DNA of 63,658 bases, the filler included, from Diploschistes diacapsis (taxonomy: Eukaryota): assembly GCA_023645945.1 (NCBI GenBank). It is 28 parts of 28 records of this genome, joined end to end, with 100 filler letters (N's around TTAATTAATTAA, not from the genome) between each part and the next. Parts side by side here need not be neighbours in the genome. Positions count along the whole stretch, not along the records: positions 7,821 to 29,429 come from JALAIB010000305.1; 27 more parts are not named here. One strand, given 5' to 3'. The translations under genes were made by a program, and so were the position numbers. Below, piece by piece: positions 1-63,658 of the stretch; the first letter of the stretch is position 1, and the number at the start of each line of letters is the position of its first letter. The notes under the pieces are model-generated. The model did no database searches, was not told the origin of the DNA, and was given only the letters and a program-made list of their open reading frames with translations.

Positions 1-105
1 TATAACTGCTCTACCTTCTTCTCCTGCTTGCACTCCTCTTCTAAACGAGACCAAACCCACCTTGACTCTACTCGTGTATACCTTGTATAGATAGAGATCA
101 TAACA
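1..105 (+). mobile_element. 3' end of a Gypsy family-A LTR inserted into a gag remnant
   Basis: Ends ...GATCATAACA. It is the reverse complement of the LTR ends at 33394 and 57263. Confidence 0.75.
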
Positions 106-980
106 CGTAGCTATCTTTTTGGCTTCTCAAGTATACGTCGAAATAAGATCTCATCCATATCAATACGCGGTCACGTATAAATCTTACGGCGAAAACTGTT
201 CGTTTCCTTTAATCGTTTATGATATACGGGTTCTAATAGAAGTATATTGAGAATTAAAGTATTTAGTGCTTTAGTTTCTTTCGGTCTTCGTAGAACGTTA
301 TTAGCTTTATAATTTTTATAGTAGGTTTTCTGTACGATTTGTCTTTGTTAGGTTTATCGTTATTTCCGGGGTCGTCGCCTTTGGCTTCCGTTATGTCCTT
401 TATACGGACATCGGTTTCATTTAGTGGCGTTGCTGCCCTAGATACGCGAAATGCTGCGGATCTAGCCATCGGTGGCGATCGTTCGGTTATATTGTTAATA
501 ATATTTATTCTTAAAGATATTTAAATGTTATAATTTCTATTTATATAAAATATACACGAATAGGATTAAGATAAATTTAATCTTTATTAAAAAAGGAGTA
601 AGATAGAAAAAAAAGATAGAATAATTATAGGCCTTAGACTCTTTCTGAAAAGAAGGTTTTAAAATGATAAAGGTAACGAATATAGATTGATCCTAAATAA
701 TGATTTAAGATATTTATAAAAATAAACACGTTTTTTTTTACGAAGATAAAATCGTGTTTATATATAATCAGCTCGCTCGTCGTTTATTATAAATTTAGCG
801 AGCGGTGTTTTCGAGGCTCGCCGTTTATAAAAATAAACGCGACCGTCGAGCGGTAACGAAAGCCTGCTTATCGCTCACGAGAATGAACGCGACCAGTGAG
901 CGCATCACGTGACCCCAGGTCCCGTGACTGATCTATATACAAAGCTGGGACGTGCCAAGTCTGGTACTTGGATCGTAACA
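106..980 (-). mobile_element. Ty3/Gypsy 5' LTR (526-980) and RIP-mutated gag start
   Basis: The LTR begins TGTTACGATCCAAGTACC on the minus strand, as at 1415 and 4165 (+). A degenerate gag follows (FYEDRKKL...RTVFAVRF), homologous to 62210-62820. Confidence 0.8.
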
Positions 981-1465
981 CTTAAATAAGTACGTTATTT
1001 TATATTTGAACGATATTTTGATTTATTTTAACGGTATATTCGAAAATTATCGATAGAAGGTTAAGGAAATATTTCGACGATTTGATAAGTATGAACTTCG
1101 TTTAAAACCAGAGAAATACGTATTCTATAAAACAGAAATCGATTTTTTAAGACACGTTGTGAGACGAGAAAGCGTTAAAATCGACCCGAAGAAAGTTCAA
1201 TCGATTTTTAAATAATTAATCCTAAAGAACGTAAAAGATATTTAATCTTTTTTAAGATTCGTTAACTATAATCGATAATTTATTAGAAATTATTTAAAGA
1301 TAATAGAACTATTAAAAAAATATTTTACGCTATAAACAAAGCAAAAAATCCGATAATCTTAGGCACACTAAACTTCAAGACGGGGAAGCTGTTATTAAAG
1401 TTCGAAGAGATAACTGTTACGATCCAAGTACCAGACTTGGCACGTCCCAGCTTTGTATATAGATC
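981..1465 (+). mobile_element. Gypsy reverse-transcriptase remnant, then start of a family-A LTR at 1415
   Basis: Translates to KPEKYVFYKTEIDFLRHVVRRESVKIDPKKVQSI with RIP stops. Same segment occurs at 35329-35674. Confidence 0.8.
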
Positions 1466-1566
1466 ANNNNNNNNNNNNNNNNNNNNNNNNNNNNNNNNNN
1501 NNNNNNNNNNTTAATTAATTAANNNNNNNNNNNNNNNNNNNNNNNNNNNNNNNNNNNNNNNNNNNN
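1466..1566. other. Artificial contig linker (N-run, TTAATTAATTAA, N-run); first of ~28 identical linkers
   Basis: The same 12-mer, which gives stops in all six frames, is centred in every ~100-bp N gap. The flanking contigs are ~1450-1465 bp and decrease steadily in length. Confidence 0.97.
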
Positions 1567-2701
1567 CTACGATCGAATATATTTTAATTATTAACGGGAT
1601 ATTACCGCCTATAATCATTTTTAAAGCATTACATATTAATATTAACTAGATTCTAATCGAAACGCCTCGAAATTAACTATTTAATACTAATAATAAAAGA
1701 TAAATAATAAATAAACACGGATATTAATAACTTATACGTATCTTTAAACCTTTAATTAAACCGAATCGACCCGAAACGCGTCGTTTATTAATTATAAACG
1801 GTCATAATAGCCACATTAACGCCAATATTATTCGTTTTTATATGTCTAATCGAATCGATCTAATGATATTATTTCCGTATAATTCTCATCTTCTTTAACC
1901 ACTCGATGTCGCAGTATTTTCGCCGTTAAAAAGCGCGTTGACGTAAAAAACGGATTATATTACTCGACTTAATAGATCGCGCATGGCACGCTCAGAATAG
2001 ATCGAATTATTTCTAATAACTCGGAATCGAGCTATTACGAATCGAAACGCTTAAACAGACTTTATAAATACTAGATTATAATTTATTAATCCCATAAACG
2101 TATTTAATAAACTCTATTAGACCTACCGGACCCCTTCATCTCCATTTTATAATCCTCTTTCAACCTCGAATCAATTCGATTTAAATTTATCCTTATTATA
2201 TAATTCTCTATTAAATGCGACCGAATTACGAAAGGCCAATAAAGAATTTAATTAGGTATTGCGAGCCGTTCTAAAACAGATCAGTCTGATTCGACGTTAT
2301 TCGAGTCGAGTAACCCGTATGCTTAAATCGACGTATACTAAACTCATAACGCTTCGTAAAAAAAACCGAAAACAAAAAACGCTTCTTAATAATCGTAAAA
2401 AACGTAAATCAAACAAACGAATCGAATTAAAAGATCGTTTTATATTTAGTACAGACGAAGTTCTTAAAATAATAACTCGGGTTAAATCGAGTCGAATAGT
2501 TTCGAAACGACCTACAACGCGTAAAAAACGTCGTCGCATTTCTGAAATCGAGAAAGATAAAAAGGAAAAAGATAGATTCGATTTAGATCGATTAGATTCT
2601 AATTACGACGAACAGGTTATATCTAAAAACCGTAGAATATTAACGGTAGTGATTTGAGGTAACCGGACTCTAGGGGTGGCCGGACTCACCGTCAAACACG
2701 T
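1567..2701 (+). mobile_element. Fot1/pogo-type DNA transposon, 3' part, RIP-mutated DDE transposase and right TIR
   Basis: Motifs RRLLIINGHNSH and FPYNSHLL*PLDVAVFSPLK. Ends ...CCGTCAAACACGT followed by TA. The same terminus recurs near 33243, 38143 and 39279, and left ends (TAACGTGTTTGACGG) occur at 38481 and 40177. Confidence 0.85.
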
Positions 2702-3668
2702 TATATTAAGATTATATAATTCTTATCACGGCAATTCTTAGGTTTATAAAATTCCGTATAATTTAGATATTCGTATTTTTTTACACGACAAATATTATAT
2801 GCGAAATAAAATTCTACTATTATAATGATTTTCTTTATCGTTAATAGATACGTTTTTAATTTTATTATTTTTCCGCTATAAATATTAATCGGACATTCTT
2901 TTGTTTTGTAATCGTATAAAAGATAATAATCCTCGTGTTTATTATTATATAATATTTCTTTATAATATCGTTAGAATGTTACGTCGATAATTAATTTTCT
3001 ATAAAAGACGTATATCAATGTTTCGTGTTTNNNNNNNNNNNNNNNNNNNNNNNNNNNNNNNNNNNNNNNNNNNNTTAATTAATTAANNNNNNNNNNNNNN
3101 NNNNNNNNNNNNNNNNNNNNNNNNNNNNNNAGAATCCTGTATTAGACGTTGTTAACGTGGCGTTAACGGGTACTGTATACGTAATCGGATTATTAATAAC
3201 GTATATAACGCCCGTTATTGGCGCAGTAGATTTTAATACATTCGGTTTAATAGATTTAAATTTAAATTTAGATTTAGTTCTTTTTTTTAAAACCTTAACC
3301 CGCAAGAACCTCCTTATTAACCGTCGGTTACTATCATTTAGCTTAAATTGATCACGTGGAATAAAAGCAGGGGCCTTTAGGGTACTGTGATCCTCGATAG
3401 AAGCAAATGATGAAGGTTTAGCATGATTTAGCTGAATTTTTGCCTTTATCGTTGATACGTTTTTGGCGTGCGTAATTAACCCGTCGTTAATATTTCCAAT
3501 ACTAGGTACTAGATCGTTGGCTAGACGTCCCCGTGGCGTTCGGATGGGTATTACGTTATCGCCGTTTCTATAGCTTTTAGGTAGTTTTAGTTCTTAAAGG
3601 ATAAGCGTTTTATTCTTTTTAAACTTGATTAAATTAGTTTTAATAATCTTTTAAACATCGGGTGTTTA

Positions 3669-4164
3669 TGTTGAGCAGGCAGGCAGAATGCATGGCTGGG
3701 AAGTTCAGCTGAACCTCAGGTTCAGGTTCAGTTCAGCTGAACCTACTGGGGTTCCTGCTAATCCTAATCGGGAATAGTGCAAGTCTATAAAACTTAATGG
3801 ATCCTATTAATATAAAAGCTTACATATAAACTCTTCCTTCTAATTAGACCTCTAGATATCTAAACTTCAATATATACATTACCCAAAAGGTATAAGCCCG
3901 GGTTAATTTACTATCCCGTCGCGTTTATATATTAAAAGTAATGTCTCCGGGCAAGTATTACCGTTATGACTGCGGGATTTAATTACGCTACCTATTATAG
4001 GTTAAATTGAAGAGATCTTAAAAGCTTAAGATCTGGATTATAATATTTTGGGATGATTAGATCTAAAATAGAAATTAAATTACTTATCAATAAAACGCGA
4101 GCACCGACTACGCTGCTCTGGGAAAGCTAAATTAATTAAATCAAATCAAAATTCAGGACTTGAG
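3669..4164 (+). mobile_element. Ty1/Copia family-B 5' LTR with PBS and leader
   Basis: TGTTGAGCAGGCAGGCAGAA start, followed at ~3889 by GGTATAAGCCCGGG, a degenerate GGTTATGAGCCC fungal copia PBS. The leader resembles 47821-48100. Confidence 0.75.
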
Positions 4165-4594
4165 TGTTACGATCCAAGTACCAGACTTGGCACGTCCCAG
4201 CTTTATATATAGATCAGTCACGGGACTAGGGATCACGTAATGCGCTTACTGCTCGCGTTTATTCTCGTAAGCGGCGAGTAAGCTTTCGCCACCGCTCGAT
4301 AGTCGCGCTTATTTTCGTAAACGACGAGCCTCGAAAATACCGCTCGTTAAACTTGCGATAAACGGCGAACGAGTTAATTATATATAAACACGATTTTATT
4401 TTCGTAAAAAAAAACGTGTTTATTTTCATAAATATCTTTAATTATTACTCGGGATTAATTTATATTCGTTATTTTTATTTTTAAAAAATCTTTTTTTAAA
4501 GATAATTTAAGATTTATAATTGTTCTATTTTTTTTTCTTATTTATATTCTTTTTTTAACAGAGATTAAACTTATTTTAATTTTACTCGTGTATA
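4165..4594 (+). mobile_element. Gypsy family-A LTR, truncated by gap
   Basis: Reverse complement of 526-980 and 33394-33848. Confidence 0.85.
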
Positions 4595-4694
4595 NNNNNN
4601 NNNNNNNNNNNNNNNNNNNNNNNNNNNNNNNNNNNNNNTTAATTAATTAANNNNNNNNNNNNNNNNNNNNNNNNNNNNNNNNNNNNNNNNNNNN

Positions 4695-5415
4695 AATTTA
4701 TAATAATTATGAATTTTTTTAAAGATCAATAAGAACAGTACCCAGTTATATATAGAAAGTTATATATCCTTATAAAAAGGATTTAGGACTGTATTCGACA
4801 ATATTATAATTTATTAGAATATAGATATAAAGGTATTACGAATACTATCAAAGCCATTGAACGAAACTACAATTTCGAAGGAATGAAAGAACATATTATT
4901 AATTTCATTAAACAATGCAACAGCTATTAAAAGAACAAATATTTAATATATAGAAAATACGGCATTACACAAACGAAACCCAAATTAGAAAAAACATATT
5001 ATTTAATTATAATGGACTTTATCACGAAATTACTAAAATCTAAAGATTTAGTAATAAATATCGAGTACGATTCTATCTAAATAATCGTCGATAGATTCGA
5101 TAATAAACCAATATATTTATCATTTAGGAAAAACTATAATGCTCAGAAGCTGCATGTAATTTAAGCCGATAGAATAACTAGACACAACGGCCATTTAAAA
5201 GAAATTATTAGTGATCGGGGATTACTATTTATATCTAATTATTAAAAGATAATGATAAAAGTCTTTGAAATAAAGCTAAAGTATTTAATAATCTTTCATC
5301 CGCAGACAGACGGACAGACAGAAAGAATAAATCAAACATTAAAATAAATACTACGCCACTACGTTAATTACGAGATAAATAAATGGGTAAAACTGTTACT
5401 AATAATCGAATGGAG
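4695..5415 (+). mobile_element. Gypsy integrase remnant (RIP)
   Basis: MDFITKLLKS, EIISDRG and FHPQTDGQTERINQTLK motifs with many stops. Confidence 0.85.
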
Positions 5416-6257
5416 CCTAAAATTTCGCCACCATTAAAGAAAGAATGTTAAAAACACGGATATGAAATCATCTAGGATGACTATAATAGGCGATAGTTGT
5501 AAGGCTAAGCGACTAGCACGCCAAGAGTCGGACAAGCGGCGCTCAGGGTCTTGGCTTGCTAGTACTTGAAGGGGGATTTTGCCTTTCTTACTCTCTCTTC
5601 TTCTTTAGTAATTAGTCCTAGCATGAACCTGCCCTGCGTATAATTATCTTGCCATATTGTCGTATTTTATCTTTTATAGTTTTAATTACTTTACCTTTCT
5701 TAAAAACGACGATCCGACAAGATAGCACGTCCTTCGCAACGTACACGTAGAGTAAACCCACGTAATCAAATTAAAATAAAAAAAATAAAGGAAAAGAAAG
5801 AAATAAACGATCTAGAATTACTTTATTTAATAAAGAAGATTTAGATCATATCGAGTAATAAAAACGAAACTCGCAATCTAAAAGTAAACATTAGTAAACG
5901 AGTCGTTAAAATAAAAAGATGGTTTCGAATATATATTAAAGGATATATTAAAAATAGTCAAAAATATATTATTAAAAATAAGATAAGATATAAAATTTAA
6001 AAAAAGCTAGGTAGTAGAGGCGAGAAAAGATGCCCTCGTCGAAAAAATAAAAAGAATTATTATTAAAGTAGCATTAATAACCGAGGTATTGTATAAAGGA
6101 TAAATAAATTAAAATCATTTAAATGCCGTAAACCGCTACCGCGATATTAAATTAAATNNNNNNNNNNNNNNNNNNNNNNNNNNNNNNNNNNNNNNNNNNN
6201 NTTAATTAATTAANNNNNNNNNNNNNNNNNNNNNNNNNNNNNNNNNNNNNNNNNNNN

Positions 6258-6793
6258 AGATAAAGCAGTTATAGATCTTAGATTGTTTCTAGAAAAAAGG
6301 TTTTTTAATAATAAAGATACCGAATAAATTAATCTCGAGCAATAATTAAGAATATTTTTAAAAATAAATACGTTCTAAATTTATGAAGGTTATAACGACG
6401 TTCTTATATAATTAATAATTCTCTTAATAAAATAAATAAATAGATGAATAGAGTTATCGTTCTTTTCTTTTATTTATAATTAAGTAGAACGGTCTTTTAG
6501 ATCTTTTATTTATCACGTGACCCGTGTTACCTTAATTAGATTATATATAAGGAATGGTTAGGAAATGCCCGACTAGCTATTGTGTGTTAAGTACTATCGA
6601 CTAGTACCTTGGATCGTAATAAAAACTATCGTTCTCCCGTTTTATCTATAGAAGGTAAAATAGCCTCTAAGGCTTTTTATTTATTACGTGATTAATGTCA
6701 TTATGATTAAATTATATATAAGAAGTGATTGGGCTAGGCCCGATTAGCTGTAAAATACCAAGTAAACTATTATTTAATCACTTGGATCGTAAC
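6258..6793 (-). mobile_element. Two nested or tandem family-A-related LTR fragments
   Basis: Two termini on the plus strand: CTTGGATCGTAATA (~6621) and CTTGGATCGTAACA (6793). They match 62821-63275 and 34215-34634. Confidence 0.7.
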
Positions 6794-7878
6794 ATTAACT
6801 CGCTTACGATCAGAACGTACCTATTTTTACGGATCTTTTAACTCGATTTAACGTATAAAGAACGGGTTTAGATCGTTATTTGATTCGAGAAAATATTTAC
6901 GGGATTAATAGGCCTACGGACGCGTATATAGGTTAAATATTTAGGCGGTTATAACGTTAATATAGCGATTTAAATTTAAAAACGTTCTCGATTATTAATA
7001 TTTGCGCTTATACGAGACCCGGATCGCGAACAACGTTCTAACGAATTAAATTATTAATTTAAAAAAAATAATAAATCGATTAAATAATTTAAGTCTATTT
7101 AACGTTATTTTGGTTTATTAAAACTTATTCCTCTCGACGTCGATTTCTATATTTCGTAAATTTATTATCGATTTATTTACGTTTTCTCGTATTATTTCTA
7201 ATACGGGACCCTTTTAAATTAACTCGGTTTCGCTTTTTATATCCGCTCGTATTCCGTTTATAATCCGTACGGAACCCGTTTCTATCCGGTTAAACATAAT
7301 CTCGATTAATTTGAAAATAACGATCGAAATTTATATTAACGGTTTTCTTTCGTTTCTTTTTAGTTTCGTTTCGATTGTTAATCGTATCTTACGTTTTATC
7401 GGTTCTATATAAAGTTTCGATAAATTTATTTTATTAAAAGAATATCTCGAATTAATATCGTCGATTAATATTTAAAATAAATATTTTCGATTCGAGTCGG
7501 ATTTTAATAACGAAACAACTTTAAAGAAAGAAACATACCGAACTTATAAGATCGAGAAGATTCAGTTCGACGATTATTACGCGAGCTGACGCCGGACAAA
7601 AAACGGACAAAAACGAAGAAAAAAGGATTAAACGAGGGGCCGGAACGGGTTCGAGAAGCTATAAAAAAATATTTAATTAATTAAATAATTTTATTTAATG
7701 TATTTAGATTTCTTTTAAAANNNNNNNNNNNNNNNNNNNNNNNNNNNNNNNNNNNNNNNNNNNNTTAATTAATTAANNNNNNNNNNNNNNNNNNNNNNNN
7801 NNNNNNNNNNNNNNNNNNNNCTGTTTCCGAAATCGCCTTCATGAAACCTCCCCCTCCCCTTCATACATGTACCTATAG

Positions 7879-8028
7879 CGCTCGCAGGGCTACACGCTGG
7901 CGGTGCGTACGACGTTCGCCGAGCTGGCGGACATGCGCTTGTACGACACCGAGTGCTCTGCGCACCAGGCATTGAAGGTATTTGGGGCCCCGAAGAGGGA
8001 AGGCGGCGTGTTGGTTTTTTTTTTTTGA
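7879..8028 (+). CDS. 3' exon of a stress-responsive A/B-barrel (Dabb) domain protein; 5' part lost in gap
   Basis: After acceptor CTATAG it reads RSQGYTLAVRTTFAELADMRLYDTECSAHQALKVF, typical of fungal Dabb C-termini. The exact stop is uncertain because of a T12 homopolymer. Confidence 0.6.
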   Translation, partial: RSQGYTLAVRTTFAELADMRLYDTECSAHQALKVFGAPKREGGVLVFFF

Positions 8029-8529
8029 AAGATGAGAGACGCGAGATGGAAGATGGCGGGTTGAGTGATGGAATTGGGCTATTGGTGCAGGAGCCCAACG
8101 GCATGACGGAAAGAACAACGGGGATTATAGTGGTCGGCTAAGGTGGAGGGAGAGAAAGGGGAAAGGAGGAGGGGACTGGGAGCGAATGCTGCTAAAGTCT
8201 AGTGCTGAGACGAAACAGGGTTTTAGAAGGTCGGCTGCGCGTAAGCGTTGCATTCTTTGTTTCCTGTCTTCCCCTCTCTTGTATGCCCAAGGACGATTTA
8301 TGGGTCATGACTTTCTCCTTGGGCTTTTGGAGGCTCCGTGTACTAGTGTATAACATCCCCCCTGTAACCAGTGTGCTGAAAGAAATAGTAATAAAGAAGG
8401 GGATTCTGATGAATACGGAAGGTTCCGGGGGGTGAGTTCAAAGGAGTAGAAACTTATAGCTCTAATCTCAGTATCTAAGCTCTGCGAGTCTATCTTATAT
8501 TTTCCAACGCTGTTGCTTAATTTCATTGT

Positions 8530-11500
8530 ATTAACGCGATTTGTACCTTGAAACTCAAAAATTATCCAAGAACGAGATCTAATGTGTGGTCAACGTCGTT
8601 GATCGCTTGTATCATTTGCAGGTATCCGTCACTAAACGGGATGCGGATTCCTTGGAACGATGAAATATTCGAAAACGAACGGGAGATCATCCGGTCGATG
8701 AAACTGGAATACTTCTTCCCGATGATCGCCGATGCCTCGCTTGTGCAGATGCTGCTATCGTACTTGAAATTGAGACTGTAACCCGTGATGGTCTTTGACA
8801 CTTCCAGATGTAGCACATAGCCAATCGGCATCGTTACACGATGTCAGCCATGACCATCCAGCGCATATGCTTCACCGACGTAGTTGCGGGCTCAAATGGC
8901 TGGAACAAGTATAATAAGCGACTGGCGGTCGTGGCATCAGCAGATCCTAGTGCTTTGTTGATGTTCGTCGAGTTGATTGACCCGCGTTCAGTGGATTTCC
9001 GAAAAAGATCCTTGTGGACTTGAGAAGGCTCCGTACGTGAGTATTGCTTCCGAACGAGCCTCGAAACGGGGGGAAGTTGGCGCAGTTACCGTTAATAGTC
9101 TGTGCATCTTCCAGAGAGATATTGAGACCGGTGATGAGATTGTCATAGACAACGTCGGGTTTACCGCTCAGCTCTGATAGAAGAATGGTAAAGGCAGACT
9201 GGAAGACGATGGGAATTGTGACGCCGCACTGCGCAGCGAATCCATCGACTCGAATATCATACTGCAGAGTGAATGTGGTAGAAACTTGTCCACCGCGAGT
9301 AGCTTCGGAGAGGGCGGGACAAGGCTTGGGAGCATCGTGCAGGAGCTTGACCCAGAAACTCAGGGTATCTTTCTGCTGCTGCTCTGGTTTGGAAAAGATA
9401 TGACCGACATAGTTTGAGAACTCCAGGGAAGGAGGAAGGACGGAATTCCTGTACCTAACCTTGAACTGTTCGTCGAATATCCTAAAGTAAAGTGCCGTCA
9501 TACATCGCATGATGGATCTTGATAAGAAGGTGCTTCTCTCCGGTCGAAGGTGTATCCAAAAGCCAATAAGTAATGAATGGCTTGCCATTTTCGACCTGGA
9601 AGATCTCTTCCCAGGTCAGCACTGCAATCTGCGGGTCTAGGCGTGGATCCTTTGTAACAATCTGCACCCATCGTTCATTATCAATGGTCCACATCGAGCG
9701 GAGTATGTGATTGTGTGCAGTAAGCCGCTGGGTGTGATCTCACTCCATGAGTTGAAATCAAAGTCTGCAGGAAGTTGCCGCAAGGTTGGACATTGCCAGA
9801 ATTGCTGTTTCGCTGCACCTCGAATCAGAATTCCTCAACGCCTGGTACAACCGGCCAGGCTGCTTTGTATATTTGAAACTAGGAATAGCGGCAACTCCCA
9901 AGGCATTCCTAAGCCGGCCAGAGAGTTTGGAGGTGCATAGTGGTGACGTGGGGCCGCAAACAAGCTGCCATATCTTGTAGTACCGGAAACGCCATAACAT
10001 CAGCTACAGAAAGCGAGCACCCCGATCCGCGGCACTTTCTGACAAGGTTAATTGCTGAAATAGAGTCGCCTCCAAGCGGGAAGAAAGAGCTCACGATGCT
10101 GATAGCCTCCTCGTTGACGCCGAGAATCTCAGTCCACAGTGAACGTAAAGCAGACTGTTCTCGGGTTTTCGGCTTTATATCACACCTTGACCCTCGCCAG
10201 CAAAATTATTGATCGATAATGGTATTATCCATCCCCTGCACAAGAGATGCCAATTGAAGTCGATTAGCATTTCCAGAAGGCAGTTGAGGGACTGACTTTA
10301 GAGCTATCCAAACCGATGGAACCATGTAGGATGCCAGAGTAGTAAGCCTCAGGCTTAGCGAGGTTAGCAATTCTTTGTGCTGGTCAACGTCAAGAATCAA
10401 GCCATCAACAGGCTCGCCACAGTCTATTTGGCTTTCGTTCCGTATCTCAGTCATCACGACAATGGCATCCGGCACAATTTTAGTGGCTAAAAGGGCACTC
10501 TCGACCCCTCCAATTTCGATCCGATGGCCGTTGACCTTGACCAGACTATCTTTTCTCGCCCGCAACATTCTATCTGCTGCCGAGGGCCCCAGCGAGCAAG
10601 ATCGCCTGTTCTGTAGATCTTTCTGGACCCATCGTGACGAAAGCCTTTTGCGTAGCTTCTGGTAGGTTCAGGTACTCTCGTGCTAATTGACAGTCCCCGA
10701 GACAAAGCTCGCCGATAGCGCCGTAAGGCATGGGCTTGGTCCCATCCTGCTCAAGAATCATTACGGAGCAGTGTTTCAGAGGTCTGCCAATGATTCTTCA
10801 ATTAGAATGCGGCCCGATAAACTCGGCTGCGGAAAGGATAGAAGCTTCTGTGGGTCCGTACCAGTTCATGACTTTGCAATGTTTCGTCCATATTTCTGCA
10901 AGATCTTGCGGAACTTGTTCCCTAGCCAGATATATTCCTTGCACACTGAGCAAATCTTCAGGCTTCAACAACCTGGCAACGGTCGGCGTAGGGAACAATG
11001 GTCAATGCTCATCTCATTGATGACATCAGGAAGGTTGGTAAGCATGTCCTCTGATGAAGCCATACAAAGCGGGGCCACAACTTTGAAAGTGCAGAAGATG
11101 TCACCAACGGCAACGTCGAAAACATAGGAGAACTCGCCAGGATTGTTCAAAGCTTTCAGCTGCAAGAATGTTATTAATTCCAGAGGAGATGGACTTGTGG
11201 AAGATAATAGGCCAGATGATCTGGTGTCAACCCAGGATTTTGAAAGTTGCCATCATGATTACGTTGGCAATCGATGTCAAAAATGTCCAGAACTTGGACA
11301 CTTTTCATGGAGTCGTTGAAAATAGGAACGTAGTCCTCGGTCGTAATTACTAACATCGCCGATACGTCTTGAACAATGAGGTTGTTTTTTTCAGCTGGAT
11401 TATCGGGATCCAAAGGTACAAAAGCTCCTCCGGCCTTAAGGATAGCTAGTATACAGAGTATCTGCTCCGCAGACTTGGGCAGACAGATAGAGACCAGCAC

Positions 11501-12050
11501 ATCTGGGCCAACACCTTGTTCTCGTAGATGACTGGCGAGCTTGTTGGCTCTAGCATTCATTGTAATAGGCGTTTCGGTTTTGAAGCAGAGGCCCTGCAAG
11601 TCCCCCAACAGCTGCAGTGATTTCTTCGAAGGCTTGCGCCGTGCATGTTTCGCGTATCATGGATCGGAACGTCACGACTTCATAACGTCACGGCGAATGT
11701 GACATCGGAATTTCCTGTATGCCGCGATAGAATCAAAGCCCAAGCAGCGTAGATCAACACCCCAGTGGATGAGGTCGCCCTTGAGGTCAGGAGCCTGAGG
11801 TCCCCTGTACCGGTTTTCTTGGACACATTGAAAACATCAGTCTCCCAGCTCATACAGGTTGGTTGAGCATTCTTCAAATATTCTGTCCAAAATGTCTTTG
11901 CAGCACCCACGTCAGAGCTCTGCAAATGCTGCACAAAAAGGGAGAATTGAGGACGATGCATGAGCGACTTTCCCTTATATGCTGTGTTCATATCATCGAA
12001 AGAAAAAGCTGGACAGCAAGAAATCAAATAGTCCGTGATGCATGCTAACT
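8530..12050 (-). pseudogene. NRPS pseudogene (partial C - A - T - C), possibly siderophore-synthetase type
   Basis: Motifs are spread over several frames: ILKAGGAFVPLDP, FDVAVGDIF, NWYGPTEAS, IYRTGDLARW, VKVNGHRIEIG, the T-domain FFPLGGDSISA and the C-domain HHAMYDG. There are many frameshifts and stops, and the A10 Lys is lost (PSGN). Confidence 0.88.
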
Positions 12051-12214
12051 ACGAGTACATTGTCAGCAAGGCTTGTCGCTCTGATCAACAGCTCATCGAG
12101 ACCTGTGATATATATTGATGCAGCCTATGGGCGATCTCGCAAGTTAGTCATAGGTTAGGAAGGAATCCCATTATCGACCCAAATGTAACGCGAATGCTTG
12201 TTATAGATAAGAAT

Positions 12215-12383
12215 TGTAGTAGATCGTAGTGTGTAGTATTGGATTGAATAATGATCGCCAGCTAGGTGGGCCAGCGAGCACTATATAGCTATAGTGGGCA
12301 GCATCGTCATAGATGCTGCTGCAGCGACGTCAGCAGCGACGTCAGCAGGACCTACCCCTAGCAGCACCAGCTATGCCACTGCA
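12215..12383. mobile_element. Solo LTR (169 bp) with 5-bp target-site duplication
   Basis: TG...CA termini (TGTAGTAG / CCACTGCA) flanked by AGAAT at 12210-12214 and 12384-12388. Shares CATCGTCATAGATGCTGC with the reverse complement of the chromovirus LTR at 46037-46229. Confidence 0.85.
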
Positions 12384-12552
12384 AGAATCCTGTTAGAGCG
12401 AAATAATATGAAAATCAGATCGCCTATCATGACTTAAAATGCAGGCAAATGAACACTACAGCGAGCCTAAAGCGTGATAAAGGTCAAAGAGATCCCTCTA
12501 TCGAATTAAAAAAAGGGAGGGGGATTAATATAGTCTGCGGCATCAATATGAT

Positions 12553-12758
12553 GTCGAATGATGAAGACGACTGCTGGCAGACCTTTTCGTCGAAGGAAGG
12601 TTGTGGGTTCGATTCCTCCTGCTGTCACCGTTATGAATATCATTCACTCCAGGCTTGGCAACCTGGTCTAATCTTAGAGCGGCTGGTTACTTTTGGCGTA
12701 ATGGTCGAGACTCGGCATCGATAAAACAGGTTTTCAACTTAAGTTAACAAGCAGGTCG
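12553..12758 (+). repeat. Left copy of ~200-bp diverged direct repeat with tRNA-like T-arm/B-box
   Basis: Aligns to 17211-17425; 12669-12720 vs 17326-17377 is 44/52 identical. B-box GGTTCGATTCC at 12606-12616. Confidence 0.85.
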
Positions 12759-12782
12759 ATAAAGGTGCAAAATAAATAATAG

Positions 12783-12803
12783 CAACAACAACAACAACAA
12801 CAA
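12783..12803 (+). repeat. (CAA)7 microsatellite
   Basis: Seen directly in the sequence. Confidence 0.9.
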
Positions 12804-13885
12804 AATTTTAATCACCGCCAAATACTGTATTAGTGGTGAATGGTACTAGGATATTAATATAATAGTATTTAAAGTGGGGAGTTTTGAGGATAATATTAAA
12901 GAATATTAAAATAAATAAATGCTAGGTTAATTCAGCTTCAGGTGACAATGCAATTCATAAGTAAATGATTTTGATAGTATCCTAATCGGGCATGGCGTTT
13001 GTGCCTTACTGTACCGGCGGTCCACTAAGGTGGACGCCGGCGGGATACTGAAAACCCCTTTACTTCATTTCAAGCATTAAGCCGAAAACTAAAGGTAGAA
13101 GGAATTCCCACAGTGAGATTAAGACATACGTGCTGTATTGCATGTTCCAATGCGCGGCGGGGTGTGGTCAGAAGTCGCGCCCTATGTCTGGATTTGAAGG
13201 CGGCACGTGAAAACTTCAACCCGATGCAGCAGAATAACATAGGATGCTCGAAAGCCTAGTCTGTCAGACAGGGATCGGGCAGTATGCACGGTAAAGCCGT
13301 TTAAAGGAGCGATGTCACCAGAACTGGCTCAGGCATAAGGTAGTACCGAGTCTATCCACGGCCACGGCCTGGAGAGAATTTGGAGTAGCTTAGGGTAGGT
13401 AAGGTATGCAGGTGAGACAGGTGACACGGACCCTTCTACGCACATCACATCACAGCATCTGCATGAAGTAGGAGTCCAGTATAACTAACGCCCGCTTTCT
13501 GTGAATGCTGCAATGTATCTATCTACTGGGTTGAATGGGCCGCCAGTACCAATCAGTTAGAATATGGATGAGGTGACTCAAGAAGCAGCAACTTTCATCA
13601 GCCGGGTCTGGACTGGTCCCTGAGAAGCTTCTCAACACTCGTGCATCTGGGTCTCCCACTATAGCTCTACGGCCTAGCAAGAGCCCACACAGCTGGCTAC
13701 CCCAAAGCACTCCAATATATTCGCAAACCCCTCAAACCCTATTCGACGCCTTTTGCGGTCTTGATGGTGGTCTCTTATAAACTCAGTGCCTATTTAATGC
13801 TACGCTCACCCACATGTGATAACCATCAAACCATTCTTTCCTTCCCAATCTCAGCTAGTGGTCTAATCTCAGCAACTACTTCAAA

Positions 13886-15046
13886 ATGCCTCTCGACCCA
13901 AGCCTCCTCACCTCGGCCATTAGTGCCATGGTTGGATACCCCGTGATTACGTATGAAGAGTACCAACGCAATCGGCCAGCGGGCTTTCATCCGCTTGACA
14001 TGGAGGCATTCCACAAGTCAGTATTAGTTGCACCAGCACCGGCACCAGCACCGGCACCGCGACCGCCGCCGCCGCCGCCACCTTACTCTGGGTCTGTACC
14101 CCCGCCGGGGACGGGATCAGGGTCGGGAACGGGGTCGAGCTCGGTGACGCAGCCTGGGATACAGCCAGGGACGCAACCGTCGCAACAAGTGCATCAGCCA
14201 TGGACAGGACTATGGTCGCAAGTGGTAACTCGAGCGGGAGAGGTACTCCAGCCGGGGGCGACTACACAGGAAGTGCAATCGACCCAGCCATCGAACGCCC
14301 TAGTCCCGGGCCTGCTCAGCATATTCGTCAAGACGTTGACGGGCAGAACGATCACGATTCCAGTCACATTGAGCGAGACAATCTACGAGATCAAGCAGAA
14401 GATTGAAACGAAAGTGGACATACCAGCCGAGGAACAACGGCTCGTCTATGCCGGGAAGCAGCTCGAGGATGGCCGGACCCTGCGTGACTACCAGGTCGAG
14501 GAGAACGCAACTCTCCACCTGGCGCTTAGGATTCGCGGCGGCGGCCCCACTGGAATGTACCTCGCGCAGGACTTCCTTGATCCGAGCTATGATTTCGACT
14601 TCACGAAGGTGAACGACTACGGCGTGTCGTTCTCCCGCGGGAAGGAGGTGTACCAGCGCCCGACCGGATGGCAGCGCTTTGCGCTCAAGGTGGACAACAA
14701 GTACGGCTCGAATCTCACTTGGTTGGGCAGCTCGAACGTGACCGGTGAATGGCCGGTTTCGTATCACGGCACGAGTCTGGCGGGCGCAATGTCCATCGCC
14801 GACGAGGGTTACAAACTGGCGAAATCGAGGAACTTCGTTTATGGTCGCGGGATCTATTCTTCGCCGCGACATACGATTGCTGAGGCGTACGCCCAGACTT
14901 TCCAGAAGGATGGGAAGAAGTACAAGGTTATCTTCCAGAATAGGGTGAATCCGGCCCAGCTTCAGAAGATTCCTAAGATCGATTACTGGATTAGTGCCGC
15001 GGATGCGGATATTCGTCCGTACGGTCTATGTATCAAGGAATACTAG
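13886..15046 (+). CDS. Pro-rich/PPxY + ubiquitin-like domain + NEURL4-type ADP-ribosyltransferase domain protein (386 aa)
   Basis: Intact ORF. A 76-codon Ubl spans 14315-14542 ([13 protein letters not shown]...[19 protein letters not shown]...LRIRGG). ART motifs are [36 protein letters not shown] and [10 protein letters not shown]. Confidence 0.88.
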
Positions 15047-15672
15047 AGAACGAAAGCTTAGGTGATGAAGCTCTTAGGAAAATGCATCTTTGTTTTCTCG
15101 TGGAGATTCTACTCCATCGAACTTTGAATCTCAATGACGAAGAAAATGGAAGTAGTATCGAAAGCCTCATTTACGCTTTTCAACTAAGATACTAGTCGTT
15201 TGCCCAATGAAAATTAATGTCGCGAGTCCGATAGGGTAATGGCATGAAGGACTTTCTTGTCCCCACACAATATGATTCCTTTTCCTGTCGCTTTGCGCGC
15301 TAGGCAAAGAATCAGCACGCAGAGCATTGGTGTGAAGAGGGGGGGGGGACATGTCCACACGAGACGCACTAGGTAACGAACAGGGTTGAAATGGCGATGC
15401 TACAGCTGCATTGCCACTTCGAAACCGACCGTCGAGATGGAAAGTGGTCGGGCTCGAAAGAAAACAATGGCCTCGAAAACCAGTCGGCTAAGTAGACCAA
15501 TATTCACTCCATCTTCGTCAGCTGACAGCACTGTCGTGTCGTCTTGGAATTGCACACTAGTCATAATTAGGCAGATAGGCGTGCAGGTGCTGTGGTGGCT
15601 TATAAATTGCAGGCTCACAGCCGTTGATGCTTTCTGTTATTCTTGACCTGAAGATTGTTCGCAGCTAGCAAT

Positions 15673-16731
15673 ATGTCAAACATTTTCTGCCTTCAATGCC
15701 GACAGCGACCTAAGAGTACGGATCACACGTTCTGCTCCAAGCAATGTGGCCGTACCGCTGCCGATTACGCTCCAAGTCTTCTGTGGATTCCCACTGACCA
15801 TGTTCAGTACGCAAATGGTGTGTGCGTCATCCTCGTGCCCAGGATGCGAGTTCTAACAGTATCCTTACGGTCTCCAGTAGCACAGCATTGGGCTGATGGC
15901 TGGAAGAACGGACCAGCTCCGGCCATCAAAGCGATGTACCTGGTCACCTGGAGCAAGGCTTCACGAGATGACTTCGAGAGCTACCGGTACGACCCAGTTT
16001 CTGGCTTTGCAGAGGGGAGTCGATTAAGAAGACCCTGGATACTAGCCGCGAAATCGAGTCCCAGACGAACTTTCGTGCAAAAGGTTGGTTTGAAGGCAAT
16101 GAGCAGAAGCGCTTCTGGGGGGTTGATAGAGCATGCGATATCGGCGAGAACGGGGTCACTGCCGTATGTTACAAAAGCAACTGCTGGCTTTGTACCGTTC
16201 TCCAAAACGGATTAAGGGGATACTTGAGAGCTCAGCGGACTCTGGGGCTGTGAGCACCACCGTTGCATAAAACTGCACCGACACCCTCTTGACATTGATG
16301 GCCTAGACACGGCAATCGGCTAGGGCCTGGCATATACACTACCAGGACTTCCTCCAAGTACGTTCGATCCCGTGTTCGTTTTTCTACAGTTTTAATGATT
16401 TACTGTTTCTCCCAGAGCAGCAGACCACGCCGTCAATGTCGGCCATGCATCGAGCTCGAATGTGCATGTCATGGTCATGTGTAGGGTCGTGATCGGGAAT
16501 TCGTACATCACCAAGACAGAACAACCCACTTTCCACAGCCCTCCCAGCAAGTACCACTCCGTGAGTCCTGCCATCGGCCAGGTGGGTAGTCTTTCTAATT
16601 CATATATCCGCTAACAGTGACTTGTTGCGCAGGTGCTCGGAGACCCTGGGCCAGGCAGCAGCTTTGCTAATAACGAGTTGGTGGTATACACCGAGCGGGC
16701 AATTCGCCCGGCCTATGTCATTGTGTACTAG
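15673..16731 (+). CDS. Six-exon Zn-finger + PARP-like ADP-ribosyltransferase-fold protein (250 aa)
   Basis: Exons 15673-15817, 15878-15986, 16046-16249, 16307-16357, 16416-16560 and 16633-16731, all with GT-AG introns of 57-72 nt, give a 753-nt open frame. Motifs: CLQC-x11-CSKQC, GNEQKRFWG, RLGPGIYTTRTSSKA, MVMCRVVIG and NELVVYTERAIRPAYVIVY. Confidence 0.85.
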
Positions 16732-17210
16732 ACATGATCTGCGAACGGGCTACAGCTTGTGTATTTAGGAATTATACGAGATAAGATGTGGGTTGGGGGT
16801 AGATGCAGATAGAAAGCAAGAGGTATCCATGCTGGGATGATCTGAAAACCCCCATCCAAGCCGCACCTTTACAAAAATTATTTCAAATCACAATACTGGT
16901 ATAGCTGTTGCATTGTGTGAGTTCCTGCTCTATACCACTGAATATTTTGAACAACTGAAGATTTAAACGATATGCATTACGAATTAATTTTATGACCGTC
17001 GATAAAGCATTATTAATTCTTTTATTCCTTTTTAAAAAACTCGCGGGACATTCAAAACAAAGTAAACATATTTTAGATTATTTTCGATAAAGATAAACGC
17101 CATAAAAGAATACAATCTGGAAGAGATTTTACCATTGAAGAATAATTTAGAAGTGAATTTAAACATGTAATATAAAATATGTTGAGAAATAATTAATTTT
17201 GGCGTTATAA

Positions 17211-17425
17211 GTCGAATAATGAAAGTAACTACTGACAGACCTTTTCGGAGGTCGTGGGTTCAATTCCCACTGCTGCCACAACCCCAAATATTTTTTTTAA
17301 TTTCAGGCTCAATATCGTAACTTTTTAATCCTAAAGCGGCTAGTTACTTTTAGCGCAACGGTCGGTACTCGGCATCGGCATAATCAATCTTTCGAGATTT
17401 CAACTTGGGTTAGTTTAGTAGGCCG
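17211..17425 (+). repeat. Right copy of the direct repeat, containing a tRNA-Leu-like 3' half (pseudo-tRNA)
   Basis: Variable-arm-like CCTTTTCGGAGG, perfect T-arm GTGGG-TTCAATT-CCCAC (17254-17270), acceptor strand TGCTGCCA, then a T8 tract at 17291-17298. No intact 5' acceptor strand. Confidence 0.8.
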
Positions 17426-17440
17426 TATTTAAAAATTTAC

Positions 17441-17480
17441 TAGTCAGTCAGACTAACCAATTTGGGTTAATACTCTGACA
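17441..17480 (-). mobile_element. Terminal fragment of a Copia family-C LTR (TGTCAGA...)
   Basis: CAGACTAACCAATTTGGGTTAATACTCTGACA matches the termini at 37098, 49636 and 57151. Confidence 0.7.
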
Positions 17481-17652
17481 GATATAAATTAAAATATAAG
17501 TATTCAGATAGCGGTTTCTTAAAGCATTAACGTTAACGCTAAACCGGACCGAGGTCGCTAGACCCAAGGAGGAAAATCGCCTCGACAGAATTAACGCGTA
17601 AGTTTGCCCCTCAATATGCGTAAATAATCAAATCTCTGTATGATGATGAAGG

Positions 17653-19323
17653 ATGCCTAGGTACATTGGGATCTTATAGGGTCCAAAGTAGTGTTCTGAC
17701 CTTACCAGAGAAATCATAACGGTCCAGGCCGGCCAATGCGGCAACAGCAGTATGTTACTCGTACACAGCTAATTGAAGGAGGGTATCTAAGGCCAAGCAG
17801 TTGGGAGCCAGTTCTGGCAGCAGCTATGTCAAGAGCACGGAATAAACCAGGACGGCAACCTCGAGGACTTTGCGACCGAGGGAGGTGATCGGAAAGATGT
17901 CTTCTTCTATCAAGTACGCCTGCCTCCATCTCAAGGCGACCAAAGGGCGGCTTGCTGATCGGACCGCAGAGCGATGACACCCGCTACATACCACGAGCCA
18001 TTCTGGTCGATCTCGAGCCAAGAGTATGCTACAAAACTCAACCAAGTTGGTAATGTGCTTACAATGGTTCATCTAGGTAATACAAGGAATTCAGAGCGGC
18101 CCCTACAAAAATATCTACAACCCCGAAAACTTCTTCGTCAGCAAAGATGGCAGTGGCGCTGCCAACAACTGGGGGGCTGGTTATGCCGCGGGCGACGGCG
18201 TCCAAGAAGAGATATTCGACATGATCGACCGCGAAGTCGACGGCAGCGACTCCCTCGAGGTATGCCTCCCTCTTTCCCTCGTCTTCCCCATCACCTTTGA
18301 CAACGGCGCCAGGGCTTCATGCTCCTCCACTCCATCGCCGGCGGCACCGGATCCGGCCTGGGCTCGTACCTTCTCGAACGCATGAACGACCGCTACCCCA
18401 AGAAGCTGATCCAGACCTACTCCGTCTTCCCCGACACCTCCGCCGGCGGCGGCGACTCGGTCGTCGTGAACCCCTACAACTCGCTCCTTGCGATGAAGCG
18501 GCTGACGCAGAACGCCGACTCGGTCGTCGTGCTCGACAACGGCGCCCTCTCCCGCATCGCCGCGGACACGCTGCACATCCAAGCGCCCTCCTTCCAGCAA
18601 ACGAACCAGCTGGTGTCGACGGTGATGTGCGCCTCGACCACGACGCTGCGCTACCCGGGCTACATGCACAACGACCTGGTCGGCATCGTGGCCAGCCTGA
18701 TCCCCACGCCGCGCTGCCACTTCCTCATGACCTCCTACACGCCCTTCACGGGCGACAGCGTCGAGCAGGCCAAGACGGTGCGCAAGACCACCGTGCTCGA
18801 CGTCATGCGCCGCCTCCTGCAGCCGAAGAACCGCATGGTGTCGACGACGCCCAGCAAGAAGAGCTGCTACATCTCCATCCTCAACATCATCCAGGGCGAC
18901 GCCGACCCGACCGAGGTGCACAAGTCGCTGCTCCGCATCCGCGAGCGCTCCCTCGCCACCTTCATTCCCTGGGGCCCGGCAAGCATCCAGGTCGCGCTGA
19001 CGAAGAAGAGTCCCTACGTGCAGAGCGCGCACAGGGTCAGCGGGCTGATGCTGGCGAACCACACGAGCGTCGCGACGCTGTTTCGGCGCATCGTGGGCCA
19101 GTACGAGAAGATGCGCAAGCGGAACGTGTTCATCGAGGGGTACAAGCGCACGGAGCCGTTCAGGGACGGGCTGGAGGAGTTCGATGCGGCGAGAGAGGTG
19201 GTGGGGGGTTTGATACAGGAGTATGAGGAGGCGGAGGGGGAGAATTATTTGGATGTGGGGAACTTGAACGTTAAGGGAGAGGGAGGAGGAGGAGGAGGAG
19301 GAGGAGCGGGGACTGGGGCATGA
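17653..19323 (+). CDS. mipA: Gamma-tubulin, complete, six exons
   Basis: Exons 17653-17660, 17709-17749, 17801-17913, 17970-18023, 18077-18259 and 18313-19323. Reads [15 protein letters not shown]...[27 protein letters not shown]...[10 protein letters not shown]...[13 protein letters not shown]. Confidence 0.97.
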
Positions 19324-19914
19324 ATTTCGGGAAGGAGTTGGTTGTGGGATGTAAGCAAGCTGAGGGTGGTATGAAACGGAGTCATTCACCATGTCAAAAC
19401 CACAGGTGGAGTGCAATCCTGAGACGAGTCATGAGCGATTGAATCTTGTTTGGCTTTTAAGCCAAGGGGTATCATATATTGCATCCATACCCTGCTCCGT
19501 CCTGCATGAACGAGCCTGCCGCTGTCGCTAACGGATCGAGCCTCATCTCTCTGGTCTTGAAAACAAGATCGATGTAAGAAGGTCTGCGCTGCTCAGAGCC
19601 TAGCTTGGCCCGTCCTATAAAAAGTTTAAGCTCGTTATCGCAAGAAGTTGTTAGTGTGACAGCTGGGGCCCCGGGGTGGAGCAAGCCTACACCAGCCAGC
19701 CAGCATTGATTGCTATCGTGGCATGTTGCGGCCCTGAGCCAGTCCTTACGGAGGCCGGCCGGGCCTTTCTTTTGCATCGGTTCGCTGCATTGGATGCCAG
19801 TGGAGGCCTCCGGCATACTGCTGCAGTCTCGCAAAAGGTGACTCGTAGGTATCGTAGGAATTGGGCTCCTTTTCGTCTACACGCTCAGTGGTATGCTGCG
19901 ACATGGTAGCTCGG

Positions 19915-21123
19915 CTATCCGGCTTCGATCTGGAGTTCGGCTGCTGACTCTCGTTTTACTCTTGTCTCTGTATCCAAAGACACTCTGTGTGTTGTCCTGT
20001 CCTGCGACTCCTCCATGGCTGATCCTCCTTTGTAGCGGGAAAAGGTCGTTGGCCGACCTTTTGTGGGCGCTGGCGGCTCTAGGAGGCCTGCGTATTGCTT
20101 TTGGCTCCACCAACCTCTACTTGTATGCCCGGTGTTGCTCGGTCGGTACCGTAGAGCTTTCGAGCGCTTGCTTGCCCCAGAACTTTCGCGTCCGAAGAGG
20201 CTGCGAAAGGTAGACAGCGAGACTACGATTACTGCCGTCGCGGCTTCCATGGCTTGCCAGAAGGCGATCCAGGACGTGTCGCGAACTCCATTAGGCAAAG
20301 GCGCGAGAGTAGTGCGGACGATGGCCATGACGATCATGGCGCTTGAGAGGCTGAGCATGCTCCCGAGCGTCAGCTTGCGGCGCAGGCTGATGTGGACCTT
20401 CCAAAGGAGGGCAACGGGCACGGAGATGATGAGGACATCTGTAAAGATATCGAGTGCTGAGGTGACATTGAGGTAGACGCGCTCGCGGTAAAGCTGGAAT
20501 GCTATCGGGCAGTACTCTAGTACACACGTGAGCGCTCAGTTCCACGACGTAAGTGGCTTATGCTTACGCATGTAGTCGGACGTAAGAACAGGGCAGATCA
20601 TGAAACCCATTGGCATAGTCGCCAGCCCACAGACAACCGTGATACCTGTAACTACCCGCCAATGGATCTCGAACACACGCACTCGATCAACGAGCTTGCG
20701 GAACAAGCAGAGGAAGGAGAGCTTGATGGCGTAGATTGTTGACCATATCAAGCAACTACATACTTGAATCCGCTTCTCGAAGTCGAGCATCTGGACATAA
20801 AAGTCTGGTGGCGGTGCTTGCCAGCCTAAGCCGACATAGATTTGTACGTACACGAGATGATCAATGGTGTATGCAAACCCAGCGGCAACGGCACTAGCTG
20901 CAACCGCGTAGAAAAGAAAGTAATCGTCGGCATAGAATTTGCGTAAGTGGTAGAAGCGAACGATAGTTCTCGCCACAGCGGACACCACGCTGATGGCAAG
21001 AAACGTTGCGATGAAAGCCTGAAGAGGATCAGGAGCGTTGCTTCAGCCTCAAGTCAAGTCTCTTACCACGAAAGCCTGAGGTTGAATGCGCAGCGAGTAG
21101 CTAGCTGGGACAGAGACATCCAT
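19915..21123 (-). CDS. PTH11-like (fungal rhodopsin-domain) integral membrane protein, three exons, no CFEM domain
   Basis: Introns at 21019-21066 and 20517-20567. Motifs FYADDYF, WSTIYAIKLSFLCLFRKL, LDIFTDVLIISVPVALLWKVHISLRRKL and EAATAVIVVSL; multiple hydrophobic helices. Confidence 0.87.
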
Positions 21124-21438
21124 GTTGCCTCTAATACCGGCTTAATTCCCTGAAACCAATAAGCCTTGTAAATCTATCCGTATTATGCTTAAGTGAGCGT
21201 CAGCGAGCATCATCAGATAGGATAACGCGGGGGAGGAGCAATAGTAAGATCCCCGGATATTTGTAGTTTTTTAAGTTTCTTTGGGAACTGGGCGGAGGCT
21301 CGGAACCAACACGTTTAACTTCTTAGCGTCTTGAATTGGCTGTTTTGTTTTGATGGACATATTGGCGTTGAACTGGCCTAGAGCCATTATATTATTAGAG
21401 AGGTTTAACAATCCTCGTCAGTTCAGATATGGCATATA

Positions 21439-22715
21439 CAGTCACGTGCCAAAAGTAATGGTCCCTACCTAAATTATAGTAGACATCACCAACTTTGGAG
21501 ATGCGATGCGCACCCAAAGAATGTCCTACAAATGCGCTTTTTAGATCATTTTGATGCCCTTTATTCGTAGTATCTATTAATACTTTGTTTACCACCCCTG
21601 CGCGTCGTATACAGCCTGAATTCGCGTAGGTATCGAGTAGATTAATCGAGCAGGCAAATCCCACTCCCTATCTGCCGTAATTTGACCAAATGCCTCGATA
21701 ATAGCAGCTTTTAAAGCCTGTTTCTTATTATCCTTGCTCCCACGCATTGTTTTAAGCTCTGAATGAAACCGAAATACCTCCTCTTTTAATCTAAGCCAAA
21801 AATGCTCTATAGCGTTTAAATCTGGACTATATGGTGGATGATCGAGAACCCAGACGCCGAGACTCTCTAAAAGCGTTTTAACAACGTTTGCAGTGTGTAT
21901 AGAAGCATTATCCTACAAAAAACCTTGCCCAGGTTCGTAGATTTGGGGCAAAATATCCCTTAATAAAGCACAATAAGCCTCGGCGGTAGCACTTCGTCCA
22001 TTTATATAGTAATCTTCGAAGAAACACCACACGACGCGTCCATCGGCTCTCATACCAGCCCAAAGCATGATGCTTTCCTTATTTCTAACCGTTTTTGCTA
22101 GGTGATCGGGAAGCCATTGTTCTCCTATATATCTCCATACCCATTTTCGTACTTCACCACTTCCTATTGCTATAGAGCACTCGTCGGTGAACCAAATATT
22201 AACAAAATCCTCGGCGCGCCAAGTTCGGTGTATTCGGGAATACCTCAGGCGTTTTTCCGCATCTTCAGGCTCTAAATATAGCTTCCACCGCATCCTATAT
22301 TTTTTGAAAGAGGGGTCGATGTCGCGGAATCTTCGGCGCACTATATTTTTGCTGATAGACGAGATATCGAGCAATTCAGACCACTCAGATTCTGGATGGC
22401 GTCTGGCCGTTCGATAGAGCCTATTTTCTTGATTTTCGGACGTTATTCGAGGTCTTCCGGAGCGCTTCAGATCATCTTGGTCTTCATCACGCTCTGAAAC
22501 CTTTACTATTGTCTTTTTGGCTGTAGAATAAGGAATATTTAGCCTATTGACTGCATTTTTCAGGATAGCACCTGATCTGTATGCGCCTATAAGCTCAGAG
22601 CGCTCCCAGAGCTTCAAACGACGATATGGTGGCATTATTGTAGAAATAATAGTAGGCATTTATTGTTTATTTGCACCGATTTAACCGAGGGACCATTACT
22701 TTTGGACTAGTACTG
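21439..22715 (-). mobile_element. Full-length Tc1/impala-like DNA transposon (1277 bp)
   Basis: TA target duplication at both ends. TIRs are CAGT-N6-CCAAAAGTAATGGTCCCT and enclose the transposase. Confidence 0.93.
21577..22659 (-). pseudogene. DD34E transposase with premature stops
   Basis: RSGRPR HTH linker, WFTDEC, FL*DNASIH and HPPYSPDLNAIE (34 residues between D and E). The stops are at positions consistent with CAG>TAG and CAA>TAA. Confidence 0.92.
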
Positions 22716-23336
22716 TAGCTGCTAGATAGCGCTTTTTCTGGGGCCTTGGCAATAAACTAACCTAATGTAACAGCGGGGTTAGCGGGGTTAGTGCCTAATA
22801 GGTAGCACTATCCCATACACAGTATAGTATTTCAAATTCGGAGTTCTCTTTCGGTGAAGCGAACGAAAGCAATGGCAGCACACCTGTTCTGTGCCATCAA
22901 CGGCAAGACGTACCGTGTATCTGTACATCCAGAGGCTTTCGACTTATCGAAGTAGAGGTTCGGAGGTCGGATGTTGGAGGAAGCCGCTGTTAGTTCATGT
23001 TGAATTGAATGGCGTTGAAGGCGCCAAGCTTTTGGTGCAGGCTAACACTCGGATAGATGAGCTTTGACTTTAAGCAATAGATTTGGTCAGTGGAAGGTCA
23101 GTAACGTCTGTCATCTACGCCTCTCTCCCAATTTCTCCCACTCCCTGCTGTGGCAAGTCACTCACACGTTCTCAAGCACATTCGACTGTCGCAATGTAAG
23201 AGACATATAGGAATACTTTCCAGGCAACTTCTCTGCCCACTCTGCGGTTCAAGGAGCATAGCAATGACATGATTCGCCGATTGTTCCCGCCCGGCAGTTT
23301 ACGTACTTGTTCCTTGAGCTTGAATTCAATAGCAGG

Positions 23337-24884
23337 ATGCCACCCTCTAATCGACCCTCGAGGGTCTTCGCCGCTACAATCTTTATCTTCCTTATATTTT
23401 TCATCTTCCACCATGTTCGACAGGTTCCAGCTGAGGCAGTGGACACGTATTTCCCAGATGCGTCAAGAATGGAGCCCGATTACAAGCCATTATCTGACGA
23501 ACAACATTCGTCCAGACCCTTCTTCGGCTCTCCTGGGGCCGGCGTTCTGGCGCCTCCGGTAGCCGAGCCAGAAGACAGCTCGGAAGTCAAGCCGGAACTC
23601 GTCGAAAATGCATATAGATTACCCACCGCAGACTCGTTTCGAACGCATTTCAGGGCCGTTACTCAATTGCAAGGGATGTCGGTGGAGGAAGCCAAATCCA
23701 GCTGTCAATGGCCGGAAATGAGCGAGGTCAACTTCCAATTCCTTGAAAATGATCATGAATGGGTGAAGCAGGATCCAAGCGATGCGGAGGTCGAGGCGCA
23801 GAGAAAGAAATGGCATGATTTCGTAGACAACAGGCTGGTGCCGTACGAAGATCACAAGAGTCGATTCGAGGGTCGAGGTATAGTTATTGTTGCTGGGAAT
23901 GAACAAAGCCTGAAGCGGGTGAAAGTTGTTCTCCGAGCACTGAAAAAGCTGGGGTCCAACCTACCAATTGAAATTCATTATTGGGCGGATGAGATGACTG
24001 AGGACTACAAGGAGGACATTTCTGCCATGTGGCCAGAGCTGGCTTTCAATGATCTCTCGGCGCCATCAAACGTTCTCAAGACTAACCATGATGGGCTTTT
24101 CATTAATTACCAGCTGAAGACGGCCGCCGTGGTGAACTCACGCTTTGCGGAGCCACTTCTGCTCGACTCGGACAACATCCCCGTTATGGACCCGACGTCG
24201 TTATTTGAATCCTCGGTCTATAGAGAGTACGGTACTTTGTTTTGGCCGGACATCGCGCGAACACGTCCCAACAATCCAATCTGGAGCGTCACGAATACTC
24301 GATGTCGCACGTACGAGTACGAGCAGGAGAGCGGGCAAATGATTGTGGACAAACGACGCTATTGGTACCACCTCCAGCTCGCGGCTTGGATGAACAACGA
24401 AAGTGGTGAATACTACAACAGGTACCTGCTTGGAGATAAGGACACCTTTCGCTTTGCGTGGCATGCGTTGCGGACCGAATATGGTTCGCCATCGAAATGG
24501 CTTACAAGTGTCGGCACCATTGCAGATGATGGGTTTTATTGCGGTCATAGCTTCGCGCAGTATCATCCGGACGGGGGTGTCGCATTTTTGCACGGAGGTC
24601 TGATCAAGACAATGGCCAAAGAGGTTATTAAATGGCAGCGGGATAGCCGCGGAGGCGTCTTTCAAGTTTACAAGAAAAGCGACTACGACGAGCAACATTT
24701 TATCAACGTCAACGTCTCAATCAAAGCGGACCCGGCAACATATTTGCCGGATAGGCCGGAGAATCTGGCCGTAGCTCTGTGTACAGATTTCCACCAGGTT
24801 ACTGCGCGGCCGATGGATGAGTTGGCGTCTGGGTTCGAAGAGACGTTCCGGGAGATTGGCGGTTATTGGATGCTCGACGATTAA
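23337..24884 (+). CDS. GT71 family alpha-mannosyltransferase (Mnn2/Mnn5-like), type II membrane protein
   Basis: N-terminal TM anchor. Motifs GRGIVIVAG, LPIEI, LLLDSDN (DxD), LFWPD, EQESGQMIVDK and GDKDTFRFAW. First ATG at 23337. Confidence 0.9.
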   Translation: MPPSNRPSRVFAATIFIFLIFFIFHHVRQVPAEAVDTYFPDASRMEPDYKPLSDEQHSSRPFFGSPGAGVLAPPVAEPEDSSEVKPELVENAYRLPTADSFRTHFRAVTQLQGMSVEEAKSSCQWPEMSEVNFQFLENDHEWVKQDPSDAEVEAQRKKWHDFVDNRLVPYEDHKSRFEGRGIVIVAGNEQSLKRVKVVLRALKKLGSNLPIEIHYWADEMTEDYKEDISAMWPELAFNDLSAPSNVLKTNHDGLFINYQLKTAAVVNSRFAEPLLLDSDNIPVMDPTSLFESSVYREYGTLFWPDIARTRPNNPIWSVTNTRCRTYEYEQESGQMIVDKRRYWYHLQLAAWMNNESGEYYNRYLLGDKDTFRFAWHALRTEYGSPSKWLTSVGTIADDGFYCGHSFAQYHPDGGVAFLHGGLIKTMAKEVIKWQRDSRGGVFQVYKKSDYDEQHFINVNVSIKADPATYLPDRPENLAVALCTDFHQVTARPMDELASGFEETFREIGGYWMLDD

Positions 24885-25716
24885 TTTGATGATCATACTA
24901 TTCTCAAAAGGTTCTGGGAGGAGCTGGACTGCTCCTATAAATAGAGACGATATACGTAACAACGCGATTCGAGAAAGGTAAATTGGGGCTATAATGAGCG
25001 GTTCGAATAGCCCAAGTAATTTGTTGAGCGATATGAAAATTAAGAACATGGTAAAATGTAAGCGAAGACTTACCTTCAGCCCGTGCTGGATGGCAAAGGG
25101 ACAACAAGATACAAGATATCAGAAGCTTTCCTACATTCCTTTCCAATCGGATGCACCTCCAGCGAGAACCTCCACGTGCACCGCCACAGACACCGCCACA
25201 GATCGGCATTTGCGCCACACCTTGGAGGCGCTGATCTTTGAGCTAGTGAAGCAACGCAGAGAAAGCCATTGGTGGATGCAGCACACCTCATTGGAGCAAT
25301 TCGGGGGTTTGAGTACGTGGATGCCATCATAGCAGGCTTAGCAGCACATCTTGTAGGGATTCTATAAAAGCAAACGACGATGAAGGATCACAAATGCGAA
25401 ACAGGAAGAAATCGACGGTCTCATGATTTGACCGGATCGCTGCCAAGGCACGAAGCTCTCGCGTTATTTTGTAGATAGCAAATATGGGGATGACGTAGCT
25501 CGTTCTCAACGCTTTTTTTATTGTCCGCCCAGCCCAGGTTTCTTGGGCGAAGCTTAACAAGCCACTACTTAAAGTAACATTTCCTCCGCCCTTTGCAAAA
25601 CACTCACTGTTGAACTTTAGCACAACCGCATTTGCAAGCCTTTACAACAACAACCTCCTGACCCCCCGACCAAGTCAATTCGCACAAGCATACTCTCACA
25701 GTCCAAATCTATCGAC

Positions 25717-26078
25717 ATGGCTTTCACTGCCTCCGACATCTGCAAGATCATGTATGCTAAGCCCGAAGCCAGATTTTCCCTTGCGCGTAAAGATCAAGTT
25801 ATGTTAATCTTAGGATAGCCTCGCTGTCATCTTCCCCCCTCTGGGAGTTTTCCTTGAGCGTGGATGCGGTAGCGACTTGCTCATTAACGTAAGTCAACTC
25901 CTATTAATTTCCTGACTGGAAAAATAGCTGACATATTCTAGGTCCTGCTCACTGTCTTGGGTTACATCCCAGGTATCGTTCACGCCCTGTAAGTTACTTG
26001 ATGATATACAGTCTTTGCGCAAAACGTTATGAAGCCGGGGCTGACAAAGGCCAAAGGTACATCATCTTGAAGTATTGA
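25717..26078 (+). CDS. PMP3: Plasma membrane proteolipid 3 (57 aa), four exons
   Basis: Exons 25717-25751, 25819-25888, 25942-25988 and 26057-26078 give MAFTASDICKIILAVIFPPLGVFLERGCGSDLLINVLLTVLGYIPGIVHALYIILKY. Confidence 0.93.
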
Positions 26079-27365
26079 GCGTGACCGAGCGTCCTTCACT
26101 TCGCATGCCACTTTCTTTGAGAGCCGACACATCTCTCAAGTCATCGATACCCAGCTTGTACATGCTATTATTCAGGGAGTTGTTTAGCAGATAGCACAAC
26201 ATTCATCGATTTCCATTGCCTGCTCCATCTCGGTAGTACTGGTCAAGACGGTTGGCTTTGACAGTACTCCGTACTACTTGACGTGTGCACGGTACGAATG
26301 ATCCGACAAGTTATTCAGTTGGAGCTGCTGTCAAGGGGTGCTTGGAGTCTGTATTGTGAAAACTACGAGCCATGAACAGCTGGTTGAGTTAGTAAAGCGC
26401 AACGATGCGATTCAAATTTCTTTTTTTACATACTTGCATGCTTGAGCGAATACTATACATCTTGCTGCAGGGTTTCCACAAGCTCTGACCGTAGTTTCTC
26501 CATATAATAGTGTATACGACATAGCGATCATGGTGGCCCAAGCGCTGCGCAGCTCTATTCTGTGAGTTTGCGAATTCTAGGTCGGGCAGGTCAGTGGAAA
26601 GCATCAGCCCTTCAAGAAGTCTTAAAAATGTTGACTTGGGCTTGAAGTAGATAGTAGCAAAGCCATGAAGGAGGCTTGACGCTGACGCTAAAAATAGCTA
26701 CAGCCCTAACAGCTTTGGATTGGTCATGGAAGGACACAAGGCCCGCAGCACACGGCGCCTATTCTCCTCAAATTCTCCTCCACACTTCTCACCATCACCC
26801 CAGGAATGTCCATTCAGACTCCCTGTACTTTTTTCAGAGCTTCATGGATAGCGTCCTATCCCATCGCCAGCTTCTCAGCGGTTCAATCCAGCATCGACTC
26901 CCATTTCTGGTCTGCTATGCCGTCACCGCAGGTTCGCGGCGCGTACAAGGCACGCTCCTGTACCGACCACCTTCATGATGAAAAGCTCTCCATGGCAAGG
27001 TCTTTCTCGGCGTCAGGTTTTCGCATTCTCCTTTGCTTCTGCTTTTCAATTCCGGCCGCTGCTGGGCCAGCTTTCCTTTCTCATCTCTTTTCTTAATATA
27101 ATGTATTTACCGAGTGTATAATATCAGTATATCTCAAATGTCGAGGGCCAAGTCTTTGAAGCCTCATAAGTAAGTCATTGCCTCTTTCAGGTGCTTCGCC
27201 GCCTTCAACATACTTGCTGTGGAGGGGCTGCCACCGCACAGCCCTTTGATTCTAGCCTCCGTGTGTCCTTGATAACACAGTTTTGGCCTTTCTGAAGCCG
27301 CAATTAGCTCACTGTGCCAGCCCGTATCGATAACACGCTGACGATGGGTTTAGTCTTCCTGCACC

Positions 27366-29429
27366 ATGTTGGCGGCTCTTTTCTTATGTTTATCGCTTTT
27401 AATCGATCTGACGTTGGCTGGTCCACGGTTATATTCTCTACTCCCCTCTCAAAAGTTCGCTTCCGTACCTCAGTGTGCCTCTTCCTGCCTAGAAGAGTTC
27501 ATTGCCACTTCCTTTCCGACTTCGACGTGTCCAGAGCAGGGAGACATTGCTTGTCTCTGCACCAGCAATAGCCTCTCGGGGTTTACATTGGGGGAAGGTG
27601 CACTGCAGTGCGTTGCTGCTAGTTGTCAAAACGTGCCTGTTTCCGAGTACCAAGCGGCGTATGCGGTTTGCGCCAACGTCCCTAATGCCGCTCCTGAAAC
27701 TCACGGCACCATCTCAGCAACCATGGCTTCTCCTTCGACGATTCTTTTCAACCCAGGAAGCAGTCCAACTTCGTCAGCAAGCAGTGCTGCTCCCGCTTCC
27801 GACAGCTCTGCCAGCGTATCATCCACCATAACGGCCTTGGTCACCAACACTGCCAGCCCCTCTCAGCAGACTGGTTCTTTTTCAATTCGATTTTCTGGGA
27901 CTTTGGATCCCTCTTCCGGGTCCCCAGAGTGGTCAATGAGTTTGGCCACTGCCACGGGTATTGTCGCAACCCCACAAGCCGCCTCCTCTACCGCGCTTGC
28001 AGCGCGTCCAGTCCTGGACACTTCACAAGTGATAGGCGTTTCCATCGCCGGAGGCGTACTTTTGCTGGCTGCAGTAGGCGTTTTGTTCTTCATCTTTTGC
28101 GCGAAGCGAAGAAAGGAGGCTAGACGGAACAGTGCATCCTCCTTCGGGGGCGACGAGATTATCGGAGGTGCTCCGAATATTTTCGACAAGAATCTTGGAG
28201 GGGATAGTCCCCACCCTACAAGCGCACAGCCAAATTATGTCTCGCCCAAAGCCCAGCAAATTCTCGGACCCGATTTGAACAGATGGAATCTTTGGCACAG
28301 GGCGCCAAAGCCCCAAGATATCGGTCTCGCGATAACGCCAAGGCTTGAGCAAGGATTTGTGTCGAAAACATCACCTGCAAGCATAGCTAGCTACCAAACG
28401 ACGTCAAGACTTTTGCCAGACAAACCGATATATCCTCAAGGACAAGCTCCAATGTGGCGGCCTTTCCTTCCACCTATCTCTCGCAAAGCTGTTCCTCCAC
28501 CTCTTCCTCGAAGACCTGTTCGCTTCGCTGGGGGTGTAGGACTGCGGATAGTCAACCCAACACCAACTGCTTCAAGCTCCAACTCGAAGGAATTACGCCA
28601 AAGTCCACACTCGAGTCCGGAGTCGGTTCACAGTGGGCCAATTATCAACCGACAGCCCTCAGACCCTTTTTTCCGGCCTACCGAAAATTCTCTGCTAAAA
28701 CCCAAGGCAACGGGATTAAGGAGGGCCTCCAGAAATGATCTACCTCGCCTCCTGACCTCGACCAGCCAGCGTACTGCAACTGGATGGGATCAGAGTACGC
28801 CACAGTCTCTATCTCGACCGCGCGCTGCATACAATCCTGCTGAATATGCACGCGTGATGCAACAACCATCCCAGCAGTCAGTATGGAAACCTGCAGCCCA
28901 CCCGACAGCACAACCTCCACGACCGCAGCGGGCAGGCAACAATCTTCATTTCCCGACACATCCCCAGTACATGCCGTACGATCCGTTAGCCGTCGCACAA
29001 GAACCCACCTTCAACAAATACGCTCCGATCAAGACCTTAAAATCTAGTAACATACGGCCCCTCACGTATCTAACCACCGGCTCGGAAACAAGCTTCGAAG
29101 ACGACAACGACGGGGACGACGCTCGCATCTCGGCTGCGTGGCCCATGTCAGCAGCCATCGAGCCCGTCCTTTCGCCAGTCGCCGAGTCACCTCGAGGGCA
29201 CTCACAAGCGCAAGCTTCACCGCAACCGCAGCCGCATCCGCATGCCCATCCGCGTCCCCATCAACAACCACAACCCCTCAGCCAAATCCGCTACCCACCT
29301 ATCCCGCGTAAACCTTCCTCCAAAAAAACTCTACGCAGCTCCCCCGCAAAACCTTCTCCCCACTCTCACTCTCCCGCCAGGCCCTCTCCAAAACCCAGCA
29401 TCTCCCCCTTCAGCACAACCTCCAACGCG
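27366..29429 (+). CDS. CFEM-domain single-pass membrane protein, 3' truncated by gap
   Basis: Signal peptide, eight-Cys CFEM domain (PQCASSC...CPEQGDIACLC...QCVAASC...VC), Ser/Thr stalk, TM helix followed by KRRK, and a long Pro/Ser-rich tail. Confidence 0.85.
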
Positions 29430-31091
29430 NNNNNNNNNNNNNNNNNNNNNNNNNNNNNNNNNNNNNNNNNNNNTTAATTAATTAANNNNNNNNNNNNNNN
29501 NNNNNNNNNNNNNNNNNNNNNNNNNNNNNTCTATATCCTACTCGGTTCTTCTATCGTCTAAAATAATGTTACGAATGATTTATAATTTCATAATTTAAAA
29601 AATATATTTATTCGGGATTTCAATAATTAATAAATATCTCGCTTATAGCTCGTCGACTTACCGATTTATAAATATAATGTTCTTTATAATAAACGTCGCA
29701 AGTTAGGCGAGTCGTTAAGATATAGTTATAGAAATATATACGAGTTAGGATCTATTTCGTATACCGAATATAGGCGAATTCCTTTAACTCATGTTTCGAG
29801 GTGGCGATGCGTTGGCTTATTAGTAATAATACGATGACACGTCGCTATCTTTATCTTTCTAGAGCGAATGCCCTTATCTTTAAAGGTAATAAAGACGTCT
29901 TCGCTTTTAGATATAATAATAAAGATTCGATAAGAATAAAATAAATAACTAACGAGAATAAGAACAAAGAAAGAAAAGAAAAGATAAAGAAAATAAAACC
30001 TTTATACTAAATCCACGCTAGTAATGAATCAATAATAATAATATATCAAAATGTTAACGACTTGCCGTCGACGCGCTAGCCAGGAGTTAATAAACATTAA
30101 ATAAAATTATATATTAATAATTAATATTATTAGGATATAAAAGATTAACGACACGTTAAAGATCTATTATCGTATAATTAATAATAAAGGTACGTTACGA
30201 GGGTTAAACGTTCTGAGGACAGAGTTTAGGAAAAAAAAAGGTAATTGTAATACGTAGAACCCAATAAAGGGCTACTAGAAGGTATGTTAAGTATATACCA
30301 AGGCCCGCTAGCGTGTTCTTATATAAGAACAGAGTTTTCGTAGACAGAGATAGTTCTTTAGAAGTTATTTCATCAATATATCTATCGTCTAACAGAGACC
30401 TAGCTAGCGAATAGCCACTTATCTGCCTTATTGTCACACTGTAGTATTAACCTTTACATTAAGATTAATCTTTTTCGCCTAATTTAGAAATTTCGACGAC
30501 GACGCGTTTTTTTTTAACGATTTCTTTTTTTCGCGAGACTTCTGCGGTTACTGACCGTAAAGACTCCGTTAATATCTCGTTATATATTAATAATTCCCGT
30601 CGCGATAAAATAACGGTGTCCGTTAGATCTACGGCTGCTATCGATCTTCTAATATCTCGAAATATAATCGCGGTTTTTCGCTTTTTTTTCGTTATTTTAT
30701 CGGACCATTACTCTATTAAAAAAAAAGAAATTAAAACTATAAAAGATAAAATACAGTAATATAATAATAATAATTATAATATTCATAAACTAATCTTTAA
30801 AGAAAAAAAGAGGAAATCCTTCTATAAACACGTCTCTTATAACCTACGGTCTTAAAGCGGCCTTAGCGGGGCGTTAGGACTGAGTTCCTCCGCTCGCCCG
30901 GAGGACTGTCACAGCTATCTATTACATAATCTCAATTTAAAAAATAAACGTCTTATTTTCTTTAAACTTAACTAAATTAGTTTTAATAACCNNNNNNNNN
31001 NNNNNNNNNNNNNNNNNNNNNNNNNNNNNNNNNNNTTAATTAATTAANNNNNNNNNNNNNNNNNNNNNNNNNNNNNNNNNNNNNNNNNNNN

Positions 31092-31735
31092 GAATAACTC
31101 GTAGTTAATAAGTAATTAATGATTGATATAAAAAGTAATCCTTTATAATAAAAATAAAAGTAATCGATTAAATTTAACAGCGGTTTAATTAAACTTCTAT
31201 GATTAACGAGTAATCGAATAAATCTAGAAATAATTCGGTTAAATCTCGATAATTATTAAAGATATCGAAATGATTTAGTAACGATAGGCTGAATATCGAT
31301 AATTATTGAAAGATTAAATCGGTTCAACGGCGACAAGATTAGATATCCATTATTATCGATATCGAAATAGTTTAATAGTAATTTAACTGAATTTCGATAA
31401 TTAATAAGAAATTCGACCAGATCTAACAGCGTAAGTAATAATCCTGTTAGGTATTAAAGGTTGTCGGAAAGTATCGAGTCGGTCTAGTAACGATAAAGCT
31501 AGATATCGATTATTATCGGAAATATCGAGATGATTTAGCGTAATTTAGCTGATTCTTAATAATGGATAAGATCGAAAGGGTTCAGCAGCGACGATAACGA
31601 TTTTATTAGTTTTTAAGGATTGATAAGAGATTCGATTAGGTTTAGTAGAGAAGGTAGCGGCTTTGCTGGGTATTGAAGGTTGTTAAGGTGATCGATAGGG
31701 TTCAGCGTGGTTTAGCTGAACTTCGATATTATTAA
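31092..31735 (-). repeat. Degenerate ~50-65-bp tandem array (internal region of a non-coding Copia-B derivative)
   Basis: Reverse complement of the arrays at 34635-34945 and 51910-52345. Confidence 0.7.
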
Positions 31736-31959
31736 AGAGAAAAAAAGGAAAAATTTTTTTGATCTATATAAATGAATCTAGATTTAAGTATTTTTTATTT
31801 TAATATATTTTATGTTAGCGTATTAAGGTCCCGCGATCTTTTATAATAATATATTTTCTACTTTTAAATCAGTTTATTTTAAAGTCTTATAATTTAGATT
31901 TTAGGTTTTCGGACCTCTCCGATTTAGATTTTTTTTAAATAAAATTTGAGACAGCCCAG

Positions 31960-32255
31960 CCCAGGGGTTTGCCAAGCCACGGCAGGGTTAGTGCCCAGGG
32001 GCTTGTCAAGCCACGGCAGGGTCAATGCCCAGGTGCTTGCCAAGACACGGCAGGGTCAGGAAGTGGCTGTGTAGATGGGTAGTCCCCGAACCCCGGTAGG
32101 CCTGACACCCATACTACTTAACGGTACCCTCCTTTTATTTAGATAGTTTCTTCTTCAACTTTTTAAATCGAGATCTTTTACTTATAGATGCCCAAGCTAC
32201 ACCTAATCCTTCCGGATTAGGCCTAGTTCCTAATAAAATAACATCCTTTCTTACG
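31960..32255. repeat. Dispersed element with 34-bp tandem repeats (3 copies here, ~5 at 51480-51670), probably an LTR
   Basis: Unit CCCAGGGGCTTGCCAAGCCACGGCAGGGTTAGTG starts at 31960, 31994 and 32028. The downstream ~190 bp is shared with 51670-51875. Confidence 0.8.
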
Positions 32256-32653
32256 CTAGCGTTTTATATTTAAAAAATTCATTTTATTTTCGTACTCGTG
32301 ACGAGAGTTTAAAACGTTAACCGAATATTAAGTATTCGAATGAGTTTACGATAATTGGAATTCAAAAGTATTACCCGCCGACTTATTATGAACAATGGTT
32401 CCCGCTGATAGAAAAAATTAAAAGAAAAGGAAAGAATTAATAATATTTCCGTCTTTTAAAAAATTAATCGAGATACTATCGATTAAAGAGTACGATTCAA
32501 TAAACGAATCGTTAATTAAAGAATAATTCGTAAAATATCTCGCGTTATAACAANNNNNNNNNNNNNNNNNNNNNNNNNNNNNNNNNNNNNNNNNNNNTTA
32601 ATTAATTAANNNNNNNNNNNNNNNNNNNNNNNNNNNNNNNNNNNNNNNNNNNN

Positions 32654-33130
32654 GAATATTAACATTAACACCGCATTATAATAAAAATACGGACACGGAC
32701 ACCGTAATAAAAATTTTCTCTGCACGGAAATTAACACGGACACTACATTATAATAAAAGCACGGACACGGACACCGCAGTAAAATTTTTTTAAAAAAATA
32801 AAAGCGTGAGAAATAGGCGTGATAATTCCAAAATTATTAAAATTAAAAAAATAATTTAAAGTATTTCGGTGAATGCACGGATACGGATACTATAATAAAA
32901 AATTTTTCGACACGGACACTAACACGGACATTATATTATAATAAAAATACGAACACGAACACTATAATTAAAAATTTTAAAATATTAATATTAACACGGA
33001 CACTACACTTTCGTAAATCCACGGACACGGATACCGTAATTAAAAAATCTAAAACACGGACACTGACACTGACACTGTCAGTATCCGTGTCACTGACACG
33101 GCCGTGTCAGTGTCAGTGACGGCCAGCCTA
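32654..33130. mobile_element. hAT-like non-autonomous element end with dense subterminal CACGGACA repeats
   Basis: Terminus CGGCCAGCCTA and palindrome CACTGACACGGCCGTGTCAGTG. Further copies at 50941-51245, 55732-55906 and 56007-56376. Confidence 0.65.
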
Positions 33131-33393
33131 GATTAGATTTTAATTACGACGAACAAGTTATATCTAAAAACTGTAGAATGTTAGCGGTAGTGATTTAAAG
33201 TGACCGGAATCTGGGGGTGGCCGGAATCCCCGTGAAACACGTTATATAATATTTTTACTTTATTCGTCGTAATCGTTATAATTACGTTCGGACGGAATAT
33301 ATTAACATATGTACATCCGTTTAACTTAAAGGTTCGTGTCTTGAAATTCATCTTTAAATTATAAATATTTAATTAAAAAATTTCGAGAATAAT

Positions 33394-33848
33394 TGTTATG
33401 ATCTATATCTATACAAGGTATACACGAGTAGGATCAAGGTGGGTTTGGTTTCTGTTAGAAAAGGAGTGTGGTAGGAAAAGAAGATAGAGTAATTATAAGT
33501 TTTAGACTATTTCTGAAAAGAAAGTTCTTTAATAATAAAGATAACGAATATAAATTGATCCCGAGTAATAATTAAGGATATTTATAAAAATGAACATGTT
33601 CTTTTTTACGAAGGTAAAGTCGTGTTTATATATAATTAGCTCGCTCGCCGTTTATTATAAATTTAACGAACGATATTTTCGAGACTCGCCGCTTACGAAA
33701 ATAAACGCGATTATCGAGTAGTAACGAAAATTTACTCGCCGTTTACGAGAATAAACGCGAGTAGTGAGCGTATTACGTGATCTTTAATCTCGTAATTGAT
33801 TTATATATAAAGCTAAGACGTGTTAAGTCTAATATTTAGATCGTAATA
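33394..33848 (-). mobile_element. Complete Gypsy family-A LTR
   Basis: Full-length match to 526-980. Confidence 0.85.
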
Positions 33849-34634
33849 TTATCTTTTTTCTTTAGTATTATCGGCCCGATGATTCGCCGAAAAGTTTAAT
33901 ATAAATATTAAATAAAAAAGAATCTTAAGTCGTAAAACAACGATGTTTTTTTTAACTTCTCGTAACCGATTCGTCGAACGAATTTAACTTTCCCGTTCTA
34001 TCGCTCGCTACAAAATCCTTACTACTTCTTTTTATAAATATTACTTTTTTAACGATAAGTTCTGTTTCGTGATACCATCTAATTCTAAAGTTCTGAAATG
34101 TTCGAAATATGCACNNNNNNNNNNNNNNNNNNNNNNNNNNNNNNNNNNNNNNNNNNNNTTAATTAATTAANNNNNNNNNNNNNNNNNNNNNNNNNNNNNN
34201 NNNNNNNNNNNNNNATATTAAATAAAGTAAATTTAATCTTTAATAAGAAAATAGTATAAAAGAAGAAGAAATAAATCGATTATAAATCTCTATTAATTTT
34301 TAAAAAGATTATTATTTAATAATAAAAGATAACGAATATAAATTAATCTCGAATAATCGTTAAAAATATATATAAAAATAAATATACCCCGATTTATAAA
34401 AGCTATAACGCGTTTTTATATAATTAACTATTCTTTAATGGAATAAATCAGTAAATAAATAAAAATTATTATTCTCCCGTTTTATCTATAAAAAATAAAA
34501 TAGCCTCTAAGGCTTTTTATTTATTACGTAATCAATGTCACCATGATTGGACTATATACAAAGAGTGGTTGGGTTAGGCCCGATCAGCTGTGAAGTGCCA
34601 AGTGGACTACTACCTAGTCACTTGGATTGTAACA

Positions 34635-35328
34635 ATTTAGTACTGAACTTTATCGATCATCTTGACAACTTTCGATATCTAGCAGAGTCGTTATCTTCTC
34701 TGCTGAACCTAGTCGAATTTCTTGTTAATTTTCGATAATTAGCAGTACCGTTATTTTCGCTGCTGGACTTAGTCGAAAGTCTTTTTAACCTTCGAAATCT
34801 AGCCGAAACGTTATCTCCGCCGCTGGAACCTTTCGAACTTCGTTAATGTCGATATTCAGCTTTATCGCTGATGAATTTTATTCGATATTTTCGGACAATT
34901 ATCGAAGCTCGACTGTATTAGAACTGAACCCATTCGATTAAAAAAGATAATAAGATAAAAGACAAGTTATTTAATGACCGGGTTGCTTATAACATACGAA
35001 GCCGCTTCATTACTCGAAGTAAGAAAATCGGTTTAGGTTAAATGGACTAGACATGCTGGGTAATTCCGCCTATAAAAAAGTGTTGAGCGGACAGGCAGAA
35101 GGCATGGCAGGCTCGACCCAATTCCGGAAGGTTTAGGACAGATGAACCAGGAAGTTCAGTTTAGTTGAACTTCCCCCCCCGAACCTGCTGGGATTCTGGC
35201 TAGACCGGTTCGGGAGTAGCGAGGGCAGTAGGGCTTAGCGCCCACCGTGGAGGATAAAAGTCTGTACAGTAGGATATTTCCTAGGATAAGACCTCTAGAC
35301 TTCAATATATTCATTACGTTGCCAAACA
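34635..35328 (+). mobile_element. Copia family-B 3' LTR (35081-35328) preceded by tandem-array internal region
   Basis: PPT-like CCGCCTATAAAAAAG, then TGTTGAGCGG...CATTACGTTGCCAAACA. Near-colinear with 51910-52757. Confidence 0.8.
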
Positions 35329-35774
35329 GATTCGATAAATATAAACTTCGCTTAAAACCAAAAAAATACGTATTTAATAAAACAGAAGTTAACTTTTTAA
35401 AACACGTTGTAAAACGAGATAACATTAAGATCGACCCGAAAAAAGTATAATCGATTTTTAAATAATTAATCCTAAAAAACGTAAAAGATATGTAGTCTTT
35501 TTTAAAATTCGTTAACTATAATCGACAATTTATTAAAGATTATTTAAAAATAATAGAACCATTAATAAAATTTATTAAAAAAGATTTATTTTATTAGTAA
35601 ATATAAGATCAAGAACAGACCTTTCGAAAACTTAAAGACCTAACGGTTAACGCGCCTATCCTAAAATTTTATAANNNNNNNNNNNNNNNNNNNNNNNNNN
35701 NNNNNNNNNNNNNNNNNNTTAATTAATTAANNNNNNNNNNNNNNNNNNNNNNNNNNNNNNNNNNNNNNNNNNNN

Positions 35775-36540
35775 ATATAACGTTTAACATATTTTTCTAT
35801 TAAAGAGAATCTCTTTTTTAATAAACCTTTCTGAACTTCTATGTCAAAAATGGTAAGTTTAGGAAACCTTATGTTTAGATTAATAAATTAACGTGAACAT
35901 TACACTAACTTGAGATCTAAAAGAATATATGAAACTTCTTATGTCGACTTATTTTTTTCGACAAGTAGAATATTCAGCAGCTTGGATGCAACCGAAAGTT
36001 GAAAATTTAGTTAATTTAGCCGGCTTCCGTTGATAATGTCTTTTAAAAGTTTAAAATAGGTTTTAAACTTCTTTTTAACTTTGCTGGCATATTTTGCGAC
36101 ATATTTAATTAGGGCGTAAGTATTTATATAAAAAGATACATTGATATTCGTTTTTTAATCTAAACTGAACGCCGGAATATAATTATTAATTAAATAATTA
36201 TTACGCCGAGATATAAAAGAATAATAAAAAGAATCAAGGCTTTTATTTATCGTAATAATATTTCGCTGTTATTTAAAGAAATAAAAGCGACAGATAATAC
36301 GATTAATACTCTTAATATCACGAAGATAATAGATTTCTTCGTATCTGCTATAACGCTAAAAGTAGTTTAAATAATCCGTAAGATCAGCAGCAGTATTTCT
36401 TTATTAATAAAACGGAAGCGAAAAAAGATACGCGCCGAAATAACGATAATTCAGTTCAGGATTTAGAGCCACGATATATGTATTCTAGAAGTAAGTTAAT
36501 GTATACCGTAGTCGTTACGTAGCCGTTGAAGTTTTTAGAC
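35775..36540 (-). mobile_element. Probable Helitron Rep/helicase remnant
   Basis: The minus strand reads YVAKYASK...ST*EVSYILLDLKLV*CSR*FINLN. This resembles the Helitron Y-x-x-KY and SAQE segments, but it is heavily RIP-mutated. Confidence 0.5.
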
Positions 36541-36552
36541 CGTTAGCGATTT

Positions 36553-37098
36553 TGTTGAAAGTGAAAGTGGAAGTGGGATGACTAAATAGGTAAGTAATGA
36601 CTAGGGAAATAATGCTAAGTACAATAGTAATGTATTACTATTGTATGAGGTAATGAATGAAGATGAAGATAGTATTAGTAATGATAGGAGGTGAGAGATC
36701 TTTAATAGACACATTTCACCTAACTAACGTCTAGTGATTACTAATACATGTAATCTCCGATATAATGTTGGATTATAAATCAAACATTATTCGCCCCATA
36801 ATCAAACATATTAGTGGATCTAATATTGCCAATATAGTGGATCTAATTTCCCCTTATATTAGATCCATGATACTAGTATTATTAGATCATTAATCTAATA
36901 TTTAGACCAATGATCTAATGATCTAGACCATTTGCAATCCCACCTAGTAGTCCATAACTACTAGTAAGATGTTTGACTATAGTTAGTAGGATGTTCAACA
37001 GTTGTTAGTGACGTGTCCTGAAGGGTTAAAGAACCTTCAGGGTCCTACTAATATTAACTAGTTAGACAGACTAACCCATTTAGGTTAGTAATCTGACA
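36553..37098 (-). mobile_element. Copia family-C solo LTR with 5-bp TSD
   Basis: TGTTGAAA...CTGACA flanked by GATTT on both sides. Homologous to 56637-57151. Confidence 0.88.
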
Positions 37099-37679
37099 GA
37101 TTTAAATATAATTATAAATATAATCGTTGTCGCTCTATTACCATTTAAACTTAAATTAAAAATCAGAGATCGGAAACTTTCCCTTTATAACAGTATCGAA
37201 AAAGAGTTAAAAACGTTTAAAAAACCATTTAACNNNNNNNNNNNNNNNNNNNNNNNNNNNNNNNNNNNNNNNNNNNNTTAATTAATTAANNNNNNNNNNN
37301 NNNNNNNNNNNNNNNNNNNNNNNNNNNNNNNNNTTAAAGGCTCCTGTTTCTTATAATCGTCCCGAACTAGATAATGTTAACCGACGATTAATAAAATTAA
37401 AAAAATATTTTTAAATTTTAATACTTTACGTTTAGGATATATTATGTTTTCTTTCTATATTATCGGAATAAAAGATTATATAAGATAAGATTTACGAAAT
37501 GATCGTTAACGGGATTACGACATTTAAAACAACGTTATTATATTACGAAATATAACGTCTTTATTAAGAATAAGCGGTCTTAATCGAAAAATAATTTAAA
37601 TAAATTAATATGCTAAATAATTTCGTCTATAAGAAAATATTAAATAAATAAACGGAAAGTATAACTATAAACTCGACTT

Positions 37680-38143
37680 ATTCCGGGAAATTTACTAGAA
37701 AAACCCGAAAAATTTAGTTTAATTCAATTTAACTGAACCTTATAAAATCCGGTAGAATCCTAACTAAACCGATCAAGAATAATGTAAGTAATAAAGCTTA
37801 ACGAGTCCCGTAGGATATAAAAGTCTGCACAATAAGATTGCTTCCTAGGATAAGACCTCTAGATTTCAATATATCCATTACGTTGCCAAACATAGACGAA
37901 GTTTTTGAAATAATAACTCGGGTTAAATCGAGTCGAACAGTTTCGAAACGACCTGTAAGGCGTAAAAAATGTCGTCGCGTTTTTAAAATCGAGAAGGATG
38001 AAGAGGAAGAAAATAGATTCGATTTAGATCGATTAGATTCTAATTGCGACGAATAGGTTGCATTTAAAACCCGTAGAATGTTGGCGGTAGTGATTTAAGG
38101 TGGCCGAGATGGGGGGGTGGCCGAGGTGACCGTGAAACACGTT
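37680..38143 (+). mobile_element. Copia-B LTR end (to 37892) inserted in a Fot1/pogo 3' end
   Basis: The LTR terminus TTGCCAAACA directly abuts sequence matching 2452-2701. Confidence 0.75.
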
Positions 38144-39699
38144 AATATTAAAATTATAAAAACTAAAATTATGTTTTAAAACCGGATACTTATACAACAG
38201 TTTTTAAACCTCTTTTTCTAATAATTTATAGATAAAGATAATAACTGCTTCCCGACCGAAAAAGATATACTATCTAAAGAAATTTTTAGCCACAATTTCA
38301 AACCTAGAACAGAAGTTTCGAAGTTTTTTTTAATCATTACGATACCTCGTAGCCAATTCTATCAAATAAGTTTTAATATTCATCTCCTGTCGACTATTAA
38401 GGTGAGCGTAATGACGAAAAAAGACCTTCATTAAAACAGCCCAATTACGTTTAATAAACTGAAAAAAGCTTTAATTAATATAACGTGTTTGACGGGGATT
38501 CCGGCCACCCACAGACTCCGGCCACTTTTGCCAAGAAATAGTTTAAATCTTCAATAATTCTCCGAAATTAATCGTTATTTTTATCAATTATGTATCATAA
38601 GTAAGAAGTGCACATTGATTACGTCATAAGTTAACTTTTCTAAGCGAATTAAGAATGAAGACTCGAAAAAATGGATTTTTGAATCTTTTAAAATCAGCTT
38701 TAACCAAGCAAAATATTTTCTTTGAATATATCATTACGAGTGGTTTTATGCGTAGAGTTTAATAAAAATATTAAAAAAATGTTTTTTCGACGNNNNNNNN
38801 NNNNNNNNNNNNNNNNNNNNNNNNNNNNNNNNNNNNTTAATTAATTAANNNNNNNNNNNNNNNNNNNNNNNNNNNNNNNNNNNNNNNNNNNNGTTAAATC
38901 TTTTCGGTTATATTTATTATTAACGTAGGCGATATAGGAAAGCTAGTTTATGTAAGACGTGTAATTTATCGTATTAATGTTTTTTCTTTTAAATTTAAGA
39001 GGATTTAATTCGTTTCGTGGTTATTAGAGTAAGATTGAATTCTATTAAATCGATCCATAATAATCGATCGAGATATTTTAAATGCGCGAATAGTTTCTCG
39101 AATATTGGTATATTATTATAATTTTAGAACCTATAAATAGTCGTTGATATTAAATTTTATTAAAATCGAATTATTGCGATGCGAGGTAGTCATTATTAAG
39201 AAAAATCGAATATAAGATGAAAATAGTGATTTGAGATGGCCGGACTCTGGGGGTGGCCGGACTCACCGTCAAACATGTTATGTTAAGATCGACTATATTT
39301 CGAATGAATGAAAAGTACCAATAAAACGTTAAACGATGAGGGTAAATATTTAACGCGATTAAAATATTTAAGAGATCGCCTTCAATTAAAATAAATAACG
39401 GATTAATAACGCGTAAAACACCCGTCGTTGACGTAAAAAAGGCGGAGTTTAGATTTCTTCAATCAAAACTAGAAGCTATTTAGAAGAAAGAATAAGCGGT
39501 GAAACCGAACGCTGAAAAGATTATATTAAAACCTGCGAAAGGCGATATTTAAAAAGAATTTACGAACATCTAGACATCCACGATAGGAAATAAACAGAAT
39601 ACGATCCGGACTTTAAGATTTATAATAATAAACGTTGCGGCATTCCGAACCGACGCCAAGCGCAAAGAAGTTAAAATAGAAATATGCTCGCTATATGAG

Positions 39700-40330
39700 G
39701 TCAACACGGCGATCTAGAAGAAAAGAATTAAAAAATCATTATTACTAAACGGAAAGAACCTGAAGGAATAGATATAAAAGAAATTATTTACGGCGTATTA
39801 AGAATATATCGACGTGTTCTTTAAAACTAATTCGAATATTCTATTACTTTATCGAAAAGAATTTGATTATAAGATTAAACTCGTCGAATCGAATATTCTA
39901 ATTCATAACCCGTTTTATAAGCAGTTTTTTCCGGAGTTAGAGGCGGTGGAGGGATATTTGGAAAACAATCTAGACCGAAAGTTCATTAAAGTTAATAACG
40001 CACCGTACGGCGCTCCCGTATTGTTTATTAAAAAAACTAACGAAGATCTTCGATTCTACATGAATTATCGAAAACTAAACGTATTATCGAAGAAAGATAA
40101 ATATCCGTTATTATTAATTAAAGAAACCTTAATATGATTAAAAAACGTTCGTATTTATACCAAGTTGGATATCATATAACGTGTTTGACGGTCATCTCAG
40201 TGTTACGATCCAAGGTACTAGTCGGTAGTACTTGGCACGCAACAGCTAGTCGGGCACTTCCCAACCATTCCTTATATATAGTCCAATCAGGGTAACACGG
40301 GTCACGTGATGAATAAAAGATCTGGAAGAC
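39700..40330 (+). mobile_element. Gypsy RT N-terminal remnant, interrupted by a Fot1 left TIR (40179) and a family-A LTR (40201)
   Basis: APYGAPVLFIKKTNEDLRFYMNYRKLN...KDKYPLLLI and IYTKLDI, then TAACGTGTTTGACGG, then TGTTACGATCCAAG. Confidence 0.85.
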
Positions 40331-40595
40331 TATTCTACTTAGTCGTAAATNNNNNNNNNNNNNNNNNNNNNNNNNNNNNNNNNNNNNNNNNNNNTTAATT
40401 AATTAANNNNNNNNNNNNNNNNNNNNNNNNNNNNNNNNNNNNNNNNNNNNGGTGGAGAAGGGGTGAGGGGCTCATTACAACAGTGGCCCCAAGAAAACAG
40501 AAGAATCATATATATTTCTTTCTCTCCCTTGCTTCGGACTGTCGGTGATGCCACGCACAATCCCGTCACCCTACCGATGCGGCTCCGGCAAACTC

Positions 40596-41200
40596 CTAAC
40601 CTTCTCTCCAAACAACTTCTCCGCCCCCGACCCAAACCCCATCCCCAGGTCCCCTGTCCAAGTTTTTTAGATACGGCAACAGCGCCTCCGAAAATGCCTC
40701 GCTCGCGTCTCTGGGTAGTAGACTCGGTAAATGATCGATACTAATTACGCTCAACGGCACCGTATTTTCGTCGCCCTTGGTCTCCACCGGCAGGGTCGGC
40801 TTGTCGGACGTGCTCCAGGTCGTATATATCGGCACGGGGTTGTGCTCGTTATTGGGGTCGCACGAGACATCGCACACTACGGTGAGCTTCCTTCCCTTTT
40901 CTCCAAGCATTTCAGGCGTGATAAACGGTGCGATGGGTAAGGTAGATGCAGTTTGATAAAAATGTCGCTCGCCGCGATCTCATGGAACGGCCCGCCGGCT
41001 TTTGTTTTGCCAAAGGTCCTACTTGATAATGCCCCTATTATTATTATGCGCGGCGCTCGGTCGGTTCCTGGGCTCTTGTTCAATGCTTTGGCGTTTTCCA
41101 AGGCTTGCCGTACGTCGGAGATGGGTTTGTGTTCGTCAGGGCAGGAGGCGATGGAGAGAGGCTTTGATTCCAAGCGAAGGTGCACGACCGTAGCGAGGAA
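40596..41200 (-). pseudogene. LYS1: Internally deleted, frameshifted saccharopine dehydrogenase (lysine-forming) copy
   Basis: HLRLESKPL (N-terminus), IIIIGAL, GGPFHEIAASDIFI, VVCDVSCDPNNEHNPVPIY and VISIDHLPSLLPRDASEAFS are compressed into ~600 bp over two or more frames. Confidence 0.82.
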
Positions 41201-42008
41201 ATAGTTGCAAGAAGACTAGGATATCAAGGCTCTCAGTTAAAACAAGTCGCTTTCTATTATATTCTGATAGACCTCGCATTGACGGTCCGAGATGGTGTTT
41301 GTGAGTGATAACCAAAAATAGTATTCAGTTCATCTGTCATCGTTCCAACTCTTAGCTCGTCCTACTCTTTCAGCCCATTAGTCCCTGCTTTTTGCCTCGG
41401 CCCCCACAAGAAGAAAGTGGGGCGAGCTAACAGTTGGACGGCGGCAGCAAAAGTATAGTTGTACCTCTTCTCACAAGTGGCTTGTACTGGCTTTAAGGGT
41501 CAGCAAACATATCCAGAGTTTTTAGTGAAAGAGCCAATGCCCTCCGCATGATTTTCAACGGGCTGTACAAGTTCCAAGTTGGAGAATCGAAATGCCAAAT
41601 CTCAACGGGCTGTGAAGGGTCTGGAACGATCAAAGCCTCGATGATGTCATGGATATCAGAAACGTATTTGATATAGAGATGCGCCCTCCCCAAAAGAAAA
41701 TGCAATATTAATCACCTTCACGATCCATCCTCTTCTCCATCCATATCCACAAAACCAGCCCAAACCACTCAACCTCATATCCCCCAACACATTCAACAAC
41801 CACCATACCACCCTCAACCCTCTCAGCCCGCACCCTCCTCCTCGCCCTCCTCCTCCCGCTAACCCTCCTCCTTCTCGCCAGCCACCACCTCACCACCCCC
41901 CTAACCACNNNNNNNNNNNNNNNNNNNNNNNNNNNNNNNNNNNNNNNNNNNNTTAATTAATTAANNNNNNNNNNNNNNNNNNNNNNNNNNNNNNNNNNNN
42001 NNNNNNNN

Positions 42009-43465
42009 ATATAAATCCTTCGCATCTACGAGAACTTAAATCTTTCTATTATATTTACGGAAGATTCTACCGTCGCAAAAAAGCTATTCTTTTAAAAAAA
42101 AACCGTTTATTTTATTATTCGTAATTCGGGTTCAATCAATAGCCTCATTTTCGAAAAAATATTATAATCCTCCAAGCTTTTAATCGAAAAATACGTTAAA
42201 ATCGAGCCTACCGCGTTCGACTTTAACTTCCGTGATATAATAATAGTATTAAACTAACTAAACCTTTCGATCATAAGTCTAAAATATAGCGACGTAATTA
42301 TTAAGATCGGAACATAAGTAACACAGGCTTTCAAGGTCGGAGATCGTGTCTACGGGCTCCTCCGGGACCATTGGTCTAATCGGGTTAGAATTGATTACCA
42401 CAACCTAATACGCATACCCGAAAGCATGAGCTTTAAGACTACCGCCGGAATCCCCCTTATCTTTATAACGGCATATTACAACCTCATAACATTAGCTCGC
42501 CTGCAAGAGAGGGATTCTATTCTTATTTATAATGCCGCTGGCGGTATAAAACAAGCTACTATCATGATTATTCAATCAATGAATACTACTATATTCGCCA
42601 CAACAGACACTCCAGAAAAGAGAAAGTTCCTCCGCCGAACATTTAATCTAACTCATACGCACATCTTCTCAAATCGCGACTCAACTTTCGTGCGACAAAT
42701 CCATACCTTAACTAAAGGAAGAAACGTTGACGTAAGCTTCAATTCGCTAGCTAACCAATTTCTCCGCGATACCTGGCACTACATCGCGGTTTTTAAGCGA
42801 TTCGTTAAAATTAACAAACGTGATCTTAAAGCCAATCACAACTTAGAAATGAAGTTCTTTACACGTAACGTAACCTTTTTCTCGATAAACATGATTTTAC
42901 TTAAAAAATAACGGCCAAGAATCGCAGCCGAGGTAATACGGGCAGTTATATAATTGATCAAAAACAAAAAAGTCGTTTCTATTATATTTATAACCGTATA
43001 CAACCTACTAGATGTAATTAATACGTTCACGCTGATACGCGGTGATAAACATTTTAGAAAGCTCATCGTCCGAACGAACAAAGACGTAAAAGTCAAGATT
43101 AATAAACCTACTCGCCATCTTTTAAGTCTTACGACTAAACATCTTTCTAGATTCTTACCACCAGGCTTTCCGCGGCTCTTTTTAACGAGACTTCCTACGT
43201 CATCGTCGGAAATATAGGCGACCTTAATCAAGTTATATACCGACGTCTTATCGAGCACGACGCACGATATCTTATCATTTTATCACGTAATATTTAATTT
43301 ATTAAATATATAAACTTTTATACTAATCTTCGTGTTACTAATTACAAAATGATAGCCCGTAATTGCAGCGTTACTAACCTCGAAGATTTAAAACGTGCCC
43401 TCAACGAATACAGAAACATGCCCCCCATCAAAGACGTAATTCAAGGTGCTATGGCTCTCGAGCTG
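42009..43465 (+). pseudogene. RIP-mutated highly reducing PKS fragment (ER-KR domains)
   Basis: ER motifs FDFNFRD, AGIPLIFITAYY, SILIYNAAGGIKQA, HIFSNRD and FTRNVTF; KR motifs ILSRN and PPIKDVIQGAMAL. Pervasive G>A changes and stops. Confidence 0.85.
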
Positions 43466-43586
43466 NNNNNNNNNNNNNNNNNNNNNNNNNNNNNNNNNNN
43501 NNNNNNNNNTTAATTAATTAANNNNNNNNNNNNNNNNNNNNNNNNNNNNNNNNNNNNNNNNNNNNAAAAAACTAACCGTCTCCCAG

Positions 43587-44710
43587 CACGACGCCGTCCT
43601 CGACTACTACGGCCGGCGGCTAGCAACCTGCTCGTCGGACAAAACCATCAAGATCTTCGACGTCGACCCGTCCGCGGCAACGCACCGGCTGGCCGAGACG
43701 CTGCGCGGCCACGACGGCGCGGTGTGGAGCGTGGCGTGGGCGCACCCGAAATTCGGCAGCGTGCTGGCCTCGGCCTCGTACGACGGGCGCGTGCTCATCT
43801 GGCGCTCCTCCGCCAACAACAACGCCGGCGCCAGCAACAACCACCACCCCCCCTCTCACCAGCACGCCTCCCAGAACCAGAACCAGAACCAAGGCCAAAG
43901 CCCGGGCTCGTTCCAAAAGGTCTTCGAGTCGACCCTGCACACCGCCTCCGTGAACAGCCTGTCGTGGGCGCCGCACGAGTGCGGCTGCGTGCTGGCGTGC
44001 GCGAGCTCGGACGGGAGCATCAGCGTGCTGGAGTTCGAGGACGGGCGGTGGGAGCATGTGCTGCTGCAGGGCGCGCATGCGCTCGGGGTCAATGCGGTGA
44101 GCTGGGCGCCGGCGGCGAGGCCGGGGAGTCTGGTGAGCGCGGGTGGGGCGCAGCAGGGGCACGGGCAGGGCCAGGGGCACGCGGGCAGGCGGTTTGTGAG
44201 TGGGGGGAGTGATTGCCTGGTTAAGATTTGGGAGTGGAGGTACGTGTTTTCCATCTCATTGCTTTTACGCGGTTGGTGAGGGAGAGTCCAGGCGGTATGC
44301 AGTACGTGGACAGAACGGCGGCTGACCCGCGGCGCAGCGCCGAGCAGAAAACATACTTTCCCGTGCAAACGCTGCAGGGCCACGCCGACTGGGTGCGCGA
44401 CGTGGCCTGGTCCCCCTCCGTGCTGCTGAAATCCTACATCGCCTCCGCGTCGCAGGACAAGACGGTGCGGATATGGTCCACCGACGCCACTCCCGCGCGC
44501 AGCGGGAGCGGCGGGGCAAGCGGCGGGCCCAAGGCCCCAGGCCAGGGCGAATGGAAGAGCACGACGCTCGAGTTCGACAGCGTACTGTGGCGCGCCAGCT
44601 GGAGCCTGAGCGGGAACGTACTGGCGGTCAGCCAGGGGGACAACAAGGTCAGTCTGTGGAAGGAGAATCTGCGGGGCGCGTGGGAGAAGGTCCGGGACGT
44701 GGAGGAGTGA
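43587..44710 (+). CDS. SEC13: COPII / nuclear pore WD40 protein Sec13, 5' exon(s) lost in gap
   Basis: [56 protein letters not shown] and [12 protein letters not shown]. Intron at 44240-44337. Confidence 0.96.
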
Positions 44711-44850
44711 TGAGATGCGATGTGGCTTCAGGCTGCGGGGATGAAACGAAAAAAGGAGAACAGAACGCAGACCCATGCCATGCCATGCCCCAAAGCCCAC
44801 ATCTCCTTTTCATTTGGCACGGCGACAGGGCAGGAACGGCGCCTTCAGCC

Positions 44851-44884
44851 AGCCAGTCAGTCGGTCAGTCAGTCAGTCAGTCAG
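44851..44884 (+). repeat. (CAGT)n microsatellite in SEC13 3' region
   Basis: Seen directly in the sequence. Confidence 0.85.
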
Positions 44885-45499
44885 GCTACCGGTCACGAAA
44901 GCACGAACGACATAAAAATCCCAGCCCTCGCTGTTGCATCCACGAGTTTGTCCATTTCACGCTGCCATGAGCAGCCTGAGTTCTGAGCCCTGAGCCCTGA
45001 GCATAACCTAGCAAAACAACCCNNNNNNNNNNNNNNNNNNNNNNNNNNNNNNNNNNNNNNNNNNNNTTAATTAATTAANNNNNNNNNNNNNNNNNNNNNN
45101 NNNNNNNNNNNNNNNNNNNNNNTTTCCCACGCTTATTTCTTACGACCTATTTATCGAAGAAAAATATTAAAAAATGGTTCGTTAATTCGCGCGATTAGAT
45201 TCAGAATTAATTTAAAATAAAACGTTATATTAATTTTCTTTATATCTAGATATTCCTCTACTGCCCTATATAGAAGCTCTAGTGTAAACATAAAAGTAGG
45301 CCGCAGACTTGGTGGGGGTGGCCCCTACAGGGCAGCTCCATTTAAGGAGGCCTGTTAGGTAGCTATGGACAAGGAATGCATCCTACATTTCATAAATGTC
45401 CTACCTAGGTATGCTATTGACTACGAAATTACATTACATTCCCCTACTACACCACCTGCGACTATCTACCTACTACAGCATGGGAAGTCTCCCTAGACA

Positions 45500-46229
45500 G
45501 CGCGCCTTGTGTTTATAATAGCATATCTGGAACCTATCTTAGATCCCGTCGACGATCCTTATTATCGCCGTCCCTTGCTTCCCCCGCCTGTTATTATAGA
45601 TTTGGAAGAAAGATATTACGAAATAGACAGATTACTGGCTAAGAAAAAACTTAAGAAAGGTAGAGGTTAAAGGATAAAATACTTAATACGTTAGACGGGA
45701 TACGACGCTAGCGAAAACATGTGGATATCGGGTAAAAAACTATTACGGCATGTTAAAGACGTCGTCGCCGATTACGAACGGACATACGAAAAGATTGCAG
45801 AGGTAAGACAAAATTAGGGATAGAATGCATGTAAGGATTGGTAAAGATTGCTAAGGTTTGGCGTCTTGAAAAGAATCAAAGTTGTTTTGTCTTTTAAAGG
45901 TTTTTGGACGCTTTTATTAAAGGTTTTGTCTCCATAACAAATGGTTAAAAGGAGAATGTTTTGGGATAATTATTGGTAAGAATACATACTAACGATATGC
46001 TTATGAAGGCATAAGCTTTATGCTGGACGGGGATATTGTGGTAGATACTGGGCTTGCTGACGGATCGCTTAGGATAGCTGGTGGCAGGTGGTGCCGACCT
46101 TGCTGCAGTAGGCAGCATCTATGACGATGTCGTTTGGTATCTACTGTATATAAGTAGCTTTTCGCTCCACATTAGCTACAATGGACACTCACTTCCCAGA
46201 CAATAATTTGACAGATGATTTGCATATCA
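45500..46229 (+). mobile_element. Chromovirus (Gypsy) 3' end: chromodomain, PPT and 3' LTR (from 46037)
   Basis: YEIDRLLAKK...KYLIR*TGYDASENMW chromodomain. A purine tract GGACGGGGATA precedes TGTGGTAG. Confidence 0.8.
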
Positions 46230-46788
46230 ATAATTAAATAAAATGTAATACTATTAAGGACGTAACGATATATTTAACTTTATAAAATAAAACCGAGACG
46301 GTCCTTTAAACTTTAAATGATCACGAAATAAAAAAAGTTTTTAAAAAATAGACTATTTTAAATACTAAACGACGAGTATCTAGATCAGAAGTAAAAGAAA
46401 CGTTACTATATTGATTCAAAAAGATGCTCCCGTCTAGAAACCGTGGTGAAAGATCGAACCTTAACGTAACATTAATTTGACCGTTTAAGAATCTTAAAAC
46501 ATGTTTTAATTAAAAGTAATGATTTAATTGAAAACAACTGGAATATTATTTTAATTAATTAACGGTATAAGTTATATCTNNNNNNNNNNNNNNNNNNNNN
46601 NNNNNNNNNNNNNNNNNNNNNNNTTAATTAATTAANNNNNNNNNNNNNNNNNNNNNNNNNNNNNNNNNNNNNNNNNNNNGGGTTTAAGGGGCTTACTGTC
46701 GTGTGAGGGTGGCATATTCTGCTTTTCTGGCCTGTAGTGCCCCCTTTTAGCGTCTCAATTGACGGGGTTACGGAGCGGTGGCATTTAC

Positions 46789-46992
46789 TTCTCGGATCTC
46801 TGGCGTCTCGTCTAGGGCGGCCTTGTTGTCCCAGTGCTTGAAGTACTCGTTCACCGCCTCTTGCTGTGCTGCCTTGTCCTTGTTTAACATCGACATGAAA
46901 CCCGCCCGCTCTTCGGCGGATTTGCCGTGCATTGCCTTGTTGAAGGCGGCGTCGCGGACATGGTCCTCGAGTTCGAGGACGGAGGGAGCCAT
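46789..46992 (-). CDS. ERG6: First coding exon of sterol 24-C-methyltransferase
   Basis: MAPSVLELEDHVRDAAFNKAMHGKSA...AVNEYFKHWDNK...ETPEIRE followed by donor GTAAAT. Confidence 0.9.
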
Positions 46993-47220
46993 TGCGAAGG
47001 ATAGGCTGAGAGTGGAGAATGGGAAAGAAGGGTATAAGGATTTTCGAGAACGACAAGAGCCTTGGAAAAGAGCGAAATCCAAGGTCTATCAGGTAAAGAA
47101 CGACCGGAGAGAAGGACCTTTTTTCATTCGATCCGCAATCAGGTCATTTTGAAGATTCCGGCCCTGAAGCTCCCGGGAAAAAATATTACTACAAGGGCAT
47201 TCCTCGAGCGTTGGGACGTA

Positions 47221-47565
47221 CAGTGGGGTCCCAAAAGTAGTTAGGTATGAAAACAACAAAACACGACCCACTAACTTCATCAAGCCATTGCGCGCTCAAT
47301 AAAGCTTGAATGAATACGCAAATTAGATCATGTTGAAGCTCTTAAATAGTAGATAATATTAATATTTAATTTGTTATCCTTGCGCGTCTATATAAGCCTG
47401 TATACGCTTCGACATAGAATGAATTAATATAATAGGCAATTCCTATTCCTTATCCTTTTAAAACGTTCTAAAAGCTTCTCGAATTATTGCTGTTAAAGTA
47501 TTCTTTTTCTTTTCCTTATCTTCGCGCATCGTTTTAAGCTTAAAATAAAGTTTAATAATCATTTC
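47221..47565 (-). mobile_element. Tc1/impala-like transposon end with transposase C-terminal remnant
   Basis: TA|CAGTGGGGTCCCAAAAGTA resembles the TIR at 21439. The minus strand gives KRIQAYIDAQG*QIKY, matching the end of the 21577 transposase. Confidence 0.75.
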
Positions 47566-48135
47566 TGTTTGGCAACGTAATTGTTGAGCAGACAGGCAGA
47601 AGGCATGGCTGGGAGTACAACTGAATTTCAGAGGGAGGTTCAGTTCAGCTGAACTCCGAGGTTTAGTTCAGCTGAACCTTCTAGAATTCCAACTAAACCG
47701 AATAAGGAATAGTATAAATAATAAAACTTAGCGTATCCTATAAAAATAAAAATCTATAAAATTGAATAATCTTCTAAATAAATATTTTAAACTTCAATAT
47801 ATTTATTATGTTGTTAAATAGGTTATAAATTCGGGTTTTGTATCTATTCTATTTAATCACTACGCTTATCGTTTATTGAAATTATGTTTCTCGATAGTTA
47901 TTACGGTTATGAACGCGGGCACCGATTACGTTATTTAACGTAGGTTAAATCGAAGAAATCCGAAAGTTTAGGATCTGAATTATAAGATCCTAAAATGGGC
48001 AGATTTAAAAATAGAAGTTATATTATTAGAAAAAGAACGCGGGACCTTATTACGCTAATATAGGGTATGTTTAAATAAGAAAGTAATTGGATTTAGATTT
48101 TATTTATATAAATTAACGAAAAACAACCTTCTTAT
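47566..48135 (+). mobile_element. Copia-B 5' LTR (47582-47820) with leader, nested in the end of an inverted Copia-B LTR
   Basis: TGTTTGGCAACGTAAT (reverse complement of the LTR end) is followed at once by TGTTGAGCAGAC. A degenerate PBS GGTTATAAATTCGGG lies at 47821. Confidence 0.75.
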
Positions 48136-49193
48136 NNNNNNNNNNNNNNNNNNNNNNNNNNNNNNNNNNNNNNNNNNNNTTAATTAATTAANNNNNNNNN
48201 NNNNNNNNNNNNNNNNNNNNNNNNNNNNNNNNNNNGCTTAATAATTTATTTAAATAAATATGGATTTAGTTACTGATTGGAAAATAAGTCTATAGCGAGA
48301 AGGTTTAAATTAGTGTATCTCGAACGAAATAATGTTGTTATTGGTTTTATTTATTAATAATAGGTCGTTTTAAGGTGAGAAATTACCGCTGGTTTCTTTT
48401 ATATATTCTTTATTTAATTTATCAGGTATCTGACCGGTCCGAGTTTTACTTTTTAATAATGATTAGTTTTATCGAAATAATCGAGCTAATAAGTTTTAAA
48501 GATATCGTGTTAATTAATTATCGGAACTGTCATATGTCCGAATTTAAATTTAGTTTTAAAAGCGATGTAAAAGGATAAAATCTACCATATAAAAGATATA
48601 GCTCAAAACGAAGCAAATAGGTGCTTAAATAGTAATTAATTTACGGTCTTAAAGGTAAAGCAAAAGGGTGTTTCAATGATGGTTAAAAGCTTTAGTTATA
48701 ACAAAAAAACCACGAAAAAAAAGCTTGGTGACAGGCTGGTGAATGCTAGTAGGTCAAATCTCACTATAAAAGCATTAAAAGCTTCTGTTTAAAGAAATAA
48801 TTACAAGCAATCTAGTACTTAATTCGGGATAAATGGATCGACAACTAAAAGTTGTTATTAATGTAACAAGGACAAGGCTTGATAAATGGATTGTATTGAT
48901 AAAAGAGGATAGGCCCTTTTAAAAGACTATGGCCTCTTGGCCCAAGCAACGCCAAGCCTATCTAATCCTATCAGGACCACATGCCGGTCCCGTGACACTC
49001 GCGAAGGTTTTTCGTTATTATTTCTTATCGTTTCTTCTTTTTTAACTATTAATCGATCTTTCTTATAAAAATAGCGAATATCTCTATCCCGGTCTATCGA
49101 CTAACGACATCGAAAGCTACGACGTTAATCGCGAAGATTCGATTAGAATTACTATCCGTGTAAACTCGTTTATCGGTCTTACGGGGAGCAAAC

Positions 49194-49636
49194 TGTTGAA
49201 AGTGGTAGAAGTTCCTAATAAATAACTGATGACTAAAAATGTATTCTGCAGCTAGTCCTAACTAAAAAATATTCCTAGCCTGCCTAGCCTAATAACTAAC
49301 TATTATTCAATAATTATATTAAAGAGGTTCAAGGTTGTAACTATGAAAGTTGGAGGGTGAGAGGCCTTTTATAGGCACACTTCACGCTAGTATGATTAGT
49401 AATAGTTTAATCTAGAAAGTTCCTTATCCTCCTAAATCATTCCATGTATTAGTAAGCCGAATATTCTAGAATATTCTAGAATATTCGATGATATTCGATA
49501 ATCTTCGATGATGTTCTATTATGTTCTAGAATATTCTAGAACCTTCTAGAACCTTCTAGAAGCTTCCAGAATAGTCGAACATGCTAGAAAGCTTAGTAAA
49601 CAATCTGACTAACCTATTTAGGTTAGTATTCTGACA
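49194..49636 (-). mobile_element. Copia family-C-related solo LTR with TSD and internal 10-bp tandem repeats
   Basis: CAAAC on both sides. GAATATTCTA-like units at 49458-49575. Confidence 0.85.
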
Positions 49637-49790
49637 CAAACAAATAAATTAAATTCTTTACATTAATTCTGCTACTACTATCTACTATACNNNNNNNNNN
49701 NNNNNNNNNNNNNNNNNNNNNNNNNNNNNNNNNNTTAATTAATTAANNNNNNNNNNNNNNNNNNNNNNNNNNNNNNNNNNNNNNNNNNNN

Positions 49791-50687
49791 GTTAAGCCAG
49801 TATATAATTAACCTATACATCCATTATTTACATACTTTAAAAGGACTATTCCGCTACATTCGAAAGACAAAGAATACTAAGGTTCAGTTCGATACTAAAC
49901 CTAAACTTTCAAAATTACGGGGATATTCCGATATAAATTATAAAGGAAATAAGTTAAATCGAAAGTTTACGTATTAACATATCTTCTAGCTATACGGTAG
50001 ATCAATATCTTAAATAAATAAAAAACAGCTTAAATAAATAAAAAACAGAGTTCAGTTTTAACATTAATTATAAAAACTAAATATATTAATTTATTTCACG
50101 CCGTTAAATAGGTCTTATAATGCTTAAAATTCTTAAGAAATATTGGCTATCTTAACTTTATAGGACCATCTTTATATACTATTAATCTATTCGGTGATAA
50201 TATTGGTTTTTTAAACCTAATAAAACACGCGAGAATCAACGATCGTTTAAAACACGTCGATATTATTTATTATTACGTACGAGATCTTATTAAATAAAAA
50301 CGTATTAAAGTATCTTATGTTATTAACGAACTTACGAAATTATTAAACTACTCGAAACACGACGTCTTTATTAAGGGACTCGGTTTAGTTTAAAAGATAT
50401 TTAGTTGAATTATATAGATATGCTGAACGATTCCGTTTATAAAAAAATATTGAGCAAATAAGTAGAAGACATGGCTAAAAATTCGACTGAATTCCAGTCG
50501 AAAATTCAATTCAACTGAATTCCGAGGTATAGTTCAGCTGAATTTCCTGAAACTCTAACTAGACCGATCGGGAATAATGTTGGTAATAAGGCTTAGCGGA
50601 ACCTGTAGGGTATAAAAGTCTGCGCAGTAGGATATTTTTATAGGATAAGACCTCTAGACTTCAATATATCCATTACGTTGCCAAACA
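49791..50687 (+). mobile_element. Copia RT/RNase H remnant and 3' LTR (family B)
   Basis: GYSD, RKFTY, FGDN and RLKHVDIIYYYVRD motifs. LTR at 50448-50687. Confidence 0.85.
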
Positions 50688-51909
50688 GAATGGAACATTA
50701 TAGCGCTAAATTAATAATAAAAATAAAATATATCGTAATACTCTGCGTACTACGGAAAAAGATACGGGTAAATTTCTTTAATTTATGATTCGATAACGAA
50801 ATAAAAAATTTAATAATAAAAGAAAGATTTACGTTCCGTTAGCAAGCTAACCCCGAATAGATCGCGGAGATCCGGCGTGTAAAAAAAAAAGCTATTAAAG
50901 TAAAAAAAAGAACGATCTTTCGAAAACACGTAGAAAAAACTAGGCTGGCCGTCACTGACACTGACACGGCCGTGTCAGTGTCCGTGTTTTAGATTTATTA
51001 GCTGCGGTATTCGTGTCCGTGGATTTACGGAAGTGCAGTGTCCGTATTAGTATCAATGTTTTAAAATTTTTAATTACAGTATCCGTGTCCGTGTTTTTAA
51101 TATAATGCAGTGTCCGTGTCAGTGTCCATATCGAAAAAATTTTTATTGCGGTTTCCGTATCCGTGCATTCACCGAAATACTTTAAATTATTTTTTTAATT
51201 TTAATAATTCTGGAATTATCACGCCTATTTCTCACGCTTTTATTTNNNNNNNNNNNNNNNNNNNNNNNNNNNNNNNNNNNNNNNNNNNNTTAATTAATTA
51301 ANNNNNNNNNNNNNNNNNNNNNNNNNNNNNNNNNNNNNNNNNNNNCATTTATTACGAAAAAATAAGGAGTATTCTTTTAAATAAATTTAAAAAAAATTAA
51401 AAATTAAAATAAAAATTAAATGAAAAAAAGTATCGCGCTTATAATAAATATAAACATATAAAAAGAAAGATAATGAAATAGCCCAACCCAAAGGCCTACC
51501 AAACTGAACCTGCCAAACTATAGCAGAATTAATGCTTAAAGGCCTGCCAAACCACGGTAGAATTAATACCCAGGTACTTGCCAAGCCACGGCAGGATTAA
51601 TACCTAGGTGCTTGCCAAGACACGGCAGGGTTAATGCCCAGATGCTTGCCAAGACACGACAGGGTTAGGGGATGGTTATATAAACGGGTAATCCCCGAAT
51701 CCCGATAAATTTAATCTTTATATTACTTAACGGTACCTTCCTTTCACTTAAATAGTTTTTTTTTTAGTTTTTCGAATCGAGATCTTTTACCTGCAGATGC
51801 CTAAGCTATATCTAATCCTTCCGGATCAGGCCCAGCCCCCGATAGAATAGCATCCTTTCCTGCGCTGGCGTTTCAGTTAACGAAAAATCTCCGACCCCTT
51901 TTTTTTTTT

Positions 51910-52757
51910 TAATAACGATCGAAGTTCAGCTAAATTATTACGTTAAACCCGTCGATTATTTCTATTATTTTTCGACATTTAATAGTATCGTTACTTACGT
52001 TACTGGATTTAGTCGAATCTTTTAATAACAGTCGAAGTTCAGCTGAATTTTTACGCTGAACCTTATCGATTATCTTCGTTAACTTTCGATAATTAATAGT
52101 ACCGCTATTTACGCTGCTAGATTTAGTCGATTCCTCGATAATCTTCGAAATCTAGCCGAAACGTTATTTCCGCCGCTAGAACCTTTCGATCTCCGATAAT
52201 GATCGATATTCAGCTATACCGCCGCTGAACTTCTTCGATATCTTCGTCAATATCGAGAATTCAGTTGCATTTATTGTTAAATCTGCTCGATGTTCTTCGA
52301 CAATCATCGAAAGTTCGGCTGAACTAATGTTGAACTCATTCGACCAAAAAGGGCAACAAGATGGAAGATAACTTATCCGATAAGCGAATTATTCCCATCC
52401 TTTCTCGCTAGTGGCGTGCGAAGTTATTATATTACTCGAAGCAGGAAACTCGGTCTAAATTAAAAGATCCAGTTAGATTAGACATGCTGGATGGTTCCGC
52501 CTGTGAAAGAGTGTTGAGCGGATAGGTAGAAGGATGGTAGGCTCCGACCTAATCCCGGAAGGTTTAGGTCAGGTGAATTAAGAAGTTCAGTTCAGCTGAA
52601 CTTCTTCCTAAACCTACTAAAATTCTGACTAGATCGGTTCGGGAGTAGCGAGGGCAGTAGGGCTTAGCGCCCACCGTGGAGGATAAAAGTCTGTACAGGA
52701 GGATACCTTATAGGATAAGACCTCTAGACTTCAATAGATCAATTACGTTGATAAACA
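51910..52757 (+). mobile_element. Non-coding Copia-B derivative: tandem array, PPT and LTR (52512-52757)
   Basis: Colinear with 34635-35328. No RNase H coding sequence before the PPT. Confidence 0.75.
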
Positions 52758-52900
52758 GGTTATTCGATTTTAATCGAAGGAATCTATATTATAAATAAAC
52801 NNNNNNNNNNNNNNNNNNNNNNNNNNNNNNNNNNNNNNNNNNNNTTAATTAATTAANNNNNNNNNNNNNNNNNNNNNNNNNNNNNNNNNNNNNNNNNNNN

Positions 52901-53821
52901 CATATACTTAACGGTCTATACGAAATCAGATATTACATTTATTATTAAAAAACTAAGCCAATACATAATTAACTTATACACCCATCATTTATACGTTTTA
53001 AAAGAACTATTCCGCTATATTCGAAAAACAAAGGATATTAAAATTCAGTTCAATTCTGAAACTGAATTTTCAAAATTATAAGGATATTCCTATATAGATT
53101 ATAAGGAAGACAAATTAGATCGAAAGTCTACGTATAAACACATCTTTTAACTATACGATGGATTAATATTCTAGATAAGTAAAAAATAAAGCTCAGTTTC
53201 AACGTCAACTACAGAAGCTAAGTATATTGATTTATCTCACGCCGCTAAATAAGCTTTATGGTACTCATAGTTTTTGAGAGATATTGGCTATTTTAATTTT
53301 ATAAAACCATCTTTATATATTATCAATTTACTCGATAATAATATTAATTCTTTGGACTTAGTAAAGCACGTAAGGATTAACGATCGTTCAAAATACATCG
53401 ATATTACTTATCATCACGTACGAGATCTAGTTAAGCAAAGACGTATCAAGATGTCTTATATTTTTATCGATAAAATGGTTATTAATAAACTTACGAAGTT
53501 ATTAAATTACTCGAAGCACGACGTCTTTATTAAAAGACTCGGTTTAGTCTAAAAGATATCTAGTTAAACTATATAGTTATGCCGGACGATTCCGCCTATA
53601 GGGAAATGTTGAATAGATAGGTAGAAGGCATGGCTGAGAATCTAACTAAGTTTTAGAAAGAGGTTCAATTCAGCTGAACCTTTTGGAATCCCAACTAGAC
53701 CGGTTTAGGAATAGTGTAGGTAATAGGGCTTAGCGTATCCCATAAGGATAAAAGTCTGCAAAGTAGGATAACCTCCTAGATAGACCTCTAGACTTCAATA
53801 CATCCATTACGTTGCTAAACA
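52901..53821 (+). mobile_element. Copia RT/RNase H remnant and 3' LTR (family B)
   Basis: VSTSTTEAKY and RSKYIDITYHHVRD motifs. LTR at 53607-53821. Confidence 0.88.
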
Positions 53822-54682
53822 CATTTATTATATCAATCTTCTTTATTTACGAAAACTGTAATCATAAAAGATATCATAAGTAAGAAAAAAGTAGCTCTAA
53901 TATTAAGTAAGGAAAATTATAAAGAATGATTTATATTAATTAAGAATTATTTTTAAAGCGAAGGAATAAACGACGTGTTATTCTACGAAATATCGCTTAA
54001 TTATGGTACCCATATTCCAGCATCGAGCAATTAGTTCAGTTTAATACTTAAATTTTTGTATATTAGGGATCAATGGCGAAAGTATTAGGTTAAAGCTAAT
54101 TATTAAATATATTTTTATATAAACGACGTCGATTACGAACGTATCGAGGACCTTAATACTCTTTACGCCAAATAAATATCTTTTAAGGTTAAGTACGAAA
54201 AAGTTATTAAAAGCGAATGCCGATAATTACGACTCGAGTTCACTATATATAAATTTTCGAACGATCAATTAATCATAAATGCTTAAATACACCTAATTCG
54301 CATCTAAAAGAAAATCAATGCCACTAAACTAAATTAAAAGTTCAATACTAGACNNNNNNNNNNNNNNNNNNNNNNNNNNNNNNNNNNNNNNNNNNNNTTA
54401 ATTAATTAANNNNNNNNNNNNNNNNNNNNNNNNNNNNNNNNNNNNNNNNNNNNATATAGTACCTGTTAAACCCCATTAAATCCGATATTATTAGTATTAA
54501 TTAATTCGAATATTATCAAGAATTTATTATTTTAGCGAAAATACTTTATAATATAATAATAATAATTAAATAATTACGTAATTATGATTATATAATCATT
54601 AATTAATTATTAGTATTATATTATAGTTATTAATTTTTTTGCTTACGTAATATATTAGTAAAAAAATGATTGGCCTCGTCAT

Positions 54683-54850
54683 CTTTGCCGGTTTTCGCCA
54701 GTTTCGCCGGTTTCGTCAGTTTCGCCGTGTTTCGCCAAATCTTTTGGCGAAAGTTGGCGAGTCGCTTAAACGCATTATCTGTCGCCCACCTCGCCGGTTT
54801 GGCCAGTTTCGCCAACTTCGCGGATTTTCGCGGTGTTTCGCCGCCAAAAA
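54683..54850. repeat. 9-bp tandem motif (TTTCGCC-RG) cluster with internal inverted repeat
   Basis: TTTCGCCAG TTTCGCCGG TTTCGTCAG TTTCGCCG, then hairpin TTTCGCCAAA-TCT-TTTGGCGAAA. Confidence 0.75.
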
Positions 54851-56599
54851 CTTTTCGTGATGAAGATTGACCTTCAATCTAAGAACGTATATTATATATT
54901 TTAATATAAAACGTTATTATCTTGTTTCAATTTAATCTTTTTAGCGTAATCTGAATAGAGCATTCTTTCCCCGATTTTAATTCGTTGTCTTCGAATAGGA
55001 GTGAAGTGTTTAAGCAGATATAGCTGATTAATTATATATAATAAAACGTTAGTGTTATCGATTCATTTAGTAGAAATAATCTTATTTTTAGTGATAGCGT
55101 TTTTAGCTGTGTTATTATCTTCATTATTATATTTTGGTCGGGGTTTAGATTTAGGTTTAGATTCTAAACTTTCTGAATTTTCATCGTCTGAACTTTCTGT
55201 ATTATAGGCGCGCTTGTTTTTATCTTTCTTATCGCGGATGTTTCGGGATTCTTTTTTTTTCTTCCGCTTCTTATCTTTTGTTATAATGATCATTTGTTTA
55301 AATTTTTTAGCGAGCTTGTATTATATGACGCGATGATTATGGTTTTTATAAAATAAATATCTTTTTATTAGGCTAAAATGGCGGCGTCGTTTTTTGTCGG
55401 GTCGTTTTTAGTAGGTTCGAGACGGTCTATCGTGACGAAGAAAATATATTATAGTTTCGTTTATTAGTTTTTTTATTTATCGGTTAGTCTGTTAAGCTAT
55501 TTATCGAAATCGATATCGGCGGATGAAACACCGTCGATCTGCGTATTAATGACGTCGATAATAATTCCGTAATTAAGCGGTAATGTTATAAGTAATTGTT
55601 GAAAGGGAACTTTTAGGGCGTATTCGGTTCGTTTATACGACAGCTTTTTTGAAAGTTTTATTAAATGTATTTAAGTTTTTTGAATAGTAATGCCGTTCTG
55701 AAGTTTATAGTTGGTAAACTCGAGGTTCAATTTAGGCTGGCCGTTTCGTGCCACGGACACCGCAGCAAAAATTTTTAAAACACGGACACTAATACGGACA
55801 CTACATTTCCGTAAATCCACGAACACGGACAACGCAACTAAAAAATTTAAAACACGGATATTAACACGGACATTACATTTCCGTAAATTAATTAACACGG
55901 ATACTANNNNNNNNNNNNNNNNNNNNNNNNNNNNNNNNNNNNNNNNNNNNTTAATTAATTAANNNNNNNNNNNNNNNNNNNNNNNNNNNNNNNNNNNNNN
56001 NNNNNNAAAGTAAATCTATCGAAATATCGCGGTATAATTTTTTTAAGAAAATAAAAATATAAAAAATAAACGTGATAATTCTAGAATTATTAAAATAAAA
56101 AAATATTAAAAAATATTTCGATAAATATACGGATACGAATACCGTAATAAAAAAAATTTCGATACGAATATTAATACGAATATTATATTATAATAAAAAC
56201 ACGGACACGGATATTATAATTAAAAACTTTAAAATATTAATATTAATACGGATAATATACTTCCGTAAATCCACGGACACGGACATCGCAGCTAAAAAAT
56301 CTAAAACACGGATACTGAAACTGTTAGTGTCCGTGTCACTGACACGGCCGTGTCAGTGTCAGTGACGGCCAGCCTAGGTATTAGACTATCGATTATAACG
56401 TTATAATACCCTTTTTCGATTAATACGGCCTCCATCCGTATTGACCAGACATCCTAGTTATTGATATCACGTAATCTAAAGATTTTTATGACTGAATCGC
56501 CCATTTTGCCGAATGGGGACTAGTGTCGTGATTTTATAAAATAATTAGATTAGATACCCCTAAGGTCCTCTGGTTCAAAAACAGATATTTCGAACTAGT

Positions 56600-57151
56600 G
56601 TTGCTTAAATAGGAATAGTCGTTCCGGGCTCATAACCTGTTGAAAATAAAAATGGGGTGACTAAATAGACAAGTAATGATTAGGGAAATAATGTTAAATA
56701 TAATAGTAATATATTATTATTGTAGGAGGTAATGAATGAAGATAAAGATAGCATTAATAAAGACGAGAAATAAAAGATCTTTTATAGACACATTTCACCT
56801 AACTAACGCTTAATGATTAATCTACATTTAATCTCCGATAATATTGGATTTATAATCCAACATCATGCGCCCCATAATCCAACATAATAATAAATCTAAT
56901 TTCCTCCTATCTCGTATTCATGGTCCTAGTATTATTAGATTATTAATCCAATATTTGGATTAATGATCTAATGATCTAGACCATCTGCAATCCCACTTAA
57001 TAGTCCATAACTACTAGTAGGATGTTTGACTATAGTTAGTAAGATGTTCAACAGTTGTTAATAGCGTGTCCTAAAGGGTTAAAGAACCTTCAGGGTCCTA
57101 CTAATGTTAACTAGTCAGATAGACTAACCCATTTAGGTTAATAATCTGACA
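56600..57151 (-). mobile_element. Copia family-C 5' LTR with intact PBS
   Basis: The minus strand reads ...TTTTCAACA|GGTTATGAGCCCGG, the canonical fungal copia PBS. Confidence 0.85.
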
Positions 57152-58202
57152 CCCCGTTTATACGATTTTATTAAAAATGAAACGCGTTTCGGCGCGGTTG
57201 TTTTTTATATTTTTACATCGACGGCATCGCTTCGCAATCGTACTAAAAACGTGACTGATATGTATTATGATCTCTATCTCTACAAGGTAGACACAAGGTA
57301 TAGATCAAGGTGGGTTTGGTCTCGTTTAGAAGAGGAGTGCAAGCAGGAGAAGAAGGTAGAGCAGTTACAGGTCTTGACTGTCTCTAGAAAGGAATTTCTC
57401 TAATAATAAAAATAACGAATATAGATTGATCCCGAGTAAGGATTAAGGATGTTTATAAANNNNNNNNNNNNNNNNNNNNNNNNNNNNNNNNNNNNNNNNN
57501 NNNTTAATTAATTAANNNNNNNNNNNNNNNNNNNNNNNNNNNNNNNNNNNNNNNNNNNNCCCCCCCCCCCCCCCCCCCATTTATTGGGAGCGGATGCGAG
57601 ATGGGATTGTTGGCGCATGGACCACCGCTGGCGGCGCTGGGGCGCTCTTCTATTTCCCTTTCGGAAGAGTGGAAACAGCCTTGGCAGCATGCCTGGGGGA
57701 CTACATGGGCTGTTTTGAGGGCAGCGAGACATCAGCGCGGATGCTCGATACGCCCTAGGAACGATCGAGACTTCATATTGCGTTTTACGAATTCCCGGTG
57801 TCTATGGCATGTCTTCAAAGATCACAGTTAAAAGGGCTCTGTAAATACCGAAATCCACATCCGATAATCGGAACCCAGCAGCAGCTGGAACCTTTCGAAT
57901 TAATCGTAAGCAAGAGGGAACATTGCACCTCGATTGGCTCTTGTTGTTGCCCTTGAGCGAAATAGAACCCCATCTTTAAGCCTTCTTCCAATCCCTGTTG
58001 ATAACCGCCCCCCCCAAAACACACATATTGTATGCTACCGCAGCTTGCAATGGAACACACGCTGTGCTCCTCGCAACGATCCAGCGTAGTCCCCCCAAAC
58101 TTTATACAACAATCGCTTGACCCCACGGGCAATGCTCTCCGGGCGTATAGAAAAGGCGCATATGGCCCGGACCCAAGTTCGGCTCGGACGTTTCCTCCGC
58201 CA

Positions 58203-59008
58203 TCAACGCTTGACCCACGTCGGCATCTTCCTCGCCTTAACGTGTCCCGGCTTCTTCCTCTCCACGCGTCGCGGATCGCGCCTGATCACACCAGCTGTTT
58301 CAGGAAGAAAAAAACCAAATCAGCATTACTTCGTCCCCGAAGATCCTCAGACAAAACACGCACACAAAAACAACCAGAAAAGAAAAGCAGAGACTCACCC
58401 CTCCTCAGCGCCGGCTTCAGCGCCGGCTCGTGCACCAGCAACGCCCTCCCCACCGCCATTGCCATGGCCTCCGCCCAGCCCGTGGTGCCGCCCCCGCCGC
58501 ACTTGGCCCAGACGTTGTACCTGGCCATCCTGCCGAGCGCGACGAGCGGCCACAGCGCGCTCTCGCGATCGTGCATGCGCGCGAAGACCTGGTTCAGGCT
58601 CTTGCCGTTGACCAGCACCCTGCCCTCGCCCTCCACCAGCCAGGCCTGCACGCTCGCGCTCTTCCGCTTCCCGCGCCCCAGGCCGCGGCCCCACTCGTCG
58701 ATGACCTCCTGCCTGCGCTTGCCCGCCAGCGGATCGATGGGCCGCCGGTGGAAGTCGAGCGCCTCCTTGACGGGCGCGGGCATCAGGGCCGGGACGATCA
58801 GGTTGAGGCGGGCGCAGAGGCGCATGATGCGGCGGTGGCGGGCGGCGGGGACTTCCTCGCCGACGGAGAGCCGGTAGGCGACGAGTTTTTTCCACGAGGC
58901 GCGCGGGGCTTCGCCGGGGGGCAGCGTGGGCAGGGTCTGGTAGGCGCGCAGGAGGCGCTGGAGGTGCAGGTGGTCGTCCGTTGTGGCCGGCTTGGTGGTG
59001 AAGTAGGA
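58203..59008 (-). CDS. MRPS9: Mitochondrial ribosomal protein uS9m, 3' part
   Basis: [26 protein letters not shown]...[10 protein letters not shown]...ALRR, intron 58295-58398, then [30 protein letters not shown]. Confidence 0.94.
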
Positions 59009-59109
59009 GNNNNNNNNNNNNNNNNNNNNNNNNNNNNNNNNNNNNNNNNNNNNTTAATTAATTAANNNNNNNNNNNNNNNNNNNNNNNNNNNNNNNNNNN
59101 NNNNNNNNN

Positions 59110-59770
59110 AAGAATATATAAAATATAAGATATATAAATAACGACGTTATAGATCTCGATATTTTAACTAATAAACCCCGGCTTAATTAAAAGAAAGGAG
59201 CTAAGGGACTTAACGGGGGACCTTTAATAAAAGGAAAGAAGTGCTTTAAATATGGTAAGATAAGTTATTTCGCTCGAGATTATAGATCTAAGAATAAGAT
59301 CGTTAAAAAAGATATTTTAATAACGATAAATTAGTATTATTTTAACGTAATTATAATTATTCTTATAAAAGACTATCCGACCGACGAATAACCTTAAAAG
59401 GAAGTTATAATTAATTCGGATACCATAACCTAGCAAAACGATACCGACGATTTAATTAATAAAGATATCGAACTCACGTTTACATAAGCGAGAACATTAA
59501 TTACGTAGATTTTAAAAGATAATAATATTTCGAACTTAAATGTAACGGAATATAAAAAATCGGTTTAAACGTATGATTTAATCTTTAATATTAAATTAAA
59601 TATTCGAGGATTTTTAAGAATTAATTTAAGCGAAGAAGCAGCGTATATGTTTCGCATTTTAAAAAAAGTTATAAATAAGGAAAAGTATCTTCGAAGAAAA
59701 GCTTTTATCGTTAATAATCGGAAATATTTAGATTATATAATCTTTAACGAATATAAAGATTTCGGATACG
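59110..59770 (+). mobile_element. Gypsy gag C-terminal remnant (degenerate zinc knuckle)
   Basis: KKCFKYGKISYFARDY is a RIP-mutated CxxCxxxxHxxxxC. Confidence 0.6.
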
Positions 59771-61616
59771 ATTATTGTCAGTTTATAGTCAAATTGTAGT
59801 GTGTATAGAAGATGGATTTCAAAAGCTACTGAGGGCAGCGAGCCCTTATAGTTACAATAGGTAGGTGGGTGCCCATAGCTATTGTAGATGGGTGGATGCT
59901 TAGTGGCATCCATCATGGCGTCACTAACGACATCAGCAAGTGCAAGTGCAAGCGACACCCCTTTTGGTGGCAGTAGTAATGGTAGTAGCAGTAGCAACAG
60001 CTAGTAGTTATAATAGTTATTACAATATCCACCGATATAAAATGTTTATGTTTACATAAGTAGTGTCCTAAATAGGTATTAAATAAGCGAGATAAATCCT
60101 CGATATTTGATCTTAAAACATCCTAATAATATCTCTTATATTGCTTTTTTTTCTCCTATCCCTAAGATAACTCTATTCTTCTATCAAGATTATTTCCTTA
60201 TTATAGACATAGCTTTAGTTCTATATCTTTAGTAAACCTATATTCACGACGTCGTTATGCTTCTGCTCGAACTCGGCGATCCGGTTTATTAAATGTCGCT
60301 ATAACTCTCGTTCGGTGATCTATATGTTATCGATGGCATCGTATCCGATCTATCGTATCAAATATTACGTATTCTATTTACGTCTTTTACGTATACGGCG
60401 TTTAATTAATAGTTATTCGATTTCGAATTTTTCGTCGATCTCGATCGTCATAGGCAGCGGCGGTAAGGATCGTTTACGATAAAGGTCGTTAGCTGGGTCT
60501 AATATCGGCTCGAGATACGTAATATTAATAATATCGTAAATATAATAATAGTCCGGTAGNNNNNNNNNNNNNNNNNNNNNNNNNNNNNNNNNNNNNNNNN
60601 NNNTTAATTAATTAANNNNNNNNNNNNNNNNNNNNNNNNNNNNNNNNNNNNNNNNNNNNTGGTGGAGGGGTGCTCTTGGCGAAGAGTGGTGGTGGTGGGG
60701 ACAGGATGGAGATTGTGGAGGGGTGAGGGATTAGTTAAGGTATGCGGGGGGCTATGAATGCGGAGGATTTCGACTTTGATGGGATAGGGGGATAATGGGA
60801 CAGGGAGCGTGGCGACGGTGAAGAAATTAGGGGTCGCGGATTTGATACGATAGATATGCCTGGGGCCTCTAGTGGGAGGATGGTGGAAATCAAATGTTAG
60901 AGACAAGGCTAAGGTTGTGCAACAACCCGCACTATGGCCTTGAGGCGAAAGGCTCCTTTCCATGATGCTGGACTGGCTATCTCTCGACGAGAACGCAGTG
61001 ATCCACCTTAGGTTGAAGGTGAAGTCCATAAGGGAGATGCATCCCAGAGGCCAATAGGACAAATGTATCCAATATCCTCACCACGCACAAGCGAGACTCT
61101 GAGCATACTACCTAGCCGAAGGGAATTGTTTCATCCTGCCACAAGAATCCCTAGAAGCATTCTAGTTAAGGGAAGATCTCCGCTTCCTAAGGTCAAAGTG
61201 CCAATACAGCCTTACCTGACCTTACCTCTTCCTACTGCGACTAAAAATACATGTACACTTACCAACGTCAAGTCGGAAAGGAAAAAAGCAATCAAAAGCT
61301 ATCCGAATATCTCACCATGTCCACCAGAGAGCAAGTGACCTTGAATAAGGGGTATCGTGGAAAGTGTAAGACCCTAGGTTTTCGATCGAGATAAGGCTGC
61401 AACGACCGTCTTACCCTTTGTAAACGTTGTACCTCGGAAAGCTGCTAGACAGTTACAGACTTGAAGCGGTGTTCTGAGAGACGAATGTGGTCGACGAGAT
61501 CTTGACTGTGAAGGTGAGAGGCTGGCATTGTAGCAATCTTACCCGACAAGGTAAGGGATGCAACAAAGGTGGAGTGGTGTGGGAACCCACCCAACAAACC
61601 ATGCATAAGACATTGA

Positions 61617-62109
61617 CTAGTATCTTCGCTTACGGGGATCGTCGTAGCCGGGGTCGTCGTAATGCCTCTTCCTGCTGCCCAAGTCATCCTCTCGGCGTCC
61701 CCCACCAAAGCTACGATCTCTTTCTTCCCTAGGTCGGTCATAGTCTGCATACCCACCATCTCTCGGCCTGCCAGAGTATCCGCCGGGACGGCCGTCGCGG
61801 TCGCCAAAACGTCCACCACTGCCGCGATGGCTGGACCTGTCGTCGTATGAGCCATTGCGTCTGTCGCCATACCCACCACCGCTGACATCCGGAGGAGGGC
61901 CATTCATTCCAGCGGGAGGACCACCGGATCCACCGAAACCACCACCACCACCAAAGCCGCCACGACCTCCACCAGGTCCAGAAGGTGCATTAGGAGGAGG
62001 AGCGCCACCCCCAAAGCCGCCTCTACCTCCACCAGGACCGTCTCGGTATCCGATCCCCCCTCTTCCAAAGCCTCCACGGCCGCCGCGGAACCCTCCACCG
62101 CGATCTCCC
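61617..62109 (-). CDS. C-terminal RGG/RD-rich part of an RNA-binding protein, most likely U1 snRNP 70K
   Basis: Open frame from the gap: GGGFRGGRGGFGRGGIGY...PPNAPSGPGGGRGG...RKRHYDDPGYDDPRKRRY*. This ending resembles filamentous-fungal U1-70K proteins. The RRM is lost in the gap. Confidence 0.65.
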
Positions 62110-62209
62110 NNNNNNNNNNNNNNNNNNNNNNNNNNNNNNNNNNNNNNNNNNNNTTAATTAATTAANNNNNNNNNNNNNNNNNNNNNNNNNNNNNNNNNNN
62201 NNNNNNNNN

Positions 62210-63275
62210 ATATATTTCCATTAAGGTTTCTTTATTTTATTTAATTAACCTAACGTATTCTTAAAACTTCGCCGTGTATTCTAAAACCGAGTTTCTTTAA
62301 TTAATTATTTTGATAACTCGAATCGCATATTCCTTATCGTTAATAATATCGAAGGTTAATCGGACTTATTTTTTAAATCTCGTAAAATTTTTAAATATTC
62401 CGTAATTATTTTTTTAATTTCTTAAATATGCGTCGAGATAAAGTTTCATATATATTAATACGCGGTTACGCATAAATCCTACGGCGAAGACGGTTCGTTT
62501 TTCTTGATCGTTTATGATATACGGGTTCCAGTAAAAGTATATTAAGAATTAAAGTATCTAATACTTTAGTTTCTTACGATCTTTATAGAACGTTATTAAT
62601 TTTATAACTTTCATAATGGATTCTTTATACGATTTATTTTCGTCGGGTTTATCGTCACTTCCGAGATCGTCGCCTTTAGCTTCCGTAATATCCACTATCG
62701 AGACATCGGTTTCACCCGATGGCGTTACTATCTTAAATGTTTTAAATGATACGGATTTAACCATCAATGGCGATCGCCCGGTTATACTACCTAATACAGT
62801 CATTCTTAAAGATGTTCAAGTATTATAATCTTTATCTATATAAGGTATATATAAGTAAAATTAAGGTAAGTTTGATCTCTATTAGAAAAGGAGTATAAAT
62901 AAGAGAAAAAGGTAAAACAATTATAGATCTTAAATTGTTTCTGGAAAGAAGGCTTTTTAAGGATAGAAATAACGAATATAAATTGATCCCGAGTAATAAT
63001 TAGGGATATTTATAAAAATGAACACGTTCTGAATTTATGAAAACCATGGCGACGTTTTTATATAATTAACAGTTCCTTTAATAAAGTAGATGAGTAGATG
63101 AACAGAATTATCGTTCTTTCTTTCTATTTATAGCTGAGTAGAATGGTCTTTCAGACCTTTTACTTATCACGTGACCCGTGTCACCTTGATTGGACTATAT
63201 ATAACGAATGGTTGGGAAGTGCCCGACTAGCTGTTGCGTGCCAAGTACTACCGACTAGTACCTTGGATCGTAACA
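62210..63275 (-). mobile_element. Gypsy 5' LTR (62821-63275) and gag remnant
   Basis: Homologous to 106-980. The LTR start matches 40201. Confidence 0.82.
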
Positions 63276-63658
63276 CTAACGACGGTGGATTAACGTAAAT
63301 CACGAAAGAATTATATATTATCGACGATTTACGAATAAACGTGTTTATAAAGATCGATATATTAAATTTAAAGCGATTTTTGATAGACTTTTAAAGACAT
63401 ATTGCCATTATTAGAAGTTATATTAATTTAAAAGTTTTAATCTTAATTATAGCGATAAAAAAGATTACGATTATAATATTCGTCGAAAATATATCGACGA
63501 TATTTTTTAAGACGGTGATATTAATGCCTGTCATTGGTTTAAAGGGTATATTTCTAATATTATTATAGAATCGGAACTTTCTATTTTAATTTAAACGATA
63601 GCGATATCTTTCGATATACGTACACGTTATCGATCATAGTATCAACGCGGTACTAATA

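Follow-up and report, generated by a model that had tools for sequence, protein, structure and literature searches.

The window analysed here, i.e. the whole stretch of 63,658 nt from Diploschistes diacapsis (GCA_023645945.1), consists of 28 parts from 28 records of this genome joined with filler, which are not necessarily neighbours in it; all positions are counted from its first letter. The region under study (12553..17425) carries two genes of the ADP-ribosyltransferase (ART) fold, gene 1 at 13886-15046 (+) and gene 2 at 15673-16731 (+), with gene 2 lying 626 bp downstream (15047-15672). A sequence-only reading of this DNA had described two intact, co-oriented ART-fold genes of different families, the second a zinc-finger PARP-like gene, separated by this gap and placed between a dead NRPS and gamma-tubulin, and in all these respects it agrees with our results. 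On the left lies a broken NRPS relic (8950..12048, minus strand), the pieces of which occupy separate stop-bounded frames (Condensation, 8950-9615; PP-binding, 9912-10205; AMP-binding, 11177-11656), an in-frame stop separating the ORFs 9909-10205 and 10206-10667. The conserved right-hand neighbour is the large exon of gamma-tubulin (18301..19323, plus strand; PF00091 and PF03953), the top named matches of which are Lecanoromycetes with 86-88% identity. A diverged direct repeat of about 200 bp encloses the two genes, and the spacers just inside it are AT-rich on both sides, as had also been described, with a GC content of 36-38% at 12600-13100 and 29-33% at 16800-17300. The window as a whole is a mosaic containing blocks at 25-33% GC, and the gene pair is set in a region of a Lecanoromycete-type genome that is rich in repeats and affected by RIP.

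Gene 1 is a single open frame of 386 aa in one exon, as delineated from the ORF, Pfam, the alignment and a structural model. A conserved N-terminal module (aa 1-50, 13886-14035, +) is followed by a disordered, Pro/Gly/Ser-rich linker, a ubiquitin-like (Ubl) domain (aa 146-215, 14321-14530, +) ending in RIRGG, and an ART domain (aa 225-386, 14558-15043, +) with H294, Y324 and Q351; we call this architecture Ubl-ART. The Ubl domain matches PF00240 (ubiquitin; aa 146-215, E 7e-26) and has both the fold and the C-terminal RGG tail of the ubiquitin family, the GG of the tail being at least 90% conserved across 59 aligned members of the gene-1 family. The Pfam PARP model matches weakly, under its cut-off (aa 291-370, E 7e-4). 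In the same 59 members, Y293-H294-G-T, G322-I-Y324 and Q351-N-R353 are invariant, and with H294, Y324 and Q351 (59/59) gene 1 falls into the H-Y-x (diphtheria-toxin/PARP-like) clade of ARTs; by residue rules, its product is most likely an active mono-ART. Of the 8000 candidates scored in the gene-1 search, 1040 matched at E<=1e-3; many of these are polyubiquitins, and the true Ubl-ART relatives are spread over many Ascomycota classes and Glomeromycota.

An AlphaFold model of gene 1 built on the 59 rows reached a pLDDT of 76.9, with about 95 in the Ubl domain and 85-95 in most of the ART domain, while a model from a 7-row ART alignment (pLDDT 42) was not usable. When the full model was submitted to Foldseek, the top 50 matches were all ubiquitin, with 47-61% identity (mostly 56-61%); since ubiquitin filled the lists of both structure searches (Foldseek pdb and a wide pdb search), the ART domain was not placed by fold. 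Profile comparison was more informative: hhalign aligned the gene-1 ART profile with the gene-2 PARP profile at a probability of 95% (E 2.5e-8), and exotoxin A catalytic domains gave weak matches to the gene-1 profile over the YHGT and GxY motifs (E 0.09-0.5). Among known ARTs, the NEURL4 type was reportedly defined by de Souza and Aravind in 2012. In the accessible parts of two later papers, this type is described as H-Y-E[D-Q] (PMC8932523) and as having no Pfam model (PMC7955679); by description, gene 1 resembles it as an H-Y-x ART not captured by the Pfam PARP model, its H-Y-Q fitting the motif class, but has ubiquitin where the NEURL4 type has neuralized repeats. The fungal PARP-Ubc proteins, in which a PARP6-like catalytic domain is fused to an E2 UBCc domain (Citarelli et al. 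2010, PMC2964712; Milo et al. 2026, 10.64898/2026.07.25.740670), likewise tie an ART-fold enzyme to the ubiquitin system and likewise include non-canonical triads. As far as the accessible parts of these sources describe them, gene 1 differs in its fusion to ubiquitin with an RGG tail instead of an E2, in an ART domain that scores under the Pfam PARP cut-off, and in the separate PARP-domain gene adjoining it.

Gene 2 runs from an ATG at 15673 to a stop at 16729-16731 and encodes 250 aa in six exons (15673-15817, 15878-15986, 16046-16249, 16307-16357, 16416-16560 and 16633-16731, stop included); its five introns are all GT..AG and 57-72 nt long. An earlier gene model with a 26-nt intron was replaced by this one, which uses an acceptor at 16045. 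The predicted protein consists of an N-terminal Cys4 zinc finger followed by a PARP catalytic domain, the triad of which is W-Y-E and into which another Cys4 motif is inserted. The exons scanned singly scored 14.8 and 11.7 bits against the Pfam PARP model (PF00644, cut-off 26.7); the Metarhizium rileyi relative P0121, which is 75.6% identical to gene 2 end to end over 250 columns with 0 gaps, scored 42.9. The next relative after M. rileyi is only 45% identical. The gene-2 family profile matches the catalytic domains of PARP4 (1.4e-17) and tankyrase (~1e-15), and besides PARP the only domain found was, weakly, DUF7129. Some relatives carry a kinase or NADAR domain as a fusion.

In the canonical H-Y-E triad, the His and Tyr bind NAD+ and the Glu is catalytic. 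Gene 2 departs from it by a W at the column of the NAD-binding His, and among 152 aligned family members, 108 have H-Y-E, 16 have R-Y-E and just 2, the window and M. rileyi, have W-Y-E. Gene 2 is thus, as judged from the alignment, a strongly conserved member of an ancestrally H-Y-E family that has lost the NAD-binding His and kept the Y and E, and by residue rules its transferase activity is probably altered or lost. PARP9 works with DTX3L, a Deltex E3 ligase, in ADP-ribose/ubiquitin crosstalk. Gene 2 would resemble PARP9 as a PARP fold that lacks the canonical His, here putatively partnered with a ubiquitin-fused ART instead of a Deltex E3, and the two have no kinship beyond the PARP fold. 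The accessible part of one review lists a degenerate Q-Y-T triad for PARP9 and ubiquitin as its target (PMC7955679). Short fungal proteins called 'PARP-C' (10.64898/2026.07.25.740670) resemble gene 2 as small fungal proteins with little beyond a PARP catalytic domain; compared with them as described in the accessible part of that source, gene 2 has a W for the His and an N-terminal Cys4 finger.

For both genes, the closest relative belongs to the distantly related insect pathogen M. rileyi (RCEF 4871), in which the Ubl-ART OAA35419.1 and the PARP-like OAA35420.1 (NOR_07999) have consecutive accessions and are each assigned to a contig of 205,897 bp, which suggests that they adjoin. The sequence-only reading would have been undermined if homologues were never linked elsewhere, and the M. 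rileyi pair contradicts this; the result supports the view that the proximity of gene 1 and gene 2 is not a chance arrangement peculiar to this genome. Linkage was also sought in 66 metagenome loci encoding gene-1 relatives, 30 of which had at least 1.8 kb of downstream flank and 36 either this or an upstream flank of at least 2.5 kb. A gene-2 relative was found in 0 of the 66 loci, and hence in 0 of the 30 Ubl-ART loci with enough downstream flank, by a search that did recover the window's own gene-2 exons as a positive control (E 1e-22 to 5e-9). Neither were any other window genes found common to the 66 loci, and, outside the M. rileyi case, the species names attached to the 10 best gene-2 relatives did not recur among the named gene-1 matches. 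The functional pairing that had been proposed is partly supported, by the probable adjacency in M. rileyi and the similarity and shared W of gene 2 there, but no such linkage was seen in the other Ubl-ART loci with enough flank.

We consider a rare, conserved accessory fungal gene pair that links ADP-ribosylation with ubiquitin to be the best explanation of the locus, and give it roughly an even chance of being right. In natural ubiquitin-fusion genes the ubiquitin is cut off at its tail, and the ubiquitin moiety of gene 1 may be cut off at the RGG; alternatively, it may act in cis as a regulator or substrate. Gene 2 could act as a partner of gene 1, or as its regulator or adaptor. A much more speculative reading, which we regard as unlikely, makes the pair a dedicated fungal system of two components for conflict or signalling. 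It would travel as a unit, having been either inherited from the ancestor of most filamentous ascomycetes or passed by lateral transfer between a lichen-type fungus and an insect pathogen; in this system, a ubiquitin-fused H-Y-Q ART effector would be released or armed by cleavage at the RGG, and a W-Y-E zinc-finger pseudo-PARP would control or aim it. No description of the pair or of the fusion was found in open-access papers and bioRxiv, and to our knowledge fungal accessory ARTs are almost unstudied. The crosstalk between ADP-ribosylation and ubiquitin is an active field (PARP9/DTX3L, SidE, PARP-Ubc), and the pairing, should it prove functional, would offer a simple natural system for studying the role of a ubiquitin-fused ART as well as the use of a PARP domain without the NAD-binding His.

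It is possible, if on balance not probable, that the two are simply independent accessory ART-superfamily genes whose adjacency reflects the descent or transfer of one segment. The absence of gene 2 from the adequately flanked Ubl-ART loci is consistent with this, as are the size and patchiness of both families and the wide variety of the neighbours of gene-1 relatives (HET, Macro, BTB, P450 and others). Yet among the 152 aligned members, the W-Y-E form of gene 2 was seen only in the two lineages in which a type-A Ubl-ART adjoins it, and the adjacency is unlikely to have been kept from Lecanoromycete-type fungi to Hypocreales without selection, the gamma-tubulins of the two groups being 81-82% identical.

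The sequence-only reading had proposed that the two genes form a laterally mobile cassette bracketed by tRNA-like direct repeats. The repeat itself is real: its left copy (12553..12746, +) and right copy (17211..17412, +) are 69% identical over 176 columns (blastn E 5e-15), lie about 4657 nt apart, and have no further copies in the window. They differ by 43 transitions and 10 transversions, and a predominance of transitions would be expected from RIP. The tRNA-like character was borne out only in part. A T-arm and 3' acceptor-like piece is present at about 12604-12633 in the left copy and 17249-17281 in the right one, and a second conserved block follows in each (12669-12720 and 17326-17377), but the resemblance goes no further than the T-arm and the acceptor strand, and the repeat extends ~120 nt past the acceptor-like end. 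ARAGORN found 0 tRNAs in the window, 0 in the copies at relaxed settings and 0 in a de-RIPped consensus, i.e. neither a complete cloverleaf nor integration at a tRNA gene was recovered, and Rfam on 12300-17800 at E<=10 gave only a T-arm-sized tmRNA/tRNA-like fragment and noise, none above threshold. Fungal tRNA-derived SINEs are multi-copy, dispersed elements of about 200 bp with a B-box-like piece and an unrelated body. The present repeat has the same length and the same order of a T-arm piece and an unrelated body, and the (CAA)n/A-rich run read just 3' of its left copy (12783..12804, +) could be a SINE-type tail; it differs in that no cloverleaf or A box was recovered.

To examine copy number and empty sites, four sequence samples (X1, X2, X3 and X4) were compared with the window by contig matches and depth. 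The depth is raised, by 3- to 25-fold, at 12004-12671 and 17014-17681 and nowhere else; for 66 of 83 records in X1 and 133 of 407 in X2, just a part of the record falls on the stretch, and X1 contigs of 2338-14396 nt match it over just 65-111 nt, in the repeat. The repeat belongs to a dispersed family with many copies, and its two bracketing copies look like RIP-diverged members of a dispersed tRNA-related, SINE-like element and not like the ends of a mobile cassette. The NRPS relic, gene 1, gene 2 and gamma-tubulin are all covered by contigs of X2 and X3, at ~1-3% divergence and matching depth, i.e. both other samples with its flanks have the cassette too, although the join between them is not visible in the listed pieces because the contigs break in the AT-rich spacers. 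X4 is uninformative in this respect, since only low-complexity and conserved tubulin pieces were matched. No credible empty site with one repeat copy was found in the samples holding the flanks. Joints skipping about 4657 nt were rejected as empty sites; given their short sides (21-37 nt), their occurrence in X1 as well, which is the probable source run, and a flat gamma-tubulin depth there (79.7) without surplus, they represent other copies of the repeat.

In line with this, it is quite unlikely that a 4.7-kb unit moved as a block, horizontally or otherwise, with the repeats marking its ends or allowing its excision. The repeats do enclose the unit, but two copies of a dispersed family in a repeat-rich region mean little, and neither lies within a whole tRNA. 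Between them, nothing other than the two ART genes was recognised, and no recombinase or transposase; here ORFs were listed and Pfam covered the two ART genes only. The very patchy distribution, the best relatives of both genes in a Sordariomycete, the gapless alignment of gene 2 to M. rileyi as against its distant next relative, and the placement of a Lecanoromycete Ubl-ART (Cladonia, only 46% identical to gene 1) in a separate clade would all suit a transfer, and forcing the window and M. rileyi to be sisters in the gene-1 tree cost 1.99 lnL and was not rejected by the AU test (p-AU 0.445). In the free gene-1 tree, however, the sister of the window is the group of all 13 other type-A rows, not M. 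rileyi, and the ART domain of gene 1 is more similar to that of an Orbiliomycete (73%) than to that of M. rileyi (69%), so that slow evolution and loss are enough for the pattern. More generally, where a fungal region is rich in repeats and affected by RIP, calling a bracketing repeat a mobile boundary requires copy-number and empty-site checks.

Also improbable is a conflict module, in which a toxic Ubl-ART effector would be countered or sensed by the His-less PARP-like protein as antidote, decoy or sensor: the two genes are accessory, have a patchy distribution and have expanded in some lineages, a HET-domain gene adjoins a gene-1 relative in two fungal-type loci (L003 and L008), a Macro-domain gene lies 4.2 kb from one in the locus L005, R-S-E-type ART genes lie near gene-1 relatives in three low-GC non-fungal loci (L017, L023 and L058), and the kinase and NADAR fusions of gene-2 relatives point the same way, but HET genes abound in these fungi, which makes the two HET neighbours weak support, and gene 2 cannot be an obligate antidote because most Ubl-ARTs stand without it. 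In bacterial DarT-DarG, the antidote of the ART toxin is a macro-domain hydrolase. The locus shares with that system two adjoining genes built on ADP-ribosylation, but here gene 2 is itself of the ART fold, most gene-1 relatives lack the partner, and, unlike in known ART antidotes, no macro, ARH or NADAR hydrolase domain was found by Pfam in the gene-2 exons or the M. rileyi relative. Bacterial 'ART/macro pairs' are named in the accessible part of PMC7955679.

A separate high-copy dispersed repeat, recognised by depth, lies to the left of the bracketing repeat at 12251..12346, with loose ends at 12251-12272 and 12334-12346; in the bin 12004-12337, the depth reaches 506 in X1 (baseline 80-116) and 2244 in X2 (baseline about 85).

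Two adjoining ADP-ribosyltransferase (ART) genes enclosed by a direct repeat had been proposed from the sequence alone, and this observation is confirmed: gene 1 encodes a ubiquitin-fusion ART (Ubl-ART), gene 2, encoding a Cys4 zinc-finger PARP-domain protein, begins 626 bp downstream of it, and the repeat brackets the pair. Of the 386 amino acids (aa) encoded by the single open frame of gene 1 (13886-15046, + strand), aa 146-215 match the Pfam ubiquitin family (E 7e-26), and aa 291-370 resemble PARP weakly, the score (E 7e-4) falling short of the cut-off. Of 8000 candidates scored in a homology search, 1040 matched at E<=1e-3, many of these being polyubiquitins; the true relatives have all three parts of the protein in common. 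Among these relatives, that of Metarhizium rileyi reaches 68% across its Ubl and ART parts, those of three Orbiliomycetes 52-57% along the entire protein, and that of Cladonia 46%; others are found in Xylaria, Hyaloscypha, Cenococcum, Elaphomyces and many Glomeromycota. In an alignment of 59 members, three stretches never vary (Y293-H294-G-T, G322-I-Y324 and Q351-N-R353), and the GG of RGG shows a conservation of 90% or more. The structural model predicted from the 59-row alignment has a pLDDT of 76.9 (~90 in the N-terminal module, ~95 in the Ubl and 85-95 in most of the ART), and structure searches with it returned ubiquitin only, the top 50 Foldseek matches showing 47-61% identity (mostly 56-61%). 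The ART profile of gene 1 is homologous to the PARP profile of gene 2 (hhalign 95%, E 2.5e-8) and shows weak similarity to the catalytic domains of exotoxin A in a region spanning the YHGT and GxY motifs, and a protein-language-model look-up gave PARP-domain clusters at 0.97.

WWE domains bind poly-ADP-ribose, and their presence in P0082, a eukaryotic gene-1 relative of 628 aa that also carries two ubiquitin domains and a weak PARP-like ART region, ties the family to ADP-ribose reading. For two different Ubl-ART relatives, P0022 and P0060, the ENA contig on record has the same length, 10,720 nt, and they may be tandem paralogues; the former has a C-terminal extension of 115 aa without a Pfam match. 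The fungal ART-type proteins named in the literature searched are PARP1, PARP-Ubc and the short 'PARP-C'; as far as we found in the open-access papers and bioRxiv main texts searched, neither a ubiquitin-fused ART nor such a gene pair has been described.

Gene 2 encodes 250 aa in exons 15673-15817, 15878-15986, 16046-16249, 16307-16357, 16416-16560 and 16633-16731, separated by introns of 57-72 nt, all GT..AG, under a splice model fitted to the M. rileyi relative. Searching with exon 3 found one protein, ED733_002423 of a second M. rileyi strain, with which a full HMMER search gave 1006 cluster representatives at E<=1e-3 (49 at E<=1e-30), the best 10 of the 1006 belonging to Halenospora, Hirsutella, several Boletales, Emydomyces, Serendipita and Ceratobasidium. 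The family profile matches the catalytic domains of PARP4 and tankyrase, and fusions to kinase or NADAR domains occur among 15 chosen proteins that were scanned. When the window protein, P0121 (the M. rileyi relative) and 150 representatives were aligned, the triad was H-Y-E in 108 of the 152 members, R-Y-E in 16 and W-Y-E in two, the last being gene 2 of the window and its M. rileyi relative. Since these two share the W-Y-E triad and are 75.6% identical over all 250 residues with 0 gaps (the next relatives reach 45% and 44%), the missing NAD-binding His is no lesion but a trait that this small clade has conserved. PARPs without this His are described as catalytically inactive (PMC8932523), from which we infer that the transferase activity of gene 2, judged by its sequence, may be altered or lost.

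The records of M. rileyi RCEF 4871 give a contig of 205,897 bp for the Ubl-ART (OAA35419.1) and likewise for the PARP-like protein (OAA35420.1, NOR_07999). From these accession numbers and contig records, rather than from the DNA, we take their genes to be adjacent, with an order matching that of the window. Gene-1 relatives were also collected at 66 metagenome loci; the downstream flank measures 1.8 kb or more at 30 of them, and 36 have such a downstream flank or an upstream one of 2.5 kb or more. Neither tblastn nor a six-frame ORF profile search revealed a gene-2 relative at any of the 66 loci, and the profile search recovered the window's own gene-2 exons as a positive control (E 1e-22 to 5e-9). 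On the evidence collected, the link is thus limited to the clade carrying a W-type gene 2. The functional pairing suggested by the sequence-only reading is plausible in view of the adjacency in M. rileyi, although that adjacency comes from one distant genome only and has no counterpart at the metagenome loci.

The neighbours of the gene-1 relatives were scanned in 26 of the 73 ORFs from six loci, plus 71 of the 150 ORFs from 19 loci. At two fungal-type loci, genes with a HET (heterokaryon incompatibility) domain directly adjoin the Ubl-ART relative in differing orientations (L003:2-985, -; L008:585-2318, +). A Macro-domain gene (L005:14717-15502, -, E 5e-44) lies 4.2 kb downstream of another relative, and the two could form a writer/eraser neighbourhood. 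At three low-GC, apparently non-fungal loci, R-S-E-type ART genes (L017:1-1323, -; L023:10525-11445, -; L058:2768-3520, -) lie near the Ubl-ART relatives, and TPR, NHL, MACPF, AIG1 and CD225 genes are present as well, a gene content suggestive of an immune-type neighbourhood. Taken as leads rather than proof, the HET, Macro and R-S-E ART neighbours point to a conflict or ADP-ribose-signalling context.

As to the origin of the pair, 14 rows of the gene-1 tree, among them the window, M. rileyi, Xylaria and the Orbiliomycetes, form a well-supported clade ('type A') in which the window branches as sister to all the rest (13 rows), with Cladonia in the other main clade; the AU test does not reject a tree constrained to unite the window with M. 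rileyi (p-AU 0.445), and the ART domain is more similar to that of Drechslerella (73%) than to that of M. rileyi (69%). Given this position and these identities, gene 1 is accounted for by slow evolution and many losses, with no need for transfer. The gamma-tubulin gene downstream of gene 2 has its best named relatives in lichen-forming Lecanoromycetes (Xylographa 88%, Imshaugia 87%, Lambiella 86%), with Hypocreales at 81-82%, and further gamma-tubulin matches reach 90-93%; the near-tubulin-level conservation of gene 2 and its isolation leave room for a transfer of the pair.

The bracketing repeat (12553-12746 and 17211-17412; blastn E 5e-15, 69% identity over 176 columns) has no third copy within the window by blastn. 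Contigs from four public runs were aligned to positions 10000-20000, and their depth was level except at 12004-12671 and 17014-17681. In X1, the run that is the probable source of the window, depth reached 506 and 364 at the left site and 291 and 196 at the right (baseline 80-116); in X2, an independent sample (share 0.41), the values were 2244 and 499, and 328 and 222 (baseline ~85). Furthermore, 66 of 83 records in X1 and 133 of 407 in X2 lie only partly on the stretch, and X1 contigs of 2338-14396 nt share with it just 65-111 nt of the repeat. We therefore regard the repeat as a dispersed multi-copy family. The copies differ in their core by 43 transitions and 10 transversions (138 identical and 23 gapped columns), a transition-heavy pattern that RIP would produce in duplicated DNA. 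The repeats had been called tRNA-like, which holds for a T-arm plus 3' acceptor strand and for that piece only; the repeat extends ~120 nt beyond the acceptor-like end, and a (CAA)n/A-rich run follows the left copy. ARAGORN detected no tRNA, whether run on the window, on the two copies with relaxed settings or on a de-RIPped consensus, and Rfam gave nothing meaningful on the repeat region. Most simply, the repeat is a degenerate tRNA-related SINE-like element. A second dispersed repeat, distinct from it, lies at 12251-12346, where the depth is the highest of the stretch (2244 against ~85 in X2) and assembly contigs break.

That the pair is a mobile cassette is not supported, as its repeat is dispersed, the pair is present in both X2 and X3 (share 0.20, also independent), and no empty site was found. 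In these two samples, the NRPS relic, both ART genes and gamma-tubulin are all covered by contigs that show ~1-3% differences and agree in depth (~82-99 in X2, ~2-6 in X3), as separate pieces that, where listed, do not physically span the AT-rich spacers. Joints skipping ~4657 nt were considered as empty sites and rejected: they have sides of just 21-37 nt, X1 shows them as well, and a single 9135-nt X1 contig, of depth 79.7, spans from 12330 across the cassette to gamma-tubulin without a surplus on the tubulin side, so that these joints represent other repeat copies. No sign of presence/absence variation was seen in the runs compared. Between the repeats, nothing was recognized beyond the two genes (Pfam was run on these, short ORFs being listed only). 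At 15626, 46 nt before the start codon of gene 2, X2 has an insertion of 26 nt, and in its spacers 10 nt are deleted at 12902 and 125 nt are skipped at 17030-17156.

The DNA is that of a fungus, and the GC content of the window is a mosaic in which 25-33% blocks (~1-8 kb, 29-40 kb and 45-57 kb) alternate with gene islands, the pair being located in the island at 8-29 kb; as such large blocks are typical of RIP-degraded repeats, the pair lies in a repeat-rich compartment. Upstream of gene 1, the NRPS fragments (Condensation, PP-binding and AMP-binding; - strand) occupy separate stop-bounded frames. Elsewhere, the window encodes a fungal rhodopsin-domain membrane protein (19918-21042, -), a putative mannosyltransferase (23268-24881, +), a CFEM-domain protein (27354-29474, +) and ribosomal protein S9/S16 (58289-59053, -). 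An ORF at 21916-22659 (-), in the same island as the pair, shows weak similarity, short of the cut-off (E 2e-5), to a Tc3-type transposase HTH and is probably a Tc1/mariner relic.

Follow-up and report, generated by a model that had tools for sequence, protein, structure and literature searches.

The locus and its gene

The window, the whole stretch of 63,658 nucleotides (filler included) of Diploschistes diacapsis DNA that was analysed, carries on one contig a gene for a protein of an N-terminal segment, a low-complexity arm, a ubiquitin-like domain (Ubl) ending in di-glycine (GG) and an ADP-ribosyltransferase (ART) core (Table 1). The reading frame is single and uninterrupted. An intron 5′ of the Ubl was considered and found unnecessary, because close homologues in metagenome loci match the N-segment and the Ubl-ART part in one frame. 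The neighbouring gamma-tubulin-like, fungal rhodopsin-domain and mannosyltransferase genes are fungal in type, and the host is therefore a fungus. One copy of the gene was found in its own genome (29-Mb assembly, 4,361 contigs). None of the 283 reading frames of window 7821-29429 matched 80 related metagenome loci, many of which are short.

Table 1. Features of the gene and of the surrounding window.
Feature	Position	Strand	Description
Whole gene	13886..15046	+	ATG 13886 to TAG 15046; 386 aa, intron-free frame
N-terminal segment, aa 1-46	13886..14023	+	helix, short strand, helix, strand, helix; predicted part of ART body
Arm, aa 47-143	14024..14314	+	disordered, Pro/Gly/Ser/Gln-rich; length highly variable among homologues (alignment)
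PPPY, aa 64-67	14075..14086	+	not conserved; terminates a CCG/poly-Pro repeat
Ubl, aa 144-219	14315..14542	+	L8, R42, V44, K48, H68, A70, R72, R74 (ubiquitin numbering)
Di-glycine, G218-G219	14537..14542	+	predicted DUB cleavage site, then G-P-T
ART core, aa 220-386	14543..15043	+	PARP fold; H294, Y324, Y335, Y367 at third-triad position
Second PARP-like gene	15673-16731	+	627 bases downstream, same strand
NRPS remnant	8900-12050	-	in fragments; condensation and AMP-binding matches, broken by stops and frame changes
Tc1/mariner-type transposase frame	21913-22659	-	HTH_Tnp_Tc3_2, E=2e-5
Outside the gene's contig	1-7820 and 29430-63658		much AT-rich sequence, GC 0.28-0.32

The assembly is supported by two runs: a single contig of run X1, which is possibly the source of the same DNA, spans window 13300-16900 with zero differences, and run X2, from a separate study, covers all 30 bins of the stretch with a close allele. 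Ten in-frame substitutions of this allele were checked among those listed. All five in the Ubl and ART were synonymous, and two of the five in the arm changed a residue, those in the poly-Pro repeat being excluded. The run that best matches the DNA, and may be where it comes from, bears the label lichen metagenome; no RNA run was listed for it.

Ubiquitin-like domain

The Ubl is exactly 76 codons long, matches Pfam ubiquitin at E=7e-26, shares 59% identity with ubiquitin across positions 1-70 and superposes on its fold at Z 16, in agreement with its first-pass annotation as clearly ubiquitin/NEDD8-like. When the full-length model was compared by fold, only ubiquitin folds came up. The beta-grasp fold, Arg72 and terminal di-glycine are structural features that it shares with conjugatable (type I) Ubls. 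NEDD8 carries Ala72, and since position 72 is Arg here the domain is of the ubiquitin type and not of the NEDD8 type. Its C-terminus reads LRIRGG and the ART core begins at the very next residue, as had been described.

A PARP-fold core with an H-Y-Y triad

The C-terminal core matches Pfam PARP (PF00644) below the cut-off (E=1e-4, 22.1 bits; gathering cut-off 26.7), and a sequence profile ranked PARP16 first (E=6e-4), with motifs that aligned to PARP16 and PARP10. Comparison with PARP catalytic domains, which the first-pass annotation had proposed as a check, was made with the model of a homologue without Ubl, P0173 (248 aa, ART 54% identical). All 17 of its structural matches at Z>=5 among 48,161 chains were PARP-family domains. 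The best was PARP16 at a modest Z of 8.2 (rmsd 3.8, 111 aligned, VIA-align range 8-248), with which PARP3, PARP1 and PARP4 tie within 1 Z. Foldseek gave seven matches at E<=0.001 for the same model, to PARP4, PARP16 and PARP1, and BFVD only generic PARP-like matches.

The His of YHGT and the Tyr of GIYSSP, already noted in the first pass, are present as H294 and Y324 and are near-invariant in the family, as are the two other positions scored with an ART-only query (H294 145/145, G295 143/145, Y324 143/145, Y/F335 142). The third-triad register, which was fixed by spacing to the IRP motif (11 residues before its Pro) and not by structural superposition, holds Y367 here and Glu in the neighbouring PARP-like gene. 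The catalytic Glu of H-Y-E polymerases is thus missing; among 286 members the residue is Tyr in 225 and Glu in 11. The earlier remark that DYW stands where an acid is expected holds in substance, since the residue is not Glu, but the one in register is Y367 and not D366. An acid one residue before the register, D366 here or Glu (179/286), might nevertheless serve as a functional acid or helper. Chain formation is limited to H-Y-E enzymes according to the available text of PMC8932523, and with an H-Y-Y triad mono-ADP-ribosylation would therefore be expected. The PARP16-like triad thus suggests a mono-ADP-ribosyltransferase, a reading already advanced in the first pass, with which the retained NAD-binding residues and the non-Glu third residue are consistent. 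We consider it likely that the enzyme is active in this sense.

An enzyme probably interrupted by an insert

The first 46 residues, overlooked in the first-pass annotation, are conserved across all full-length close homologues in the alignment and fold with pLDDT 86-95 in the full-length model of the 386-aa protein (pTM 0.57). Of 142 N-termini, 72 contained this segment according to an iterated profile, whereas no shuffled control did. The profile also found it in 7 of 31 Ubl-less members, in some of which no more than about 10-25 residues separate it from the ART core. P0173, modelled as one unit, reached pTM 0.83, and its N-segment had pLDDT 84-94 across aa 11-50. Because the ART core makes up just 71% of the P0173 chain, a pTM of this height suggests that the N-segment is confidently placed on the core. 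In addition, the alignments of the P0173 model to PARP16, PARP3 and PARP4 begin at residues 7-10, as judged from the range ends given, and therefore the PARP matches include the N-segment. Taking pTM and pLDDT of this homologue (ART 54% identical), and not contacts, as the basis, the N-segment very probably packs on the ART core. Since members without a Ubl also have the segment, and its predicted fold is joint with the core, the arm and Ubl are best interpreted as a stretch inserted into a split enzyme.

Conservation of the di-glycine

In a close set of 53 proteins (our own and 52 near-full-coverage matches among 120 matches listed, biased by the Ubl+ART query), G75 and G76 were invariant (53/53) and R72 was kept in 51. 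With an ART-only query GG was kept in 65 of 116 ART-adjacent Ubls. In the pooled set of 377 proteins, 309 with the ART and 254 with an ART-adjacent Ubl, GG terminated 179 of the 254 Ubls and was absent from 75 (about 30%). The first-pass annotation had staked its reading on conservation of GG among homologues, and GG is indeed kept in this majority, without being invariant.

When 152 Ubls less than 55% identical to ubiquitin were considered, retention of G75 and of G76 was 62% each, on a par with core residues, whereas I44 was kept in 35%, K48 in 43%, K63 in 10% and the median position in 35%. GG was found in 85 of these 152 ART-adjacent Ubls versus 3 of 46 diverged Ubls lying upstream in the same family. 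The difference was also seen with representatives at 50% identity (38/82 adjacent versus 3/27 upstream, Fisher P=0.001), and was weaker within multi-Ubl proteins, where the adjacent Ubl had GG in 15 of 34 and any upstream Ubl in 10 of 34.

The residues after GG show a further pattern. Pro was found in none of 179 cases at +1, in 39 at +2 and in 31 at +3 (0, 10 and 10 of 61 among the 50% representatives), and in 5 of 69 Ubls without GG it occupied the corresponding place. As Gly is the +1 residue in 113 of 179, probably by inheritance, the proline test was also made on the 26 non-Gly representatives alone, giving P about 0.01 for sequences that are not phylogenetically independent. Ub-Pro is the sole linear fusion that escapes DUB cleavage (PMC9703124, available text), and the exclusion of Pro at +1 fits a requirement for such cleavage. 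Across 36 distinct loci, each of the two GG positions shows the full set of four Gly codons; GG was present in 39 of the 60 rows, from 81 loci, that matched the motif, and 3 of the 36 tails are not ubiquitin-like.

GG retention drops from 58/62 to 21/54 with falling identity to ubiquitin, GG is lost in whole clades (Rotaria), and the tail consensus decays to hydrophobic-x-G-G (L/I/V/M at position 73 in 60/65, Arg at position 74 in 44/65). Because GG is retained in diverged Ubls and lost in upstream ones, and Pro is excluded at +1, selection would account for it rather than inheritance, and the di-glycine looks to be under selection for cleavability, with relatedness among the sequences uncorrected. 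The Ubl-GG-ART architecture pointed out in the first pass is thus a conserved family trait. Cleavage cannot be obligatory for the family, since about 30% of adjacent Ubls are without GG and some members have no Ubl. The GG could also be kept as a flexible hinge ahead of the first ART strand.

Family distribution

A search with the ART alone returned 1,638 clusters (50% identity) at E<=0.001 and 826 at E<=1e-10. Ascomycete members are scattered (Drechslerella, Arthrobotrys, Dactylella, Metarhizium rileyi, Cladonia, Cenococcum, Hyaloscypha, Elaphomyces and Xylaria), and the others come from many Glomeromycota, with several paralogues each, and from Dictyostelium, Hydra, bdelloid rotifers, nematodes and fish. 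The distribution is patchy, and paralogues are also many in Hydra, rotifers and Dictyostelium. In databases the members are labelled "ubiquitin" or "hypothetical". The best 149 representatives (self dropped) comprise 116 with an ART-adjacent Ubl, 1 with a non-adjacent Ubl, 17 with none detected and 15 short or truncated; by the N-segment profile analysis 31 of the 149 show no Ubl. With 116 of 149 carrying the adjacent Ubl, the fusion is the usual form of the family and not a local accident.

In a tree of 43 rows the query groups with Orbiliomycetes and Metarhizium rileyi sequences (99/89), a placement that hints at horizontal transfer. No prokaryotic or viral relative was confirmed by narrow pattern searches of genome_contigs (3 matches), viral_contigs (27 and 15 matches) and plasmids, from which absence is not implied.

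Two unusual members are single records and could be gene-calling fusions. P0362, a Logan record, joins the N-segment, a Ubl-GG, a Hint domain that matches Tetrahymena BIL2 (PDB 6Y75, E=9e-5), a near-canonical ubiquitin-GG, the family ART and WWE domains, and P0365 has an E2 domain, a TB2/DP1 domain and the family ART in one predicted chain. The Hint layout of the former and the E2 domain of the latter would tie the family to ubiquitin-type processing. In another single record, P0150, Ubl-ART units flank protein kinase domains. The fish members P0270, P0341, P0123 and P0352 are Ubl-less, and several have repeated ART units. A relation of these to the interferon-linked fish ARTs is possible; the fish members show only a weak DUF3990 match.

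Comparison with known systems

The nearest known counterparts are the NEURL4-like ARTs and the Tetrahymena BUBL locus. NEURL4-like ARTs are a described family (available text of PMC3417536, PMC7955679, PMC8932523 and PMC10450202), and the catalytic motifs of NEURL4 are given as HGS and ELEW in the available part of PMC8932523. Both groups are small PARP-related ARTs outside the Pfam PARP cut-off, and on the motifs in that text HGS and ELEW correspond to HGT and x-x-(Y/E)-W of the Ubl-ART family, in which a NEURL4-like Glu precedes the Trp in 11 of 286 members. NEURL4 differs by its six NHR domains, an H-Y-E-type triad and reported PAR synthesis, whereas the Ubl-ART family has mostly Tyr at the third position, plus the N-segment and the Ubl insert. 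NHR repeats are absent from the 386-aa protein, for which Pfam shows ubiquitin and PARP-like domains only. The wider motif pattern of the family presumably resembles that of NEURL4. No NEURL4 or other Neuralized-domain protein was among the 49 profile matches of 554-2000 aa, and none was found in the atlas by word-based searches, which may not reach NEURL4.

A Ubl adjoining an ART has already been published for the Tetrahymena BUBL locus (PMC8616854; available text of PMC9200820), where the upstream Ubl is conjugated via intein chemistry (PMC8616854). The BUBL layout (Ubl, bacterial-intein-like Hint, Ubl, ART), which P0362 shares, likewise has a Ubl immediately preceding a C-terminal ART. Unlike BUBL, the 386-aa protein lacks a Hint/BIL domain and would need a DUB. 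PDB names the BUBL parent an arginine ADP-ribosyltransferase, which suggests a different ART clade.

PARP16 (ARTD15), the best match by profile and by VIA-align, has the same H-Y-Y triad (bioRxiv 10.64898/2026.07.25.740670, available text), and its N-terminal helical extension lies beside the ART with NAD not blocked (PMC10450202, available text). It differs in having no Ubl and is 10% identical over the structural alignment. PARP16 is also tail-anchored in the ER, whereas the best 19-residue hydropathy window of the 386-aa protein averages 1.24 and lies at the Ubl start. FUBI, a Ubl fused to a ribosomal protein, is processed by DUBs. In linear fusions of ubiquitin to ribosomal proteins, too, the ubiquitin ends in GG, is joined to its partner and is removed by DUBs (PMC9703124, available text). 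In both cases the Ubl is N-terminal and discarded, whereas the Diploschistes Ubl is internal, behind an enzyme segment.

Only two main types of fungal PARP, PARP1 and PARP-Ubc (clade 6A), are recognised in the available text of a 2026 survey, where mentions of "ubiquitin" concern the E2 domain (bioRxiv 10.64898/2026.07.25.740670). These are also fungal PARP-fold enzymes, and PARP-Ubc is an ART joined to an E2, but the Ubl-ART family is without WGR/regulatory domains and without a C-terminal UBC domain. The Ubl-ART type was not found in the available main text of that survey or of PMC2964712, and the family is not mentioned in the available text of PMC7949102, PMC9503650 and PMC11354881. The literature searched gave no account of a split ART into which a Ubl with retained GG is inserted, although de Souza and Aravind 2012 and Aravind 2015 may depict the fusion. 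A Ubl adjoining an ART is already in print as BUBL, and a GG-retaining Ubl inside a split ART is apparently undescribed.

The arm and its PPPY motif

The arm was modelled with pLDDT <50 at aa 47-55 and 74-138, and the X2 allele carries a 9-nt in-frame length variant in it. The PPPY noted upstream in a Pro-rich arm in the first pass is there, at the end of a poly-Pro repeat whose length differs between alleles. The link then drawn to Rsp5 is not supported: PPxY is found in 5 of 237 arms versus 3.7 expected from composition, and arises in 5-20% of shuffles of the protein's own arm (P=0.05-0.20). The close homologue P0007 has a PPPY at a different arm position. Rsp5/Nedd4 PY ligands are recognised by a conserved PPxY in a disordered region, and the motif present here is not conserved. 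The PPxY is treated as a chance occurrence on these counts, and it is very doubtful that it matters functionally.

Proposed mechanism and alternatives

The best explanation, on which we are evenly divided between belief and doubt, is a DUB-cut split H-Y-Y mono-ART with a Ubl insert, whose fragments stay associated. It would be a cytoplasmic PARP-like mono-ADP-ribosyltransferase with its chain interrupted by the looped-out arm and Ubl, the N-terminal 46 residues being predicted to pack on the ART core. Conservation suggests that a ubiquitin-specific protease, most simply the fungus's own USP/UCH, cuts after G219, and cleavage at GG in vivo is likely. In the first pass such cleavage was taken to release the ART. 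The cut site remains as predicted, but release is probably wrong, since an N-segment that folds with the ART core would hold the cut fragments together. Cleavage would then probably yield an enzyme of two chains, in which a long flexible arm carries the Ubl with its GG C-terminus free. Such a form may license activity, may relocate the enzyme via ubiquitin-binding proteins, or may allow the Ubl to be conjugated carrying the ART. As its residues suggest, the enzyme would use NAD+ to add single ADP-ribose units to a target. A defence or stress role may be proposed solely because of the patchy distribution and lineage paralogue expansion. That the Ubl is conjugated at all appears improbable. It is unlikely that the cut N-segment-arm-Ubl is a modifier that delivers itself, first loaded by the ubiquitin E1 and then attached to target lysines with the ART core held non-covalently.

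A different possibility, which we regard as somewhat unlikely, is that the Ubl is never cut and serves as an integral adaptor for ubiquitin-binding proteins, for Cdc48 or for the proteasome, or puts a limit on the half-life of the enzyme; the GG would then be a relic of the capture of ubiquitin, or a flexible hinge. This agrees with the adjacent Ubls that are without GG and with the fall in GG retention as identity to ubiquitin decreases, and the ART-linked ubl5 of Tetrahymena was reportedly described by Chiarini in 2019 as non-conjugatable. It does not readily explain why diverged Ubls keep GG longer than K48 or the I44 patch, why GG is lost in upstream Ubls, or why Pro is excluded at +1 only. 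The Ubl may instead be too diverged for host DUBs to cut, and be cut by a broad-specificity DUB or papain-like protease (LxGG) of an invader, switching on a toxic or signalling ART. Viral PLpro recognises LXGG, the tail consensus of the family decays to hydrophobic-x-G-G, and the patchy distribution with many paralogues is in keeping with such a role. Host DUBs, however, cut Ubls at 59% identity to ubiquitin, and at that identity this Ubl retains R42, R72, R74 and a near-canonical tail. There is also no sign that the N-segment or the Ubl blocks the NAD site, and the PARP16 extension leaves it free (PMC10450202, available text). We regard an invader-triggered switch as quite unlikely. The first-pass scheme, with recruitment of Rsp5/Nedd4 by the PPxY and an ART domain set free to diffuse by cleavage, can point to the PPPY here and in P0007, but the motif is about as frequent as composition predicts and terminates a length-variable repeat in this protein, and the N-segment should hold the fragments together; we regard it as highly improbable.

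Cross-talk between ubiquitin and ADP-ribose is under active study, and to our knowledge its known cases (DTX3L/PARP9, SidE, PARP-Ubc) rely on domains or proteins that are separate. In the present case a single small protein contains a probable DUB site within a PARP-like enzyme, and family members that have GG, lack GG, lack the Ubl or bear an intein occur naturally. If only the cleavage of the preferred split-enzyme reading is true, this would be a new kind of PARP-like enzyme, matured by a protease, and the third PARP-like type of fungi after PARP1 and PARP-Ubc. If conjugation is true, an ADP-ribosyltransferase would be aimed in a new way. If the Ubl in fact delivers the enzyme as a modifier, the ubiquitylation machinery would park an ADP-ribosyltransferase on its substrates, and a widespread eukaryotic defence family would couple ubiquitin conjugation to mono-ADP-ribosylation; intein-bearing members such as P0362 would do the same without a DUB.

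Other PARP-like sequences of the genome

The second PARP-like gene of the window has an N-terminal Cys cluster and, from reading the sequence, several apparent introns. Its motifs are RFWG, with Trp replacing the expected His, GIYTT and NELVVY..AIRP, and one exon weakly matches Pfam PARP (E=0.024). It was not found next to the relatives in the 80 metagenome loci. The sole PF00644 match above the cut-off in the genome (G000:C470:3010-3171, L082) lies inside a 1,297-codon open frame, the size of which fits a gene of the PARP-Ubc type.

Follow-up and report, generated by a model that had tools for sequence, protein, structure and literature searches.

The gene under study occupies positions 15673..16731 on the + strand of the window, by which we mean the whole stretch of DNA that was analysed (63,658 nucleotides, filler included). 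From three-frame translation, splicing and alignment to homologues, it was modelled from ATG to TAG as six exons that encode a protein of 250 amino acids. Upstream of it, also on the + strand, there is a single-exon gene (13886..15046) for a protein of 386 amino acids with a ubiquitin-like (Ubl) domain and a divergent ART domain, assigned by Pfam, family alignment and tblastn. Searches of the window by tblastn with P0001, P0011 and P0172 returned only these two known genes and no second copy of either, and no protein flagged as window-encoded was found in the protein collections searched. The base composition of the window is uneven, blocks of 28-31% GC alternating with gene islands of about 45-58% GC, which, along with the short introns, resembles the genomes of filamentous ascomycetes. 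A tRNA-like fragment at 17234-17279 was considered as a further feature and discarded; ARAGORN found no tRNA there and the Rfam matches were all under their gathering scores.

All elements of the gene are on the + strand. The heptamer TATAAAT at 15601..15607, read from the sequence 66-72 nt 5' of the ATG, may serve as a TATA box. Exon 1 (15673..15817) starts at the first in-frame ATG after an upstream stop and covers residues 1-48 plus 1 nt, including a Cys4 finger. It is followed by intron 1 (15818..15877, 60 nt, GTGTGT..CAG, with a CTAAC branch-like site), by exon 2 (15878..15986), which was placed by translation and alignment to the Metarhizium rileyi protein P0001, and by intron 2 (15987..16045, 59 nt, GTACGA..TAG). 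Exon 3 (16046..16249) carries the first catalytic motif, RFWGV, and an inner Cys4 cluster, and is separated by intron 3 (16250..16306, 57 nt, GTGAGC..TAG) from exon 4 (16307..16357), in which translation and the family alignment locate the GIY motif with the TAC codon of Tyr163 at 16335-16337. The model of intron 4 (16358..16415, 58 nt, GTACGT..CAG) is backed by the family alignment, which also places His174 (CAC, 16426-16428; Tyr in the family) in exon 5 (16416..16560). Intron 5 (16561..16632, 72 nt by its coordinates, GTGAGT..CAG) has its GTGAGT donor at 16561 and a CTAAC branch-like site. Exon 6 (16633..16731), supported by translation and the family alignment, contains NELVVY, with the GAG codon of Glu233 at 16675-16677, and the stop. 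All five introns are thus of the GT..AG type and 57-72 nt long.

When joined, the exons give a coding sequence of 753 nt, which translates into 250 amino acids with a single, terminal stop. The first-pass annotation had proposed a six-exon gene that splices cleanly to this length, and the canonical splice sites and two comparisons bear this out. Exon 3 alone, used as query, matched one protein, M. rileyi ED733_002423 (P0001, 250 amino acids), with 70% identity over the exon. The complete proteins are identical at 189 of 250 positions (76%), end to end, with zero gaps and across every junction. The second comparison is with a basidiomycete-like metagenome locus (L001, one locus from 76 pattern matches in a search built on the smaller alignment A3; contig of 3,088 nt), the coding segments of which break at the same five intron positions; it reads FRS at the His site discussed below. 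It is important to mention that two public M. rileyi annotations conflict around intron 4, one of them being mis-spliced, and that the version agreeing with the family also agrees with the window gene model. The M. rileyi gene goes under the accessions TWU74200.1 / OAA35420.1. A second in-frame donor for intron 5, GTGGGT at 16582, would lead to a 257-residue product. The extra 7 residues are present in neither the M. rileyi protein nor the family alignment, and since no homologue has such an insert, the 250-residue model is preferred.

The gene had also been described as invisible among the open reading frames. It is indeed fragmented there, but not invisible, since the scan contains a 187-codon stop-to-stop frame (15652-16215) that spans exons 1-2 and then runs out of frame. 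This frame appears because the 60 nt of intron 1 contain no stop. Judged by its alignments, the gene is real and spliced and not a chance construct, because an annotated protein from a different species matches its product at 76% identity without a single gap.

We analysed the protein with a family alignment of 160 rows, made up of the window protein, P0001-P0009 and the 150 best representative matches. The protein has two groups of four cysteines, all eight of which are present with exactly the spacings that had been claimed. The N-terminal finger, C6-x2-C9-x11-C21-x3-C25 with an F-C-S motif (15688..15747, +), has Cys in 101-114 of the 160 rows at its four columns. At the inner cluster, C115-x10-C126-x4-C131-x2-C134 (16134..16193, +), the corresponding figure is 154-156, and the cluster is invariant in the 106-row alignment A1. 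The pattern C-x2-C..F-C-S-x2-C is presumably that of the zinc finger named FCS (FCS/MYM-type). No curated Pfam finger model matched the N-terminal finger above its cut-off; DUF7129 alone appeared, with 14-18 bits against a cut-off of 30, and PLATZ was found, likewise under cut-off, in two Boletus proteins of the family.

For the remainder of the protein, the Pfam PARP model (PF00644) scores above threshold with the orthologue P0001 (42.9 bits against a cut-off of 26.7), and this catalytic domain is the only one above threshold in the scan of the orthologue; single exons of the window gene reach 14.8 and 11.7 bits. An AlphaFold2 model, calculated from A1 with the orthologue P0001 and not the window protein in the first row, has a pLDDT of 96.9 and a pTM of 0.93. 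In a Foldseek search of the PDB with this orthologue model, the top matches are tankyrase 1/2 and PARP3 with a probability of 1.00, tankyrase 1/2 coming first (E ~1e-14, TM at most 0.77 on the target, ~20% identity). The A1 profile (106 rows), compared to solved structures, also gives tankyrase-1/-2 as the best match (E 3e-23), followed by PARP4, PARP3 and PARP1/2. According to these models, a compact tankyrase-like PARP/ART domain follows the N-terminal Cys4 finger. The inner cysteines are in the loop directly past the first catalytic strand. Where PARPs have their donor loop, this family may thus have a loop stabilised by zinc, the cluster presumably binding the metal as a putative structural site.

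The first catalytic motif had been read as KRFWGV, with Trp in place of His, while the GIY motif and the Glu of NELVVY were said to be kept, and the aligned columns agree with this assignment. The codon TGG at 16116..16118 (+) puts Trp109 in the column of the NAD-orienting His, such that the His of the H-Y-E triad is absent from the window protein, and the Tyr and Glu of the triad are present as Tyr163 and Glu233. Over the 160 rows, the His column holds H in 126, R in 19, Y in 4, W in 2 and Q in 2, with F, C, L, T and A once each and a gap in 2, and the columns of Tyr163 and Glu233 hold Tyr in 150 and Glu in 149 rows, respectively. The nearest relatives of the window protein nearly all read F-R-(G/S/C/A) at this motif, and M. 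rileyi ED733_002423 reads RFWGV as the window protein does. The family itself is large. An exhaustive phmmer search with the orthologue finds 1006 library proteins at E<=1e-3 and 408 at <=1e-10, and the ESM Atlas gives only clusters named 'PARP catalytic domain-containing protein', commonest in Basidiomycota.

To place the loss of the His in the family, trees were built with the His column removed. With FastTree (147 rows, after 13 fragmentary or gapped rows had been dropped), a group of 21 rows without any His is obtained, with an SH-like support of 100 and a branch length of 0.5. The residues at the His site in this group are R in 16 rows, W in 2, and Q, L and T in 1 each, and 119 of the 126 rows outside it have His. 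An IQ-TREE quick search on 60 rows, consisting of 20 of the 21 His-less rows (the aberrant P0113 was left out) and 40 others chosen by hand, puts the 20 His-less rows on one side of a branch with an SH-aLRT of 100. In these trees the window protein falls inside the His-less group, and it carries the signature residues of the group at S22, T72, W73, F108, G140, L145 and R149 and further at G155, A171, A175, R193, F229, A245 and Y246. The basidiomycete members are from the Boletales (Hydnomerulius, Boletus, Rhizopogon, Melanogaster, Paxillus), Armillaria, Mycena alexandri, the Auriculariales and Ceratobasidium, and the ascomycete members are scattered (Halenospora, Hirsutella, a Trichoderma sp., Emydomyces, Ophidiomyces and M. 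rileyi).

A supported 21-row group without His implies that the loss of this residue is old, inherited from a branch of the family, and that the Trp is a later change. From the alignment, Trp is the derived state, known solely from the window and M. rileyi, in place of the Arg that is common in the group (16/21). TGG is one base step from the Arg codons CGG or AGG, and we infer the order Arg to Trp, for which one base change would suffice.

Trp109 is accompanied by other substitutions. The window protein and its M. rileyi counterpart share F53W, W109 and Y174H at columns that are conserved in both groups, that is, in the His-less group and in the rest of the family, and position 174 is Tyr in over 90% of both. 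In the printed HMM alignment, this position aligns with the Tyr of the tankyrase SKSNQY stretch, and we take the equivalent Tyr in tankyrase and PARP1 to stack on the nicotinamide and to line the nicotinamide pocket. G215K, at a column that is 95% Gly, occurs in the window protein alone.

This last change, together with the missing His and the location of the gene in an island flanked by AT-rich, RIP-like blocks near a transposase remnant, raises the question of whether we are dealing with a decaying pseudogene or a gene-prediction artefact. We find this hardly credible. All six exons read through without a stop or a frameshift, there are zero indels relative to the orthologue at a protein divergence of 24%, and all eight cluster cysteines are kept. 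At the 21 columns that are at least 90% conserved, the window protein is off consensus at 3, a count within the family range, as 19 of the 138 full-length rows deviate as much or more. The differences between the window and M. rileyi proteins affect 7 of the 58 family-conserved columns as compared to 50 of the 183 others (Fisher p 0.02; Mann-Whitney p 0.0013), a protein-level test of modest strength. The GC content of 0.61 at third codon positions, as compared to 0.52 at first and 0.48 at second, also speaks against decay. The avoidance of conserved columns, the intact frame and the zero indels argue against a decaying pseudogene, and, as far as the sequence tells, the gene is intact and evolving under family-like constraint.

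Among solved structures, the catalytic domain of tankyrase-1/2 is the closest to the window family in both sequence and fold. They have in common a compact ART core that lacks the PARP1-type helical regulatory domain, as well as the GIY, SSK..Y and x-E-x-V-V-Y last-strand motifs. Unlike tankyrase, the window protein has no ankyrin repeats or SAM domain (250 residues; Pfam scans of the orthologue and relatives), Trp stands for the His, the Cys4 cluster comes directly after the first catalytic strand, and the identity is ~20%. Tankyrase has a Cys/His-rich stretch that binds zinc, but in the printed alignment it sits after the GIY motif, unlike the cluster of the window family.

The human pseudo-PARPs PARP13/ZAP (Y-Y-V), PARP9 (Q-Y-T) and TASOR are, like the window protein, PARP folds without the NAD-orienting His, and PARP13 also resembles it in having an aromatic residue at the His site and zinc fingers. 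PARP13 and PARP9 are regarded as non-catalytic modules in passages of PMC9189837, and TASOR, too, is regarded as a non-catalytic PARP-fold module (PMC7532188). In contrast to PARP13 and PARP9, the window protein keeps the catalytic Glu, and its finger is of the Cys4 and not the CCCH type. No specific sequence relationship between the human pseudo-PARPs and the window protein was found, and the inactivity of the latter is a prediction.

A different comparison is offered by the cholera-toxin-type R-S-E class (ARTC), which has Arg at the His position, as do most of the nearest relatives of the window protein. We take this Arg to be structurally equivalent to the His of the H-Y-E class. The two classes, with Arg versus His as the hallmark, are defined in parts of the preprint 10.64898/2026.07.25.740670. 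The window protein is no member of the R-S-E class, being PARP-like elsewhere (Tyr motif, tankyrase-like fold) and having Trp rather than Arg. By tree and motifs it belongs to the uncharacterised fungal 'PARP catalytic domain-containing protein' family, in which M. rileyi ED733_002423 is its orthologue, with 76% identity, the same length and the same W-Y-E and Cys pattern. The fungal family differs from it in being mostly H-Y-E (126/160 rows with His); many of its members have long N-terminal extensions, and the basidiomycete members P0002-P0009, unlike the window protein, are without the N-terminal finger.

With Trp at the His site and His at the pocket Tyr, canonical use of NAD+ is unlikely, considering that His and Tyr orient NAD+ in PARPs according to passages of PMC9189837. 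In the same passages, PARP9 (Q-Y-T) and PARP13 (Y-Y-V) are inactive and without the His that is essential for NAD+ binding, while enzymes with H-Y-I, H-Y-L or H-Y-Y, such as PARP16 (H-Y-Y), are active mono-ARTs. Our main reading, which we hold at a probability of roughly one half, is that the window protein would not bind or use NAD+ in the canonical PARP manner, being a pseudo-PARP or a protein of strongly altered cofactor use. Between these two, a pseudo-PARP is most likely and a transferase with a remodelled cofactor pocket less likely. The suggestion in the first-pass annotation of an inactive ART, or one of altered specificity, is hence plausible in view of W109 and H174.

The course of events could then have been as follows. 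In the branch, the NAD+-orienting His had already been replaced, mostly by Arg. In the lineage common to the window and M. rileyi, the Arg site would have changed to Trp and Tyr174 to His, whereas the fold as a whole, Tyr163, Glu233 and the Gly next to the Trp were retained. The result would be an ART domain that is still folded but serves in binding or as a scaffold, to which the N-terminal finger would be added as a targeting module. The loss of the His predates the present gene neighbourhood and is not a complement to the adjoining Ubl-ART gene.

Another scenario is that the protein is still an active ART. The branch would in this case hold NAD+ by its Arg, like the cholera-toxin-type R-S-E enzymes, which do so on the corresponding strand, and the Trp form would be active by stacking on the adenosine, perhaps with a changed affinity or target. 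We regard this as possible but doubtful. The Arg group conserves Tyr163 in 100% (21/21 rows), Glu233 in 95% of the filled rows and Tyr174 in 91%, a residue pattern as expected of working enzymes, from which the whole branch may be active and the Trp might be tolerated. Tyr163 and Glu233 are both found in the window protein, which also keeps Gly110 and Ser168/169. Moreover, in the rows shown the Arg or Trp is invariably followed by a small residue, as would suit contacts between the backbone and the nicotinamide, the fold is predicted at very high confidence for the orthologue model, and R-S-E is a functional ART triad according to parts of 10.64898/2026.07.25.740670. However, there are only two Trp-bearing sequences, 76% identical to each other, and the retention of single residues in them carries little weight. 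In the passages of PMC9189837 drawn on here, no His-less member of the PARP family is accepted as active. The window lineage has Y174H as a second change in the pocket, and Trp offers neither the charge of an Arg nor the hydrogen bond that a His makes. Rows from the His-bearing side of the family are instructive in this respect. Five of them have Tyr or Phe at the site, and four of the five (P0065, P0111, P0118 and P0130) have also lost Tyr163 or Glu233, the exception being P0074. This suggests that such changes usually mark dead enzymes, copies of which seem, from these rows, to arise repeatedly in the family.

PARP-type enzymes are defined by the H-Y-E pocket, and members without the His are the textbook dead PARPs. 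Against this background, it is significant that the fungal finger-plus-ART proteins, a large family so far unstudied, include a whole conserved branch that is His-less and keeps the Tyr and the Glu. If active, this branch alters what the use of NAD+ in a PARP fold requires, and it bridges the two great ART classes. If inactive, these proteins are fungal pseudo-PARPs of ancient origin and compact build, in which zinc stabilises the donor loop, and would be a convenient model for what such modules do. One can speculate further that the branch is a eukaryotic PARP-fold lineage that made its own swap of His for Arg and is active as R-Y-E, intermediate between the diphtheria-toxin/PARP and the cholera-toxin classes, although we judge this unlikely. 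Were it true, the Trp of the Metarhizium lineage would be a third state, either a new way to hold the cofactor or the mark of an enzyme that was recently turned into a binding module.

In the databases, the family is named only 'PARP catalytic domain-containing' or 'hypothetical', and our literature search turned up neither an account of this finger-plus-ART family nor one of a PARP fold with an R-Y-E or W-Y-E triad. The main text of the fungal PARP preprint 10.64898/2026.07.25.740670 does not contain the string 'r-y-e'; its supplementary Table S6 may bear on partial loss of catalytic residues. Neither 'arginine' nor 'tryptophan' appears in the main text of Citarelli 2010.

Finally, we consider the relation to the upstream neighbour. 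This protein starts with a conserved motif, from which a Pro-rich linker leads to a ubiquitin-like domain (PF00240, E 7.5e-26) with LRIRGGG at its end. The ART domain that follows reads YHGT and GIYSS, with DYW in place of the Glu motif. A 59-row alignment of its family shows Y-H-G-T, G-I-Y and the Trp of D-Y-W conserved to at least 90% and contains no Glu motif. The two proteins are, by sequence comparison, not close paralogues (BLASTP E 0.53; hhalign probability 94%, in the GIY region only). It had been proposed that the loss in the window protein is opposite to that of the neighbour. This is correct in that the neighbour has the His and the Tyr and is without the Glu motif, but the two states are not complementary. 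The loss of the His is old, and H-Y-non-Glu is normal for mono-ARTs, so that the neighbour has no lost residue and hence no complementary defect. In addition, judging from the known fold, His, Tyr and Glu would line one pocket of one chain and could not be shared across two chains, in which case opposite losses cannot complement each other between two proteins.

These arguments also weigh on the idea that the window protein is dedicated to the Ubl-ART protein, as its non-catalytic partner, its decoy or its antidote, the two forming a functional gene pair, a scenario that we find quite improbable. It draws on the arrangement of the genes, which are in tandem on the same strand and 626 nt apart, on the adjacency of the M. 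rileyi orthologues (consecutive accessions OAA35419.1 and OAA35420.1 on one 205,897-nt contig), and on the ART folds of both proteins, to which the hhalign match applies. The conserved adjacency is seen in one lineage, that of M. rileyi, and could be plain inherited synteny. Among the best 120 of 1040 Ubl-ART matches, M. rileyi is the sole named species of the His-less group, which is weak evidence, and the 3,088-nt contig of L001, with a best Ubl-ART match at E 0.052, is too short for linkage to be seen. More importantly, the loss of the His is far older than the pairing. The partner and decoy part of the earlier proposal is not supported, the loss having been inherited from an old branch. 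It belongs to the 21-row branch and did not arise beside the neighbour. A complex prediction for the M. rileyi pair (A1 against Ubl-ART residues 133-376) gave no answer, with a score of 0.00 against a mark of 0.34, and has no weight either way. The relatives of the neighbour are annotated as 'ubiquitin' and are widespread in fungi, including the Glomeromycota.

All five intron positions of the finger-ART gene (window 15673-16731, plus strand) are shared with its relative at 1379-2440 of L001, a basidiomycete-like metagenome locus. The His-less branch of the family, a group of 21 rows with mostly Arg at the NAD-orienting His site, is made up predominantly of basidiomycetes, with a patchy representation of ascomycetes. 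Taken together, the common intron positions and the patchy ascomycete spread fit either ancient introns or a transfer of the gene between the two phyla. The same branch contains P0047 and P0135, two proteins of an Auriculariales sp. that have consecutive accessions on one contig and are therefore likely to be tandem paralogues. At the His site, one of them has Arg and the other has Thr.

The splicing of some annotated homologues deserves a comment. In P0165 (NOR_07999 of Metarhizium rileyi RCEF 4871, 252 aa), about 30 residues following the TSSK motif are replaced by unrelated sequence as compared to P0001, the M. rileyi orthologue ED733_002423, and this divergent stretch is apparently the result of a mis-spliced intron 4. 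The Mycena polygramma homologue P0005 has an additional stretch at the position of intron 5, which looks like a retained intron.

We now turn to the Ubl-ART neighbour (13886-15046, plus strand), in which a Pro-rich N-terminal part is followed by a ubiquitin-like domain and then by an ART-like domain. The ubiquitin-like domain ends in LRIRGGG, resembling the cleavable C-terminus of ubiquitin. While in ubiquitin an end of this type is the C-terminus of the protein, in the neighbour it is located mid-protein. In an alignment of 59 relatives, the GG of this end is at least 90% conserved. If the protein is cut at this point, the ART domain would be set free, together with a Ubl capable of conjugation.

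Regarding base composition, long blocks of 28-31% GC (1-8000, 30000-40000 and 48000-56000) are interleaved with gene islands of 41-59% GC, an isochore structure of the kind that repeat-induced point mutation typically leaves. A smaller AT-rich patch (ca 16860-17230) lies immediately downstream of the finger-ART gene, and within it is a tRNA-like fragment consisting of a T-arm and acceptor (17234-17279). ARAGORN calls no tRNA here and the Rfam matches are all sub-threshold; the fragment may be what is left of a tRNA or a SINE.

The next gene downstream encodes a tubulin, both domains of which match within one long frame of this gene (18301-19323, plus strand; Tubulin_C E 9e-46, Tubulin GTPase domain E 7e-22); the gene has other exons besides. 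The island also holds genes for a membrane protein with a fungal rhodopsin domain (19915-21042, minus strand), a putative mannosyltransferase (23268-24884, plus strand) and a CFEM-domain protein (27354-29477, plus strand). NRPS pieces are found in short frames at 8947-11656 (minus strand; Condensation domain E 1e-07, AMP-binding E 3e-18), representing either a multi-intron gene or a degraded one bordering the AT-rich block. Finally, a frame at 21913-22659 (minus strand), with a weak match to a Tc3-type transposase HTH (E 2.3e-05, under the Pfam cut-off), is probably a transposon remnant within the gene island.
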